64,000 bases of DNA from an uncultured delta proteobacterium (lineage in GTDB: Bacteria; Desulfobacterota; Binatia; DP-6): contig CAWFFN010000005.1 of the NCBI GenBank assembly GCA_963815115.1, positions 608,001 to 672,000 on the forward strand, read 5' to 3'. The notes under the pieces were generated by a model. The model was not told the origin of the DNA. It made no database searches and saw nothing but the letters and a program-made list of their open reading frames with translations. A program made the position numbers and the translations under genes. Position 1 is the stretch's first letter. Each line of letters opens with the position of its first letter. Below, in pieces: positions 1-64,000 of the stretch.

Positions 1-1
1 G

Positions 2-790
2 CAGGTCTTCGGTGGTGCGATGGAGGGAACGGGCCGCGTCGATCTTCGGGATCGCCATCGACCGCGCTTCGCGATCGAGGGCACGGCTCACGACGTTGCG
101 CTCGGAACGCTGCTCGCCGCCCGCGGGAGCGAGCTCGCCGGCCACGTCGACGGACGTCTCGACGCCGCGGCCGCGCTCACGGCCACGGGGAAGGGTGCCG
201 TCGCCGTGCGCCGATCGCTCGACGGCACCATCCGCCTGGAGGTGCGCGACGGGGCGCTGCGCGGCGTCGACCTGGTCGACGAGATCCTGCGCGGCGCGAC
301 CGGCGTGGAGCGGATCGCGAATCTGGTGCCGCCCGCCCTGCGGCAGAAGCGTCCGGACCTCTTCGGGACCGCGGACACGCGGTTCGAGGAGCTGCGCGCG
401 AGCGCTCACATCGCCAACGGGCGAGCGCGGACCGATGATCTGGTGCTGCGGACGTCGTCATACCGCGTCACCGGACGGGGCTCGGTCGGCCTCGACGGCG
501 CGCTCGACATGACCGCCGTTCTGCTCGCGGGACCGGCGCTCACGGCCGACGTGCTGGCGACCGCGAAGGATGCCCGCTGGGTGCAGAACGATCAGGGGCT
601 CCTCGAGGTCCCCATCCACCTCGGAGGGCGGCTGCCGCGCATCCGCCCGCAACCCGACCCGGACTTCGTCGCCGGCCTGGTCGCTCGCGTCCTCATGGGC
701 GGCGGGAAGCACGACGGGAAGAACGCGAAGGGCGGCGGTGGCTCGGTCGAGGATACGCTCCGCGGTCTCGAGCGCCTGTTCCACCGCTGA
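2..790 (+). CDS. AsmA family protein, C-terminal part (5' end outside the window)
   Basis: Frame is open from the window edge. Glycine-rich beta-taco-like sequence (LDGTIRLEVRDGALRGVDL...GRGSVGLDGALD...VPIHLGG) and a 'LRGLERLF' terminus typical of the AsmA C-terminus. Confidence 0.75.
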   Translation, partial: QVFGGAMEGTGRVDLRDRHRPRFAIEGTAHDVALGTLLAARGSELAGHVDGRLDAAAALTATGKGAVAVRRSLDGTIRLEVRDGALRGVDLVDEILRGATGVERIANLVPPALRQKRPDLFGTADTRFEELRASAHIANGRARTDDLVLRTSSYRVTGRGSVGLDGALDMTAVLLAGPALTADVLATAKDARWVQNDQGLLEVPIHLGGRLPRIRPQPDPDFVAGLVARVLMGGGKHDGKNAKGGGGSVEDTLRGLERLFHR

Positions 791-922
791 GCCCGGCGGC
801 CATCCGTATCGAGGCGCCAGCGGATGGCGGCGGCCACGGTCCCAAGCATCCTCGCTCTCCCGCCTGAGTGCCCGCGAGCCGGCCAACTTGGGCTCTAGAG
901 CGAAAAAGAGCTGACATTTCTA

Positions 923-952
923 TTGACACCGTCGTCATCCGGTCGGTAGACC
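923..952 (+). promoter_or_regulatory. sigma-70-like promoter (TTGACA-N18-TAGACC) for the 1043 gene
   Basis: Perfect -35 hexamer in an AT-richer intergenic patch about 90 nt before an RBS (AGAAGGAG) and ATG. Confidence 0.55.
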
Positions 953-1042
953 CCCCATCCGTCGACGGTTCCGGTCCGCGGCCGTGTGGGTCGTGGTCCG
1001 ACCGTCATCGCTGATTTCGGCAACAGAAGGAGAGCGGACGAC

Positions 1043-3745
1043 ATGGCAAACGGACGAAGGGGAACCCGGCTGGCGATGCTCGCGGCGGCCGGCGCGCTGA
1101 TCGCGACGACGGCGGGCCCGGCGCGGGCGGCCATCACGACCGTGCACCTGGGCGATGCCAACGGCGTGGTCGGCATCTACTACAACAGCACCGGCGGAGA
1201 GGTCCCGACCAACCAGGCCTACCTCCGCGCCCAGTTCAGCCCGACCAACACCAACGGCTCGCTGTTCAACTTCGACTCCACACCGCTTCCCGGCACGGGC
1301 GGCGCGCTCAGCTGGTTCGGCCTGTTCCAGTCCGTGCCCAACCAGTTCGGGCTCGACCTCATCGTGAAGGCGCCCACGGCCAATGGCAGCGTCGTGCCGC
1401 CCAGCCTGGTCGCCTACGAGAACACCAACGGAACCATCGCGGGACGTGTCGCCGCCCCCGGCAACGTCACCTGGGCCATCAACGGCTACATCAACGGGCC
1501 GGTCGCCGGACCGGCCGATCCCGCCAACCAGATCGTCAACAGCCTCTTCCGGGGCGGCACGGGCGCCAACTTCGGCAACGACGGCGTGACCCTGAACGTG
1601 AGCAACGTCACGCAGATGGGCACCGTCTTCACGGCCGACATCCAGGGCGAGCTCGAGTCGGACGATATCGTCCACTGGTACAACCCCATGACGGCGAACA
1701 GCCCGGTACAGAACTTCGAGCTGACGGGCCGCTTCCTCTTCTCCGGAAGCCTGATGTACGACAGCGCCGCCGACCCGTATCCGACCGCCGACTACTACGC
1801 CGGTCCGGTCTCGTTGGAGGCCGAGGTCCTGTGCGCCACACGCTACGTCAACGTCAACTCCCCGGGCTCCGACGTGATCGGCTCGGCGCCGAACTTCTGC
1901 CGCTTCTCGGCCTTCCCCTGCAAGACGCTGCAGCGCGCCATCGACCTCGCCTGCCCCGGCGACACGATCGAGGTGGCGGCGGGCACCTATCCCGAGCAGC
2001 TGAAGATCACCAAGAGCCTCACGGTGAACGGCGCGGCCTCGGGTACCATCGTGAAGCCGACGAGCGTCGTCTCGGGGACCGATCAGGGCAGCCCGTGCAG
2101 CGGCAGCCAGGGAACGGCGATCGTGCTCGTCTCCGAGACCTCCGGCGTGACGCTGAACAACCTGAACGTCGACGGCTCGGCGGTGGCCGCGAACCTGCCG
2201 CGCTTCATCGGCATCTACTACCGCAACGCGTCCGGCGCCATCAACGGTGGCTCGGTGAAGGACATCCGGAACCAGCCGCTGGACGGCGTCCAGAACGGCC
2301 TCGGCATCGAGGTCCAGGCCGATGGAGCGCACCCTGCCGCCGTGGTGAACACCAGCAACGTGACGGTGACCGGCTACCAGAAGAACGGCATCACCTACAA
2401 CGGCTGCGGCTGCGCCAATGCGGTGGACGGCACGGCCCAGGGAACGATCACCGGCTGCACCATCACCGGAGCCGGCCAGACGCCCCTGATCGCCCAGAAC
2501 GGCATCCAGGTGGGCTTCGGTGCGGGTCCGGTATCGATCAGCGGCAACAACGTCAGCGGCAACTTCTACACCGGCAACCCGGCCAACGGCACGGGAGCCG
2601 GCGTGCTCGTCTTCTCGAGCAAGAGCAACACGGTGCAGGGGAATACCATCGAGTCGAGCAACACCGGCGTCGACATCGAGGGCGGTGACGGCGTCACCTG
2701 CGATCCGGAGGACAGCACCGGCAACACGGTGACCTGCAACCGCATCGCCGACAACGGCACCGGCGTCCTGACCGACGAGCAGTCCAACTCGTTCTCGAGC
2801 AACGCGATCGTCGGCAACGACACGGGCGCCGACGGCAGCCTGCTCACGTCGGGTTCCCTCGACGCCAAGAACAACTGGTGGGGCTGCGCCACCGGACCGA
2901 ACACCGGGAGCTGCGACACCACCGTGCCTCCGGTCGACTTCTCTTCCTTCGAGACCGGCCCGCCGCTCTGCGTGAGCTGCACGCAGAACTCGGACTGCAA
3001 CAACGGCGACAGCTGCTCCGTCACCGACACCTGCGTGATGGGCGTCTGCACGCTGGGCGGCGGCGGGGACACCGACCTCGACGGTACCTGCAACGCCGAT
3101 GACAACTGCCCCTCCATCGCGAACCCGACCCAGACCGACACGGACATGGACGGCTTCGGCGACGTCTGCGACGCCTGCGTGCTCGATCCGTTGAACGACG
3201 CCGACAACGACGGAGTGTGCGCCAACGTCGACAACTGCCCGACGGTCGCGAACCCGGGCCAGGAGAACCTGGACGGAGACTCCCAGGGCAACGTCTGCGA
3301 TCCGCAGGAAAGCACCATCAACGGCACCCGGCTGCGCTTCAAGAAGAGCACGAAGACGCCGCCGAACGGCAGCGCCAAGGTGAAGGGCGATTTCCTCGTC
3401 CTGCTGCCCGGTGACGTGTTCTCGGCCGCGCAGGGGATCAGGCTCACCCTGTCCGACAGCCTGACGACCTCGGTGAGCCACACCTGGGCGCTCGCCGAGT
3501 GCAAGGTCTCGACCACGAAGATCACGTGCACGTCGCCGGACAAGACCGCGAAGGCGAAGTTCCGCACCTCGTCGAGCGCGAACGGTCTGTGGCGGTTCAG
3601 CGCCACCTACAAGAAGCAGGCGATCACGGGACCGTTCCTCCTCCCGACCCACCTCACGCTCACCTACGGCCTGGCGATCGATCGCCTCGGGACGCTCACC
3701 GATTGCGTCTCGACCTTCTCGGCGATCACCTGCCGGGAGTTCTGA
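1043..3745 (+). CDS. Secreted protein: right-handed beta-helix (pectin-lyase-like) plus thrombospondin type-3 Ca-binding repeats and a basic C-terminal domain
   Basis: ATG 1043 follows AGAAGGAG. Signal peptide ends ARA-A. Motifs: CKTLQRAIDLACPGDTIEVAAGTYPE, YQKNGI, and repeated DTDLDG..NADDNCP..ANP.Q.D.D.DG.GDVCD. Confidence 0.8.
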   Translation: MANGRRGTRLAMLAAAGALIATTAGPARAAITTVHLGDANGVVGIYYNSTGGEVPTNQAYLRAQFSPTNTNGSLFNFDSTPLPGTGGALSWFGLFQSVPNQFGLDLIVKAPTANGSVVPPSLVAYENTNGTIAGRVAAPGNVTWAINGYINGPVAGPADPANQIVNSLFRGGTGANFGNDGVTLNVSNVTQMGTVFTADIQGELESDDIVHWYNPMTANSPVQNFELTGRFLFSGSLMYDSAADPYPTADYYAGPVSLEAEVLCATRYVNVNSPGSDVIGSAPNFCRFSAFPCKTLQRAIDLACPGDTIEVAAGTYPEQLKITKSLTVNGAASGTIVKPTSVVSGTDQGSPCSGSQGTAIVLVSETSGVTLNNLNVDGSAVAANLPRFIGIYYRNASGAINGGSVKDIRNQPLDGVQNGLGIEVQADGAHPAAVVNTSNVTVTGYQKNGITYNGCGCANAVDGTAQGTITGCTITGAGQTPLIAQNGIQVGFGAGPVSISGNNVSGNFYTGNPANGTGAGVLVFSSKSNTVQGNTIESSNTGVDIEGGDGVTCDPEDSTGNTVTCNRIADNGTGVLTDEQSNSFSSNAIVGNDTGADGSLLTSGSLDAKNNWWGCATGPNTGSCDTTVPPVDFSSFETGPPLCVSCTQNSDCNNGDSCSVTDTCVMGVCTLGGGGDTDLDGTCNADDNCPSIANPTQTDTDMDGFGDVCDACVLDPLNDADNDGVCANVDNCPTVANPGQENLDGDSQGNVCDPQESTINGTRLRFKKSTKTPPNGSAKVKGDFLVLLPGDVFSAAQGIRLTLSDSLTTSVSHTWALAECKVSTTKITCTSPDKTAKAKFRTSSSANGLWRFSATYKKQAITGPFLLPTHLTLTYGLAIDRLGTLTDCVSTFSAITCREF

Positions 3746-3755
3746 TCCATGCCGC

Positions 3756-3790
3756 GGCGGTCCGACCCGGGCTCTCCGGGTCGGGCCGCC
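3756..3790. terminator. GC-rich hairpin between convergent genes (probable bidirectional terminator)
   Basis: GGCGGTCCGACCCGG-gctct-CCGGGTCGGGCCGCC; no U-tract. Confidence 0.55.
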
Positions 3791-3803
3791 GGCGCGCTCG
3801 CGG

Positions 3804-4838
3804 TCAGCTCGTGCCTGACGGCCGGCCGTTGGGCACGCGCTGCAGCGCCAGGTTCACGATGCGCTGCAGGAGCCCGTCGTACTTGACGCCCGCCTGCTCC
3901 GCCGATTCGGCGAAGTCCTCGCCGTAGGCGAGCTGCGGGTTCGGGTTCGCTTCCAGCACGTAGACGCGTCCCTCGGAATCGAGGCGCAGGTCGATGCGGG
4001 CGTAGCCCGAGAGCTCGAGCACGCGGTAGATGCGCTTGCACAGCGTGCCGATGCGGGCCACCAGCGCGTCGGGCAGGCTCTTGGCGAGGCTGCTCTTGAT
4101 GCCGTGCCGCGTGCGGTAGGCCGCGTCCCACTTGACGCGCTCGGTGGCGATGCGCGGCGCCTCCTCGGGTACCTTGGTGAACAGCAGCTCCCAGATGGGG
4201 AGCACCATGAGCCGCTGGTTGCCGAGGAGCCCGACGTAGAGCTCGCGGCCGTCGATGTAGCGCTCGGCGATGGCGTCGGTGCGCTGGCGCTTGTGGATGA
4301 GGGCGACGCGCTCGGCGAGCTTCTCGTCGTCGTGCACGAGGGAGGTCTGGGCGATGCCGGCCGAGCCCTCCTTGGTGAGCGACTTCACGATCAGCGGGAA
4401 GGCGAGGCGGGTGGGCCGCCGGACCGCGCTGCCCATGCGGAAGACCGCGAACTCGGGGACCGGGATGCGATGATAGGAGAGGAGCTTCTTCGAGATGCCC
4501 TTGTCGCGCGCCAGCATGAGCCCGCGCGAGTTGCAGCCGGTGTAGGGAACGCCGAGCAGCTCGAGGTAGCTCACCACGTTCTGGTCGTAGATCGGGACGT
4601 CGTGGAAGTCCTCGAGCAGGTTGAAGACCGCATGAGGCTGACCCTCGGCGATGGCATTGCGGACGACGCCGAGGTCGCTCCCCACGCCGAGGCACTGCAC
4701 CTCGTGCCCCAGGTTGCGGAGCGTGGTGACGACGTCGAACTCCGTCTTCCACTCGGCTTCGGTCACGTCGACGTCCTTCGGATCGTCGGGCGGGACGAGC
4801 ACCTCGTCCATGAGCGCGAGCAGCCGGAGCTTCTTCAT
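3804..4838 (-). CDS. D-alanine--D-alanine ligase-like ATP-grasp enzyme
   Basis: VPYTG, ARDKGISK, FPLIVKS, ERYIDGRE, YARIDLR, VLEANPNP motifs. ATG at 4838 overlaps the upstream stop. Confidence 0.85.
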   Translation of the reverse strand: MKKLRLLALMDEVLVPPDDPKDVDVTEAEWKTEFDVVTTLRNLGHEVQCLGVGSDLGVVRNAIAEGQPHAVFNLLEDFHDVPIYDQNVVSYLELLGVPYTGCNSRGLMLARDKGISKKLLSYHRIPVPEFAVFRMGSAVRRPTRLAFPLIVKSLTKEGSAGIAQTSLVHDDEKLAERVALIHKRQRTDAIAERYIDGRELYVGLLGNQRLMVLPIWELLFTKVPEEAPRIATERVKWDAAYRTRHGIKSSLAKSLPDALVARIGTLCKRIYRVLELSGYARIDLRLDSEGRVYVLEANPNPQLAYGEDFAESAEQAGVKYDGLLQRIVNLALQRVPNGRPSGTS

Positions 4839-5866
4839 AGCGCCAGCCGGTGGCGGCCGCTGCGCACGAAGCGCATCAGCTGCGTCGTGAGCACGATGCC
4901 GAAGTCGAGCATGGTCTGCGCCGCCGAGCGGGTCAGCCGGAGCTTCAGATCCACGGCGCGCTCGATCATGTCGTCGAGCACGAGATCGACGGTGTACTGG
5001 TGCTCGCCGGTGAGATCGGCGACCTTGCGGCGGAGCAGCGGACGCGCGCTGCGCAGGAAGCTGGCGGCGGTCGGATAGCGCGCGTACGCCTTCTGGGTCG
5101 AGAAGACGAGCCGGAGTGCGGCGTCGTACTCGCGCAGGCTGTCGAGCCCGTAGCGCGAGCGTTTCTCGCGGTAGTAGTCTCGCAGCGTGATGCGCAGGCT
5201 GTGCAACGGGTCCACCACCCGGCGTTTGGGGACGAACGGGCGCTTGCCGGCGAGCTCGTGCATCAGGTCGTCGACGTACTCGAGCTTGCGCAGCGCAGGC
5301 CAGCCGGCATAGCGCCGCCGCCAGCTCGAGTTCGGGGTCAGCCACACGGCGAAGGTCTCGGCGAAGTCCTCGTCGGGATGGCTCTGGGCATAGTACGCCT
5401 CCAGATGCAGGACGTAGCGCTTGCTGTAGGGCTTCGGCGCGTAGTGCTGCGGATAGGGCTTGGAGGTCTTGCCGAAGAGCTCCTGGCGCCGGTGGCGGCG
5501 GCGCAGGCGGTAGGCGTTCTCGATGGCGTGCCCGGTCTCGTGGCGCAGGATGCGCATGCACCACTCCACGGTGCCTCCCTCCACCTCGCGCATCTGGCTG
5601 CGCTCGAGCTCGGCGAGGCGCGGGTGGGCGAGATAGAACGGGACGGCGATGCCCGGCACGCCGTCCGGCGTGTACCACTCGTCGGAGATCCAGCAGTGCG
5701 GCCGGAAGCGGAGGTGCTTGCGCTCGAGCTCGCGATAGAGCCGTTCGATGCGCGGCATGATGGGCGAGCGTGCGAGATCGAGGTCGAGGTCGCAGAGGCG
5801 CAGCGCCAGCAGCTTGTGATCCGGCAGCCGGCTCCATGAACGGGGCGGATGAGGGCGTGCGGGCAT
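4835..5866 (-). CDS. Putative zinc-binding metallopeptidase (zincin)
   Basis: HETGH (HExxH) and [15 protein letters not shown] motifs. CATAAT-like -10 upstream at about 5890. Confidence 0.8.
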
Positions 5867-5938
5867 CGATTTGCCGGACGGGTCGCCCTATTATGCCGTT
5901 TGCCTACCCGGGCGCTCAAACAACTCGAGGAGGTGTGC

Positions 5939-7057
5939 ATGAAGGTGCAGGCCGCGATCTGCTGGGAGCCCCGCCGACCGCTCGAGATCGACGACGTCGA
6001 GCTCGCCCGCCCGCGGTCGGGCGAGTGCCTGGTGCGGCTGGCGGCGAGCGGTGTCTGCCACACGGACGCCTATACCATGAGCGGCCGTGATCCTTCGGGA
6101 CTCTTCCCCGCGGTGCTGGGACACGAGGGTGCGGGCGTGGTCGAGGAGCTCGGGCCGGGCGTCACCTCGCTCGCCGTCGGCGATCACGTGATCCCGCTCT
6201 ACATCCCGGAGTGCAGGCAGTGCCGGTTCTGCCTCTCGCACCGGACCAACCTGTGCGGGGCGCTCCTGGAGACGCAGGGCAAGGGGCTCATGCCCGACGG
6301 CACGAGCCGGCTGTCGCACCACGGGCGGATGCTCCACCACTACATGGGAACCTCGACCTTCGCCGAGTACACGGTCGTTCCGGAGATCGCGCTGGCGAAG
6401 ATCCGCAAGAGCGCGCCGCTCGAGACGGTGTGCCTTCTCGGCTGCGGCGTCACCACCGGGATCGGTGCCGTCCTGAACACGGCCAGGGTCGAGCCGGGAT
6501 CGAGCGTCGCCGTCTTCGGCCTGGGAGGGATCGGCCTGTCGGTGATCCAGGGTGCCGTCATGGCCGGCGCCGATCGCATCATCGCCGTCGACACGAACCC
6601 GCGGAAATTCACGCTCGCGCGCCAGCTCGGTGCGACGGACACCGTCGACCCGGGCCAGGTCAGCGACGTGGTGGCGGCGATCATCGAGCTCACCGGCGGC
6701 GGCGCCGACTACACCTTCGAGTGCATCGGCAACGTCGAGGTGATGGGCCAGGCGCTGCAGTGCGCGCACAAGGGATGGGGTCAGGCGATCATCATCGGCG
6801 TCGCGGGCGCGGGCGAGGAGATCCACGCCCGGCCCTTCCTGCTCGTCACCGGGCGCGCCTGGCGCGGGACGGCCTTCGGCGGCACGCGCGGCCGCACCCA
6901 GCTCCCTGGCATGGTCGACCAGTACATGAAGGGCCGCATCAAGCTCGACGAGATGGTGACGGCGACGATGCCGCTCGCCGACATCAACCGGGCGTTCGAT
7001 CTCATGCACGCGGGCGAGACGATCCGGAGCGTCGTGCGCTACGGCGATCGTCATTGA
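5939..7057 (+). CDS. frmA: S-(hydroxymethyl)glutathione dehydrogenase / class III alcohol dehydrogenase
   Basis: GVCHTD, GHEGAG, structural Zn C-x2-C-x2-C-x7-C, YMGTSTF, GLGGIG, AHKGWG. RBS GAGGAGG. Confidence 0.9.
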
Positions 7058-7067
7058 GGGGTCGGAG

Positions 7068-7424
7068 GTGACGCCCGGCTTCCCGCCGGCCTTCCGCGAC
7101 GGCGTGCGCCTGTTCAATTCGGGGCAGTTCTTCGAGGCGCACGAGGCGTTCGAGGAGCTGCTCGACGACGTGGAGGCCGACGGACGCTGGGACCTGCTGG
7201 TCGCGTTGATCCAGGTGGCCGTCGGCTACCACAAGCTGTCGTCGGGCCACGACGGCGCGGCTCGCATGCTGGGCCTCGGCCACGAGAAGCTGGCGGCGTT
7301 CCCCGACGTGGCCTGGGGCGTCGACGTCGCGGCGCTGCGGGCGCGGGCGGGGGAAGACGTCGGCGCCGCGGCCCCGGCGACGCGTCTCGCGAGCGACCCG
7401 CCACGCATCACCATGCGGCGGTGA
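7068..7424 (+). CDS. DUF309 domain protein
   Basis: GVRLFNSGQFFEAHEAFEE...LIQVAVG signature. GGAGG immediately upstream of GTG. Confidence 0.8.
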   Translation: MTPGFPPAFRDGVRLFNSGQFFEAHEAFEELLDDVEADGRWDLLVALIQVAVGYHKLSSGHDGAARMLGLGHEKLAAFPDVAWGVDVAALRARAGEDVGAAAPATRLASDPPRITMRR

Positions 7425-7439
7425 CGAGTCGCCGCGGGC

Positions 7440-7964
7440 TCAGCGCCTGGGGCGCTCGGCGAACGTCCGGCCGCCGCGAGCCCAGTCCGGCCCCGCCGGC
7501 CAGTGCCATCGGGTCTTCTTCTTCGCGTGCTCGGGGTCGACCCGCCGACAGGCATCCTCGTAGGACTTCATCGCCACCTCGCGCTGCTTCCAGGCCCAGA
7601 AGTCCTCTTCGCGCTTCCACTTCCCGTTGCTCGCGTACTCGAGCAGCGAGACGCCGGGGAAATCGTGCGTGCCCTGTCCGCTCGGGTCGTCGCGGCGGTT
7701 CTGCATGTAGAAGATCACGCGCCCGCGCTCGACGTCGATCGTGTGCCACTCGTAGGCGGTGTAGATCTCGCCGTAGCGCTCCATCACCGGCTTGATCCAG
7801 GCGCGGACCGTCTCCCGGCCGTTCATCGAGCCGTAGTAGTGCTCGAAGTAGGTGCAGTCCTCGGTGAAGAGATCGGCCCACGCGTCCCAGTCCTCCCCCA
7901 CGGCACCGGTGCGCCAGTAGGTCCGGAACGCCGACTCGAGCTCGTCGCGATCGAACGCCGCCAT
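7440..7964 (-). CDS. NTF2-like / SnoaL-like domain protein
   Basis: WADLFTEDCTY...GRETVRAW...GKWKREEDFW pattern. Confidence 0.75.
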   Translation of the reverse strand: MAAFDRDELESAFRTYWRTGAVGEDWDAWADLFTEDCTYFEHYYGSMNGRETVRAWIKPVMERYGEIYTAYEWHTIDVERGRVIFYMQNRRDDPSGQGTHDFPGVSLLEYASNGKWKREEDFWAWKQREVAMKSYEDACRRVDPEHAKKKTRWHWPAGPDWARGGRTFAERPRR

Positions 7965-8032
7965 CACGTGTCCCTCCGCTCGTCGAAGGGTACGAGGGCT
8001 AGCACGAGGGCGCGCCGCGCCGCCAGCGCGAG

Positions 8033-10567
8033 TCACTTCGCGTGGGCGTCGAAGACCCCGTCCCAGTCCGGCGGCGGAGGCGCCGCGGACAGCCGCCGGC
8101 AGCGCTCGAGGTACGTCTGCGCGGGGCCGTCCTCGGGCTGCTCGCGCACCAGGGCCTCGAAGCGGGCAATCGCCTCGTCCCAGGCGCGTGCCCGATACGA
8201 GGCGAGCGCGTCGTCCCAGGATTGCTGCCACGCGTCCGGCGCGTCCCTGCCCAGCACCTCGTGGATCCCCACCGGCCGGCCACGACCGAGCACGCGAACC
8301 CGGTCGATCTCACGACAGGCAAACCGGGAGTCGAGGCACGCCCTCGTCGCCTCCGAGATCAGCAGGGCGGCTCCGTACTGCTTCCCGAGACCCTCCAGCC
8401 GCGACGCCAGGTTCACGGCGTCGCCGCGGGCGTCGTACTCCAGGCGCTGGGCCGTGCCGAAGTTGCCGACGGTCGCCGTGCCCGTGTGGACGCCGACACG
8501 GATGGCGATCGGCGGCGCGCCGCGCGCCGCCCAGCGAGCGTTGAAGGGTGCGAGAGCGTCCAGCATCTCGAGGGCCGCCGCACAGGCATGGGCGGCGTGG
8601 TCGGGCAGCGGCGCCGGCGTGTTCCAGAGCGCCATCACGGCGTCGCCGATGGTCTTCACGACGAGGCCGTGCCGACCCTCGATGACGGCCTCCATGGCGG
8701 CGAAGTATTCCTCCTGGAGCGATCGCAGCGTGGCGGGATCGACCGCCTCGGCCACCCCCGTCGAGCCGCGCATGTCGGAGAACAGGATCGTCACCTCGCG
8801 CTCCGCCGGCGCGAGCGCCTGCGGATCGCGCTCGAAGGCCTCGATGATGGGGCGCGGTGCATAGCGCCCGAGGTCGATGCGCAGCAGCTCGGTGCTGAGC
8901 GCCGACGCAACCGCGCCGAGCAGCGCGAGGTCGGTCGTCGTGTACACGTCGCCGGACCGCATCCGACCGAGCGCGAGGAAGGCCACCAGGCGCTGGCCGC
9001 GACGGATCGGCAGGATGGTGACGATGCCGAGCGCCTCGAAGAGCAGGCGCGCGCTGTCGGGCAGCGAGGGCGCGCCGGGCGTCGCCGCCTCGCCCTGGAG
9101 ATCGATCGGATCCGCGGCGCCGCCGAGGTCTGCGATCAGAGTGTCCTCGAGCGGGGGCGCGGGGCGCCCGCGGGGACGGCCGCCATCGCGCTCGGACGGC
9201 CTGTAGGTGGGGCCGTCCGGCCGGTAGAGGATACACCGCTCGGGCTGCAGCAGGGTGTCGAGACGCTCGCTGGCAAGGTCGAGCAGCTGATCTGCGTTGC
9301 CCGCCTTCCGGAACTCGCGCAGCAGATCGTCGACGCCGTCGCGCAGCGCGACGCGCTGGGCGAAGAAGAGTCGTTCCATGCGCGGGCGCAGCGCGCGTTG
9401 GCCCGGGAGCAGGCCACCGGCCACCACACCCGCCACGAGCAGCTGTCCGAAGCCGGGATCGAGCCCGGACGCGGCGCAGATCCAATTTCCTCCCCGTGGC
9501 ACGACGGTGAGGAGCGCGACGATGAAGAGGAACGAGAGCAAGCTGTAGAGCGCCGTGGCCGCGACCAGTCGGTCGATGTCGAAGAGGTTGAAGCGCACGA
9601 TCGCGATCAGGAAGCTCAGCGGCACGGCGACCAGGGCGACCGATGCGACGTCGTGCCACCACCAGTGCGCGGGGTTCACCCACGCGGCGAGGTTCGCGAC
9701 CAGCGGCGGCAGGATGCCGATCCAGACGCCGCAGGCCACCCACTTGAACTGGCGCCGCCCCACGGGACTCGCCCGGAGCAGGTTGTGCGCCGCCACCGCC
9801 AGGATGGTCGTCATGAAGGCGATGTTGACGCCGAGTCCGGCCGACGCCCCGATCGCGGGCGGCAGCGGTGTGCCGAAGACCCAGGTGAACGCCGTGGGCG
9901 CGAAGGCGGCGAACAGCCACGGCCACCACGGCTGTCGCGCGGGCGCGGTCTCGGTCGGGAAGATCAACGCGGCGCGCAGCCAGAACGGGAACTGGACGAG
10001 CGATGAAAGGGCGAACAGGACCGCCCAGAGATAGGTCTGTATCGGCGGGCCGCCAGGGAAGAGGGTCCAGTTGATCGCGTAGGAGATCGCCGCCAGGAAG
10101 AAGGCGCGTCCGATGGGTTCCTCGGGGACGCGCAGCAGGACGAGCGCCCCCGTGACCGCCATCGTCACGACCAGCGGAACGATCCGCCACGGCGCCACGG
10201 CCCGGGTGAGCGGAAGCCTGACCTCGCCGCTGGTCGCCCCCCGCTCGTAACGAACCGGTACGGCGAGGTCGGCATCCGCTCGCGAGTAGGCGCGGGCCGT
10301 GAAGCCGATGGGACCGACGCCGAGCAGGCTGTCTCCCCCGACGCCGAGGAGCCGGTCGCCGACGGCGAGCCCCGAGTCCTCGGCCGCCATCCCGGGCCAG
10401 AAGCCGCGCACCACCGGCGGCTGCCCCGCAGCCGGCGACGAGACGTAGACGCCCACCCAGGCGAGACGACCGCGAATCAGCTCCTTCAGATGCAGCGCGA
10501 ACGCGAGTGCCCACACCGAGAAGAGCAGGGGCAGGAGGATGCGGTCGAGGGGACGGAGGCGACGCAC
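8033..10567 (-). CDS. Membrane-bound class III adenylate/guanylate cyclase with PDZ-like, multi-TM and GAF-like domains
   Basis: SGLAVGDRLL (PDZ-like), about 8-9 hydrophobic segments, LPIRRGQRLVAFLALG (GAF-like), catalytic ILFSDMRGST / KTIGDAVMA / VNLASRLEG, WDGVF tail. Confidence 0.85.
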   Translation of the reverse strand: MRRLRPLDRILLPLLFSVWALAFALHLKELIRGRLAWVGVYVSSPAAGQPPVVRGFWPGMAAEDSGLAVGDRLLGVGGDSLLGVGPIGFTARAYSRADADLAVPVRYERGATSGEVRLPLTRAVAPWRIVPLVVTMAVTGALVLLRVPEEPIGRAFFLAAISYAINWTLFPGGPPIQTYLWAVLFALSSLVQFPFWLRAALIFPTETAPARQPWWPWLFAAFAPTAFTWVFGTPLPPAIGASAGLGVNIAFMTTILAVAAHNLLRASPVGRRQFKWVACGVWIGILPPLVANLAAWVNPAHWWWHDVASVALVAVPLSFLIAIVRFNLFDIDRLVAATALYSLLSFLFIVALLTVVPRGGNWICAASGLDPGFGQLLVAGVVAGGLLPGQRALRPRMERLFFAQRVALRDGVDDLLREFRKAGNADQLLDLASERLDTLLQPERCILYRPDGPTYRPSERDGGRPRGRPAPPLEDTLIADLGGAADPIDLQGEAATPGAPSLPDSARLLFEALGIVTILPIRRGQRLVAFLALGRMRSGDVYTTTDLALLGAVASALSTELLRIDLGRYAPRPIIEAFERDPQALAPAEREVTILFSDMRGSTGVAEAVDPATLRSLQEEYFAAMEAVIEGRHGLVVKTIGDAVMALWNTPAPLPDHAAHACAAALEMLDALAPFNARWAARGAPPIAIRVGVHTGTATVGNFGTAQRLEYDARGDAVNLASRLEGLGKQYGAALLISEATRACLDSRFACREIDRVRVLGRGRPVGIHEVLGRDAPDAWQQSWDDALASYRARAWDEAIARFEALVREQPEDGPAQTYLERCRRLSAAPPPPDWDGVFDAHAK

Positions 10568-10662
10568 GGAAGTTCAGTTCTATCTTATGCGGCGATGAGC
10601 CAGAAAGGCGTATCTGGTTGACTTCGGGAACTCGCCTCCCATAGCACGGCGCGGGCCTTCGC

Positions 10663-12171
10663 GTGCTGTTCTCGGCGCTCCTCACCACTGTCTCCGCGGT
10701 ACTCTATGGAGCTTGCTTCCCGCCGCTCTCCCTGGCGCCGCTGGTCTGGATCGCCCTCGTGCCGTTCTTCGTCGCGATCACGCGGCACGGACCGGCCGGC
10801 GCCGCGCTGCTCGGCCTGCTGTGGGGGACCGGCATCGGCGTCGCCACGGGGACGTGGTTCCCGGGCATGGTCTCCGGGTACTTCGAGCAGCCCGTGTGGA
10901 TCGGTTGGGCGAGCCTGCCGGCGGTGTCCGCCGCGCACGCGGGCATCTACTGCGCGGCGTTCGCCGGCTGGGTCGCCTGGCTGGCGCCCAGGCGCCTCGC
11001 CTCCCCCTGGGTCGTTGCGCTGGCATGGTGCGGCTACGAGCTCGTGCGGGCGCGGGCCTTCGGTGGCGATCCCTGGGTGCTCTCCGGCTACGCGCTGGTG
11101 CACTGGCCGGCGTTCGTGCAGGTCGCCGATCTGGCCGGTCCCTACGCTCCGGGCGCGCTCGTTGCCGCGGTCAACGCGCTCCTGGCCGCGTGCCTCGTCC
11201 CCGCGCTGCGCGGCCGCCATCCCGCGCGGTCGTTCGTCACGGTGCCGCTGACGTTGGGCCTCGCCCTGGGCTACGGGTGGTGGCGTCTCGGACCGTCCAG
11301 CGATTCCGCGGCCCTCCCCATCGCAGTCGTGCAGAGCGCCGTCGGTCGCGGACTCCGCTGGCGTTCGGAATACCGTGAACGCGGTCTTGCGGAGCATCTT
11401 TCGCTCTCCCGCGAAGCGATGGCCACGCACCCCGTCCTCGTCGTCTGGCCGGAGTACGCCGTCAGCTTCTATCCCCAGGAGCTCACCGTCGAGCGCGAGA
11501 AGCTGATCGACGGGACGCGCGCGCTGGCAGCCGACGTCGTGCTCGGTGCCCCGCACTACGAGTTCACGCCCGCGGGCCGGACGGTGTACCACAACTCCAT
11601 CTTCGTCCTCCGCGGCGGCCGCATGGCCGGACGCTACGACAAGCGCCGCCTGGTCCCGTTCGCCGAGACCACCGGCGACACCGCGTACACGCCGGGCGCC
11701 GGTCCGGCGGTGCTGCCCTCGAACGCCGGCCGGCTCGGCATGCTCCTCTGCTTCGAGGCCATGTCCCCGGAGCTGGCACGCGAGACGGTGGCCGCGGGCG
11801 CCCAGGTGCTGGTCAACCTGTCGAACGACTCGTGGTTCGGCAGCGAGGCGGCCGCACGCCATCACCTCGAGATCGCCACCATGCGCGCGGTCGAGAACCG
11901 CCGCTGGCTGGTGCGTGCCGCGACGACCGGGTACTCGGCGATCGTGGACCCGGGCGGGCGGATGCGGGCGGTGAGCGCGTTCGATCGTCCCGCGGTGCTG
12001 CACGCCGCCGTCGCGCCGAGCGATGTGGTCACGGTGTACCAGCGGGTGGGCGACGTGCCGCTGGCGATCGCGGTGGTGCTGGCCGTCGTGGGGGCGCTGT
12101 GGGTGGGTCGGCGGCGCGAACGTTTGCTCCAACCGGAACAGGAGCCGAGTGGCCCAGGTACTCCTATTTGA
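10663..12171 (+). CDS. lnt: Apolipoprotein N-acyltransferase
   Basis: N-terminal TM helices plus nitrilase triad WPE, YDKRRLVPF, LCFE; NLSNDSWFG; RAVENRRW..RAATTG. Confidence 0.9.
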   Translation: MLFSALLTTVSAVLYGACFPPLSLAPLVWIALVPFFVAITRHGPAGAALLGLLWGTGIGVATGTWFPGMVSGYFEQPVWIGWASLPAVSAAHAGIYCAAFAGWVAWLAPRRLASPWVVALAWCGYELVRARAFGGDPWVLSGYALVHWPAFVQVADLAGPYAPGALVAAVNALLAACLVPALRGRHPARSFVTVPLTLGLALGYGWWRLGPSSDSAALPIAVVQSAVGRGLRWRSEYRERGLAEHLSLSREAMATHPVLVVWPEYAVSFYPQELTVEREKLIDGTRALAADVVLGAPHYEFTPAGRTVYHNSIFVLRGGRMAGRYDKRRLVPFAETTGDTAYTPGAGPAVLPSNAGRLGMLLCFEAMSPELARETVAAGAQVLVNLSNDSWFGSEAAARHHLEIATMRAVENRRWLVRAATTGYSAIVDPGGRMRAVSAFDRPAVLHAAVAPSDVVTVYQRVGDVPLAIAVVLAVVGALWVGRRRERLLQPEQEPSGPGTPI

Positions 12172-13600
12172 CCGACCGCAGGTCCTCGACCCGCCCCCGC
12201 GCAACCGCGAGCCCCTGCCGCAGGCCCTCGACACACGCCGGCTCGACCCCGGTCGCATGTCCGAGCTTGCGCTCCGCGCGCATCAGGAAACCGTTCGCCA
12301 TCGCGAGCAGCCGCCGCCGCGCGCGCCGCCCGACCAGATCGGCCCGCCGCAGCTTCGCGGACGCCGCGTCGAGCTTCTTCTTCACCGCCCGCGGGATGGT
12401 CTGTCCGCCGCACGCCGACGCGATCGCGCCGTCGACGGCGCAGGTCGCGTGAATCCCGAGCGGGGGAAGGGCGTCGTTGGCGCAGATCGTGCCTCGGCAT
12501 ACATCTTCGGTGCAGGGGTCGCCGTCGTCGCACGACGGTGGCTGGCAGCCGGCGCGCGGCGGGAGCGCGGGTGTGGTGGTCGTCGGGGGCGGCGTCGCTG
12601 GTGGCCCTGCCGGGGGCGGCGTCGCCGGGGGTCCTGTCGGGGGCGGCGTCGTTGGTGGTCCGGGGATCGCGCAGGCACTCGTGCACTGATCCCCGTCCGC
12701 CGTGTTGCCGTCGTCGCACTCCTCGCCATCGTCGAGCACACCGTTGCCGCAGAGAAGCGCCGCGCATGCCGCGCCGGTCTGCATCGGGCCGAAGGAGAGG
12801 CTCTCGCTCTCGGAATAGAAGGCGCTCTGGAGGAAACCGAGCGTGACGTTGAAGACCTGGCGGCTGCCCCCACGCGTGCCGCGCCCGTCGACTGCGCGGG
12901 CGGAGACCGGCGCGGGGTTCGTCGCGAGGACGCAGGCGCCGAGATCGCAGTCCGCATCGGCTGCGCAAGACAGACCATAATAGCCATAGTAGCAGGTGTT
13001 GCCGTCCTCGGGCATGCACGGCCCCAGGGCGCAGTCCTGGTCCCACTTGCAAATACCGTCGGTGGGGTACGAGGTCTTCGACGGATCGAACGGCGCGCGT
13101 TCACAGGCGCCATACTCGCAGAATCCATACTCGATGACGGTCGTGACCGACTCGCCGATGAGCGCCTCGGCAACCTTTGCCGAGAGCTTCTGACCGATGA
13201 GCCAGTCTGCGGAAACCTGCACGTCCTCGGCGAGCCGTGGAAGGCCGCCGATGGCACAGTTGGCACACAGGCTGTTCCGGTCGTCGCACACGCAGGCGGG
13301 CAGGGTGAACGTGCAAGCGTCCCGCGCGCCGCACGCGATCGCGATGCTGCCGTCGCGCTTCTTCGCACGGATGACGGCGACCGCCGTGCTCTTCTCACCA
13401 CTCGCGCAGGCCTTCGCGACGGTCTGGCCTGGAGGATCGTCGCGCACGAAGAGCTCCAGGGTCGCCGGCAGCTGGCGGTTGCTCATGAAGAGGCAAGGGT
13501 CGCGCCTCCCCGCTCCAGGAGCTCCCGCGAGGCAGGGGGTGGCGGCGAGGCAGGCGAGCACTGCCGCGCCAAGCTGGGCGGAGATCGATCGCGGAGACAT
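12164..13600 (-). CDS. Secreted cysteine-rich protein with Myxococcus-type cysteine-rich repeat (DUF4215-like) and Pro/Thr linker
   Basis: Signal peptide; CGNGVLDDGEECDDGNTADGDQCTSAC; CDDGDPCTEDVC; basic helical C-terminus. Confidence 0.75.
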   Translation of the reverse strand: MSPRSISAQLGAAVLACLAATPCLAGAPGAGRRDPCLFMSNRQLPATLELFVRDDPPGQTVAKACASGEKSTAVAVIRAKKRDGSIAIACGARDACTFTLPACVCDDRNSLCANCAIGGLPRLAEDVQVSADWLIGQKLSAKVAEALIGESVTTVIEYGFCEYGACERAPFDPSKTSYPTDGICKWDQDCALGPCMPEDGNTCYYGYYGLSCAADADCDLGACVLATNPAPVSARAVDGRGTRGGSRQVFNVTLGFLQSAFYSESESLSFGPMQTGAACAALLCGNGVLDDGEECDDGNTADGDQCTSACAIPGPPTTPPPTGPPATPPPAGPPATPPPTTTTPALPPRAGCQPPSCDDGDPCTEDVCRGTICANDALPPLGIHATCAVDGAIASACGGQTIPRAVKKKLDAASAKLRRADLVGRRARRRLLAMANGFLMRAERKLGHATGVEPACVEGLRQGLAVARGRVEDLRSVK

Positions 13601-13693
13601 CTAGATCTTTTCTTGCCTGTTCCCTGGACTGCTCTACGGCCGTCGGCGGGGGACGGTTTTATAGGCAGACGACGCGCCTGCCCGCAAGCAAAA

Positions 13694-17011
<3,318 letters not shown>

Positions 17012-17029
17012 CTCCGACGGCGTGGAGGG

Positions 17030-17045
17030 AGCAACGGCCGTGCCA
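17030..17045 (-). promoter_or_regulatory. sigma-54 (-24/-12) promoter of the transglutaminase gene
   Basis: Minus strand reads TGGCACG-GCCG-TTGCT, a consensus match, about 19 nt before ATG 17011. Confidence 0.8.
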
Positions 17046-17139
17046 GCGAATCGGCGCGGTGGCCGTGTCGTGCGATCGTTGCAGGGCGGGCCGGTGCCCG
17101 CCAGGCGAGCAGCATCCTCCCGTGCGGGAGGCACCGAGG

Positions 17140-19278
17140 TCAGCGACTCGTGCGCCCGCGCACCTCGAAGTCCACGCCGTCACGCACCGCGCCGTCCGCG
17201 TCGACCAGCTCGAGCACGTGGTGGCCCGCCGTCGGCTCCCACAAGCGCGGCCCATGCGCCGTACCCAGGTCGGCGCCGTCGAGCCGCCAGCGCCACCGCG
17301 ACGCTGCCGACTCGGCCTCGAGGAGCAGCCGCTGGCGCTCCGGCGGGACGTCGGGATCGAGCGCGATCCGGGTGCCCGTCACGGGAGCCTTGATCCGCGG
17401 GCGCTGCGCCAGCGCCGTGCGGTCGCCCGGCGTCTCGGTGCCGGCAAGCACCCATTCGCGCCGCGGCGGCTCGACGTCGTCGGGGAAGGTGACGGTCGTC
17501 GCGACCACCCCCGCGGGTGGAGACGGCGGCTCGCTCGGCACGTCGCGATGGAGGCGCTCCATCAGCTCCATCCAGATCGGTGCCGCGCCGGTCACTCCGC
17601 TGACGTCGCGCATCGGCCGCCCGGAGAAGTTGCCGACCCAGACGCCGGCGGTGAAGCGCCGCGAGAAGCCGACGCACCAGTTGTCTCGCATGTCCTTGCT
17701 GGTGCCGGTCTTCACCGCCGTCCAGAAACGAGTGGCGAGCACGTTCTCGAGTCCGAAGGTCGGACTGCGGCTCTCGCGGTCGGCGAGGACGTCGGCGACG
17801 AGGTAGGCCGTCGAGTCCGCGAAGACGCGGCGCTGCTCCCCGGCAGAAGCGCCCGGCTCGAGCCGGAGCGGGGCGAAGCGGCCTCCGTTCGCGAGCGTGC
17901 GATACGCGGCGACCAGCTCCCACAGGCTCACATCGGCGGAGCCGAGTGCGAGCGAGGGCCCGTAGTAGGCCGCGGGGCGATCCACGCCGGCGAAGCCCAG
18001 CGCGCGCAGGCGGGCCACGAAGGCATCGCCGCCGACGAGCTGGAGCGTTCGCACCGCAGGGGTGTTGAGCGACGCGGCGAGCGCCGTCCGTACCGACACC
18101 AGGCCGCGGAAGGCGTCGTCGTAGTTGCGTGGCCGGTAGAGTCCCTCGGCGACCCCGAGCTCGAGTGGCGCGTCCTCGACCAGCGACCCGGGGGTGAGGA
18201 GCCGCCGCTCGATGGCGACCCCGTAGAGGAAGGGCTTGAGCGCCGAGCCCGGCTGGCGGCGCGCGACGACGCCGTCGACCTGCGACGCCGCGGACAGGTC
18301 GCCGCTGCTGCCGACGTAGGCGAGCACGTCGCCGCTCTCGTTGTCGACCACCAGCACGGCCCCGTCTTCGACGCCGCGCTCGCGCACGGCGAGCAGATTG
18401 CGGCGCAGCGCGGCCAGGGCGTCGCGCTGGATCGACGCGTCGAGCGTGGCGGTGGCCGTCCTGCGCCGGCTGCCCGGCGGCAGCAGGCGTCGCGCCACGT
18501 GCGGCGCGAGCGCTGGCGTGGGCGACGGCACGCGACTCGCCTCCAGCACGCGAGCCACGGCGGCGGTCACGGCCTCGGGCGGTGTCGGGTCGCGGAGCGC
18601 CGCGCGCACGGCGAGCGCTCGCCCGGCGACGGCCGAGCCCGGGGCATTCGGCGCCGCCAGCAGCGCGGCCAGCACCAGCGCCTCGGGACCGGAGACGCCG
18701 TGCGGCGCCTTGCCGAAGAGCCCGTCGGTGGCGGCGCCGACGCCTTCGAGCTCGCCGCGGAAGCTCGCGAGGTTCAGGTACGTCTCGAGGATCTGCTCCT
18801 TCGACCACGTGCGCTCGAGCGCCCAGGCGAGCCGCATCTGCCGCCACTTCTGGCGAAGCGTGCGCGCGCCCGACGGCCGCAAGGCGGGATCGAGCAGCGC
18901 GGCGACCTGCATGGTGATCGTGCTCGCGCCGCGGCGCCGGCCCCCGGTGAGACCATGGGCCACGGCGGCGGCCACGGCTCGCAGATCGACGCCGCCGTGC
19001 TCGGCGAAGCGCCGATCCTCCGCCGCCACCACGGCGGCGCGCAGCGCGGGAGACACCTCGCCGAGCGGAACCCACGGCAGCCGGCGGCGCATGGGATCGA
19101 TGCGGCGCGTGGCGAGCAGCTCGCCGTGTCGGTCGAGGAGGCGGGCATCGGACGGCCGGAAGCCGGCGCGCACGGTGTCGAAGCTCGGCGCCGTGGGCCG
19201 GGTGAGCCCGAGCGCGAGCGCGCCGATCGCCGTCGCGAGCAGCGCACCCCGGGCGAGTCCGCGGGCGCCGCGCCTCAT
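17140..19278 (-). CDS. pbpC: Penicillin-binding protein 1C
   Basis: Transglycosylase [13 protein letters not shown]; transpeptidase SALK, SLN, KTGTS; C-terminal domain; overlaps the alpha-2-macroglobulin stop. Confidence 0.92.
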
Positions 19279-22200
19279 CGCACCTCCAGCGGCGAGTTCG
19301 GCAGCTCCCCGAACGTCTCGGGAGCGTACAGCGCCTCGACCCGCGTCGGAGGGAGCTGGAAGGTGCCCGGCTGGCTCAGCCGGATGACGTACTCCGCGAC
19401 GAAGCGCCCCTTCGGGACGTACTCGTAGTAGGCATGGTAGCTGGCAAACGTGCGCTCGACGAAGGTGGGGGTGAGCTGCGCGAGGTCCTCCGCGTCGCTT
19501 GCGGCGCCGGACCCGATCCCGCTGGCGAGGTGGGAAGCGCCCGCGGGAATGGGATCGTCGACCACCACCCAGCCCATGTCGCTCTGTGCCTCCACCTCGA
19601 GCCTGATCCGCAGGCGGTCGTCACGATGGAGCACGCCGGGCTCGGCGGCCTCGATCGGTTCCACGCGCTTCGTGATGCGGAAGCCGCTGGCCAGCGGCTC
19701 GTGCAGCGGGATGGCGGCACGAGACGAGACGGTGAGCCATGGCCGTCCCGTGCCCGCGTGCTCGATCGACAGCTCCGCCGGGCCGGCCGGCCACGCCAGG
19801 TCGAGCGTGCCGCCCGCCGGGGTCTTCGCCCACGTGACTGCCTCGCGCTCGCCGCCGAGCACGACGGTGGTGAGGCCGGTCACCGGGGTGGCCTCGAACG
19901 CGCGCGTGAAGCGCTCGACGGCGAGCGTGCCCCAGGCGTTCGCCGGTGTGGTGCCCCAGTGCCCGCCGCGCTGGAGCCCGAGCGCGCCGCGCACCAGGCG
20001 GGGCAGCTCGTCGTGCCACGCGCCGGCGTCGGTGAGGAGGAGCGCGAGCCGCCCCGCGTTCACTGCCGGACCCGTCATGAACCACCACAGATCGTCCTGC
20101 GCGGCCGTCGAGAAGCGCAGCGTCGTTCCGGAGAGATCGAGGCGCGCGCGTACGATCTGCTCCGCCTGTGCAAGCCGCGCGGCACGATCGGGGACCCCGG
20201 GCACGCGGCGCAGGATGCTCCACCAGTCGAGCACCGCGGACGTGGGCCAGAGCTCCGGCTCGGCCTCGATGCTCTGGAGGTCGGATGCCTCCGCCCGGCC
20301 GTAGCGCGACAGCGCCTCGAGGGCCGCGAGCTTGCGCAACGGCAGGTCGGGCAGGCGTGAGTCGCGGCGAAGCTTGCCGTCCGCGAAGCGCCGCAGACCT
20401 TGCAGCATGGCGTCGCGCGCGTCGCCGGGCAGCGCCCATCCCGCCGTGCTCGAGAGCGCGAGCACGTAGCTGGTGAGCACCTCGCTGCCCTCGGCCTGGG
20501 TCGGGAAGTACTTGAGGAGCCCATCGCGGTCCTGGAAGGCGGGAAGCGCGGCCGTCACGTCGCGCCAGATCGCCTGGTCGCCCAGCGCGACGGCGCGCGA
20601 GACGCGTTGCTCGAGGCAGGTGAACGGGTAGCGACGCATCCAGTCGCGCACGCCGTCGAGACCGGCGTCGAGGCTCGGTGCCAGGCTCACGGCGACGCCG
20701 CCACGGTCCGCGAGCGCGTCGTCGGGCCGCTGGACCGGGACCGGTGCGCCGTCGGGGGTCCACTGCAGGAGCGTCGCGGCGAGGGTGGTCACCGGTACCG
20801 CTGGCAAGACCTGCTCGGTCACGCGCACGTGGTCGGCGGCGCCACCACGCTCCGCGACCTCGACGTCCCAGGCGAGGCTGGTGGCACCGGCGGGCACGGT
20901 GACGTCCCAGCCCGCGACCGCCGCCTCGCCCGCGGCGAGCGAGAGCGTCTGCGGGGCCAGCGGCTCCGTGAGCCCCGCCACCGTGCCTCGCAGGTCGACG
21001 GTCATCGCGCGATCGGTCGTGTTGCGCACCGTGAGTCCGGCGCGGAAGCGGTCGCCCTCGCGCACCAGCGGCGGCAGTCCGGGAAGCACCATCAGGTCCT
21101 GCGTCGAACGGATCGACGTGCCGCCGCTGCCGAACATCCCCAGACCGGCGGTCGCGATGGCCTCGATGCGGAAGCTGGTGAGCGAGTCGTTGAGCGGGAC
21201 GTCGACGTGCGCCTCGCCGTTCGCGTCGAGCGCCACGCGGCCCTGCCAGAGGAGCAGCGTGTCGAACAGCTCGCGGGTCGGCTGTCGGCCGCCACCGCCG
21301 CCGCCCGGGATCGCCTTCAGGCCGTAGTGCCGCTTGCCGACCACCTCGAGCGTCGCCGTCGCCGTCCGGACGCCGTAGCCGCGGCGGCCCATCATCGCGT
21401 CCAGGACCTTCCAGCTCTGATTCGGCGCGAGCTCGAGGAGACCTTCGTCGACGACCGCCACCGCGATCTCCCCGCCCGCCGCCAGTGGCTTGCCGTCGGC
21501 GTCCTTCACGGCGATGGTCGCGGCGGCATGCTCGCGCGGTCGGTAGACTGGTCGATCGGTCGTCACCGTCACATCGAGCGTGTGGGCACGCCAGCCGACC
21601 TCGATCTCGGCGATCCCGAGCTTGAAGGCAGGCCGTCCGAGATCCACCATCGCGGTCGGCTGGACGTCGCCCACGCGTCCGCGCACCACCAGCACGGAGA
21701 CGAAGACGTTGGGCGCCCACGCCGCCTCGACGGGCAGCTCGATCACCGGCGCCGTTCCCGAAAGGGACACCACGCGCGCGTCCATGACGCCCTCGCGCTC
21801 GAGCGTCACCAGCGCGGTGGCCTCGCGGAACGGCATGCGGACCTGGAAGCGTGCGGTCTCGCCCGGGTCGTAGTGCCGGCGCTCGGGCAACACGTCGATG
21901 CGGTCGGCGTCGCCGGTCTCGAACCACCACTGCTGGCCGCGCGACACCCACACGTCCGTGCTCGCGGCGGCGGTGTGCCCGTCGGGATCGGTGACCGACG
22001 CCTGCAGCACCACGTCGCCGCCGACCGCCGGGCGCCCCGAGCACGCGAAGCGGCCCTGGGGGTCGGTGACGCCGCGGCACAGCTCGCCCACGCGGCGGAC
22101 CTCGGTGGTGTGGTCGTAGGCGTAGAATCCGCCGACCACGCGCTTGCGCGTCGAGGAGGTGCGCCGCTCGAAGACGTCGATCCGGACGGGCGCACCGGCG

Positions 22201-24860
22201 ATCGGTGTTCCGCCGGGGTCGACGACGGCGGCCTGCGCCTGGAGATCGCCCCGCTCGAGCACCCAGCGCTCCGCGCGCACCCCTGGCAGCCAGCGTGCAG
22301 GCCAGAGCGGCGCCGCCGCCGACACGGTCTGCGTCTCGCCGTTCGGATCGCGGAACTCGACCTCGGTCGCGAGTCGGCCCGGTGTCGCCGGCCGGGGCAG
22401 CAGGACGAGCCGGGCGCGCGCCGTCCCTGCCGGATCGAGAACGAGCTGCTGGCGCGGCAGGGCGCGCGGCTTCGTCTCGCTGGCCGATTCCTCGTCGTCG
22501 CCGTGAAACACGCCCTCGCGCACCGGACCGTTCGCGATGTCGAAGCCCTCGAGCCCCGGCGGCGACGAGAACACGGACGGCCTGATCTCGGCACGGACCG
22601 TGACGGGCAGCTTGGCCGCCGCGCCGCCGGCGAGATAGCGCACCGCAACGTCGGCGGAGATCTTCTTCGGCGCCACGAGCGGCTCCCCGGGAAGCCGGAG
22701 CGCTCCCTGCATCAGCGGGACGCGGAACTCCTCCACCCGGAAGCTGCCGGCGATGTACTCTCGCGCGCTCCAGTCCGGCTTGCCCGCCGCGGCCGGCCGC
22801 ACCAGGACGACGTCGTAGCGGCCGAGCTTGGCGGCCCGCGGGATCTCCCAGGTGCTCTCGGCGCTGCCGTCGTCGTGCCACGCGAGCGGCTGCTCGTAGT
22901 GCTCGTCGCTCCCGAGATGGCGGATCGAGAGCAGCGTCGGACGCTCCGCAAGAGGTGTCGCCGCGAAGCCGGCGAGCGATGCCTCCCGGAGCAGGTGCTT
23001 CATGTGCACGGTCTCGCCGGCGCGGAACAGCGCGCGGTCGAGGATGCTGTGCGCGATCGTGGGACCGTCCCAGGGCTCGGACGGCAGGCCGAAGCGGAAC
23101 GGCTCGATCCCCTCGTCCCACGACGAGTGCACGAGACCCATGTCGCCGTCGTGCTCCACCGTCACCAGCAGGCCGCCGTCGAGTCCGCGCAACGCTCGCA
23201 CCTGCCGCCAGTCGAAGAAGTTTTCCGGCCAGGTGAGGGTGCAGGACGGGAGCGCGTCGTCGGCGGGCAGCGAGGCGAAGTGCGCCAGGCCGTCCGCGTC
23301 CGTCGTCGCAGTCGCCAGTGCCGTGCCGCGGCAGTCGGCGATGGAGACCAGGGCGCCGCCGACGGGGCGTGCCCCGTCGAGCGTCGTCACCCAGACGAGC
23401 GAGGCCTCGCGGCCCCGCTCGAGATGGACGGAGAGGTCGGTCACCAGGGCGGCGGCGGGCACGAAGATCGGGGCCGGCTTGCCGAGCAGCGCCCTCCCGA
23501 GGCGCGGGCTCGCCAGCTCGACGATGTAGAGTCCCGGCTCGCCGAGCGGAAGACCGATCACCTCCATCGCGCGGTCGGGACGCGCCCGGGGCAGCTTGAT
23601 CGGCCGCGTTGCCGCGCCGGATCGCTCGCCCGCGAAGACCGATCGGGTCCGGGACGATACGGCGACGCGCCGCAACCAGCGCAGCGCGTCCGCCGCCGGC
23701 ACGCGCGCGATGCGGCCACCCACCCGGAGCTGGCGGCCGCCCGCGGCGGGTCCGAGCCCGCGCACCGTGACGGGAAGCGTGGGATCCGCCTTCGCTTCGA
23801 TGATGCCGAAGCGCGCGGCGAACTTGGCGAGCGGCGGGTAGGTGTCGGTTCGCACCGCGAGCGGGAAGCTGCCGTCGTTCTCGAGAGCGCGGCCGGTGTC
23901 GTCGGCGAGGTTGGGGGGCAGCTCGAGGCGGAAGCTCGCCTCGGGCGGGAAGGGTGGCAGGAAGGTGAGCTCGTCGACCCAGCCCTCGCCCCGAGGCAGC
24001 TCGGGACCCCAGCGATGGCCGTCCGGTCCGACGAGGGCCGCACGGGCGGCGTCCGACGACGTCACCGGACTCGAGAAGCGCAGGCGCATCGGCGCGAGGG
24101 GGATGCAGCCGCGGGTCGCGCTCTCGCGCTCGCAGGCGAAGTCGGCCGTGAAACGCGGCCGGGTCGTCCAGGCGATGGTCTGGGGCGCCTCGGTGGCGAC
24201 GCCGCTGGCGGACCGGATTCCCGCGCCCCACGTCAGCGTCACCGCCGCGTCGTTCGGGAAGCGCCGGCGCGCGGCGAGCACGACGAGGGGCTCCTGGCGC
24301 TGCCACTCGGAGAGCGTGGCGAGGATCGCGGCCCGCTCGTCGCCCCGGACCACGGTGACCGGGATGCGCTCCGGCAGTCCGGCGGCGGTGAACCAGGCAT
24401 GCTCTGCGATCGAGGGCTCGTCCGGTACGGCATCGAGCCCGAGCACGAAGGCCTGATCCTCCGCGATCTGATCCTTGGCGGCCGGATCCGGACGCAGGAT
24501 GGCCGGACCGCCGGTCGAGAAGCCGAACGATGCGGCCGCGACCGGCTCGCCGGCGAGCGTCGCGAGTCCCGCGCGCACGCGGAACGTGCAGCGCACCCCG
24601 CCCGGCAGGTCGCGCGCGAAGTCGTAGACCCACGTGCGCGGATCGAGCCAGCGTCCGCTTCCGCCTTCGGGACACTCGATGTCGAACGGTGCGGCCGCTC
24701 GCGGGTCGCCCAGGGCGACGACGGGTGCCGAGAAGTGCGCGCTCGCCTGGCGCACCTGCTTGACGGTCCCCCGCGGGTTGAAGCGGTCGATGCGCGCTGC
24801 ACCGGCCGCGTCTGCCAGCGGTGCGAGGCCGAGAACGAGGACGAGGCACGCGGCGCGCAC
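19275..24860 (-). CDS. Bacterial alpha-2-macroglobulin family protein
   Basis: Signal peptide from GTG 24860; MG domains (DRALFRAGETV, FRVEEFR, DRPVYRP); thioester YPFTCLEQ; PPTRVEALYAPE C-terminus; paired with pbpC. Confidence 0.92.
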   Translation of the reverse strand: MRAACLVLVLGLAPLADAAGAARIDRFNPRGTVKQVRQASAHFSAPVVALGDPRAAAPFDIECPEGGSGRWLDPRTWVYDFARDLPGGVRCTFRVRAGLATLAGEPVAAASFGFSTGGPAILRPDPAAKDQIAEDQAFVLGLDAVPDEPSIAEHAWFTAAGLPERIPVTVVRGDERAAILATLSEWQRQEPLVVLAARRRFPNDAAVTLTWGAGIRSASGVATEAPQTIAWTTRPRFTADFACERESATRGCIPLAPMRLRFSSPVTSSDAARAALVGPDGHRWGPELPRGEGWVDELTFLPPFPPEASFRLELPPNLADDTGRALENDGSFPLAVRTDTYPPLAKFAARFGIIEAKADPTLPVTVRGLGPAAGGRQLRVGGRIARVPAADALRWLRRVAVSSRTRSVFAGERSGAATRPIKLPRARPDRAMEVIGLPLGEPGLYIVELASPRLGRALLGKPAPIFVPAAALVTDLSVHLERGREASLVWVTTLDGARPVGGALVSIADCRGTALATATTDADGLAHFASLPADDALPSCTLTWPENFFDWRQVRALRGLDGGLLVTVEHDGDMGLVHSSWDEGIEPFRFGLPSEPWDGPTIAHSILDRALFRAGETVHMKHLLREASLAGFAATPLAERPTLLSIRHLGSDEHYEQPLAWHDDGSAESTWEIPRAAKLGRYDVVLVRPAAAGKPDWSAREYIAGSFRVEEFRVPLMQGALRLPGEPLVAPKKISADVAVRYLAGGAAAKLPVTVRAEIRPSVFSSPPGLEGFDIANGPVREGVFHGDDEESASETKPRALPRQQLVLDPAGTARARLVLLPRPATPGRLATEVEFRDPNGETQTVSAAAPLWPARWLPGVRAERWVLERGDLQAQAAVVDPGGTPIAGAPVRIDVFERRTSSTRKRVVGGFYAYDHTTEVRRVGELCRGVTDPQGRFACSGRPAVGGDVVLQASVTDPDGHTAAASTDVWVSRGQQWWFETGDADRIDVLPERRHYDPGETARFQVRMPFREATALVTLEREGVMDARVVSLSGTAPVIELPVEAAWAPNVFVSVLVVRGRVGDVQPTAMVDLGRPAFKLGIAEIEVGWRAHTLDVTVTTDRPVYRPREHAAATIAVKDADGKPLAAGGEIAVAVVDEGLLELAPNQSWKVLDAMMGRRGYGVRTATATLEVVGKRHYGLKAIPGGGGGGRQPTRELFDTLLLWQGRVALDANGEAHVDVPLNDSLTSFRIEAIATAGLGMFGSGGTSIRSTQDLMVLPGLPPLVREGDRFRAGLTVRNTTDRAMTVDLRGTVAGLTEPLAPQTLSLAAGEAAVAGWDVTVPAGATSLAWDVEVAERGGAADHVRVTEQVLPAVPVTTLAATLLQWTPDGAPVPVQRPDDALADRGGVAVSLAPSLDAGLDGVRDWMRRYPFTCLEQRVSRAVALGDQAIWRDVTAALPAFQDRDGLLKYFPTQAEGSEVLTSYVLALSSTAGWALPGDARDAMLQGLRRFADGKLRRDSRLPDLPLRKLAALEALSRYGRAEASDLQSIEAEPELWPTSAVLDWWSILRRVPGVPDRAARLAQAEQIVRARLDLSGTTLRFSTAAQDDLWWFMTGPAVNAGRLALLLTDAGAWHDELPRLVRGALGLQRGGHWGTTPANAWGTLAVERFTRAFEATPVTGLTTVVLGGEREAVTWAKTPAGGTLDLAWPAGPAELSIEHAGTGRPWLTVSSRAAIPLHEPLASGFRITKRVEPIEAAEPGVLHRDDRLRIRLEVEAQSDMGWVVVDDPIPAGASHLASGIGSGAASDAEDLAQLTPTFVERTFASYHAYYEYVPKGRFVAEYVIRLSQPGTFQLPPTRVEALYAPETFGELPNSPLEVR

Positions 24861-24874
24861 CGCTTCGTCCTCGA

Positions 24875-26107
24875 TCAGAAGACGGGATGGATCGCCTTCA
24901 ACCGCTCCTCGGCCGCGGCCACGAGGGCGTCCTCGGCGCGCTCGTCCGCCGCCTCGTAGGTCACCGAGAAGCGGAGGTGCGGCCCGGCGTCGTCCCACGG
25001 GACGGTGACGATCGAGTGCTCGTGGATCAGGTGCTGGCTGGCCGCCTCGGCGTTCTCGAACTGCAGGCCGCCCGCCGTGCCGCGCGGGGCCTGGACGTAG
25101 AGGAAGTAGGTGCCGCCGGGCATGTCGCACGTGAAGCCGCACCGCCGCAGCATGGCGACGAGCTTCTCGAGGCGCCGGCGGTACTTGTCGCGGGTGCGGC
25201 GCGGGATGTCGAGATCGTCGAGGGCGGCGATGGCGGCCTTCTGGATCGCAATGAACTGACCCGAGTCGCTGTTGTCCTTGACGTCGGCGAGCGCCTGCAC
25301 GAGGCGGGCGTGGCCGCAGAACCAGCCGAGCCGCCAGCCGATCATGTCGAAGCCCTTCGACATGGAGTGGATCTCGATGCCGACGTCCCTGGCGCCGGGC
25401 ACCGCGAGGAACGAGAGCGGCTCGCCCTCGAACGTGAGCGCGGCGTGGATGGCGTCCTGCACCACGACGACGTGGTGCTCCAGCGCGAAGTCGACCACGC
25501 GCCGGTAGAAGTCGCGGGTCGCGACGACGCCGGTCGGGCTGTTCGGGTAGTTGAGGACGAGGAGCTTGGCGCGGCGCTTCACGTCGGCGGGGATGCCGTC
25601 CAGGTCGGGAAAGAAGCCGTGCTCGCGCAGCAGCGGCAGCCGGTGCACCTCGCCGCCGTAGTACCGCGTGTGCGTGCCGGCGACGGGGTAGCCCGGCACG
25701 GTCATGAGCGTCACGTCGCCCGGGTTGATGAAGCAGGCGGGGATCATGGCGAGCGCCGGCTTGCCGCCGATCGAGTGGTTGACCTCCGTCTCCGGATCGA
25801 GCCGGACGCCGAAGAAGCGCTCCATGAAGCGTGCCGCCGCCTGCTTGAAGGCCGCGATGCCGTTGTCGGCGTAGCCGCGATTCTCCGGCTTGCCGATCTC
25901 CTCGGCCATGACGCGGCGGACCAGCTCGGGCGCCACGCCGTCGTTCTCGCCGATGCCGAAGTCGAGCAGCTGCCGCTCCGGGTGGTCGGCCAGCGCCTGA
26001 CGCTTGGCACGCTTGATCTTCTCGAACTTGTAGATCTCGGTGCCCTTGCCGTAGCGCGCGCCGCCGATGCGGTCGGCGAAGAGGGTCTGGAAGTAGGGGT
26101 CGCTCAT
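24875..26107 (-). CDS. dapL: LL-diaminopimelate aminotransferase
   Basis: YKFEKIKRAK, LNYPNSPTG, HSMSKGFDMIGWRLG (PLP lysine), DNSDSGQF. Confidence 0.85.
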   Translation of the reverse strand: MSDPYFQTLFADRIGGARYGKGTEIYKFEKIKRAKRQALADHPERQLLDFGIGENDGVAPELVRRVMAEEIGKPENRGYADNGIAAFKQAAARFMERFFGVRLDPETEVNHSIGGKPALAMIPACFINPGDVTLMTVPGYPVAGTHTRYYGGEVHRLPLLREHGFFPDLDGIPADVKRRAKLLVLNYPNSPTGVVATRDFYRRVVDFALEHHVVVVQDAIHAALTFEGEPLSFLAVPGARDVGIEIHSMSKGFDMIGWRLGWFCGHARLVQALADVKDNSDSGQFIAIQKAAIAALDDLDIPRRTRDKYRRRLEKLVAMLRRCGFTCDMPGGTYFLYVQAPRGTAGGLQFENAEAASQHLIHEHSIVTVPWDDAGPHLRFSVTYEAADERAEDALVAAAEERLKAIHPVF

Positions 26108-26332
26108 GGTGGCGTCTCCGCTCGGGGGATCGGGACGCTTCTATACGCCGCAACCGGGTGGGAACAAGGTTGGGGAGGGGGGAGGTTGCCCGGGACGCCA
26201 CGAGCGGACGGTCGCCCAGTATGGAGTCCATTGACGTGTCGGTGCGCGGGGCCTATCTGTCGCGGCTGCGTAGATCTCGTGCCTGGAGCGGTTCGCGTTT
26301 TGCCCGAGATGCGAAAGGAGGTGGGTGGGAGC

Positions 26333-27316
26333 GTGACGCCCGTCTCCGCGAACGCTGCTCCGTCGCGTTCGAAGCTTCGACCGCGAGCGGCGATGCTGGC
26401 GCTCGGGATCGCCGTCGCCGGGTGCGCGACCCAGGCCGACCTGAGGGAGCAGGGGCGGGCGTTCCAGGGGATGATCGACCAGCAGTCACGCTCCATCGAG
26501 GATCTGAAGCACGCGATCGAGGGACTACGCACCGAGGTCGAAGGGAAGGGGAGAGGGCCGCGCGCGGTGCCGCCGGTGGCACAGGCTCCCGCCCCGCCGC
26601 CGGCCGGGGAGGAGGTCACCAAGCTCGAGAAGCGCCTCCACGAGCTGGAGCATGAAAAGACGCGCTCCAAGGAGATCGGCATGACCCTGTCTCCCGAGGG
26701 CATGTCGAGCGCGGAGACGGCGGCGGCGGAAACAACGGCAACGACGCCCGGCGCCGCGCCGGCCACGGAGCCGCCACGTGCCGGAGAGAGCCCGGCCGGA
26801 GGCGTGGCGCCGGGGGAGAAGGAACCGCCGCCGCAGCTCGCGGCCGTACCGCCGACCCCGCCACCCCCGCCGCCGGTGCCGATCGACGCAAGCTGGAAGC
26901 GGGAGGTCGCGCAGGACCAGGCGGTGGTGAGCGCGATGGCCGTCCCCGAGCGGTCCGAGTACCTCGGGGCGCTCGACAGCCTGGCGAAAGGCGACTGCGC
27001 GACGGCGGCCCCCCGGCTCGGCACGCTCGCCGCGGGCCCGAAGTCTCCGCTCAGTGACAACGTGCTCTACTGGCAGGCGCGCTGCGCGGCGGCGCGAGGA
27101 GACATGAAGGAAGCGGAGTCGAAGCTCGAGGACGTCGTCACCCGCTACCCGAGGGGCGACAAGGCTCCCGCCGCGCTCCTCGAGCGCGGCAAGCTCCTCA
27201 TCCGCACGGGAGATGAAGCGAGTGCCCGGATGACGCTCTCCAAGCTGATCAAGGAGTATCCGAGCACGGCGGAAGCGGCGCAGGCGCGGCTCAAGATCAC
27301 CGAGATCGAGCGCTAG
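26333..27316 (+). CDS. Tol-Pal-associated TPR protein CpoB/YbgF-like lipoprotein
   Basis: GTG after AAAGGAGG; lipobox VAGC; coiled coil; TPR motifs LSDNVLYW, RYPRGDKAPAALL, KEYPSTAEAAQA. Confidence 0.75.
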   Translation: MTPVSANAAPSRSKLRPRAAMLALGIAVAGCATQADLREQGRAFQGMIDQQSRSIEDLKHAIEGLRTEVEGKGRGPRAVPPVAQAPAPPPAGEEVTKLEKRLHELEHEKTRSKEIGMTLSPEGMSSAETAAAETTATTPGAAPATEPPRAGESPAGGVAPGEKEPPPQLAAVPPTPPPPPPVPIDASWKREVAQDQAVVSAMAVPERSEYLGALDSLAKGDCATAAPRLGTLAAGPKSPLSDNVLYWQARCAAARGDMKEAESKLEDVVTRYPRGDKAPAALLERGKLLIRTGDEASARMTLSKLIKEYPSTAEAAQARLKITEIER

Positions 27317-27487
27317 ACAATGGTGCGGGCCATGAGGTCTCTACGGGACGATCTCGAACCCGGCGGCGCCGAAATGTCGGTCGAGTGTGAACGCCCGCCG
27401 CAGGTTGCGGTCACGCATGACAAGGAGATGGTGGACCCCGGCCGGGGCAGTGCGTCGGGGCCGTGACACCGCGCCCGCGATCTGTTT

Positions 27488-29128
27488 TCACTCCGGGTAG
27501 TACGCCGCCGTCAGCGTGCACATCTCGTCGTCCGTCGTGAGGCCGAACTTCACGTCCGTCGGGTTGCCGGTCGCATCGCGCCGGACGTCGCGGGTGACGC
27601 CGTTGTCCTCGAGGCACTCGTAGTCGATGTGGTCGCCGGGGGCGAGCACGATCGGCGGGTCGAACGGCCACCAGACCGGATGGGCCCAGTCGAAGTTCTC
27701 GAAGATGACCGTGCCGTCGGCATGGCGCGCCGTGAAGCGGAGGCCGCGCTTGTGCATGTGTCCGGCGAGCTGGACGATCACCATCGACTGGGGCCCCGCG
27801 TTGACCAGCCGGCCGGTCTGGAGCTTCTGCGTGCCGGGCGGGACGTCGATCGAGAACATGTCGTCGAAGTCGGTGAGGGTCTGCACGACGTGCGCCGGCG
27901 TGCCGTCGAACGGGTAGATGTTGACCCAGACCCTGATCGGCACCGGCACGTCGAAGTCGTTCGCGTAGTGCGCGTTGAGGCCCAGGTAGCCGCCGGCCGG
28001 CAGCACGCGCGCCATGCCGTCGGGCAGCGTGTCGACGAAGTAGGGCGCCTGCGGGGCGCCGCTCAGCGTCGCGCCGAACATGGCGCCCGAGATGCAGCCG
28101 GCGTCGTTCGCGCCCCAGACGCCGGTGGTCGGCGTGCCGGGCTTGTCCCACTGGAACACGGCGAAGTGATGGGTGCCGGGGTTGAGGGTGAACTCCCATC
28201 TGCCCGCCGTGAAGTCCGCGGGGTACGGCGTGGGAATCCAGAGGCAGCCCTCCTGCTCCTGTCCCGGCTCCAGGGTGGGGCCGTCGAGCTCGAGCTGGTA
28301 GCCGCCCGCCGGTACCGGCGGCTGCGTCACCGGGACGAACTCCGGGGGCGGCAGGCAGGGAGCGCTCTCGACCCGCCCGGTGCGCGGGGCGCCACCCGCG
28401 ATCCACGCCTCCACCAGGGCGATCTCGTCGCCGCTCAGCGGCGCGCCCACGAGCGGCATGCGGCTGCCCTCGCCGGCCGCGAGCGTTCCGCGCAATTTCC
28501 TGACCAGGAAGCTGGCCGCGGGATCGCCGGGGACGACGCGCGTGACGTCCGCGGCGCCCGTCGCCGGAGCGCCGACGAGCTGGTCGTACGACACGTCGGG
28601 CAGCAGATCCAGATTGCCGCTCCGGTACGCGCCGTGGCAGGTGCTGACGTTGCACCCGTGCGCACCGAAGATGCGCCGCTGGATCGTGGCGAAGGTGTCG
28701 AGACCCTGCGTGCAGCTGGTCACCGCGGCGGCGCGGGTGGCCCGGAACCAGCGCGGACGGCCGAGTCTCGTCGCGTGGGGATAGGCGATGCGCAGCGTGC
28801 CCCTCATCTCGTTGCACGACGCGCGGTCGATGGTGGCGGAGAGCACGGCCATCCGGAGGCCGCCACATAGTCCCTTCCAGCGCGCCTTCACGACCGTGCC
28901 GCGCTTCCTGGGCTTCATCCTGACGGCCGTCGGGGCGCACGGGCCGACGATGGACGCCTCCGTGGACGTCAGCAGCACGGCCTGCGCATTCTGCCGTCCC
29001 GGCATGACGAGCGGTGAGCCCGCGACCACGAAGCGTCCGGGAGCGCAGGGCGGTGGGACGGCGCGGGCGTCGCGCGCGAGGAGCAGCAGGAACGGCGCCG
29101 CGAGCAGGGTCAGCGTGTGCTGGCGCAC
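27488..29128 (-). CDS. Secreted protein with cytochrome c-like domain and copper type II monooxygenase-like (PHM/DBM) domains
   Basis: Signal peptide; GCNVSTCHG...PGDPAASFLVRKL...RMP...WIAGGA; GTHHF, LNAHY, HMH, DEMC. Confidence 0.65.
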   Translation of the reverse strand: MRQHTLTLLAAPFLLLLARDARAVPPPCAPGRFVVAGSPLVMPGRQNAQAVLLTSTEASIVGPCAPTAVRMKPRKRGTVVKARWKGLCGGLRMAVLSATIDRASCNEMRGTLRIAYPHATRLGRPRWFRATRAAAVTSCTQGLDTFATIQRRIFGAHGCNVSTCHGAYRSGNLDLLPDVSYDQLVGAPATGAADVTRVVPGDPAASFLVRKLRGTLAAGEGSRMPLVGAPLSGDEIALVEAWIAGGAPRTGRVESAPCLPPPEFVPVTQPPVPAGGYQLELDGPTLEPGQEQEGCLWIPTPYPADFTAGRWEFTLNPGTHHFAVFQWDKPGTPTTGVWGANDAGCISGAMFGATLSGAPQAPYFVDTLPDGMARVLPAGGYLGLNAHYANDFDVPVPIRVWVNIYPFDGTPAHVVQTLTDFDDMFSIDVPPGTQKLQTGRLVNAGPQSMVIVQLAGHMHKRGLRFTARHADGTVIFENFDWAHPVWWPFDPPIVLAPGDHIDYECLEDNGVTRDVRRDATGNPTDVKFGLTTDDEMCTLTAAYYPE

Positions 29129-29159
29129 GCGGCCCTCATCGCGCCGCCGGCCCCGGCCG

Positions 29160-30197
29160 TCAAGGGGCGGCGCCCCGTCCCGGCGGCCGGATGCCGAGGA
29201 GCTCCTCCTTGCGGCCGCGCTCGACCAGCGCGCGGCCGGCTTCGAGCAGCGGACGGCCGCGATGGAGGACGTGGTACACCTGCTCGGTGATCGGCATCTC
29301 GACCCCTAGCCGCTGCGACAGCCCGTACGCCGCCGCCGCCGTCGAGAAGCCCTCCGCGACGGCGCGCTGGCTGGCGAGGTAGCTGGCCGGATCGACGCCC
29401 TCGGCGATGCGCTTCCCGAGCGTGCGGTTGCGCGACAGGTCGCCGGTGCAGGTGAGCACCAGGTCGCCGACGCCGGCCATGCCGAGGAAGGTGAGGGGAT
29501 CGGCGCCCAGTGCCACGCCGAGCCGGGTGATCTCGGCGAGGCCGCGGGTGATGAGCGCCGCCCGGGCGTTGGTGCCGAAGTTCAGGCCGTCGCAGGCGCC
29601 CGTCGCCACCGCCAGCACGTTCTTGATCGCGCCGCCGACCTGCACGCCGATCGGGTCGGCGCTGGTGTAGACCCGCAGCGCGACCGAGTGCACCAGCGCC
29701 TGCAGCCGGCGCGCGGCCAGCATGTCGGCCGACGCCACGACCACGTCGGTCGGCAGCCCCTGCGCGACCTCGCGTGCGAAGGTGGGCCCGGACAGGAACC
29801 CGAGCCGCTCCGGCGCGAGGTCCGGCATCGTCTCCGCGATCACCTGTGACATGAGCAGGAGGCTGCCCTCCTCGATCCCCTTGGTCGCGACGACCACCGT
29901 CGCGTCCGGCGGCACGGCGGACGCGATGGCGGCGGAGACGCCTCGCAGGTGGGTCGACGGCGGAACCAGGATCACGATATCGGCACCGGCGACGACCGCC
30001 GCGGCGTCCTGCGACGCCCCGATCGTGTCCGGCAGCGCGATCCCGGGCAGGAAGGCCGTGTTGGTGTGCGCCGCGCAGATCTCCTCGGCAACCTCGCGCT
30101 CGAACGCCCACAGCATCACCTCGTGCTCGAGCCGCGCCAGGTGCGCGGCGAGCGCGGTTCCCCAGGCTCCGGAGCCGACGACGGCGAAACGTGCCAT
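29160..30197 (-). CDS. gpsA: NAD(P)H-dependent glycerol-3-phosphate dehydrogenase
   Basis: GSGAWGTALA, TKGIE, LSGPTFA, GGAIKNV, GDLVLTCT..LSRNR. Confidence 0.95.
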   Translation of the reverse strand: MARFAVVGSGAWGTALAAHLARLEHEVMLWAFEREVAEEICAAHTNTAFLPGIALPDTIGASQDAAAVVAGADIVILVPPSTHLRGVSAAIASAVPPDATVVVATKGIEEGSLLLMSQVIAETMPDLAPERLGFLSGPTFAREVAQGLPTDVVVASADMLAARRLQALVHSVALRVYTSADPIGVQVGGAIKNVLAVATGACDGLNFGTNARAALITRGLAEITRLGVALGADPLTFLGMAGVGDLVLTCTGDLSRNRTLGKRIAEGVDPASYLASQRAVAEGFSTAAAAYGLSQRLGVEMPITEQVYHVLHRGRPLLEAGRALVERGRKEELLGIRPPGRGAAP

Positions 30198-30281
30198 GCC
30201 GCCACCATACCTCCGCGAGCGGGGATGGGGCGAGCCCGTGCCCGGCGCCGGGTGATGGCCCCGGAGCGTGTCGTCACACGC

Positions 30282-31106
30282 TCAGCCGCCGGACGTCGGT
30301 GCCATCCCGGGCTGTGCGTGCAGGCGCATGAGCACCGCCGCCGCGCGCGACCGCAGGTCCTGCTCGTGCGCGTTGCTGGCGATCGCGCGCATGAATTGCT
30401 CGATGTTCGGGCCGCCGAGGCGTTGCGCGGCGCCGGCCAGCGTCTGATCGTCCATCCCGCCGACGGCATTCTGGAACGCCTGCAGGACGCTCGGATCTCC
30501 CTCGACGGTCTCGATGCAGGTCTTCGCGGCCGCATTGCGCACCTCGGAGCTCTCGTCGTGCAACGCGGTCCTGAGGAGCTGGTCGAAGGTTGCGACGTCG
30601 GCTCCGAGCGCGTGCGCCAGGATTCCGCTGATGGGAATCGGCGGATGATTGCGCAGCGGCAGCATGACGCTGCCGGCCAGGAGAGCCATCTCGGGAGGAA
30701 GTGGCTCCGGCTGCGCGGGCGCCGCCTGCACCGAGACCGCCGGCCCGGATCCCAGCAGCTGGATCTCCCGCAACCCGTGGCGGCCGTAGACCAGGTTGAA
30801 GCTGTTCTTGCCGAACAGGCGGTCGAGGCCCTCGACCAGCGGGACGTTCTCGAAGTCGGCGTTGATGCGCGGGATCGTCGGCTGCGCGCCCTGGATCGTA
30901 GCGCCGGTGCTGCGCGCCAGCTCCTGCAAGACGTCGGCGGTCGCGGCGTCCTTTGCCCGCACCGTGAGCTTGTCGTCGTGGTAGCGCACCACGAGCGGCG
31001 CGGCCGAGCCCGGCGGCTTCTCGTCCGCGCGCGCGGCGCCCGCGAGGCCCACGGCGAGGCTTCCCAGCAGCGCGATGGTGCGGAAGCAGCGCCTGCGCAA
31101 CGACAT
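30282..31106 (-). CDS. Secreted hypothetical protein with secretin/TonB N-terminal-like domain and helical C-terminal region
   Basis: Signal peptide ARA-D; LTVRAKDA..ADVLQELARSTG...INADFENVPLVEGLDRLF. Confidence 0.55.
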   Translation of the reverse strand: MSLRRRCFRTIALLGSLAVGLAGAARADEKPPGSAAPLVVRYHDDKLTVRAKDAATADVLQELARSTGATIQGAQPTIPRINADFENVPLVEGLDRLFGKNSFNLVYGRHGLREIQLLGSGPAVSVQAAPAQPEPLPPEMALLAGSVMLPLRNHPPIPISGILAHALGADVATFDQLLRTALHDESSEVRNAAAKTCIETVEGDPSVLQAFQNAVGGMDDQTLAGAAQRLGGPNIEQFMRAIASNAHEQDLRSRAAAVLMRLHAQPGMAPTSGG

Positions 31107-31129
31107 CCGGTGCGTCCGCGTTGCGGCTG

Positions 31130-32182
31130 TCAGTACTTGGTGATGACCGTCACCCCGAGCGTGCCGTACTTGTCCATCGACTCGACGACGCCGCCGACCT
31201 CCTCGAGGCCGATGGTGCGGTGGACGAGCTTGCCGGGCTTGAGCTTCCCGCTCTCGACCATGCGGAGCATAGAGGGAAAGCGCGGCGCCTGCATGCCGAG
31301 CGAGCCCAGGATCTGCACCTCCTTCAGGACGATGATGTCGATCGGAAGTGCGATCTCTCCCTTCTCTGCGCTGGAGGTGAGGCCGATCTGGATGTGGCGG
31401 CCGCGCTTGCGGGTGCACATGACGGAATTCCGGCACGTCGCCGCCACCCCGAGCGCGTCGATCGAGACGTGAGCGCCACCCTCGGTGAGCCCCATGATGG
31501 CGCCGATGGGCTCGTCCTTGGCGGCGTTGACGACGTGCACCGCCCCCTCGCCCTTGGCGGCGGCGAGCTTGTCGTCGGAGACGTCGACGGCGATCACGTT
31601 GGCGCCGAGCGCCGAGGCGATCTGCACCGCCGAGAGCCCGACGCCGCCGCACCCGTGGACGGCCACCCACTCGCCTGCCCGCACCTGCGCCCGGTCGACC
31701 ACGGCGTGGAACGAGGTCATGTACCGGCACCCCATGCTCGCCGCGTCGGTGAAGGGGATCGAGTCCGGGAGCGCGACCAGGTTCACGTCCGCGTACGGCA
31801 CGCCGACCAGGCGGCCGAAGCCGCCCCAGTAGGCGACGCCGGGTATCAGCGGCGTGTCACAGACGTTGTGATGGCCACCGCGGCACCACTCGCACGTCCC
31901 CTCGCCCTGACTGAACGGCACCAGCACGCGGCCGCCCTTCTTCCAGCGCGTCACGGCGGGGCCGACCTCCTCGATGACGCCGCAGAACTCGTGGCCGAGC
32001 ACCCATGGCGGCTGGAGCGCGATGCCCACCCACGACCAGTCGCCGGTCCAGAGATGCCAGTCGGTGCGACAGATGCCGTTGGCCTCGACGCGCACGATCG
32101 CGCCGTTGGCGGGGCAGTGCGGATCGGGCATGTCGCGAACGACCAGCGGCTCGCGGATGGCTTCCATGACGGCGGCGCGCAT
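31130..32182 (-). CDS. Zinc-dependent alcohol dehydrogenase
   Basis: GICRTD, GHEF, GCGGVG. RBS GAGGAGG. Confidence 0.9.
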   Translation of the reverse strand: MRAAVMEAIREPLVVRDMPDPHCPANGAIVRVEANGICRTDWHLWTGDWSWVGIALQPPWVLGHEFCGVIEEVGPAVTRWKKGGRVLVPFSQGEGTCEWCRGGHHNVCDTPLIPGVAYWGGFGRLVGVPYADVNLVALPDSIPFTDAASMGCRYMTSFHAVVDRAQVRAGEWVAVHGCGGVGLSAVQIASALGANVIAVDVSDDKLAAAKGEGAVHVVNAAKDEPIGAIMGLTEGGAHVSIDALGVAATCRNSVMCTRKRGRHIQIGLTSSAEKGEIALPIDIIVLKEVQILGSLGMQAPRFPSMLRMVESGKLKPGKLVHRTIGLEEVGGVVESMDKYGTLGVTVITKY

Positions 32183-32266
32183 GGTGGGTCCTCCTCTGTG
32201 GGCTGTGGGGTGTTACACCCGGCGCGGCTGGCGCGTAAACCCCCGTCGAGGGATCGCCGAAACTAG

Positions 32267-33740
32267 GAGCCTGACCCAAGACTCCGCCGCATTATGTTGC
32301 TAGAAGGGCGACATGGCGGAGGCGGGACGGTGGAAGCCGTATGTGCAGCGGCAGGGGCAGCTGCTGCCGACGTTCGTTGAAGACACGCTCGACCCGAGCG
32401 ATCCGGTCTTTTTCATCGACGACGCCGTCGAGAGTCTCGACCTGACGCCGTTCGAGCAGCGCTACGCCGAGACGGGCGAGCATGCCTACGCGCCGCGGCT
32501 GTTGCTCAAGCTGTGGCTGTACGCGGCGACGCAGGGCGTATTCAGCGGCCGGGAGATCGCGCGGCGGCTCCGGCGCGACCTAGCTTTCCGGTACCTGGCG
32601 GGGGACGGGCCGGTGCCAGATTTCCGGACGATCAATCGCTTCCGGGTGCGGCATCGGGAGGACTTCGCCTGGGTGCTGCGGGCGACCGTCCGGCTGGCGC
32701 GCGGGGCCGGGCTGGTGAAGCTCGGGCTCGTGACGGTGGACGGCACGAAGTTGCGGGCGAACACGTCGCGGCACAAAGCGATGAGCCACGCGCGGCTCCA
32801 GCAGGAGGAGGCGCGGCTCGAGGCCGAGCTCGCCGCGTTGGTGACCAAGCTGGATGACGTGCAGGCCGCGGAGGACCGCGAACACGGCGAGGACGACGAC
32901 GGCAGTGGGGGGTTACCCGCCGAGCTGCGGACGCGGGAGCAGCGGCTGGCCAAGCTGCGGGCGGTGCGGGCGCAGTTGGAGGCCGAGAAGGGTGCGACGT
33001 TGAAGCCGCGGCACCAGAAGAGCTTTGCCGACCCCGACGCGCAGATGATGCGCGCGGGGGACGGGGCCTTGGTCTACGCCTACAACGCCCAGGCAGCCGT
33101 GAGTGCGGACGGGCTGATCGTGGCGACCGGGGTGACGACGGCGGTGCGGGACATTGGGCAGTTGGTCCCCATGATCGAGGCGGTGACCGCGACGACCGGA
33201 GAGTCGCCTGGCTGCACGGTGGCCGACAATGGGTATCTCACGGAGGCGAATCTCGCGACCCTCGCGGAGCGGGGCGTGCGGTGTCTCGTGGCGGTGGGCC
33301 GCGAGGGCAAGGCCGTGCGGTGGCCGCAGGGACCGCACACCCAGCGCATGCATCGCCTGCTCCATCTGCCGTGGGCGCAGCGCTGGTATGCCTGGCGAAA
33401 GACGCAGGCGGAGCGTCCTTACGCGGAGATCAAGCACGCGATGGGCTTTCGCCGGGTCGCGCTGCGGGGCGTGGCGAAGGTCGGCGGCGAGTGGGACCTC
33501 GTGTGCGCGGCCTTCAACCTGCGGCGGCTGCGGGCGCTGGGCCTCGTCCCGGCGTAGACTCTGCCGCACACGCGGCGTGCGTCGGGGGCGTGGGGTCGCC
33601 GTCGGAGCGAATCCGCAGCCCCTTGCGCGCGCTCGCGGCCCATCGATGCGGCGCTGCACACTCGTCGGCGCGCATGGGGCGAGGACGCTGAGCGGAGACG
33701 GTGACCCCACGCCCCCGCACCGGCGTCTCGGGTCACGCTC
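32267..33740 (+). mobile_element. IS1182-family insertion sequence with 20-bp imperfect terminal inverted repeats and a CTAG target duplication
   Basis: IRL GAGCCTGACCCAAGACTCCG (32267-32286) matches the reverse complement of IRR (33721-33740) at 17/20. CTAG at 32263-32266 and 33741-33744. Confidence 0.9.
32313..33557 (+). CDS. IS1182-family DDE transposase
   Basis: Y.PRLLLKLWLY, SGREI, PDFRTINRFR, DGTKLRANTS, YNAQ, ADNGY, AERPYAEIK, GEWDLVCAAFNL. Confidence 0.92.
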   Translation: MAEAGRWKPYVQRQGQLLPTFVEDTLDPSDPVFFIDDAVESLDLTPFEQRYAETGEHAYAPRLLLKLWLYAATQGVFSGREIARRLRRDLAFRYLAGDGPVPDFRTINRFRVRHREDFAWVLRATVRLARGAGLVKLGLVTVDGTKLRANTSRHKAMSHARLQQEEARLEAELAALVTKLDDVQAAEDREHGEDDDGSGGLPAELRTREQRLAKLRAVRAQLEAEKGATLKPRHQKSFADPDAQMMRAGDGALVYAYNAQAAVSADGLIVATGVTTAVRDIGQLVPMIEAVTATTGESPGCTVADNGYLTEANLATLAERGVRCLVAVGREGKAVRWPQGPHTQRMHRLLHLPWAQRWYAWRKTQAERPYAEIKHAMGFRRVALRGVAKVGGEWDLVCAAFNLRRLRALGLVPA

Positions 33741-34793
33741 CTAGTAGCCCGCGGCCGCCAGCGCGCGCTCGAGCTGCTCCTCGGTCGAGCCGTAGAACTG
33801 CTCGAACGTCGTGGCGCGCTTGAAGAAGACGTGCACGTCGACTTCCCACGTGAAGCCGATGCCGCCGTGCATCTGGATGGTCTCGCCGCAGACGAGGCGC
33901 GCCGAGTCTCCCGCGTATGCCTTGGCGGTGGCGCAGGCGAGGATGGCCTCGGGGTCGTTCGCATCCAGACACCAGGCCGCGCGATAGACCGCCGAGCGCG
34001 TCGATTCCGTGCGCAGCAGCATGTCGGCGAGTCGGTGCTGGAGCGCCTGGAAGGCGCCGATCGGCCGCTGGAAGGCGGAGCGGGCGTTCACGTACTCGAG
34101 GGTCATCTCGAGCGAGCGCGCCATGAGTCCGAGCAGGGTCGCCGCGGCGCCGACGGCGGCCAGGCGATCGGTGCGCTCGAGGAGGTCGACGCCCCCGACC
34201 GGCGTGGCCGCGTGCTCGAAGGCGACCGTGCCGAAGCGCTGCGCCAGATCGAGCGTCGGCGTCGGGGTCACGTCGAACGGGCCCGCGACGAGATGGACGC
34301 CGTCCGGCGTCGTCACCAGCAACGCATCGGCCGAGGCCGCGAAGGGCACGAAGAACTTGCGGCCGCGCAGCGTGCCGCCCTCCACCCGCGACCCGCCGCC
34401 CGACCGTCCTGCGAAGGGTGCGTCGCGCCGCGCGATCGTCACCACCTTGGTGCCGGCGCAGAGGTCGGCGAGCAGGGCGTCGTCGCGGCCCGAGCGCGCC
34501 AGCAGATCGGCCGCGAGGACGGCGTCGAGCAACGGACCGGGCAGGCAGACGCGGCCGGCTTCCTCGCACACGATCGCCAGCTCGACCGCGCCGAGTCCCT
34601 GACCGCCCTTGTCGGCGGGCACGGTGAGCCCGATGTAACCCATGTCGGCCAGCTGCCGCCACTGTGGCGCCTCGAAGCCGCGCGCGTCGTGTTCCATGAT
34701 CCTGCGGCTGCGCTCGAGCGGCGCGTCCTTGGTGAAGTAGTCGCGGGTGGAGCTGCGCAGCAGCGCCTGGTCCTCGGAGAGCTCGAAGCGCAT
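33741..34793 (-). CDS. Acyl-CoA dehydrogenase family protein (short partner subunit)
   Basis: MRFELSEDQ, R.AFQRPIGAFQALQHRLAD, QMHGGIGFTWE. Confidence 0.9.
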   Translation of the reverse strand: MRFELSEDQALLRSSTRDYFTKDAPLERSRRIMEHDARGFEAPQWRQLADMGYIGLTVPADKGGQGLGAVELAIVCEEAGRVCLPGPLLDAVLAADLLARSGRDDALLADLCAGTKVVTIARRDAPFAGRSGGGSRVEGGTLRGRKFFVPFAASADALLVTTPDGVHLVAGPFDVTPTPTLDLAQRFGTVAFEHAATPVGGVDLLERTDRLAAVGAAATLLGLMARSLEMTLEYVNARSAFQRPIGAFQALQHRLADMLLRTESTRSAVYRAAWCLDANDPEAILACATAKAYAGDSARLVCGETIQMHGGIGFTWEVDVHVFFKRATTFEQFYGSTEEQLERALAAAGY

Positions 34794-34806
34794 CCCGGGC
34801 TCCCCC

Positions 34807-35980
34807 TCAGGCCTGGGGCAGGCCGAGCACCCGCTTCGAGATGATGTTGCGCTGCACCTCGGACGAGCCGGAGTAGATCGTGCCCGCGCGCGACCAGAGG
34901 AACTCGCGCGCCCAGTCGACGTCGCGGCGCGCGCCCGGGCTCGAGCGCAGGAGCTGGCCCTCGGGGCCGAGCAGGTCGAGCGCGGTTTCCCGGAAGCGCT
35001 TGTCGAACTCGCTCCAGAAGATCTTCTCGATGGAGGACTCGCTCCCGGGTGCCTTGCCGTCGGCGAAGTTCGCCAGCATGCGCACGCCGTTGGCCCGCAT
35101 CACCTCGATCTCCACCAGGAGGCGCGCGAGCTTCTCGCGCGCCGAGCCTGCGAGGCGGCCGTGCTCGCGGCAGGCGGCGGCGAGCAGGTCGAGGTCGCGG
35201 CGGAAGCGCACCGAGTAGGCCAGTGACGAGGCGCCGCGCTCGTAGGCGAGGACCGTCATCGCGATGCGCCAGCCCTCGCCGATCTTGCCGACCAGGTTCT
35301 CCTTGGGGACGCGCGCGTCCTCGAAGAAGACCTCGCCGAACTCGCTCTCGCCGGTGATCTGCCGCAGCGGCCGCACGGTGACGCCGGGCGTGTCGAGCCT
35401 GCAGAGGACGAACGAGATGCCGCCATACCGGTCCTTCGGATCGGTCCGGCAGAGGACGAAGATCCAGTCGGCCCATGGGCCGAACGTGGTCCACACCTTC
35501 TGGCCGTTGAGCACGAACTGGTCGCCGTCGAGTGCGGCGCTGGTCTTGAGCGCGGCGAGATCGCTCCCGGCGCCGGGCTCGCTGAAACCCTGGCACCAGA
35601 TCTCGTCGCCCGAGAGCATGGGCGGGATGAAGCGGCGGCGCTGCGCCTCGCTGCCATGATGGATGAGCGCCGGCCCCAGCAAGCCGATGCCGAGGATGTT
35701 CGGGATGGGAGGCGCATCTGCGCGTGCCAGCTCCGCCTCGAAGATCGACTTCTCGACCTCGGTGGCGCCGCGGCCTCCCCATTCCGGCGGCCAGTCCATG
35801 CCGAGATAGCCGCCCTGGTAGAGCTTGCGCTGCCAGGCGCGGCGTAGCTCGACCAGCGAGTCCTCCGTGGCCGCGGGCTCGCGCAGCTCCTCGCGCCAGG
35901 GACGTTCCAGGTTCGCCGCGAGCCACGTGCGGAGCTCGTCGCGGAAGGCGAGGGCCTGCGGAGTGAGATCCAGGATCCAT
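34807..35980 (-). CDS. Acyl-CoA dehydrogenase with an apparent +1 frameshift at codon 3
   Basis: WCQGFSEPGAGSDLA, NGQKVWT, FGEVFF, TIYSGSSEVQRNII. The homology-like N-terminus (LDLTPQALAFRDELRTWL) is out of frame with ATG 35980 by one base. Confidence 0.8.
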
Positions 35981-36058
35981 CGGCGGTGTCTACGGCCGGC
36001 GCGCGCGCGCTGTCAACGGCCGGCCGCGACGCCTGTCGCGACGCCGGCGCGGGATCGC

Positions 36059-37189
36059 TCAGCGCCGCGGTCGGAAAAGGCCGAACGCGCTGGTGTAGCC
36101 GTGGAGGAACGTCGTCCCCTGCACCGGGCCGATCTCTCCGTTGCAGAAGAAGCCCCCGAGCGGCACGTCACCCAGGTGGCGCCGGAAGGCGTTGGTGTCG
36201 TGATCGGGCTCGCCGTACAGGTGCTTGCCGCGACCGAGGCAGGAGAACAGGAGCGATCCGTGGGGTCGTCCCCGGTAGCGCTCGAGCAGCTCGTCGAGGT
36301 CCGCGGCCGACGTCCGGGCGTCGCGCAGGTGGAACTGGACGACCATGCCGTCACGGACGAGTACGCCGACGACCAGCGCGCCGCTCTTGCCGTCGATGCC
36401 CATGACGTTGCGGATCAGGAAATCGCCGTGCCCGTACTCCTGGCGATCCTCGCGCATGACGATGCCGAGCTGGAGCGAGTGCCGGAAGAGCTGCTGATCC
36501 TCGGCGCCGGCGTGCGCGTAGACGTCCTGGAGGACGGCACCGGCGCGCCGGCCGTCCAGCTCGTGGATCACGTTGCGCTCGCTGCGCGTGACGAACATCG
36601 GCTCGCCGATCGGCCGGCAGCCCTGCGCGACGATGGTGTCGACGGCGACGTTGCCCGAGAACGCGATGCCGACCAGGCCGCGCCGGTGCACCACGTCGTC
36701 GAGATAGAGCACGTTTCCGCCCGGCGCACGGCCGCCGCTCGCCAGGCCGCCGATCACGGTGGAGTCGGGATACGTCGCATCGAGCCGATGCAGGAGGTCG
36801 TCGACGTCGAAGGTGAACGGATCGGGCAGCAGCAGGAAGCTCGGCGTTTCCTGCGCCGCCAGCGGCGGCAGCGCCGGCTCGTCGAGATGAAAGGACGTGC
36901 AGCGGACGTCGGGAAGCACTGCCGCGGAGAGCGACAGCCCGGGCTGCTCCTCGAGCTCCCGGCCGCCGCCGATGACGCCACCCGCCGAGCAGCCGACGAA
37001 GGTGCCGCCGCCGAGCGTGGCGCGCACGAGCGCGGCCAGCCGCTCGTAGCGCGACTCGTGATGCGGCGAGATGAAGGCCACGACGAGGTCGGGCGTGGCT
37101 CCCTCGAGACCGGCCTGCAGGACCGCCGCCGCCTCGTCGACGGCCGCCTCCAGCCGCGAAGCGGTCGACGCCGCCGAGCTCCACCGCAT
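36059..37189 (-). CDS. FIST signal-transduction domain protein
   Basis: GCSAGGVIG, IGGLASG, VAQGCRPIG, FHLRDA, LLFSCLGRG, GFFCNGEIGP, LHGYT. Confidence 0.9.
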   Translation of the reverse strand: MRWSSAASTASRLEAAVDEAAAVLQAGLEGATPDLVVAFISPHHESRYERLAALVRATLGGGTFVGCSAGGVIGGGRELEEQPGLSLSAAVLPDVRCTSFHLDEPALPPLAAQETPSFLLLPDPFTFDVDDLLHRLDATYPDSTVIGGLASGGRAPGGNVLYLDDVVHRRGLVGIAFSGNVAVDTIVAQGCRPIGEPMFVTRSERNVIHELDGRRAGAVLQDVYAHAGAEDQQLFRHSLQLGIVMREDRQEYGHGDFLIRNVMGIDGKSGALVVGVLVRDGMVVQFHLRDARTSAADLDELLERYRGRPHGSLLFSCLGRGKHLYGEPDHDTNAFRRHLGDVPLGGFFCNGEIGPVQGTTFLHGYTSAFGLFRPRR

Positions 37190-37272
37190 GTCGTTCGTCC
37201 CTAGCACAGACGGGAGGCCAGTGCGCGGCCGCCCGGTTCCCTCGCCGGGGTCGTCCCTCTAGCATCGCCGCG

Positions 37273-38949
37273 ATGGAGGAGGGACGGAGCGACTCCCTCG
37301 CGGCGTGGGCGGCGACGGCCGAACGCATCGGGGCCACCACCAGGCGGCTCGAGAAGGGCGCCATCCTGGCGCGCTACCTCGCCGCCCTCGACGCCCCGTC
37401 GGTCGTCGTCGCGGCGCGCTTCTTCGGCGGGACGGTCTTCGCGCGCCACGACGCGCGCACGACGCGGGTCGGCCCCTCGTTGCTCACGGGGGCGCTCACC
37501 GCGGTGTCGGGCGCGGATCCGGCGACCCTCGGTGAACGGTACGTCGCGCACGGCGACGCGGGGGATCTCGCGGCCGAGCTGCTCGCGGGCCGGCCCGACG
37601 CCGCCCTCGGGCTGACCGAGGTGGCGGAGCGCCTGGCGGCTCTCGGCGCCGCGGCCACGACGGCGGAGCGGCGATCCGACCTCGAGGCCCTCCTCGCCAG
37701 CGTCGGCTCGCGCGAGGCCCGCTACCTCGTCCGGCTTCTCCTCGGCGAGCTGCGCATCGGGCTCAAGGAGGCGCAGGTCGAGGAGGCTTTGGCGGCGGCA
37801 TTCGCGCGGCCGCTCGCCGCCGTGCGCCGGGCACACCTGCTGCGCGGCGACCTGGGCGAGGTGGCCCGGCTCGCGCGCGCAGACGACCTCGATTCCGCCC
37901 GTCTGGCGCTCTTCCATCCCCTCGGCTTCATGCTGGCGCAGCCGCTCGCGACGGCGGCCGAGATCGTCGAGCGCCTCCCGGCGCCCTTCGTCCTCGAGGA
38001 CAAGTACGACGGCATCCGCGCCCAGGCCCACGTGAGCGACGGCAGCGTCGTGCTCTTCTCGCGCACGCTCGACGACATCACCGCCGGTTATCCCGAGGTG
38101 GCCGCGACTCTCGCTGCGCTCGGCGAGGGGCTGGTGGTCGACGGCGAGCTGCTCGCGGTCGATCCCGACCAACCCGAGCGCGCGCTGTCATTCAAGGCGT
38201 TGCAGCAGCGGCTCGGTCGCAAGCAGCCCGGCGCCGCGCTGCTCGCCCGAGTGCCGGTCACCTTCATCGCCTTCGACATCCTCGCCGCCGGCGGGGAGCT
38301 GGTCATCGACGAGCCGTGGTCCGAACGCCACGCGCGCCTGGATACGCTCGCGTGGCCCGCGCGCGGGGCGCGCCTGGCGCCCCATCGCCTGTCGGCGGGA
38401 GCGGAGGAGATCGAGGCCGCCTTCGGCGCCGCGCGCGCCGCGGGCAACGAGGGACTGGTCGCGAAGGACCCGGATTCGGCGTACGCACCGGGCCGGCGCG
38501 GCGGCTCGTGGTTCAAGCTGAAGCGGCCGCTCGCCGCCCTCGACGTGGTCGTGACGGCGGTCGAGCGGGGCCACGGCCGGCGCCGCGCGGTGCTCTCCGA
38601 CTACACCTTCGCCGTCCGCGCGGCGGAGGACGATCCGCGCCTGCTGGTGGTCGGCAAGGCGTACAGCGGGCTCACGGATGCCGAGATCGCCGCGCTCACC
38701 GAACGCTTCGAAGCGCTCACGATCGAGCGGCGTCCGGGCTGGCATCGGGTGCTGCCCGAGGTGGTGCTCGAGGTCACCTTCGACACCGTGCAGCCCTCGA
38801 ACCGCCATTCGTCGGGCTACGCGTTGCGCTTCCCGCGCATCGTGCGGGTGCGCGACGACAAGCCGGCGGCCGAGATCGACACCCTCGCCCGCGTCCGGGA
38901 GCTTGCGAGCCGAGACTTCGTCTCGGCTCGCGGCGGAGAGCGAGAGTGA
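37273..38949 (+). CDS. ATP-dependent DNA ligase (LigB-like)
   Basis: EDKYDGIR (motif I), DGEL, AFDIL, EGLVAK, WFKLK, LRFPR...RDDK. Confidence 0.92.
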   Translation: MEEGRSDSLAAWAATAERIGATTRRLEKGAILARYLAALDAPSVVVAARFFGGTVFARHDARTTRVGPSLLTGALTAVSGADPATLGERYVAHGDAGDLAAELLAGRPDAALGLTEVAERLAALGAAATTAERRSDLEALLASVGSREARYLVRLLLGELRIGLKEAQVEEALAAAFARPLAAVRRAHLLRGDLGEVARLARADDLDSARLALFHPLGFMLAQPLATAAEIVERLPAPFVLEDKYDGIRAQAHVSDGSVVLFSRTLDDITAGYPEVAATLAALGEGLVVDGELLAVDPDQPERALSFKALQQRLGRKQPGAALLARVPVTFIAFDILAAGGELVIDEPWSERHARLDTLAWPARGARLAPHRLSAGAEEIEAAFGAARAAGNEGLVAKDPDSAYAPGRRGGSWFKLKRPLAALDVVVTAVERGHGRRRAVLSDYTFAVRAAEDDPRLLVVGKAYSGLTDAEIAALTERFEALTIERRPGWHRVLPEVVLEVTFDTVQPSNRHSSGYALRFPRIVRVRDDKPAAEIDTLARVRELASRDFVSARGGERE

Positions 38950-39176
38950 AACTCGATCAACAATGCGGGCGTCGTGCCGCGAGCGGCAAAGCCGCCGCGG
39001 CAGCCGTTTCGGAGCACGAGGCCGGAGCCGAAAACCCAGGCGTGCGCGCCGCGCGGAGCGAAGCCAACGTTCTGCCGCGCCGGCTTCGCCGGCCGCGGCA
39101 CGGCGTTCGCCGTATCTACCGAACGCCACACGCTCGCTCTCCGTGCCGACCCGAGACGGAGTCTCGGGTCGCGTGA
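38901..39176. mobile_element. MITE-like long imperfect palindrome with terminal hairpins
   Basis: Hairpins at 38905-38931 and 39147-39171, nested inverted repeats inside. Right end matches the IS1182 IRR at 15/20 and abuts CTAG. Confidence 0.55.
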
Positions 39177-40409
39177 CTAGAAGGTGGCCTCGAGACCGAC
39201 CAGCGGGATCGGGCTGGTGTGAATGCCCTGCTCGGAGAGCGGCACGAGCACGTTGGCGAAGCCGAAGACGGTGTCGTTCCAGAGATTCAAGCGTCCACCG
39301 ATGGAGAGCGCGTAGTAGCTCGGGCGTACGCTGCTCAGGCCGAAGAGCGGAGCGGTGGGATGCGCGCAGCTCGGACTCGACACCGGACAGCCGTTGCGTG
39401 GATTGTAGCGCGGCAGGTCGAAGAAGCCGGCGGACGCGAAGCCGTGGAACGGCTCGCGCCCGAGGAAGCCGAACGACAGGGTCGCCCGATTGGCCAGCGC
39501 CACGTCGAAGCCCGCGCCGAAGCGGCCCTCGCTCACGTCCACGTCGTCGAGGACGAGATCGAGGCCGCCGTTCACGAAGGCCTGGACGGAGACCGGGCCC
39601 GCGATCGGGATGCGGTGGGTCGAAAGGTAGAGCAGCGGGGACAGCTCCCAGGAGCCGGTCCCCTGGAAGTTCTCCTCGTTGCCCGTCGGCATGCGCACCA
39701 CGAGCCCGAACGCCGCGGCGCCCCAGGGGTTCTTGAAGAAGCGGTACTTGCCGCGGAGCAGGAGGTCGCCGACGCCGTTGGCGTGCGAGATGTCCTGCTC
39801 GAACCTCGTCCCGCGCTGCTCCGGCGGGATCGGGACCAGGCTGTTGTCGCTCGGGTTGCGCTTGAACTCGCTTCCCATCGACCCGACGGAGAGCCGGCTG
39901 AAGAGCACCGGCAGCGCGAGGTTGACCTCGAGATCGTCCGTGATCCCGTACGTGCCCTGGAACGTCATCTCGTCGACGACGAGATCGACGGCGTAGCGGT
40001 CGAACCGGAAGAGCCGTCCGCCCCTGGAGGCGTTCTGGCCCGGGAGGATGATCGGCAGCCTGCTGTCGTGCAGCTGGTCGAGGTTCTCGTCCTGGACCGC
40101 GTCGACCGCGACGCGCTGGTAGCTCGCGCTGACGTTCCACTTCCCGCGTCCGATCGGCTGCGCGCGCTCGAGGTAGAGCTGCCCCAGCAGATCGGTCTCG
40201 CGCTCGAAGGACCCCGACGCCGGATCGAACGTGAAGGTGAGGCCGGGCGACGCGGAGATGACGGGAAGCGATCGGGCCACCGTCGCGGAGAGCGCCTGGC
40301 CGAGCGGCTTGGCGGGACCCCGGAACACGGACTCGAACGTCCGAGCCTCGAGCGGGGCGGCGCCGAGCGACGTCACGACGACGGCGGCGAGGAGCCGCCG
40401 CGCGGTCAC
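39177..40409 (-). CDS. Probable outer-membrane beta-barrel protein (uncharacterised)
   Basis: Signal peptide from GTG overlapping the upstream TGA; amphipathic beta-strands; GVGDLLLRGKYRF, MPTG....GTG; C-terminal GLEATF. Confidence 0.7.
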   Translation of the reverse strand: MTARRLLAAVVVTSLGAAPLEARTFESVFRGPAKPLGQALSATVARSLPVISASPGLTFTFDPASGSFERETDLLGQLYLERAQPIGRGKWNVSASYQRVAVDAVQDENLDQLHDSRLPIILPGQNASRGGRLFRFDRYAVDLVVDEMTFQGTYGITDDLEVNLALPVLFSRLSVGSMGSEFKRNPSDNSLVPIPPEQRGTRFEQDISHANGVGDLLLRGKYRFFKNPWGAAAFGLVVRMPTGNEENFQGTGSWELSPLLYLSTHRIPIAGPVSVQAFVNGGLDLVLDDVDVSEGRFGAGFDVALANRATLSFGFLGREPFHGFASAGFFDLPRYNPRNGCPVSSPSCAHPTAPLFGLSSVRPSYYALSIGGRLNLWNDTVFGFANVLVPLSEQGIHTSPIPLVGLEATF

Positions 40410-42610
40410 TGCGGTCCCCTCAAGCCGACGATCTTCCAGTCGCCGTCGGCTTCCTTGCGCAGCATCCCGGTGGTGGTGACCTCGAGGTGGATCTTCTTGC
40501 CGGTCTTCGCGTCGGTGAACTCGTCCCGGCGGGTGAAGGTGGCGGCGGCCTGGTCGCCCTGGCGGAGCACGTCGATGCCGGAGATCTGCACCTTCAGATC
40601 GGGTGCGATCTGGAAGTAGGTCTGCAGCTTCTGGCGCTGCGATTCGCTCATCTGCTCCTGCAGGGCGGCGATCTGGTCGACGTTCCTCGCCTCCAGGGCG
40701 GCGCCGTAGCGGTTGAGGAGGCTCCGGATGGCGGCGTCGTCGCCGTCCTCCTCGGCGGCCCAGGCCATCGACTGTCCGAACAGCCAGGAAGATCCGCCGG
40801 GAGCGGGCAGCGGCGGGGTCGCCGTGGGCTCGGACGGGCGGGGTCCCGCGCGCGGCTCGTCGGACGGTGTCGGGTCGCCAAGGGTCTCCGTGAAGAGGCG
40901 ATAGACGTCGAGCGTCTCGTTGCCGCGGCTGGCGACGATCTCCTTCAGCTGCTGCGGGGTCGGTGTGACGCCGAGTGCGCGCAGGGTACGTTCCGCGAGC
41001 TCGTTCTCGAGCTCCATCAGCTTCTCCGGCGGCCCCTGGACGTGCTCGGTCGCCACCAGCAGCCCCGTGGCCGCATCGATGACGTCCAGGTCGAGCGACA
41101 CCAGCTTGTCGTCGAGCGCGATGCTCGCCGAGAGCATCCTGTTCATGTGCAGCTGCGCCGCAGCCTCGATCTCGCTCAGCCCCTTCGTCTTCTGCAGGAA
41201 GTCGATCATCTGGCGCGAGAAGACCTGGATGGGCGGGAACTTGCCGAGAATGGTGATGAGCCCGTCGCGGGTGAGCTGCCGCATCCAGGCCGGAACGCCA
41301 GGCGTGCGGGCGCGCACCTCCATCACGCCGATGCGGATCGGCGTCTGCGGACCCGTCGAGGTGCGCCGGAACACGCCCACGCCGATCGCCGCGGCGAGCG
41401 CGACGAGCGCCACGATCGCGGCGAACCGGCCGGGGCGTCGTCGCGGTGCGACGACCGTGGCGGGCGCGGGCACGGGGGCACGGATGGGGGCGGGCGGCTC
41501 GACGGCAGGCGGTGCCGGTGCGGGCCGCTCGGGCGCTTGCGCCGGCGGCAGCTGCGGCAGCGGCACGACCGCGCCGCTGCGCAGCAGGGTCTGCCCTGGG
41601 TTGCCGTAGAGCACGAACGAGAGCCAGGTCGGCGAGCCGGCGCTCTCCGGCCTGCGGCGGCACTCGGCGCGCGCGTCGCGCAGCGCCTCGCCGATCGGGA
41701 CGGGCTCGAGCACGCGCCGGTAGAACGCCTCGGCGAGCGTCGCGGCGTGCCGGTCGCTCACGTCGGCGAGTGTCCCGACCACGGCAACCGCGCCGCCGAA
41801 GAGAAACGCGTAGGCCACGCTCGACACGGTCGCTTCCCAGGAGCCGCTCGCGGGTCCCTGGTGCTCGCGTGCGCTGGCGCACGCGTTCAAGAAGACGAGA
41901 GGCCGGCCGGCGACGTTGGGCTCGATCACCGCCGGGGACAGCGGGCGCGAGTCGGCGAGCAGGAGCGCCGGGCCGGTCTCCTCGCTGGTGATGACGTGGC
42001 CACAGTAGTGGATGAGATCGAAGCCCTCGCCGAGATACGCCGCGACGGTCTCGAAGCTCGCCAGCCGGTCGACGACGCACACGATGTCGGCGAACGGCTC
42101 GAGGGTCTCGCAGACGCCCTCGACCTCCTGGCGCACGAAGGGCAGGTCGCCGCGCGGATCCGAGCCGATGACCAGCGCCCGCGGCCGCGCGCGCATGCGC
42201 GGCGTGGCGCCGGCGAGCAGTGGGCGGTCGAGCACGAGGCGCTTGCCGAGCCCGTAGCGCAGCCCCCAGAACTCCTCCTCGTCGTGCAGGAGCTCCCACG
42301 GCATGCCGTAGAGCGACGTGCTGATCAGGAGCGGCCCCGAGACGCCCCGCAGCTTCTCGCGCAGGCGGGCCGGGACGAGCGTGCGGTAGATCACCTGGCC
42401 GCGCGCCTGCGCCTCCTGGGCGAACGTCTTGCTCTCGGGGCTGCGCAGCAGCGACTCGGCGCTCGCCAGGAGGGCGCGCGTGGTGACGTCGTCGACCGGA
42501 TGGCGGAACTCTTCCTGGAGCGGCTCGCCGAGGTCGCGCTCGGGGATGTCGAGCCGGTAGCGGAGCGCGCCCGCGGTCCGCTCGATGGAGAGCGTCGGGA
42601 CGAGCCTCAT
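40406..42610 (-). CDS. Membrane-anchored CHAT (caspase-like) protease with periplasmic TolB-N/CsgG-like and NTF2-like domains
   Basis: MPWELL, DLP...QEV, IHYCGH, VFLNAC, VSD..A...AEAFY, EALRDAR, FVLYG; one TM helix after RRRPGR. Confidence 0.85.
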   Translation of the reverse strand: MRLVPTLSIERTAGALRYRLDIPERDLGEPLQEEFRHPVDDVTTRALLASAESLLRSPESKTFAQEAQARGQVIYRTLVPARLREKLRGVSGPLLISTSLYGMPWELLHDEEEFWGLRYGLGKRLVLDRPLLAGATPRMRARPRALVIGSDPRGDLPFVRQEVEGVCETLEPFADIVCVVDRLASFETVAAYLGEGFDLIHYCGHVITSEETGPALLLADSRPLSPAVIEPNVAGRPLVFLNACASAREHQGPASGSWEATVSSVAYAFLFGGAVAVVGTLADVSDRHAATLAEAFYRRVLEPVPIGEALRDARAECRRRPESAGSPTWLSFVLYGNPGQTLLRSGAVVPLPQLPPAQAPERPAPAPPAVEPPAPIRAPVPAPATVVAPRRRPGRFAAIVALVALAAAIGVGVFRRTSTGPQTPIRIGVMEVRARTPGVPAWMRQLTRDGLITILGKFPPIQVFSRQMIDFLQKTKGLSEIEAAAQLHMNRMLSASIALDDKLVSLDLDVIDAATGLLVATEHVQGPPEKLMELENELAERTLRALGVTPTPQQLKEIVASRGNETLDVYRLFTETLGDPTPSDEPRAGPRPSEPTATPPLPAPGGSSWLFGQSMAWAAEEDGDDAAIRSLLNRYGAALEARNVDQIAALQEQMSESQRQKLQTYFQIAPDLKVQISGIDVLRQGDQAAATFTRRDEFTDAKTGKKIHLEVTTTGMLRKEADGDWKIVGLRGPQ

Positions 42611-42836
42611 CGAGCCCCGTACGGGCTGCGCTGGGAGCCGGCGTGCAACCCGCGGGCTACCCGGGCGCCGCACACGGACCCCTGACCCGGCACGCCACGA
42701 GGACGACGGGGTCTCAGGCCTGCTTCGTCGCGCACGGACGTCGTCTCGGTGGAGCGCACCTAGCATCGCGAGGCCCGTGGGTCCACTCCGGGTTCGTCGA
42801 GGGTCGCGCGGCGGCGAGGCCACGGTCTCTCGCCGG

Positions 42837-43736
42837 CTACGCGGCGAGCTCGACGTCGAACCGGAGCTTGAACCTTAGCGTTCGTTCCCGTTCGTGCAGC
42901 TCGAGCACGTACCGTCCGGGTCTCACGCCCTTCACGAGCACGGGGGCCGTTCCCCTGACCGTGTAGCGCGCGACCAGTTCGGCGCGGTCCGCTTCTACCA
43001 CCCGGAGCTGCACCGAGAGCTCGCTGGTCTCGGACCCGGAGACGCGGAGCGCAATCGCCACCAGCTCATCGCTCTGCGCCTCGAGTCGGAGTTCGACCCA
43101 GAGTCCCGAGTCCGCGAGCGCGAACTGAACCTCCTGGCCGAGCCCCGGTGCGGTGGCCTCGGAGGAGTCGGCATCGAGGCCCCGCATCGCGCCCACAGGA
43201 ACGGGCACCGCGCCGACCAGGAAGCCCTCCGGGACCTCGGTGAAAACCGCGGCGGCGCGTCCGACCCGCACGACGGCGTGTCCGACCACCTCGCGCACCT
43301 TCGCACCGAATCGGTTCGCCGTCTCGCGCCACCGTGGCGCGGGAGCCAGGAGCGGCTCGAGTTCCCCGCGCGCCGCGGCGCGCTCGACGGCGATCAGCTC
43401 GACCAGCCGCTCCCGGCAAGCGATGCACCAGCCCAGGTGACGGGCGAGCGTAGGCTCCCGGTTGCGGATGTCGGCCGCAGCGAGGTCGGTGACAAGGTAG
43501 AGCCGATCCTGCACTGCGTCGCAGCCGAAAAGGGACTGCATCCGGTCCGACTCTGCGGGGAGCTCCCCGGTCGCCAGCTCGTAGACCGTCCGCAGGATGG
43601 ACCAGCAGTCGGAGCACCAGGCGGCGTGCTCCTCGGCGGCCCGCCGATTGGCGGCGGTCTCCGGCTCGCCCGGCTGAGCGGGCGGCGACGCGAGCAGAGT
43701 GGCGATGCAATCCTCGTGGTTCACGGCTGCAACCAT
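42837..43736 (-). CDS. Putative soluble anti-sigma factor with two HxxxCxxC zinc-binding motifs
   Basis: HAAWCSDC and HLGWCIAC; directly downstream of the ECF sigma gene; no TM helix. Confidence 0.7.
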   Translation of the reverse strand: MVAAVNHEDCIATLLASPPAQPGEPETAANRRAAEEHAAWCSDCWSILRTVYELATGELPAESDRMQSLFGCDAVQDRLYLVTDLAAADIRNREPTLARHLGWCIACRERLVELIAVERAAARGELEPLLAPAPRWRETANRFGAKVREVVGHAVVRVGRAAAVFTEVPEGFLVGAVPVPVGAMRGLDADSSEATAPGLGQEVQFALADSGLWVELRLEAQSDELVAIALRVSGSETSELSVQLRVVEADRAELVARYTVRGTAPVLVKGVRPGRYVLELHERERTLRFKLRFDVELAA

Positions 43737-43773
43737 CGGGACGAAAGTCCGCAGTGGGATGTGTCGCCCCCCG

Positions 43774-44358
43774 TCACTCGGGGTCCTCGAAAGCCTGGCG
43801 AAGGGCCTTGCGAATGCGTTTGAGCTGTCCAGCCACGCTGTCCCTGGTGAGTCCTTGACGCGCCGCGATCTCCTTTTCGGGCAGGTCGTCCACGAACTTG
43901 AGGCGGGCCACCTCGAGTCGCGACACGGCGCGCGCCACGATGGCGAGCCGCTCCCGGTGGGCCGCGAGGTCCTCGGGGCCGGGGGCGTCGTCCGGAAGGG
44001 AGTCCCGCAGCGCGTGCTCGGGGTCGTCCTCGGGCATGCCGACGTAGCCCCGCCGGCGCGAATGGCGGCGACCGTCGCGGGCCAGGTCCAGCACGGTGTG
44101 GACGAAGAGGGAGCGGGCCCAGGCTTCGAGCCGGTCCGCGTCGCGCAGCGTGTCCAGCTTCTCGCACGAGATCAGCTTCAGAAGAGCCGTCTGGACGGCG
44201 TCCTCGAGGTCGTCCTGGAGCTGGGGGTAGCGCCGGCGGCCGAGCGCGAGCCAGTGGCGCCGGAAGCCCTCCAACACGTTGCCGAGGCGTGGATCGGGCG
44301 TCCCCGACTGTGCAGAGCGCAAGATGCCGAGGATGGCTTCCGGCGGCCCAGTCAGCAC
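43774..44358 (-). CDS. ECF-type RNA polymerase sigma factor
   Basis: Region 2 DLEDAVQ...LEAWARS...VLDLAR; region 4 LPEKEIAARQG....VAGQLKRIRKALR. GTG after AAGGGG (start uncertain). Confidence 0.85.
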   Translation of the reverse strand: MLTGPPEAILGILRSAQSGTPDPRLGNVLEGFRRHWLALGRRRYPQLQDDLEDAVQTALLKLISCEKLDTLRDADRLEAWARSLFVHTVLDLARDGRRHSRRRGYVGMPEDDPEHALRDSLPDDAPGPEDLAAHRERLAIVARAVSRLEVARLKFVDDLPEKEIAARQGLTRDSVAGQLKRIRKALRQAFEDPE

Positions 44359-44588
44359 TTCATCGTTCCCCTTCGAGATTGACCGAAGCCCCCCCACCCG
44401 GTCAAGGTAGCGAACAGGGAGGATGACACACTGCTACGCGGAGGGGCGTCCCTCTCAGCAGACCGCGCAGATGCGAGGCTCAGATGTCGAGGGGGAAAGC
44501 GGCTCGAGTGCGAGTCGAGCTGCGAATGGCCTTTTTCCGGGACTCTGGAGAAGGTAACCTTTCCGATCCCGCCCAAAGATCCCTCATC

Positions 44589-47500
44589 ATGCGGCGTCAT
44601 TCTCGGTCGATTGTCTTCGCTTCGCTGGTCATTCTTCTCCTGACTGGGCTGGCGCGCGCCGACGACATCACCTGCGGTGAAACGCTCTCGCGCGTCATCG
44701 ACGACCGCGGCGTCGATGACGAGCTCACCTTCACGGCGCTGCAGGGCGAGGTCGTCAGCGTCACCGTCGCCGCGGCCGCGGGTCAGCCGTTCAAGTTCGA
44801 TCCGCGGTGGGAGATCACCGATTCCGACGGTCACAAGGTGCCGCTCGCGAACGACGACACGCGTTGCGCCTCCACCGAGCATCAGTGCGAGACCCTCCCG
44901 TTTGCGGCCAGCGACACCTATACGCTCTCCATCCGGGACGACAATCACAACGCGGCCGGCACCTACAACGTCACCCTCGAGGCCGTGTCCGCCACGGCGA
45001 ACGGCGCGCTCAACGGGCCGCCGGCGCAGGTTCCCGCGTGCGCGCGCCTCAATCAGAGCGGCAAGCCCGATGGCACGCAGCTGATCGAACGCGGGCAGCT
45101 CGTCGGTGGCGCCATCGACGTCTTCGGCGAGACCGACACCTTCACCTTCGCCGCCTCGGCCGGCGACGTGGTGACCATCGGGCTCGCGACCGGCGGCTCG
45201 CCCGCCGATTCCTTCGACCCGGTCTGGCGGCTCTTCGATCCCGCCGGCGCGGTCGTCGGTGGAGGGGACCAGGGCATCGTCTACTGCCCCGACACGTGCG
45301 ACCGGGGTCCGCTGCCCGCGGCCGGCATCTACACCATCAAGGTCTACGATTTCGGCTACGACGGCGCCGGCGACTACACGCTGTTCCTGCAGAACGCCGC
45401 GGTCACCACGACGACCACGATCACCACCACCACCGCCGCGCCCGCGACCACCACCACGACGCTGCTGCCGGCGGGCACGGCTCCGATCTACGAGCTGGCG
45501 AAGACGCTCCGGCGTCTCGGTTCGGCGGAGGAGCTCGGTGCGGCGCTCGCCGCGACCCCGGACCGGCTGATCATCGGCTCGCCCGCGGACCAGACGAGCG
45601 GTCCCGCCGCCGGCGCGGTGTTCGTCGTGAGCCTCTTCGGCACTCCAGGCGATCCGAACTACGGCCAGCTGCTGGCAACGCTGGTCAAGCCGAGCGGGCC
45701 GAGCGCGAAGGACGACCGCTTCGGCGCCGCGCTGGCGCTCATCGATCAGAGCATCCTCGTCGGCGCGCCGGGTGACGACACGAAGGGCGAGGACGCCGGC
45801 GCGGCATACGTCTTCGGAGCCGACCTCCGGCCGGCGCTGCGCGACCCGCTCACCTCACCGCGGGGCGCGGCTGGCGGCCGCTTCGGTGCCGCCGTCGCGG
45901 TGGTCGATGGCCAGGCGCTCGTCGGCGCTCCCGGTGAGGACGGCGTGGGACGGGTCTATCTCTTCGATCCCGCCGGAACGCCCATCCAGAATTTCGATGC
46001 CGCCGCTGCCGTCGCCGGCGCAATCGACGTGCAGAACGCCAATGCCGCCACGGCACGCGCCGGGGATCGGTTCGGGTCGGCGATCGCCGCGTCGGGTGAC
46101 GAGATCGTCTTCGGCGCGCCCGCCGACGTCAACAACCCCGGACGCGTGTTCCTCTTCAACAGCCGGACGGGCAAGTGGCAGGTCATTGCCAGCCCGAGCC
46201 CGTCGCCGGGCGACGGCTTCGGCTCGGCCGTGACGTTCGCGGGCAACGCGCAGATCGTCATCGGCGCGCCGGGGGTCGAGAAGATCTTCGTGGTCGGGCA
46301 GCAGCGCGGCAAGCCGGCGCAGGACGTCGGGCTCGCCCCGAGCGGCGGGCTCGGAGCCGCGGTCGCCGCGTTCGGTTCGAATCAGCTCCTCGTCGGCGCG
46401 CCGACGGACGGCGCCGCCACGGGCGGAGCGGCGTTGCAGGTCCGGCTCGACAACAACCCCTCCAAGAGCGAGATCCTGACCAAGTTCGTCAAGAAGCTTC
46501 CCGAGGCAGGCGATGGGTACGGCACGGCGGTGGTCGCGGCAGGCGCTCGCATCGCGATCGGTTCGCCGGGCGACAACGCCGGCACCGTCAGCGGGGGCGC
46601 CGTGTACGTCTACGGCCCGACCAGCACCACGCCGGAGGCGGTGTTCCGCAAGCGTCTCACCCCGTCGGGATTCGGCAAGGCGCTGAGCGCCAATGCCACC
46701 GACGTGGTCGTGGGAGCGCCGGAGGATGTCGAGGGCCACGGCGCCGTCTACCGCTTCGATACGCGCATCCCGTGCACGCCGAACTGTCCGCTGCTCGGAT
46801 CGGCGGTTACGGGCCCAGTCGCCGGCTCGCGCTTCGGCCAGACCGTCGCGGTGCTCGACGGGACGACGCTGGTCGGCGCACCGTCCCAGGACGGCGCGCA
46901 GGGCCAGGAGAGCGGTGCCGCGTACCTGGTGAACCCGACGCAGGTCGGTCCGCTGCTGGCGGATCCCGAGCCCTTCCCCGGCGATCAGTTCGGCTTCGCG
47001 GTCGCCGCGGCCGACAACGACCTCCTGGTTGGCGCGCCGCTTCTCGGCAGCTCCGACACCGGCGCGGTCTTCGTCTTCGAGCAGAGCGACGGCTTCCCCC
47101 GTCGCGTGACGTACCGCAAGCCCACGCCCACCGCGGGCGATTTCTTCGGCGCCGCGATCGCGGTCGACGGGGACACCGTCGCCGTCGGCGCGCCGTTCGA
47201 CAACGCGGCCGCACAGAATGGCGGCGCCGTCTACCTCTTCCGTCGCTCCACCGCGGAGCTGCTGCGGACGGACCCGCTGGTGAGCAACGCCCCGGTCGCG
47301 CGCGAGCTGTTCGGCTCCGCACTGGCGATCAGCCCCCAGTGGATCGTCGTCGGCGCTCCGCTCCAGGACGGCAGCAACGACGCGCCCGGCAAGGCCTACG
47401 TCTTCGACCGCGCCACGTTCGCGCTGGTGCGCAGCCTCGCCAGCCCGAGTCCCCACCCCGGGGATCACTTCGGCGCTTCGGTGGCGATCGTCGGCGGCTA

Positions 47501-48452
47501 CGTCCTGGTCGGTGCCCCGTATGACGACTCCGGCGCCACGCAGACGGGCGCGGCCTACCTCTTCGAGCCCGCCTCCGGGAACCTGGCGCAGGTCTTCAAC
47601 AACCCCGCGCAGAACGCCTTCGACCACTTCGGCCAGGCGGTCGTCGCCGGGCCAGCGGGTCCGGTGATCGGCGCTCCCGGTCCGTCGCGCGTCTACGTCT
47701 ACCAGCCCGCCTCGGGTGGCCTCACGGTCCGCAATGCGCATGGCATCACCGCCGCCGCCTCCGGGCCGCGGTGCGGCAACGGCATCGTCGAGGGCGCCGA
47801 GCAGTGCGACGACGGCAACTCGATCGATACCGACGATTGCCGCAACGACTGCACGCTCCAGAAGTGCTGCACCATCGACCCGCTCGCAGCCGACCGTTGC
47901 AACGACTTCGACCCCTGCACGGACGACGTGCTCGATGCCAGCGGCGGCTGCAGGAACGTGGACAACGGCACCTGCTGCACCTCGGACGCGAGCTGCACCG
48001 GCAACGGCACCTGCCGCCTGTGCGCAGGATGCTCGCTGTTCCCTTGGGACTGCTGCGACCAGGGCGCCGCCTGCATCCTCAAGTCATCGGAGTGCTCCGA
48101 TAAGACGTGCTTCGATGCGGCGACCTGCGAGTGTGAGGGAGGCCTCACCTGCAGCGACGGCGCCGTGCCCACGGAGATCTCGAGTCTCTTCGTGCCGGCC
48201 TGCGACATGCTGCGCCTGGAGCAGGACGGCAGCTCGGACAGGACGCCGCTCCAGGTCGCGCGGCTCGCCGCGAAGGAAGCCCGCAAGATGCTCCGCAAGG
48301 CGATGCACCGCACGCGCGAGCAGCTCTCCCGGCACGTCATCTCCAAGGGCTGCCGCAAGGAGATCATGACCACGCTTCGCCAGGTGCGACGCTCCATCCC
48401 GGAGGGCCAGCACATGCGGAAGTGCGTGGCTCATGAGCAGCCGGGAGCCTGA
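44589..48452 (+). CDS. Large secreted protein: two PPC-like domains, FG-GAP/integrin-alpha repeats, cysteine-rich repeats and a basic helical C-terminus
   Basis: Signal peptide ARA-D; D.FTF.A..GDVV.I; Thr-rich linker; many FG.AVA....VGAP...GAVY repeats; CGNGIVEGAEQCDDGN. Confidence 0.85.
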   Translation: MRRHSRSIVFASLVILLLTGLARADDITCGETLSRVIDDRGVDDELTFTALQGEVVSVTVAAAAGQPFKFDPRWEITDSDGHKVPLANDDTRCASTEHQCETLPFAASDTYTLSIRDDNHNAAGTYNVTLEAVSATANGALNGPPAQVPACARLNQSGKPDGTQLIERGQLVGGAIDVFGETDTFTFAASAGDVVTIGLATGGSPADSFDPVWRLFDPAGAVVGGGDQGIVYCPDTCDRGPLPAAGIYTIKVYDFGYDGAGDYTLFLQNAAVTTTTTITTTTAAPATTTTTLLPAGTAPIYELAKTLRRLGSAEELGAALAATPDRLIIGSPADQTSGPAAGAVFVVSLFGTPGDPNYGQLLATLVKPSGPSAKDDRFGAALALIDQSILVGAPGDDTKGEDAGAAYVFGADLRPALRDPLTSPRGAAGGRFGAAVAVVDGQALVGAPGEDGVGRVYLFDPAGTPIQNFDAAAAVAGAIDVQNANAATARAGDRFGSAIAASGDEIVFGAPADVNNPGRVFLFNSRTGKWQVIASPSPSPGDGFGSAVTFAGNAQIVIGAPGVEKIFVVGQQRGKPAQDVGLAPSGGLGAAVAAFGSNQLLVGAPTDGAATGGAALQVRLDNNPSKSEILTKFVKKLPEAGDGYGTAVVAAGARIAIGSPGDNAGTVSGGAVYVYGPTSTTPEAVFRKRLTPSGFGKALSANATDVVVGAPEDVEGHGAVYRFDTRIPCTPNCPLLGSAVTGPVAGSRFGQTVAVLDGTTLVGAPSQDGAQGQESGAAYLVNPTQVGPLLADPEPFPGDQFGFAVAAADNDLLVGAPLLGSSDTGAVFVFEQSDGFPRRVTYRKPTPTAGDFFGAAIAVDGDTVAVGAPFDNAAAQNGGAVYLFRRSTAELLRTDPLVSNAPVARELFGSALAISPQWIVVGAPLQDGSNDAPGKAYVFDRATFALVRSLASPSPHPGDHFGASVAIVGGYVLVGAPYDDSGATQTGAAYLFEPASGNLAQVFNNPAQNAFDHFGQAVVAGPAGPVIGAPGPSRVYVYQPASGGLTVRNAHGITAAASGPRCGNGIVEGAEQCDDGNSIDTDDCRNDCTLQKCCTIDPLAADRCNDFDPCTDDVLDASGGCRNVDNGTCCTSDASCTGNGTCRLCAGCSLFPWDCCDQGAACILKSSECSDKTCFDAATCECEGGLTCSDGAVPTEISSLFVPACDMLRLEQDGSSDRTPLQVARLAAKEARKMLRKAMHRTREQLSRHVISKGCRKEIMTTLRQVRRSIPEGQHMRKCVAHEQPGA

Positions 48453-48504
48453 GGGGCGGCCGGCCCCGTGGGGCGCCGGCGCCCGAGGGTCGCTCCGAAG
48501 CCGC

Positions 48505-48825
48505 TCAGTCGAACTCGTCGTCGCGGGCCGCGGGCCGCACGTACCGGCCTCTGGCGACCAGCCGGCGGAAGGCTTCCAGGACGGCCGCCTCCCGGCTCAT
48601 CTCCTCGACGCGGCCGTCCTCGTCCTCGAGCCGCACCAGCACCCCGGGCAGCTCGCGCACGTTACAGCCCACCTGCTCGAGAAAGCCGCGCGCGATCTGG
48701 AGGTCGTCGGCGGACGCCTTGATCCGGCCGGCGGCCAGCCAGGCGTCGGCGATGCGCACGGCGGCCAGCTCGAATCGGCACTCGACCGGCCGGGGCACGT
48801 TGCGCAGAACGTCGTAGTGATCCAA
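48505..48825 (-). CDS. Small hypothetical protein
   Basis: TTG after GGAGGGG; protein-like composition; fills the gap downstream of korB. Confidence 0.6.
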   Translation of the reverse strand: MDHYDVLRNVPRPVECRFELAAVRIADAWLAAGRIKASADDLQIARGFLEQVGCNVRELPGVLVRLEDEDGRVEEMSREAAVLEAFRRLVARGRYVRPAARDDEFD

Positions 48826-48878
48826 CCGTGTGCCCCCTCCGCGGGTCAAGACGGGGGCAGCGCGGTGGATGTGTCAGG

Positions 48879-49880
48879 TCAGCGTACGACCCAGGTCTCG
48901 CCGCGCCGCAGCAGGCTGCCGAGATCGGCGGGCGAGCGCTCCCTGGCCGCCGCGATCTGCGCGTTGGCGGCGTCCTCGTAAGTCGGGCGCGCGACGGCGC
49001 GCAGGACGCCGACGGGGGTGGGAAACTCCGGCGGCCCGAGACGGGACAGCAGCGCGGCCATCGTCGAATCTCGCTCGTCGTGAACCACCAGGTCGGCCTC
49101 CGTGATACCGCCGCCGAGCTCGACCACCTCGGGGAGCAGGCCCCGCAACCGGATGCCCCGGTTGCGGTCCCGGCCGAAGATCAGCGGCCGGCCATGCTCG
49201 AGGACGAGCGTGCGGTCGGCCTTGCGGGCCTTGTCCGTGAGATCCTCGAAGGCGCCGTCGTTGAAGACGTTGCAGTTCTGGAGGACCTCGACGAAGGAGG
49301 CGCCCCGGTGCGCGTGTGCGCGCCGCAGGACCTCCGTCAGATGCTTGGCCTCGACGTCCACGCTGCGGGCGACGAACGATGCCCCCGCCCCCAGGACCAG
49401 CGCCAGCGGATCGAAGGGCTGATCGACGGAGCCGAACGGGGTCGATTTCGTCGTCTTCCCCACCTCCGAGGTGGGCGAGTACTGGCCCTTGGTCAGGCCG
49501 TAGATGCGGTTGTTGAACACCAGGATGCAGAGGTCGAGGTTGCGGCGAAGGGCGTGAATCAGATGGTTGCCGCCAATCGAGAGTGCATCGCCGTCGCCCG
49601 TCACGACCCACACCGAGAGCTCCGGCCTCGATATCTTGAGCCCGGTCGCGAGGGCCGGGGCTCGGCCATGGATGGAATGGAAGCCGTAGGTGTTGACGTA
49701 GTACGGGAAGCGGCTCGAGCAGCCGATCCCGGAGACGAAGACGAAGTTCTCCCGCGGTACGCCGAGCTCGGGCAGGAGCTTCTGCACCTGGGCGAGGATG
49801 GCGTAGTCACCGCAGCCCGGGCACCAGCGCACGTCCTGGTCGGAGATGAAATCCTTCCGGCTGAGCGGCGCGCTGCTCAC
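48879..49880 (-). CDS. korB: 2-oxoacid:ferredoxin oxidoreductase beta subunit
   Basis: WCPGCGD, SGIGCSS, GDGD..SIGGNH, NN.IYGLTKGQ.SPT. Confidence 0.93.
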   Translation of the reverse strand: MSSAPLSRKDFISDQDVRWCPGCGDYAILAQVQKLLPELGVPRENFVFVSGIGCSSRFPYYVNTYGFHSIHGRAPALATGLKISRPELSVWVVTGDGDALSIGGNHLIHALRRNLDLCILVFNNRIYGLTKGQYSPTSEVGKTTKSTPFGSVDQPFDPLALVLGAGASFVARSVDVEAKHLTEVLRRAHAHRGASFVEVLQNCNVFNDGAFEDLTDKARKADRTLVLEHGRPLIFGRDRNRGIRLRGLLPEVVELGGGITEADLVVHDERDSTMAALLSRLGPPEFPTPVGVLRAVARPTYEDAANAQIAAARERSPADLGSLLRRGETWVVR

Positions 49881-51754
49881 GACAGCACCTCCTGCTCGTC
49901 GTCGCCCGCGAGCAGTCGCAGGCTCCTGGCGGTGAGCTCACTCACCTTGAACGGACGTCCCTGTATCTTCTGATAGCCCACCGCCGGCGTCAGATACTCG
50001 GCCCTGAGTACCCGCACGAGCTGACCCAGGTTGATCTCCGGAACCAGGACGTGCCGCGACCGCGCGAGTCGGTCGCCGAGATCGGCTGGCAGGGGATTCA
50101 GATGGCGCAGGTGGAGATGCGCCGCCCGATGGCCGGCTGCCTGGAGATCGGTCACCGTCTGGCGGATCGCACCGAAGGTGCTTCCCCAGCCGACGACCAG
50201 CAGGTCCGGGTCGGCCGCACCGAACACCTCGGTGGGCGGGATCTCGCGGGTGATGCCGGCGATCTTGCGCGCGCGCAGCCGCACCATCTGCTCGTGGTTG
50301 AGCGGCGCATAGCTGACGTTCCCGGTGACGGCCTCCTTCGCCAGGCCTCCGATGCGGTGCTCGAGGCCGGCGGTGCCGGGCCGTACCCACGGCCTCGACA
50401 GCGTCTCCTGGTCGCGCAGGTAGGGGAAGAACCCCTGCGGGTCGGTGCGGAAGCTGACCGGGATGTCGGGCAGACCGCTCGGGTCGGGGATGAGCCACGG
50501 CTCGGCCCCGTTGGCGAGGTAGCCGTCGCTCAGCACGATCACCGGCGTCATGTACTTGATCGCCAGCCGCACCGCCTCGAAGGCGACGGCGAAGCAGTCT
50601 GCCGGCGTGCAGGGAGCGAGGATGGGGACCGGCGCCTCGCCGTGCCGCCCGTAGAGCGCCATCAGCAGATCGGCCTGTTCGGTCTTGGTCGGCATGCCGG
50701 TCGATGGTCCGGCGCGCTGGATGTCGACGACGATCAGCGGCAGCTCGACGGCGAGCGCGAGTCCGATGGTCTCGGCCTTGAGGTCCATGCCGGGGCCGCT
50801 CGTCGTGGTGATGCCGATCGCGCCGCCGAACGACGCGCCCAGCGCGGCGCCGACGCCGGCGATCTCGTCCTCGGCCTGGAAGGTGTAGACGTTGAACTGC
50901 TTGAGCGCGGCCAGCTCGTGGAGCACGTCGCTGGCCGGGGTGATCGGGTAGCTGCCGAGGAAGAGCGGCAGCTTCGCCTTGTGGCCGGCAGCCACGAGTC
51001 CGAGGGCGGTCGCGGTGTTCCCGGTGACGTTGCGGTACATGCCGGGAGGGATGGCGGCCGGGCGAACCTCGTACGATACGGCGAGCATCTCGGTGGTCTC
51101 GGCGTAGTTCCATCCGGCGCGCAGCGCGCGCCGGTTCGCCTCGACCAGCTTGGGGTTCTTCTTGAACTTGTCCTCGACCCAGGCCTCGGTCGGCTCGATC
51201 GGGCGGTGATAGAGCCAGGAGGTGAGACCGAGACAGAAGAAGTTGCGGCAGCGGAACTCCTCGCGAGCCGAGAGCCCGAGGCCCTTCAACGAACCGGTCG
51301 TGAGCTTCGTGATGTCGACCGGAAAGAGCTGCCAGCGCGCCAGCGAGTCGTCGTCGAGCGGATTGCGCTCGTAGCCGGCCTTGCGCAGGTTGGCGTCGCT
51401 GAAGGCTTCGCGGTCGACGATGAGAACGCCGCCGGGCCGCAGGTCGTCGAGATTCATCTTCAACGCCGCGGGATTCATGGCGACGAGGATGTCGACGTCA
51501 TCGCCCGGCGTGAAGATGCGCTCGGCCGCGAAGTGGAGCTGGAAGGCGCTCACGCCGGCCAGGGTGCCGGCGGGCGCGCGAATCTCGGCGGGGAAGTCGG
51601 GCAGGGTGGCGAGATCGTTTCCAGCCAGTGCCGACTCGGTGGTGAACTGCAGGCCCGTCACCTGCATGCCGTCACCGGAGTCTCCGGCGAAGCGAATGAC
51701 GACGCCCTCGCGGGTTTCCAGGCGCTTCGCCGGGCTCGACGAGCCTTCGGACAT
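49877..51754 (-). CDS. korA: 2-oxoacid:acceptor oxidoreductase alpha subunit
   Basis: RFAGDSGDGMQ, FPAEIRAP, YPITPAS, QAEDEI, QRAGPSTGMPTK. Confidence 0.93.
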   Translation of the reverse strand: MSEGSSSPAKRLETREGVVIRFAGDSGDGMQVTGLQFTTESALAGNDLATLPDFPAEIRAPAGTLAGVSAFQLHFAAERIFTPGDDVDILVAMNPAALKMNLDDLRPGGVLIVDREAFSDANLRKAGYERNPLDDDSLARWQLFPVDITKLTTGSLKGLGLSAREEFRCRNFFCLGLTSWLYHRPIEPTEAWVEDKFKKNPKLVEANRRALRAGWNYAETTEMLAVSYEVRPAAIPPGMYRNVTGNTATALGLVAAGHKAKLPLFLGSYPITPASDVLHELAALKQFNVYTFQAEDEIAGVGAALGASFGGAIGITTTSGPGMDLKAETIGLALAVELPLIVVDIQRAGPSTGMPTKTEQADLLMALYGRHGEAPVPILAPCTPADCFAVAFEAVRLAIKYMTPVIVLSDGYLANGAEPWLIPDPSGLPDIPVSFRTDPQGFFPYLRDQETLSRPWVRPGTAGLEHRIGGLAKEAVTGNVSYAPLNHEQMVRLRARKIAGITREIPPTEVFGAADPDLLVVGWGSTFGAIRQTVTDLQAAGHRAAHLHLRHLNPLPADLGDRLARSRHVLVPEINLGQLVRVLRAEYLTPAVGYQKIQGRPFKVSELTARSLRLLAGDDEQEVLS

Positions 51755-51825
51755 CACCCGTTACCTCCTGCGACCTGTGTACCGCCCGACCGCTCCGCGT
51801 GCAACGCGAGGCCGCGGGCACGCGC

Positions 51826-52431
51826 TCAGAAGTCGAGCTTCGGCTCGCGACCGAGCAGGCGGCAGTGCAGATAGGCGAGAGCCGAGTCCTCGACGATCTC
51901 GGCGCGGTTGTATGCTTCGAGCAGCGACGGGCCGGTGGCGGCGAGGCCGTGGTTCGCGAGCAGCACGATGCGCGTGTCCGGCTTGCGACGGTACACGTCG
52001 ACGACCAGATCGCGCAGGCGCTCGGAACCGGCGTCGGCGTAGGGGACGATCTGGATCTCCTTCAGATGGGCGCGGGCCTGTCCGGTCATGTGGGGCGGCG
52101 TGATGCCGCAGATGCCGAAGGCCATGGTCGCGGTCGAGTGCGTGTGCACGACGCCGTGGACCTCGGGACAGGTGGCGAACACGCCGGCGTGCCAGCGGTA
52201 CTCCTTCGAGGGTTTGAAGTCGAAGCCGCCCACCTGGTTGCCGGCCAGGTCCATCTCGACCACGTTCTCGACCGCGGTGTCGCCGAACGTCACGCCGGTG
52301 GCGGTGCACAGGTAGCGGTCGCTGTCGGGCACGCGCACGCTGATGTTCCCGCCCGAGCCGGAGGTGAGCCAGCGATCGCTGGCCCGATGGCAGATGTCGA
52401 CCAAGTACTTCTTGAGATCGAGGATGCTCAT
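51826..52431 (-). CDS. Class II aldolase/adducin family protein
   Basis: GGNISVR, KPSKE, VVHTHS, LANHG. TTGAGA-N17-GATACT promoter just upstream. Confidence 0.88.
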   Translation of the reverse strand: MSILDLKKYLVDICHRASDRWLTSGSGGNISVRVPDSDRYLCTATGVTFGDTAVENVVEMDLAGNQVGGFDFKPSKEYRWHAGVFATCPEVHGVVHTHSTATMAFGICGITPPHMTGQARAHLKEIQIVPYADAGSERLRDLVVDVYRRKPDTRIVLLANHGLAATGPSLLEAYNRAEIVEDSALAYLHCRLLGREPKLDF

Positions 52432-52707
52432 GCGGGGTCGAGTATCCGAGATCGCGTGCCGGTTCTCAACCACGCATGATGGGAGGGCGGGGCGGTCCAT
52501 TCTTCTGCGGTGGCGAAGACTGCCCGGGATGAAAAGCGGGTCGCATTTTGGTGCCGGTTCGGCGAAGATAGTAGCCCTGACGCCATTCCATTCGGGACAG
52601 ATCTTGACAGATCAAATGCAGTCGGAATAGTTCGCGCTCGGGACACGGTGTGTGCGAGGGGGGCCCGCCCTTCCGCGTCTCGGTTCTCCGCAGAGTCGTC
52701 CACCGTC

Positions 52708-53760
<1,053 letters not shown>

Positions 53761-53782
53761 CGACGCCCCCGGCGCCGCCGGG

Positions 53783-53919
53783 GCGCACCGCGCAGGTGCG
53801 CTCGTGCGCGCCGGTGCCTCCCGACCCCCGCGCCGTTGCTCGCACCGAACCGAAGCGCACCGCCCACGTGCGCTTTCGGCATGCCCTGCGGCGGCCCGGA
53901 GCGCACCTGGCAGGTTCCA
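53783..53919. promoter_or_regulatory. Three GCGCACC-N5-GGTGCGC-like palindromes (putative enhancer/UAS sites)
   Basis: 53783-53801 perfect, 53855-53873 one mismatch, 53901-53919 degenerate right half. Resembles the NtrC-type TGCACC-N5-GGTGCA box. Confidence 0.6.
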
Positions 53920-53980
53920 TTCTAGCTTGCGTCTCGCCGGGCGATCCACCATGCGTGCGGTTTCTCGAAGAATCGCGCCG

Positions 53981-53996
53981 CGGCACGCGAGTTGCT
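53981..53996 (+). promoter_or_regulatory. sigma-54 (-24/-12) promoter of the EPS operon
   Basis: CGGCACG-CGAG-TTGCT with exact GG/GC spacing, 45 nt before GTG 54042. Confidence 0.75.
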
Positions 53997-54041
53997 CGGT
54001 GCGGTGTCCAGAAGTCTCCGGTGGATCCGGGAGAAGCCACC

Positions 54042-54278
54042 GTGAAGTGTCCATGCCTCTACAGCGATGCGGCACCGATCTGTCGAGCCGAAGGTGATGC
54101 CATGCGGATTCCGTCCGCCGAGCAACTCGCGAGCCACTGCCTGACGCCGCACTACCGCCGGTGCGAGGTGTTCCGGCGGTTCCTGATCGCGCTCGCCGAG
54201 CGGCCGGAGCGCTGGCGCTCGGCGGGCGGCGAATACGGCACCGATGTGCAACGACAGCGACGATCGAGAGGAGAATGA
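54042..54278 (+). CDS. Small cysteine-containing (putative metal-binding) protein, 78 aa
   Basis: GTG after GGAGAAG; MKCPCL...C...C...C; stop overlaps the next ATG. Confidence 0.6.
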   Translation: MKCPCLYSDAAPICRAEGDAMRIPSAEQLASHCLTPHYRRCEVFRRFLIALAERPERWRSAGGEYGTDVQRQRRSRGE

Positions 54279-54568
54279 CCATGAACGGTTCGACGATCCG
54301 ATCACGAGTCCTGTGCTTGACGCTGGCGTGCCTGATGTCGGCGGGGCTCGTCCTCGCGTCCAGCGCGCGGGCGGACAGCGGTGGCGACCCGAGCAAGATC
54401 ACCTGCCCGGATGAACAGGTCACGATGGTGGAGAGCAAGACCTGTCCGCCGACGAACCAGCGTCCGGCCGTCGTGGTCCAGCGCGCCTGCTGCACCAAGA
54501 CCAGCCAGAAGGGTACCAAGACGCGCTGCAAGTCCTTCCCGCACTGCCCGCGCAACTCGCCGTCCTGA
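54275..54568 (+). CDS. Small secreted cysteine-rich protein
   Basis: RBS GAGGAG; signal peptide ending ARA-D; six Cys in a mature chain of about 64 aa. Confidence 0.7.
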   Translation: MTMNGSTIRSRVLCLTLACLMSAGLVLASSARADSGGDPSKITCPDEQVTMVESKTCPPTNQRPAVVVQRACCTKTSQKGTKTRCKSFPHCPRNSPS

Positions 54569-54584
54569 GCCAGCGACTTCGGCC

Positions 54585-55709
54585 ATGACCTCGAAACTCA
54601 GCTCGCCCCGCGCGTGCGCGTGGGGGTCTACCCTCGCGCTGGCGGCGGTGCTCGTCGCGGGATGCAGCGCGACCAGCGTGCGCACGGACCTCGATCTCGG
54701 TCGGCCGCACGACGCCGCCGGGAGCATCGGGGACCTGATGAGCACACAGGATCACCAGGCCCTGGGAAGCCTTGCCGCGGTGCGCGCCCGGGAGGGCCGT
54801 GACGGCTATCGCATCGGCGCGGACGACCTGCTCGACATTCGCATCCCGAAGCTACTGAACGCCCAGGCCGACCCGACCCGGGCGGCCAACAGCGGCGCGG
54901 CGATCCCGACGGTCGCCGAGGCGCCCGTGTTCCAGCAGGGCGTGCGCGTGGCAGCCGATGGCGAGGTGACGCTCCCGCTGATCGGCAGCGTGCACGCGGC
55001 GGGACGGACCCCGAGCGAGCTGGAGGCCGAGATCGCCCGGCGGCTGGTCGCGGCGGGCATCCTCTTGCGCCCGAACGTCAGCGTGCAGATCGCCGAGCAC
55101 CGCAGCAGCGTCGTGGCCGTGGTGGGCAGCGTGGAACGGCCTGGCCTCTATCCCCTCACCCGTCCGGGCGCGACCATCGCCGACTTCATCTGGGCGGCGG
55201 GCGGCCCGAACAAGGATGCCGGACGGCTCGTCGAGTTCACGCCGGCGAGCGGGCGGGACGCCCATGGCGCGCCGATTCGCATCGACCTCGACGTGCTGAC
55301 GAAGGATCGCACCGCCGCGCCGAGCGCACTCAACCCCGTCGCGCTCGCCGGCGACGTCCTCACCGTCGCCCCGGCCGGCAGCGTGCAGATCGACGGCTGG
55401 GTCGACAAGCCCGGCTCGTACCCGGTGACGCGCGGGCTCACCCTGACCGGCGCGGTGGCAGCCGCCGGCGGCCAGCTCTTCCCGGCCGACCGCCAGCACG
55501 TCACGGTGAAGCGGGTGCTCGCGGCGGGCGACCAGCAGTACTTCACCGTCGACCTCGACGCCGTGGCGTCGGGTCGCGAGCCCGACTTCCCCATCACCGA
55601 CGGCGACGTGGTGCACCTGCCGGTGTCGCCACAGCGCGCCGTGCCGTGGGGGGTCTACGAGGCAACCAAGGAAATGATCCACGTCGGCGCCAGCATCCCG
55701 ATCTTCTGA
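54585..55709 (+). CDS. wza: Polysaccharide export outer-membrane lipoprotein (Wza/SLBB)
   Basis: Lipobox VAGC; YRIGADDLL, DGEVTLPLIG, V.G.V..PG.Y SLBB repeats. Confidence 0.85.
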   Translation: MTSKLSSPRACAWGSTLALAAVLVAGCSATSVRTDLDLGRPHDAAGSIGDLMSTQDHQALGSLAAVRAREGRDGYRIGADDLLDIRIPKLLNAQADPTRAANSGAAIPTVAEAPVFQQGVRVAADGEVTLPLIGSVHAAGRTPSELEAEIARRLVAAGILLRPNVSVQIAEHRSSVVAVVGSVERPGLYPLTRPGATIADFIWAAGGPNKDAGRLVEFTPASGRDAHGAPIRIDLDVLTKDRTAAPSALNPVALAGDVLTVAPAGSVQIDGWVDKPGSYPVTRGLTLTGAVAAAGGQLFPADRQHVTVKRVLAAGDQQYFTVDLDAVASGREPDFPITDGDVVHLPVSPQRAVPWGVYEATKEMIHVGASIPIF

Positions 55710-55711
55710 CC

Positions 55712-58057
55712 ATGAGCCCGCACGTTCCCTCGACCGACGTCGCCCCGACCCTCGCGGGCGTGCCCGCCGCGGCGGCTCCTGCCGGCTACCCCGGCTATAT
55801 CGAGGCTGAGGTGGTCGACGTTCGCGGCCGCCACCTGCGGGAGTACCTCTGGATCCTCTACAAGTATCGCTGGCTCGCGGCGACCTGCTTCGGCGCCGTC
55901 TTCGGCCTGACCTGCCTCGGCACGCTGCTCTCGTCACGCATGTATACCGCCACCACCCAGGTGCAGGTCTCGCGGGACTCACCCATCCAGCTCCAGCTCG
56001 ACCAGAACGTGCTGCGCAATGACGACAGCGACCGGACGGTGAACGGCAGCTCCAGCTTCCTCGCCACGCAGGTACAGGCCCTCAAGAGCCGCGACCTCGC
56101 CGAGCGCGTCATCCGGCAGCATCGGCTGGCCACGAGCGACGCGTTCATGCGTCCCAGCGCCGGCCGGCAGGGACTGGGGGGCGTCGGGGGCGGACTGCTC
56201 GCCCTCCTCCGGCCGCGTGGCTTCAGCGAGCCCGGCGCCGCGGCGCAGGCCGACGATACCTCCAGCACGGCCGACGTGCCGCCCGAGCTGCTCGACCGAT
56301 ACACGCGATGGCTGACGGTGAACGACGTCCGCGGCACCGACCTGGTCGAGGTGAGCTTCAGCACCCCGAGCCCCTCGCTGTCGGCGTTCCTGGCTGCGGC
56401 TCACACCCAGGCCTACCTCGACACCAACGACGAGGCGCGGCGCGCCACCGACGTCACCGCGAAGGATTTCCTCGGCCAGCAGATGCGCGAGGCGCGCGAG
56501 CGCGTCGAGCGGGCGCAGGAGTCGCTCCGGCGCTTCGCGGCGGAGCATCCCGACATCGCCGTGAGCGAGGAGGACAAGACCCAGTCGCAGCGGATGCAGG
56601 ACGTGTCCGGACTGCTCACCAAGGCGGAGACGGACCGCATCAGGCTCGAGACCCGCTTCAAGTTCCTCTCCGGGGGCGATCGCGACGCCCTGGCGTACTT
56701 CCTCGACAAGCCCGACGTGCAGAAGCTGTATCTCGAGCTGATGGACCTGCAGGCCCAGCAGGCGGCCATGAGCAACGACCTGGGACCGAAGCATCCCGAC
56801 ATGGCCGCACTGCTGCGGCAGAAGGCGATCGTGGAGGAGCAGCTGGACGCCGCCGTGGCGAAGCAGACGCGCGGGGTGCGCGAGCACCTCGCCGCGTCGA
56901 TGCAGCGCGAGTCCGCGCTCAGGCAGAAGCTCACGGATCTCGAGACCCAGGGAGTCGCCGTGCGCGACCTGGGCGCGCGCTACGAGTTCCTGAAGAACGA
57001 CGTGGACACCGCCCGTCAGCTCCATGCCTCGCTGCTCAAGCAGCAGCTCGAGACCCAGGTGAACTCGCAGCTCGCGCCGTCGAACGTGCGCGTGCTCGAG
57101 CGTGCCGAGGTGCCGACGCGGCCGAGCAAGCCGAACGTGCCGCTCAACCTGGCGCTCGGCCTGCTCGGCGGCGTCGTGGTGGCGGTCGGCGCGGCTTTCG
57201 CCTCGGAGTACTTCGACAGCAGCGTGAAGAGCACGGAGGAGGCGGAGGAGCTGCTCCACCTCCCCATCCTGGCGACCATCCCGAACTTCGCGCTCGCGCA
57301 ACGCTCCGCCTACGGACACGCGCTCACCAACGGCACGCGGGCGGGGCCGACGGGGAGCGAGCGCCTGGTGGTGACGCACGAGCCGCGCTCGGTGGTGGCG
57401 GAGGCGTTCCGGACACTCCGCACGGCGGTGCTGTTCTCCACCCCGAACGCCGCGCCGAAGCTCATCCTGGTGACCAGCGCGACCGCCAGCGAGGGCAAGA
57501 CGGTCAACTGCCTGAACCTCGCCGCGACGCTCGCCGAGTCGGGCTCGCGCGTCCTCCTGGTCGACGTCGACCTGCGCCATCCGAGCTGCCACCGTGCGTT
57601 CGGGCTCGAGAACACCACCGGCCTGTCGAACTTCCTCGCCGGCCACATCGGACTGGACGAGCTCGTCCATCGCCTGGAGGAGCCGCGGCTGTGGTTCATC
57701 CCCGCCGGCCCGACGCCGCCGAACCCCGCCGAGCTCGTGGGCTCGACCCGGATGCAGGAGGTCGTCGAGCTGGCGCGCGACGAGTTCGACTTCGTCATCC
57801 TCGACTCGCCGCCGGTGACGCCGGTGAGCGATGCGCTCGTGCTGGCGCGCTCGAGCGACGGCGTGGTGCTGGTGGTGAAGGGCCAGGACACGCCGAAGGA
57901 CGTGGTGCGGCGCGCCCGTGACCAGCTGTCGCTCACCGGCGCTCACCTCCTCGGCACGGTGATGAACAACGTCGGCCTCGCGTGGGGCGATTTCCGCTTC
58001 TACCAGCGCTACTACGGCTACTATCACCGGCCGCAGCTCCAGGAGGAGCCGGTATGA
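55712..58057 (+). CDS. wzc: Polysaccharide co-polymerase / tyrosine autokinase
   Basis: Two TM helices around a coiled coil; EAFRTLRT, SEGKT, DVDLRHP, ILDSPP; Tyr-rich tail YQRYYGYY. Confidence 0.92.
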   Translation: MSPHVPSTDVAPTLAGVPAAAAPAGYPGYIEAEVVDVRGRHLREYLWILYKYRWLAATCFGAVFGLTCLGTLLSSRMYTATTQVQVSRDSPIQLQLDQNVLRNDDSDRTVNGSSSFLATQVQALKSRDLAERVIRQHRLATSDAFMRPSAGRQGLGGVGGGLLALLRPRGFSEPGAAAQADDTSSTADVPPELLDRYTRWLTVNDVRGTDLVEVSFSTPSPSLSAFLAAAHTQAYLDTNDEARRATDVTAKDFLGQQMREARERVERAQESLRRFAAEHPDIAVSEEDKTQSQRMQDVSGLLTKAETDRIRLETRFKFLSGGDRDALAYFLDKPDVQKLYLELMDLQAQQAAMSNDLGPKHPDMAALLRQKAIVEEQLDAAVAKQTRGVREHLAASMQRESALRQKLTDLETQGVAVRDLGARYEFLKNDVDTARQLHASLLKQQLETQVNSQLAPSNVRVLERAEVPTRPSKPNVPLNLALGLLGGVVVAVGAAFASEYFDSSVKSTEEAEELLHLPILATIPNFALAQRSAYGHALTNGTRAGPTGSERLVVTHEPRSVVAEAFRTLRTAVLFSTPNAAPKLILVTSATASEGKTVNCLNLAATLAESGSRVLLVDVDLRHPSCHRAFGLENTTGLSNFLAGHIGLDELVHRLEEPRLWFIPAGPTPPNPAELVGSTRMQEVVELARDEFDFVILDSPPVTPVSDALVLARSSDGVVLVVKGQDTPKDVVRRARDQLSLTGAHLLGTVMNNVGLAWGDFRFYQRYYGYYHRPQLQEEPV

Positions 58058-60579
58058 CGCGCCAGGCGCGCGGCGTGCTCTGGACGCTCCAGGCGACCAT
58101 CGTCGCCCTCCCGCTGTTTCTCGGCGGCCGGCAGGCCCTGGGCCTGGTGACGGCGTGGCTGGCGATCGCGGTCCTGCTCGTGCTCACCTTGTGGGCGCGC
58201 CGGCAGGCGGGACGGCCCGCCGCACCGGGCGCAGCCGTGCTCGCTGCGTTCGTGGCCCTCGGGCTGCTCACGGCGCTGCCGCTGCCCCCGGAACTGCTCG
58301 AGCGGCTCGCGCCCGCGACGGCGCAGCTCTACCGCGACGTCCTGCCGGGGTGGCCGGGAAGCGGAGGGTGGTCCGTCTGGCGCTCGCTGGCGCTCGATTC
58401 CTATGCGGTGTGCACGACGCTGAGCACGCTGGCCATCGGCTTCGGTGCCTACCTGGTCCTGGCGGGATACCCGTGGGGTGACGAGAAGGCGCGAGCGCAG
58501 GCCTTCGGGCGCGTCTTCCTCACCGTGCTCGGAGGCGGAATTGCGCTGGCGTTGCTGGCGCTCTTGCAGGAGGTCGCGGGCAACGGGCGCGTGCTCTGGA
58601 TCAGCGACGAGCAGGTCACGGGCAGTCGCGTGTCGGGGCCCTTCGTCAACCCCAACCACCTGGCGTGCTGGCTCGAGATGGTCATCCCGGCGGGTGCTGC
58701 CTATGCCTGGTCGCTCGGCGGACTCCTGCGGGGACGCATCGTCAAGTCGGTGGAGTCCGGACAGCGCCTCGGTCTGCGCGCGCGGCGGGCGTGGGTGGGG
58801 GCCCTCATCGCGAACCAGCGCCGCCTGGCGATCCCCTTTCTCGCCGTGGCCGGGGTGGCCCTCATGGCGACGGCGCACCTGGGTACGCAGTCGCGCGGCG
58901 GCATGGCCGCGCTGCTGGTCGGGCTCGGGGTGACCCTCGGCGGCCTGCTCGCCACCGCCTCGCGACGCCGGCACGGGCACGCGCCGCGCTGGATCGCCGC
59001 CGCAGCGGTCCTGGCGTTCGTCGGAGCCGGCGCGCTGGCGCTCGGGCTGTGGGCGCGGGCGGACGGCCAGGAGATCGCGGGCGTGGACCAGGTGGACGTG
59101 AGCTTCGCGAGCCGTCTCGCGGTGGGACTCCAGGGCACCGGGATCGTCCGAGACCATCCGGTCTTCGGAACTGGCCTCGGCTCGTGGCTGCACGCCTTCC
59201 GCGGCTACGTGTCGCCGCCGGTCGAGGGCGGCATCTGGGATCACGCCCACGACGAGTACCTCGAGCTGGCGGCGGAGACCGGGATACTCGGCGTGGCGCT
59301 GGCGGCGTGCTTCGCGGTCGCGGTCGTGTATGCGCTGCGGCGCGCTCGCCGGCGTGTCGCCATGGCGGACGCCCGGCGCGAGCGGCGCGGTCGGGCACTC
59401 TCCGACCCGCCGGAATGGCGGACGGCGCTCGGCGACCACCGGACCCTCGCCTGGGGGCTCGCGGGCGGCGTCGCGGCCGTTCTGGTCCACAGCCTCGTCG
59501 AGTTCGGGCTGCACATGCCCGGGAACTTCGTGCTCCTGATGACGGCGGTCGCATTGCTCGTGATGGCGCTGCCGGTCCGCGAGTCCCGCACCTCGTTCGG
59601 GCTCGCGGCGTTCGTGGCGCTCGGACTCGTGGCCGCCGCGCCCATCGCCTGGAACACGATCCTCGGCCTGGCGGGACGCTCGCCGCTGTCGCCCGACGAC
59701 GCGCTCGCCGCCGCAGACCGCGCCTTCTCGGAGGACCAGGACGCCCCGCGTGCGCAGGCGCTCGCGCGGTCCGCGATCGACCATTCGCCGGCCTACCGCG
59801 ATGCGCACGAGATGCTGGCGAACGTGCTCGGCCCCGGTCCCGAGGGCGAGGATGCGCTGCGCCGCGCGCTCCGGCTCGAGCCCTGGTATGCGCCGGGACG
59901 CGACGACCTGGCATTGCGCCTCTGGCGCCGCGGCGAGCAAGCGGCCGCGCTCGCCGCGCTCGAGGACTCGTTCTACCGGCTTCCGTGTCTCGTCTCGCAC
60001 GCGTTCCTCGGGCCCGAGACGGAGCTGACGCCCGCTCAGGGGCCGTACGTGGTGCGCGCGCTCGCCGACGGCGACGTCCTGGGCGTGCGGCTGGCGATTC
60101 TCGAGCCGCCGCTGTCGGGCGCCATCGAGCGCGGGCTCGCCCGCGCGCTCGAGGAGCGGCCGGCGGGTGGGGACCGCGCCGCGATCATCGCCGATCGCGT
60201 CGCGCTGCTCGAGGCGGGCCAGCGCTGGGGCGAGGCCGCGGAAACGCTGCGCGCCGAGGCGCGCCGTGACGAGCGCGACGACGAGTCGCTCGGCCACGCG
60301 GCACGAAACTATCTCAAGGCCAATGACCCCACTCGCGCGGAGGAAGCGCTGCTGGCTGGACTCCTGCGCAACCCCGAGCGGGGCAGCCTCTACCAGCGCC
60401 TTGCCGTGGACATCTACACGCCGCGTGGCGACTTCGCGCTCGCCGAGAAGGTGCTCGAAGCGGGCGAGCGCAACGCGGTGGACATGCTGCCCATCTACGC
60501 CGCGTCGGCGGACGTGATCTCCAAGCGCGAGCAGGCGTGGACCGAGCACACGGCGCTGGGGCCGGAGGCCCGGCCGTGA
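58054..60579 (+). CDS. O-antigen ligase/polymerase family protein with C-terminal TPR-like region
   Basis: GPFVNPNH, SRGG, P.FGTGLG, HAHDEYLE..AETG. Confidence 0.85.
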   Translation: MTRQARGVLWTLQATIVALPLFLGGRQALGLVTAWLAIAVLLVLTLWARRQAGRPAAPGAAVLAAFVALGLLTALPLPPELLERLAPATAQLYRDVLPGWPGSGGWSVWRSLALDSYAVCTTLSTLAIGFGAYLVLAGYPWGDEKARAQAFGRVFLTVLGGGIALALLALLQEVAGNGRVLWISDEQVTGSRVSGPFVNPNHLACWLEMVIPAGAAYAWSLGGLLRGRIVKSVESGQRLGLRARRAWVGALIANQRRLAIPFLAVAGVALMATAHLGTQSRGGMAALLVGLGVTLGGLLATASRRRHGHAPRWIAAAAVLAFVGAGALALGLWARADGQEIAGVDQVDVSFASRLAVGLQGTGIVRDHPVFGTGLGSWLHAFRGYVSPPVEGGIWDHAHDEYLELAAETGILGVALAACFAVAVVYALRRARRRVAMADARRERRGRALSDPPEWRTALGDHRTLAWGLAGGVAAVLVHSLVEFGLHMPGNFVLLMTAVALLVMALPVRESRTSFGLAAFVALGLVAAAPIAWNTILGLAGRSPLSPDDALAAADRAFSEDQDAPRAQALARSAIDHSPAYRDAHEMLANVLGPGPEGEDALRRALRLEPWYAPGRDDLALRLWRRGEQAAALAALEDSFYRLPCLVSHAFLGPETELTPAQGPYVVRALADGDVLGVRLAILEPPLSGAIERGLARALEERPAGGDRAAIIADRVALLEAGQRWGEAAETLRAEARRDERDDESLGHAARNYLKANDPTRAEEALLAGLLRNPERGSLYQRLAVDIYTPRGDFALAEKVLEAGERNAVDMLPIYAASADVISKREQAWTEHTALGPEARP

Positions 60580-61109
60580 GCAGCGCGGCGCTGGCGGCGA
60601 CCGCAGCCCCGGAAGCGTGGTTCGCGGTCTGGACGCGCAACCAGTACGAGCCCCGCGTCTCCGATCGGCTGCGGAGCAAGCGCTTCGAGGTGTTTCTCCC
60701 GTGCGTGCGGGTGCCGAGCCGGCGCCGCGACCGGCGCATCGTGCTCGACCAGCCGCTGTTCCCCGGCTACCTCTTCCTGCGCTTCGCGCCGTCGCGTGCC
60801 GGCTACGTCAGCGTCGTCAGCACCGAGGGCGTGGTGCGGGTGCTGGGCGACTGCTGGGAGACGCTGCAGCCGGTGCCCGACGACCAGGTGGAGGCGGTGC
60901 GCCGCCTGGTGACGTCGGCGGAGGAGGCGCGCGCCGTGCCGTGGATCCGCGTCGGCGATCGCGTGCGGATCGCCCGCGGCCCCTTGGCCGGACTCGAAGG
61001 GTGCGTGCGCGACCGCTGCCGCGGTCGTGCCACCTTCGTCGTGAACGTGGATCTGCTCCGGCGCAGCGTCGGCGTGGAGCTCGAAGCGGCGCTCCTCGAG
61101 CGCTGCTGA
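60576..61109 (+). CDS. NusG/RfaH paralog (UpxY-like transcription antiterminator)
   Basis: WFAVWTR..YE, VFLP, PLFPGYLF, KOW GDRVRIARGPLAGLEG. Confidence 0.9.
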   Translation: MSSAALAATAAPEAWFAVWTRNQYEPRVSDRLRSKRFEVFLPCVRVPSRRRDRRIVLDQPLFPGYLFLRFAPSRAGYVSVVSTEGVVRVLGDCWETLQPVPDDQVEAVRRLVTSAEEARAVPWIRVGDRVRIARGPLAGLEGCVRDRCRGRATFVVNVDLLRRSVGVELEAALLERC

Positions 61110-61205
61110 GCGCGGCCCGCACCCCGCCGCCTCGAGGGAGGGCGGGAAGCCTCCTTCCGAAATCGAGGGGCGAAGCTCTGCCCGCAACCCGGTGAAGGCA
61201 CAGCC

Positions 61206-63344
61206 ATGAAATTGGTGATCCGTGACGGTCGCAGCGTGCCGCGCGTCGAGGACGTGCCGAGACCCGCGGCACGGCCGGGGTACGTGCTCGTCCGCACGCA
61301 GGTGTCGCTGGTGAGCGCCGGGACGGAGCGCTCCGCGGCGGCGTTTGCGGGTCTGTCGCTGGCGGCGAAGGCCGCGCGACGGCCCGATCTGGTCCGTCAG
61401 GTGATGGACAAGGTGCGGCGCGACGGCCTGTGGGAGGCGCAGCGCGCCGTGCGCACCCGGCTGGGCGTTGCCGAGCCGCTCGGCTACAGCGCCGCGGGCG
61501 TCGTCGAGGAGGACGGCACGGGCCGCCATCCCGCGGGCACGCTGGTGGCGTGCGCCGGGGGCGGTCACGCCGCGCACGCCGAGGTGAACCTCGTGCCGCG
61601 CAACCTGATCGCCGCCGTGCCGCCGGGCGTGTCCGCGGAGGACGCCGCCTTCGCCACGGTCGGATCGGTGGCGCTGCACGCGGTCCGGCTGACCCGAGGC
61701 ACGCTGGGCGACCACGTCGCGGTGCTCGGCCTCGGGCTGCTGGGCCAGCTCGCCGCCCAGCTCCTGCGCGCCGCCGGGTGCACGGTGTTCGGCCTCGATC
61801 CGCAGCCCCCGCGGGCCGACCTCGCCGCGGGCCTCGGCTGTCACCACGTCGCCACCGACGGCCCGGCGCTGGAGCGCCTGGTGCGGGAGCGGACGGGCGA
61901 CCGCGGCGTCGACGCGGTGGTGATCGCGGCGTCGGCGCCCAACAGCGACCCGGTCGCGACGGCGGCGGCCATCGCCCGCGGACGTGCCCGGATCGTCGTC
62001 CTCGGCGACACGCAGCTCCACCTCGACCGGCGGCCGTTCTACGAGAAGGAGCTCCGGCTCGTCGTGTCGCGCTCGTACGGCCCCGGCCGCTACGACCGTG
62101 ACTACGAGGAGCGCGGCGTCGACTACCCGTACGAGTACGTGCGCTGGACCCTCGGCCGAAACCTGGAGGCGTTCCTCGGTCTCGTGCCCCAGCTGCGCCT
62201 GGGCTCCCTGGTCACCCATCGCTTCGACGTCGCCGACGCAGGACGCGCCTACGAGCTGCTGCTGGGCGCGAACAGCGCCTCGGCGCTCGGCATCCTGCTT
62301 CACTACCCGCACGCGAGCGAGCCCGCGCCGCAGACCGTGCGGCTGGCGTCGATCGGGGGCGCGCCGGCGGCGGACCCGGGGGTGAGCGTGATCGGCGCCG
62401 GTACCTATGCCCGCGCGACGCTCCTCCCGGCCCTCGAGAAGCTGTCCGGCATCCGCCGCGTGAGCCTGGTGACGGCGAAAGGGCTGAGCGCCTGGGACGC
62501 CGGGCGGCGCTTCGGCTTCGCGACGTGCTCGACCGACCTCGAGGCGGCGTTCGGTGCCGACACCACGCTCGTCGTCGTCGCCACCCGGAACGGCTCGCAC
62601 GCCGCGCTCGTGCGCGAGTGCCTCGCGCGCGGCAAGGCCGTCCTGTGCGAGAAGCCGCTCTGCGTCTCGGACGAGGAGCTGGATGGGTTGGCGGCAGCCC
62701 ATGCGAGCGCCAGCCGCCCCTTCGTGATGGTCGGCTACAATCGCCGCTTCGCGCCGCTGGTGGTGCGGCTGCGCGAGCGGCTCGCCGGGATCGGCCGCCC
62801 GCTGGTGCTGTCGTACCGCGTGAACGCGGGGGCCGTGCCGCGCCAGAGCTGGCTGCATGACGACGCGGAGGGCGGCGGACGGCTGGTCGGCGAGGCCTGC
62901 CACTTCGTCGACCTGCTGAGCTACCTGGCGGGCGCACCGCCGCGCCGCGTGCACGCCGTGCGTCCCCGGGGGGCAGGGGAGTCGAGTGACCCCGAGACCT
63001 TCACCGCGCTGCTCGAGCTCGCCAACGGCTCGGTCGGGACCCTCGTCTACTCCGCCGACGGCGATCCGGTGCACCCGAAGGAGCGGCTCGAGATCGTGGG
63101 TGGCGGCGCCGTCGCGGTGCTCGACGACTTCCGCGAGCTGGTCGTCACGCATCGCGGGCGGCGCGAGCGCTTGCGCACCTGGGGCCGCGACAAGGGGCAA
63201 GCGGAGGCGCTGCACGCGGCGGTGGAGGCGACCCGCTCCGGCGCCCCGGAGCCCGTCCCGTTCGACGACGTCGTGCGCGGCATGCGCGCCGTCTTCGCGA
63301 TCCGCCGCGCGTTCGCCGGCGGCGCGCCCGTGGACGTCGCATGA
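61206..63344 (+). CDS. Bi-domain oxidoreductase (MDR dehydrogenase plus Gfo/Idh/MocA)
   Basis: VSAGTE, LGYSAAG, GLGLLG, SRSYGPGRYD, IGAG, EKPL, VGYNRRF, GEACHFVD. Confidence 0.9.
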   Translation: MKLVIRDGRSVPRVEDVPRPAARPGYVLVRTQVSLVSAGTERSAAAFAGLSLAAKAARRPDLVRQVMDKVRRDGLWEAQRAVRTRLGVAEPLGYSAAGVVEEDGTGRHPAGTLVACAGGGHAAHAEVNLVPRNLIAAVPPGVSAEDAAFATVGSVALHAVRLTRGTLGDHVAVLGLGLLGQLAAQLLRAAGCTVFGLDPQPPRADLAAGLGCHHVATDGPALERLVRERTGDRGVDAVVIAASAPNSDPVATAAAIARGRARIVVLGDTQLHLDRRPFYEKELRLVVSRSYGPGRYDRDYEERGVDYPYEYVRWTLGRNLEAFLGLVPQLRLGSLVTHRFDVADAGRAYELLLGANSASALGILLHYPHASEPAPQTVRLASIGGAPAADPGVSVIGAGTYARATLLPALEKLSGIRRVSLVTAKGLSAWDAGRRFGFATCSTDLEAAFGADTTLVVVATRNGSHAALVRECLARGKAVLCEKPLCVSDEELDGLAAAHASASRPFVMVGYNRRFAPLVVRLRERLAGIGRPLVLSYRVNAGAVPRQSWLHDDAEGGGRLVGEACHFVDLLSYLAGAPPRRVHAVRPRGAGESSDPETFTALLELANGSVGTLVYSADGDPVHPKERLEIVGGGAVAVLDDFRELVVTHRGRRERLRTWGRDKGQAEALHAAVEATRSGAPEPVPFDDVVRGMRAVFAIRRAFAGGAPVDVA

Positions 63345-64000
63345 CGACGAAGGTCGCCCTCGTGGCCGGCGCGCGGCCGAACTACATGAAGATCGCACCC
63401 ATCTGGTGGGCGATGCGCGAGCATGCGGCCGCGCGCTTCGCACCGCTGCTGGTGCACACCGGCCAGCACTACGACGACAGCATGTCGGGCGCCTTCTTTC
63501 GCGACCTCGGGCTGCCCGAGCCCGCCATCAACCTCGGCGTCGGGTCGGGCTCGCATGCCGCGCAGACGGCGAAGGTCATGGCGGGGTTCGAGCAGGTCCT
63601 GCTCACGGAGCGGCCCGGCGCGGTGATCGTCGTCGGCGACGTCAACTCGACCGCGGCCTGCGCGCTGGTGACCGCCAAGATCGACCTCGGCGGCAACGGC
63701 CGCCCCGTGCGGCCCCTGCTGGCGCACGTCGAGGCCGGGCTCCGGAGCCGCGATCGCGACATGCCGGAGGAGGTGAACCGCGTCGTCGCCGACGCCCTCT
63801 CCGACGTCCTGTTCACCACCTGCCGCGAGGCCGGAGACAACCTCCTGCGCGAGGGGCTGGCACGGGAGCGCATCCACTTCGTCGGCAACCCGATGATCGA
63901 CTCGCTGCGGCGCTCCCTCGCCGATGCCGACGCGTGCGCCGCCCTGCCGGCGCTCGGGCTCGAGGGCCGGCCATTCGGGCTGTGCACCCTGCACCGGCCG
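63341..64000 (+). CDS. wecB: UDP-N-acetylglucosamine 2-epimerase (non-hydrolysing), 3' truncated by the window
   Basis: GARPNYMKIAP, HTGQHYD, VGDVNST, AHVEAGLRS, MPEEVNR, VGNPMID, TLHRP. Absent from the ORF track, probably because it runs off the end. Confidence 0.92.
   Translation, partial: MTTKVALVAGARPNYMKIAPIWWAMREHAAARFAPLLVHTGQHYDDSMSGAFFRDLGLPEPAINLGVGSGSHAAQTAKVMAGFEQVLLTERPGAVIVVGDVNSTAACALVTAKIDLGGNGRPVRPLLAHVEAGLRSRDRDMPEEVNRVVADALSDVLFTTCREAGDNLLREGLARERIHFVGNPMIDSLRRSLADADACAALPALGLEGRPFGLCTLHRP

Follow-up and report, generated by a model that had tools for sequence, protein, structure and literature searches.

We describe a four-gene cassette of an uncultured soil bacterium (Candidatus Binatia) that would act as a trans-envelope ECF sigma switch, in which a HetF-like membrane CHAT protease clips a soluble anti-sigma factor and frees the sigma factor; we consider this reading slightly better than even, at roughly 55%. 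All four genes, encoding an ECF sigma factor, a tandem-ZAS protein, a CHAT protease and an outer-membrane barrel, lie on the minus strand; a first-pass annotation had described them as co-oriented. That annotation had also stated that the window, i.e., the whole 64,000-nucleotide stretch analyzed here, carries neither cas genes nor an array, and indeed a scan of 30 ORFs in the window revealed no Cas family and a search of the window for CRISPR-like arrays found none. Our literature search found no paper in which a sigma factor, a soluble zinc-finger inhibitor, a membrane caspase-like protease and a barrel are wired in this way.

In the model that we infer for sigma binding, cleavage, topology, signal and regulon, the soluble 299-aa protein would hold the sigma factor at rest via two ZAS-type zinc-finger helical modules. 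The 734-aa protein would sit in the inner membrane, its caspase-fold domain facing the cytoplasm and its TolB-N-like and NTF2-like domains facing the periplasm. In this clade, its partner would be a co-translated, MetA-like outer-membrane barrel, whose role may be to supply a ligand or to signal its presence. A periplasmic event, probably a change in oligomeric state, would switch on the CHAT domain, which would cut the anti-sigma factor after an invariant arginine, Arg185, in a disordered loop (A-hydrophobic-R/G, with the slash marking the cut). The fragments would then be degraded, and the freed sigma factor would transcribe its regulon, including its own promoter.

Table 1. Features of the cassette and its surroundings (positions in the window).
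Feature	Position	Strand	Basis or remark
Outer-membrane beta-barrel candidate, 410 aa	39177..40409	-	MetA-pathway (PF13557)-like
CHAT protein, 734 aa	40406..42610	-	
Periplasmic sensor of the CHAT protein (predicted)	40409..41338	-	model and Foldseek
Single transmembrane helix, residues about 395-418	41357..41428	-	Kyte-Doolittle; model helix 395-418
Cytoplasmic CHAT (caspase-fold) module, residues 1-345 (predicted)	41576..42610	-	PF12770, 96.3 bits
Conserved intergenic block, anti-sigma to CHAT	42733..42788	-	promoter-like spacing
Soluble tandem-ZAS anti-sigma candidate, 299 aa	42837..43736	-	motifs, AF2 model
Candidate protease site, codons Ala183-Met184-Arg185-Gly186	43179..43190	-	A-hydrophobic-R/G in disordered loop
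ECF-type sigma factor, 194 aa	43774..44358	-	TIGR02937, 56.2 bits (cut-off 42.9)
Two conserved promoter-like blocks upstream of sigma	44378..44452	-	alignment of 11 sigma upstream regions
Divergent neighbor, 1322 aa	44484..48452	+	secreted FG-GAP repeat / DUF4215 Cys-rich protein

An ECF sigma factor and a soluble anti-sigma candidate

The earlier assignment of the first gene to the ECF sigma factors holds, since its TIGR02937 score lies above the cut-off (Table 1). The Pfam region 2 and region 4 (r4_2) models score slightly below their cut-offs (22.6 and 22.5 bits, respectively). The GTG start and the length are common to 10 orthologues. Upstream of the gene, the two promoter-like blocks read GGGACGC-N15-TGTGTC (44425-44452) and TTGACC-N16-GTCAAT (44378-44405), and the strict form of the first occurs once in the 6.9-Mb genome.

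The 299-aa protein consists of a helical N-terminal part (residues 7-122) with both HxxxCxxC motifs, beta segments (136-175), a disordered loop (178-196) and an Ig-like beta-sandwich (200-297), and its AF2 model has a mean pLDDT of 82.9. In agreement with its earlier description as a soluble protein with two such motifs, H37xxxC41xxC44 and H100xxxC104xxC107 are invariant in 48/48 relatives, and no hydrophobic window exceeds 1.6, i.e., no transmembrane segment was found. Conservation of H7 and C72, candidate upstream zinc ligands, is at least 90%. No Pfam family matched at E<=0.1, and a profile search of PDB sequences returned nothing even at E<=10; distant family members found by profile pass zf-HC2 (PF13490; P0292, 32.5 bits, and P0309, 31.3 bits). 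Motifs, position and these distant relatives thus make the protein a candidate anti-sigma factor.

The putative cleavage site lies in the disordered loop, where residues 181-190 have a mean pLDDT of 40. R185 is invariant in 48/48 relatives as well as in 6/6 divergent members with 31-46% identity; A183 is found in 46/48, and 47/48 carry G or S at position 186. A cut at R185 would spare both ZAS modules, so that release of the sigma factor would need a further step.

A membrane CHAT protease and its partner barrel

For the CHAT gene, GTG 42823 was rejected as the start in favor of ATG 42610, from which all orthologues align at residue 1. H201, G204, H205, N242 and C244 are invariant in 52/52 CHAT sequences and the motifs IHYCGH and FLNAC are present, confirming that the catalytic dyad, His205 (41996-41998) and Cys244 (41879-41881), is intact. 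The module also matches Peptidase_C25 (28.5 bits), and its model retrieves DdvA (8rot, E 3.6e-11), separase, Csx29, SAVED-CHAT and RgpB as top Foldseek matches. As previously described, there is no TPR array in the protein: in the model, three helices (41-88) are all that lies N-terminal to the caspase core. Between the CHAT module and the membrane helix runs a Pro-rich, disordered linker (346-392). The Kyte-Doolittle maximum of the helix, 2.67 at residues 396-414, marks the only segment above 1.6 in the protein, consistent with the single helix called before.

Of the two periplasmic domains proposed in the first-pass annotation, the domains themselves are borne out by the model, but their location is not settled by the flanking charges (4 versus 3 on either side of the helix). 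The predicted sensor comprises a TolB-N-like alpha/beta domain (425-575; TolB 2w8b, E 1.8e-5), a disordered linker (587-620) and an NTF2/SnoaL-like domain (623-729; NTF2-like 3hx8, E 3.8e-6; SnoaL_3 19.5 bits, under its cut-off), named 'TolB-like' and 'ketosteroid isomerase-like' in the source.

The barrel candidate has a signal-like segment at its N-terminus and ends in Phe; its PF13557 score of 17.5 bits falls short of the cut-off (22), and 29/30 of its Atlas feature matches fall into PF13557 clusters. Its GTG start overlaps the TGA stop of the CHAT gene as GTGA, and this 4-base overlap, which had already been noticed here, recurs in 9 orthologous loci. A barrel gene lies downstream of CHAT in 11/15 genome loci and 9/26 metagenome loci. 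It is absent from six metagenome loci with at least 1.4 kb of downstream DNA; thus, the barrel is not obligatory.

The sigma/anti-sigma/CHAT core is kept across sensors, and the sensor also occurs with other outputs

Gene order in relatives, the check suggested in the first-pass annotation, is conserved together with strand in seven genera of one Binatia family and on soil and peat metagenome contigs. The anti-sigma gene lies directly upstream of CHAT in 13/15 genome loci and 18/26 metagenome loci. One of the two remaining genome loci has just 365 upstream bases (L034) and the other is cut within the gene (L040); among the other eight metagenome loci, four begin inside the CHAT gene and four are short or 26-33% CHAT matches. 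The sigma gene precedes the anti-sigma gene in 11/15 genome loci and in 13 of the 18 metagenome loci where this could be assessed. All loci are kin, and hence these counts overstate independence.

A rival reading is simple inherited synteny within one uncultured family, with an uncoupled sigma pair and protease-barrel pair. The anti-sigma was found in only 2/401 genomes sampled from the phylum, both of family f1, and in the closer genomes synteny extends to the flanking genes for the FG-GAP protein, a POR subunit, a 114-aa ORF, a ligase and FIST. We regard this explanation as improbable, because the trio persists at 33-49% identity with other sensors and other neighbors (L071-L073), because in L073 a 4-base overlap joins the anti-sigma gene to CHAT, and because one database protein, P0245 (963 aa), fuses an anti-sigma (1-268, E 1e-26) to a CHAT domain (331-680, E 6e-44). 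As a single case with an Arg-rich 60-residue linker, this fusion could reflect read-through or a gene-calling artefact.

Judged from these comparisons, sigma factor, anti-sigma and CHAT are the invariant core, and the predicted periplasmic sensor varies. L073 encodes a CHAT-TM-TPR protein (TPR_12, 68 bits), and in L072 CHAT-TM is combined with a small beta domain; neither locus has a barrel, but the sigma factor and the tandem-ZAS anti-sigma are retained in both. Conversely, the TM + TolB-like + NTF2 sensor is found with other outputs, namely TIR (L002, 78 bits; L021, 83.7 bits) or a class III cyclase (L020, L022, L023 and L024, 29.7-43.5 bits), and L003 encodes a sensor paralogue with a degenerate N-terminus. 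A barrel relative adjoins five of these seven loci. Since one sensor is combined with different outputs, the N-terminal domain acts like a regulated output module in the cytoplasm; in P0131, CHAT and cyclase occur in tandem. The underlying search covered 10 loci, and none of them gave a sigma or anti-sigma match (0/10).

The TIR paralogues bear on a further, rather doubtful scenario, in which the main role of the 299-aa protein is to inhibit CHAT, like a securin, or to serve as its pseudosubstrate, proteolysis of other targets is the chief output, e.g., in a stress, death or defense response as expected of a TIR paralogue, and sigma release is a side branch. TIR on the sensor scaffold matches defense-system models (SAVED_TIR, 45 bits; ThsB), the CHAT domain falls beside separase-securin complexes as well as DdvA in Foldseek, and the large C-terminal beta-sandwich of the anti-sigma is unneeded for ZAS function. 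However, in PADLOC the sigma, anti-sigma and barrel proteins have no match and CHAT has only one of 17 bits, and the sigma gene is linked as tightly as the anti-sigma gene where contigs allow.

Taken together, the invariant trio, the Arg-Gly loop and the fusion fit the protease-gated anti-sigma proposed in the first-pass annotation, with the exception of its barrel, which is not obligatory.

A promoter-like block precedes the CHAT gene

The anti-sigma/CHAT gap spans 150-233 bases in 14 aligned loci and contains a block, GTGGACC, 17 bases, TAGGTGC, followed by CCGAGACGAC, that is kept in 12 of the 14 intergenic regions and whose core occurs once in the genome. The consensus RNA fold of the block (-5.7 kcal/mol) is not convincing, and Rfam gave no match. 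Its promoter-like character would allow separate transcription of CHAT; CHAT-barrel could then lie under the control of the sigma factor instead of activating it.

Thiol oxidation can release ZAS anti-sigmas without a protease, as is established for RsrA. Sigma and anti-sigma could work on their own as a zinc/thiol (redox or metal) switch that induces a membrane protease-barrel pair, a regulated output acting on other envelope or cytoplasmic substrates. Besides the block and the gap, the two complete HxxxCxxC motifs with their upstream His/Cys ligands speak for this, as does the 4-base coupling of CHAT to the barrel and not to the anti-sigma. Nevertheless, we find it unlikely, albeit the best of the alternatives: in L073 the overlap leaves no room for a promoter, the CHAT-upstream block and the ECF-like sigma-upstream block lack an evident common motif, and neither the invariance of Arg185 in its disordered loop nor the survival of the trio through sensor swaps, nor the TIR and cyclase receptors without sigma, would be explained.

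Relation to known protease-controlled regulators

By layout, HetF of Anabaena sp. PCC 7120 is the closest architectural precedent, and not the craspase; the first-pass annotation names both. As described in the part of PMC9457339 used here, the membrane protein HetF carries its CHAT domain in the cytoplasm and TPRs in the periplasm, joined by one TM helix, and cuts the soluble cytoplasmic regulator PatU3 after an arginine at a single site (R117/S118); the L073 variant shares the CHAT-TM-TPR layout. The HetF substrate inhibits cell division and heterocysts instead of acting as an anti-sigma, and the system includes no sigma gene. Here, TolB-N-like and NTF2-like domains with a partner barrel would take the place of the TPRs.

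Like our cassette, DdvS/DdvA of Myxococcus xanthus combines an ECF sigma, a zinc-binding ZAS module and a CHAT domain in one signaling unit. DdvA, the top Foldseek match, is one polypeptide with a cytoplasmic ZAS, a TM helix and a periplasmic TPR-CHAT, proposed to self-cleave prior to RseP proteolysis (PMC11506125, as far as consulted; PDB 8rot). In contrast, our anti-sigma is soluble and separate with two ZAS motifs, and our CHAT would be cytoplasmic and lacks TPRs.

In the type III-E craspase (Cas7-11, the TPR-CHAT protein Csx29, Csx30 and CASP-sigma), inhibition of an ECF-like sigma is relieved when the CHAT protease cuts the soluble inhibitor; because this cut spares the part that binds the sigma, further degradation is invoked (PMC10028731, in the sections consulted), as would apply here. 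Craspase is switched on by crRNA-guided target RNA in the cytoplasm, whereas the activating signal of our cassette would be extracytoplasmic; besides the lack of cas genes and an array, the type III-E sigma model gives our sigma 15.7 bits versus a cut-off of 100. CalpL/CalpT/CalpS, as outlined in the source material, is a similarly tripartite unit of dedicated signaling protease, soluble anti-sigma and ECF-like sigma released by cleavage, but the SAVED-Lon protease CalpL is Lon-type, activated by cA4 from type III CRISPR, and has no membrane anchor. RseA/DegS/RseP and FecA/FecR/FecI, as summarized in the parts of PMC10028731 and PMC11506125 used, share the path from envelope signal to anti-sigma proteolysis and, for cell-surface signaling, an outer-membrane barrel. 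Their anti-sigmas are membrane-spanning substrates of serine and zinc proteases; ours has no TM segment, and our 410-aa MetA-like barrel is not a TonB-dependent transducer like FecA.

A divergent FG-GAP neighbor

The divergent neighbor matches FG-GAP_2 (247 bits over 8 stretches) and DUF4215, and a relative adjoins sigma in 10/15 genome loci and five metagenome loci. Its membership in the system is uncertain, and the linkage may be plain synteny because the POR gene and the 114-aa ORF further out are also conserved. In L070, the FG-GAP relative is located downstream of CHAT.

A conserved four-gene cassette built around a membrane CHAT protein

The first-pass annotation had described four co-oriented genes at 39177-44358, and our analysis agrees, placing all of them on the minus strand. 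It had also pointed out that the start of the barrel gene overlaps the stop of the CHAT gene; the two codons together indeed read GTGA, and the same 4-base overlap is present in 9 loci. The TIGR02937 match of the sigma protein spans residues 42-189 and exceeds the cut-off of 42.9 bits, which places it in the ECF (group IV) family, while the Pfam models Sigma70_r2 (22.6 bits) and r4_2 (22.5 bits) stay slightly under their cut-offs. The DNA around the cassette has a G+C content of ~70-74%. The longest open reading frame of the CHAT gene begins at 42823, but in all orthologues the alignment begins with the ATG at 42610, so that the protein has 734 residues and is preceded by a 226-base spacer.

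Features of the cassette, its divergent neighbour and related receptor loci. Locations refer to the window unless a locus is named; L002 and L003 were fetched from G000, the window's own genome.
Feature	Location	Strand	Remarks
ECF sigma	43774-44358	-	194 aa; TIGR02937 56.2 bits
Anti-sigma candidate	42837-43736	-	299 aa; two HxxxCxxC
CHAT protein	40406-42610	-	734 aa; PF12770
Barrel candidate	39177-40409	-	GTG start overlaps CHAT TGA
FG-GAP/DUF4215 protein	44484-48452	+	1322 aa; flanks sigma divergently in most loci
TIR receptor and barrel relative	L002:1102-3997 (G000:C9:1146445-1149340)		TIR_2 (78 bits) + sensor (37% identity) + 434-aa barrel relative (30% identity)
Third sensor paralogue	L003:1492-3003 (G000:C12:574175-575686)		30% identity

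Among 24 other genomes of the family, 13 have full-length CHAT orthologues (E below 1e-98), whereas the 16 genomes examined from the remaining families of the class have none. Of 401 genomes sampled from all over the phylum, the anti-sigma profile matched two, both belonging to the Binatia family f1. Gene order in relatives, on which the first-pass annotation had let its proposal stand or fall, is kept. All four genes occur in the same order and on the same strand in 9 of the 15 genome loci fetched around CHAT matches, and the anti-sigma gene lies directly upstream of CHAT in 13 of the 15, including four (L029, L037, L038 and L039) that are truncated at contig ends. The other two offer little upstream DNA: L034 has only 365 bases, and in L040, a 30%-identity paralogue, the contig ends inside the gene. 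A scan of metagenome contigs yielded 26 loci, and wherever the CHAT N-terminus and upstream DNA are present (18 loci), the anti-sigma gene directly precedes CHAT; sigma is seen in 13 of these, the remaining 5 being cut at the contig end. Four further loci begin inside the CHAT gene, and four are short or 26–33% identity CHAT matches without an anti-sigma gene. The barrel was found in 9 of the 26 metagenome loci and not in six with at least 1.4 kb of downstream DNA (L059, L060 and L070-L073).

The farther flanking genes are syntenic as well, which makes the FG-GAP/DUF4215 gene no more than a possible member of the system; in L070 it lies downstream of CHAT. That the adjacency of the cassette genes is mere synteny nevertheless seems very improbable to us. 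The cassette is a real, conserved unit; the mechanism discussed below is an inferred one.

In a few loci the CHAT gene is distributed over two or three frames (L036 and L045, both G001:C13, and L038, G020:C167), with the frames in G001 covering residues 1-434 and 436-730. Frameshifts, errors of assembly or decay may account for these splits.

A predicted cytoplasmic protease with a periplasmic sensor

The CHAT protein matches PF12770 with 96.3 bits (cut-off 24) and Peptidase_C25 with 28.5 bits. Residues H201, G204, H205, N242 and C244 are invariant in all 52 relatives, so the His/Cys dyad (H205 and C244) that had been called intact is indeed so. Judged by the model match, the caspase-like fold and the dyad, the protein is a predicted enzyme of the CHAT domain family and of cysteine peptidase clan CD. 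In an AF2 model based on a 52-row alignment (mean pLDDT 83.4), residues 1-345 form a beta-hairpin/three-helix N-terminal part and a caspase-like core, followed by a Pro-rich disordered linker (346-392), a single helix (395-418), an alpha/beta domain (425-575), a second disordered linker (587-620) and an NTF2-like domain (623-729). The sole hydrophobic segment (396-414, Kyte-Doolittle 2.67) coincides with the single helix, and no signal-like segment is present at the N-terminus. These predictions bear out the single TM helix and the two domains beyond it that had been proposed from the sequence, as well as the lack of an N-terminal TPR array, none being present in the Pfam scan or in the model. 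The protein is thus predicted to have a HetF-type membrane CHAT layout with cytoplasmic CHAT, one TM helix and a periplasmic C-terminus.

Foldseek searches with the model returned DdvA (8rot, E 3.6e-11) as top match, followed by separase, Csx29, SAVED-CHAT and gingipain R, and the top 30 matches are all CHAT or separase structures. The C-terminal parts resemble NTF2-like proteins (3hx8) and TolB (2w8b).

The 299-aa protein is a candidate tandem-ZAS anti-sigma factor

Two tandem copies of a ZAS-type module, H7...H37xxxC41xxC44 and C72...H100xxxC104xxC107, lie in the N-terminal part of the 299-aa protein. All 48 sequences share the six HxxxCxxC residues without change, and H7 and C72 are conserved in at least 90%. 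Hydropathy analysis detected no TM segment, so the earlier description as a soluble protein with two HxxxCxxC motifs stands. With H-x3-C-x2-C and an upstream His/Cys ligand in each copy, the protein is a ZAS-type anti-sigma candidate. It has no match in Pfam at E<=0.1, reaches only 14.9 bits against the RsrA model TIGR03988, and its profile matches none of the PDB sequences at E<=10. The AF2 model (mean pLDDT 82.9) is helical over residues 7-122; beta segments follow (136-175), then a disordered loop (178-196) and, towards the C-terminus, an Ig-like sandwich (200-297). Foldseek matches of the full model in the PDB are weak generic beta-sandwich or spurious ones (best E 5.4e-4, TM 0.19), and a wide VIA-align search, which barely probed the helical N-terminal part, yielded no matches other than Ig-like sandwiches, which cover residues 146-299 (Z<=7.5).

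A word-indexed search retrieved 59 clusters, all with at least 40% identity and none with a Pfam domain, and an exhaustive profile search 246 representatives at E<=1e-3, 134 of them at E<=1e-10. In a scan covering 23 of the 150 listed representatives, distant full-length relatives reach or pass the 22.2-bit cut-off of zf-HC2 (PF13490), namely P0292 (32.5 bits), P0309 (31.3), P0299 (22.3) and P0275 (22.2); their C-termini are CarboxypepD_reg-like, below cut-off. The exhaustive search also found a fusion, P0245 (963 aa), in which a full anti-sigma sequence (E 1e-26) is joined to a CHAT module (E 6e-44) and to TPRs, while a TM segment is not evident; given its 60-residue Arg-rich linker, it is possibly an artefact. 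None of the 8000 candidates of the word-indexed search is a longer, fused form, which is weak evidence. In another database protein, P0317 (452 aa), the tandem HxxxCxxC N-terminus is followed by a long multi-pass hydrophobic C-terminus instead of the beta-sandwich.

A candidate cleavage site in the disordered loop

Residues 181-190 of the anti-sigma model have a mean pLDDT of 40, and within this stretch R185 is invariant (48/48) and A183 nearly so (46/48). At position 184 hydrophobic residues prevail (L 19, F 8, M 7, Y 5, V 5 and R 2 of 48), and position 186 is occupied by G (42), S (5) or T (1), while the ten positions that follow are variable and gap-rich. R185 is also retained, along with the eight putative metal ligands, in six divergent members. 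HetF of Anabaena combines a CHAT domain with a TM domain and TPRs in the periplasm. The CHAT domain cleaves PatU3 between R117 and S118, and this cleavage is blocked when R117 is substituted (PMC9457339). Since HetF cuts after arginine, A-hydrophobic-R-G, cut after the R, is a reasonable candidate for the cleavage site in the anti-sigma protein.

We put the probability that a HetF-like trans-envelope protease cuts the soluble anti-sigma protein at R185 in response to a periplasmic signal, and that sigma would then be freed, at slightly better than even (roughly 55%). One point against this reading is that a cut at R185 would leave both ZAS modules intact. Moreover, ZAS proteins can respond to oxidation alone, and a conserved block in front of CHAT (42733-42788) could be a sigma-dependent promoter. 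A rival reading, a redox switch with CHAT and the barrel as its regulon, we consider unlikely. The block comprises GTGGACC, 17 bases, TAGGTGC and then CCGAGACGAC, and is conserved in 12 of 14 anti-sigma/CHAT spacers; its consensus RNA fold (-5.7 kcal/mol) is unconvincing, and Rfam has no match over the window. Two further conserved elements, GGGACGC-N15-TGTGTC (44425-44452) and TTGACC-N16-GTCAAT (44378-44405), precede sigma. The strict form of the former occurs once in the genome, and the 39 matches to a relaxed form are indistinguishable from chance. A strict sigma-70 promoter scan of 38900-44700 returned no site, and the same region holds one terminator-like site versus 1.7 expected.

As another rival reading, the 299-aa protein could inhibit the protease in a securin-like manner, the protease having its main targets elsewhere; we regard this as quite unlikely.

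The sensor recurs with other output domains

The barrel candidate (410 aa) scores 17.5 bits against PF13557 (Phenol_MetA_deg; cut-off 22), and 29 of 30 matches in an Atlas feature search are PF13557-bearing clusters (score 0.99). Two metagenome loci retain sigma and a tandem-HxxxCxxC anti-sigma protein (31–32% identity) without a barrel. In one of them (L073) the TM helix of the 659-aa CHAT protein is followed by TPR_12/TPR_10 repeats, and in the other (L072, 545 aa) by a small beta-rich domain. In both, a gene for a putative Crp/Fnr-type regulator of ~250–300 aa lies divergently upstream of sigma (L072:1126-2019 and L073:2431-3192, minus strand).

Conversely, the unit of TM helix, TolB-like and NTF2 domains recurs at 30–43% identity behind different N-terminal domains. 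L002 and L021 (83.7 bits) have TIR_2 in this place, and L020, L022, L023 and L024 have a class III cyclase (29.7–43.5 bits). A barrel relative adjoins five of the seven sensor-paralogue loci (2 TIR, 4 cyclase and L003). No sigma or anti-sigma match was found in any of 10 loci searched, with flanks of only 1.5 kb, nor does either adjoin the sister receptor in L002, where the TIR receptor gene is preceded by one on the opposite strand. The N-terminus of the L003 paralogue has a degenerate cyclase-like appearance with no match to a Pfam cyclase, and a toxin-antitoxin-sized gene pair lies directly downstream. A receptor-type protein of 904 aa (P0131, source name 'adenylate cyclase/TolB-like') carries CHAT (71-335) and class III cyclase (362-518) in tandem and looks like a dual-output version.

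The exchange of outputs beside barrel relatives indicates that sensor and barrel form one module with interchangeable cytoplasmic outputs, and the lack of sigma and anti-sigma in the TIR and cyclase loci that these two travel only with the CHAT output. One scaffold with CHAT, TIR or cyclase suggests a general receptor design, with proximity or oligomerisation across the inner membrane as the common drive for very different enzymes in the cytoplasm. Tentatively, and at somewhat less than even odds, we propose a trans-envelope receptor family with one TM helix, a TolB-N-like and NTF2-like periplasmic sensor, often a dedicated MetA-like outer-membrane barrel, and swappable CHAT, TIR or class III cyclase outputs. 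Its CHAT version, a HetF-like membrane caspase, would offer one more way of activating an ECF sigma factor, by a direct single-site cut of a soluble tandem-zinc-finger anti-sigma factor at A-hydrophobic-R-G, with no membrane-spanning anti-sigma factor, site-1/site-2 proteases or CRISPR input.

Comparison with known signalling systems

In bacterial signal transduction, ECF sigma factors rank as the third major mode. They are known to be released by regulated intramembrane proteolysis, by a conformational or redox change in the anti-sigma factor, by partner switching and by two CRISPR-linked protease systems. If our reading is true, a membrane caspase-fold protease that senses the periplasm and clips a soluble anti-sigma factor would be a new route, and HetF-type proteases would become linked to transcription. 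The cassette belongs to Binatia, uncultured soil bacteria for which, to our knowledge, hardly any experimental genetics exists.

In the literature searched, a membrane CHAT protease is nowhere described as the partner of a soluble anti-sigma factor, and no ECF classification paper mentions CHAT; the searches returned only the HetF/PatU3, DdvA/DdvS, craspase and CalpL/T/S systems. HetF/PatU3 is nearest in architecture and Arg specificity, although the periplasmic part of HetF is TPR and that of the CHAT protein here TolB-N-like plus NTF2. DdvA/DdvS likewise combines CHAT, ZAS and an ECF sigma factor, but DdvA is a fusion with a periplasmic CHAT domain. We rejected a DdvA-type system (ZAS-TM-periplasmic TPR-CHAT in one chain), as the genes are separate, the anti-sigma protein lacks a TM segment, CHAT precedes the TM helix and TPRs are absent. 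In Csx29/Csx30/CASP-sigma and CalpL/T/S, a dedicated protease also cuts a soluble anti-sigma factor, but these systems are CRISPR-driven. Craspase membership was rejected: as reported from the sequence, the window has neither cas genes nor an array (no Cas family among 30 of its ORFs scanned), and the type III-E sigma model NF041236 scores 15.7 bits (cut-off 100). PADLOC assigned no defence system to the cassette. The contrast drawn earlier with classical cell-surface signalling also holds. We rejected a FecA/FecR/FecI-type system, as Pfam detects no TonB-dependent receptor or plug in the barrel and the anti-sigma protein has no TM segment.

Other genes in the window

A DDE transposase gene (DUF772, DDE_Tnp_1, DDE_Tnp_1_6; 32313-33557, plus strand) lies amid dehydrogenase genes, with the barrel end of the cassette ~5.6 kb away. 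An alpha-2-macroglobulin gene (17140-26231, minus strand; 2318 aa with MG2, bMG3, bait region and bMG10) adjoins that of a PBP1C-type transglycosylase/transpeptidase with a BiPBP_C domain. The same strand also encodes a large transglutaminase-DUF2126 protein (13694-17134, 1326 bits) and a multi-TM GAF-adenylate/guanylate cyclase (8033-10567).
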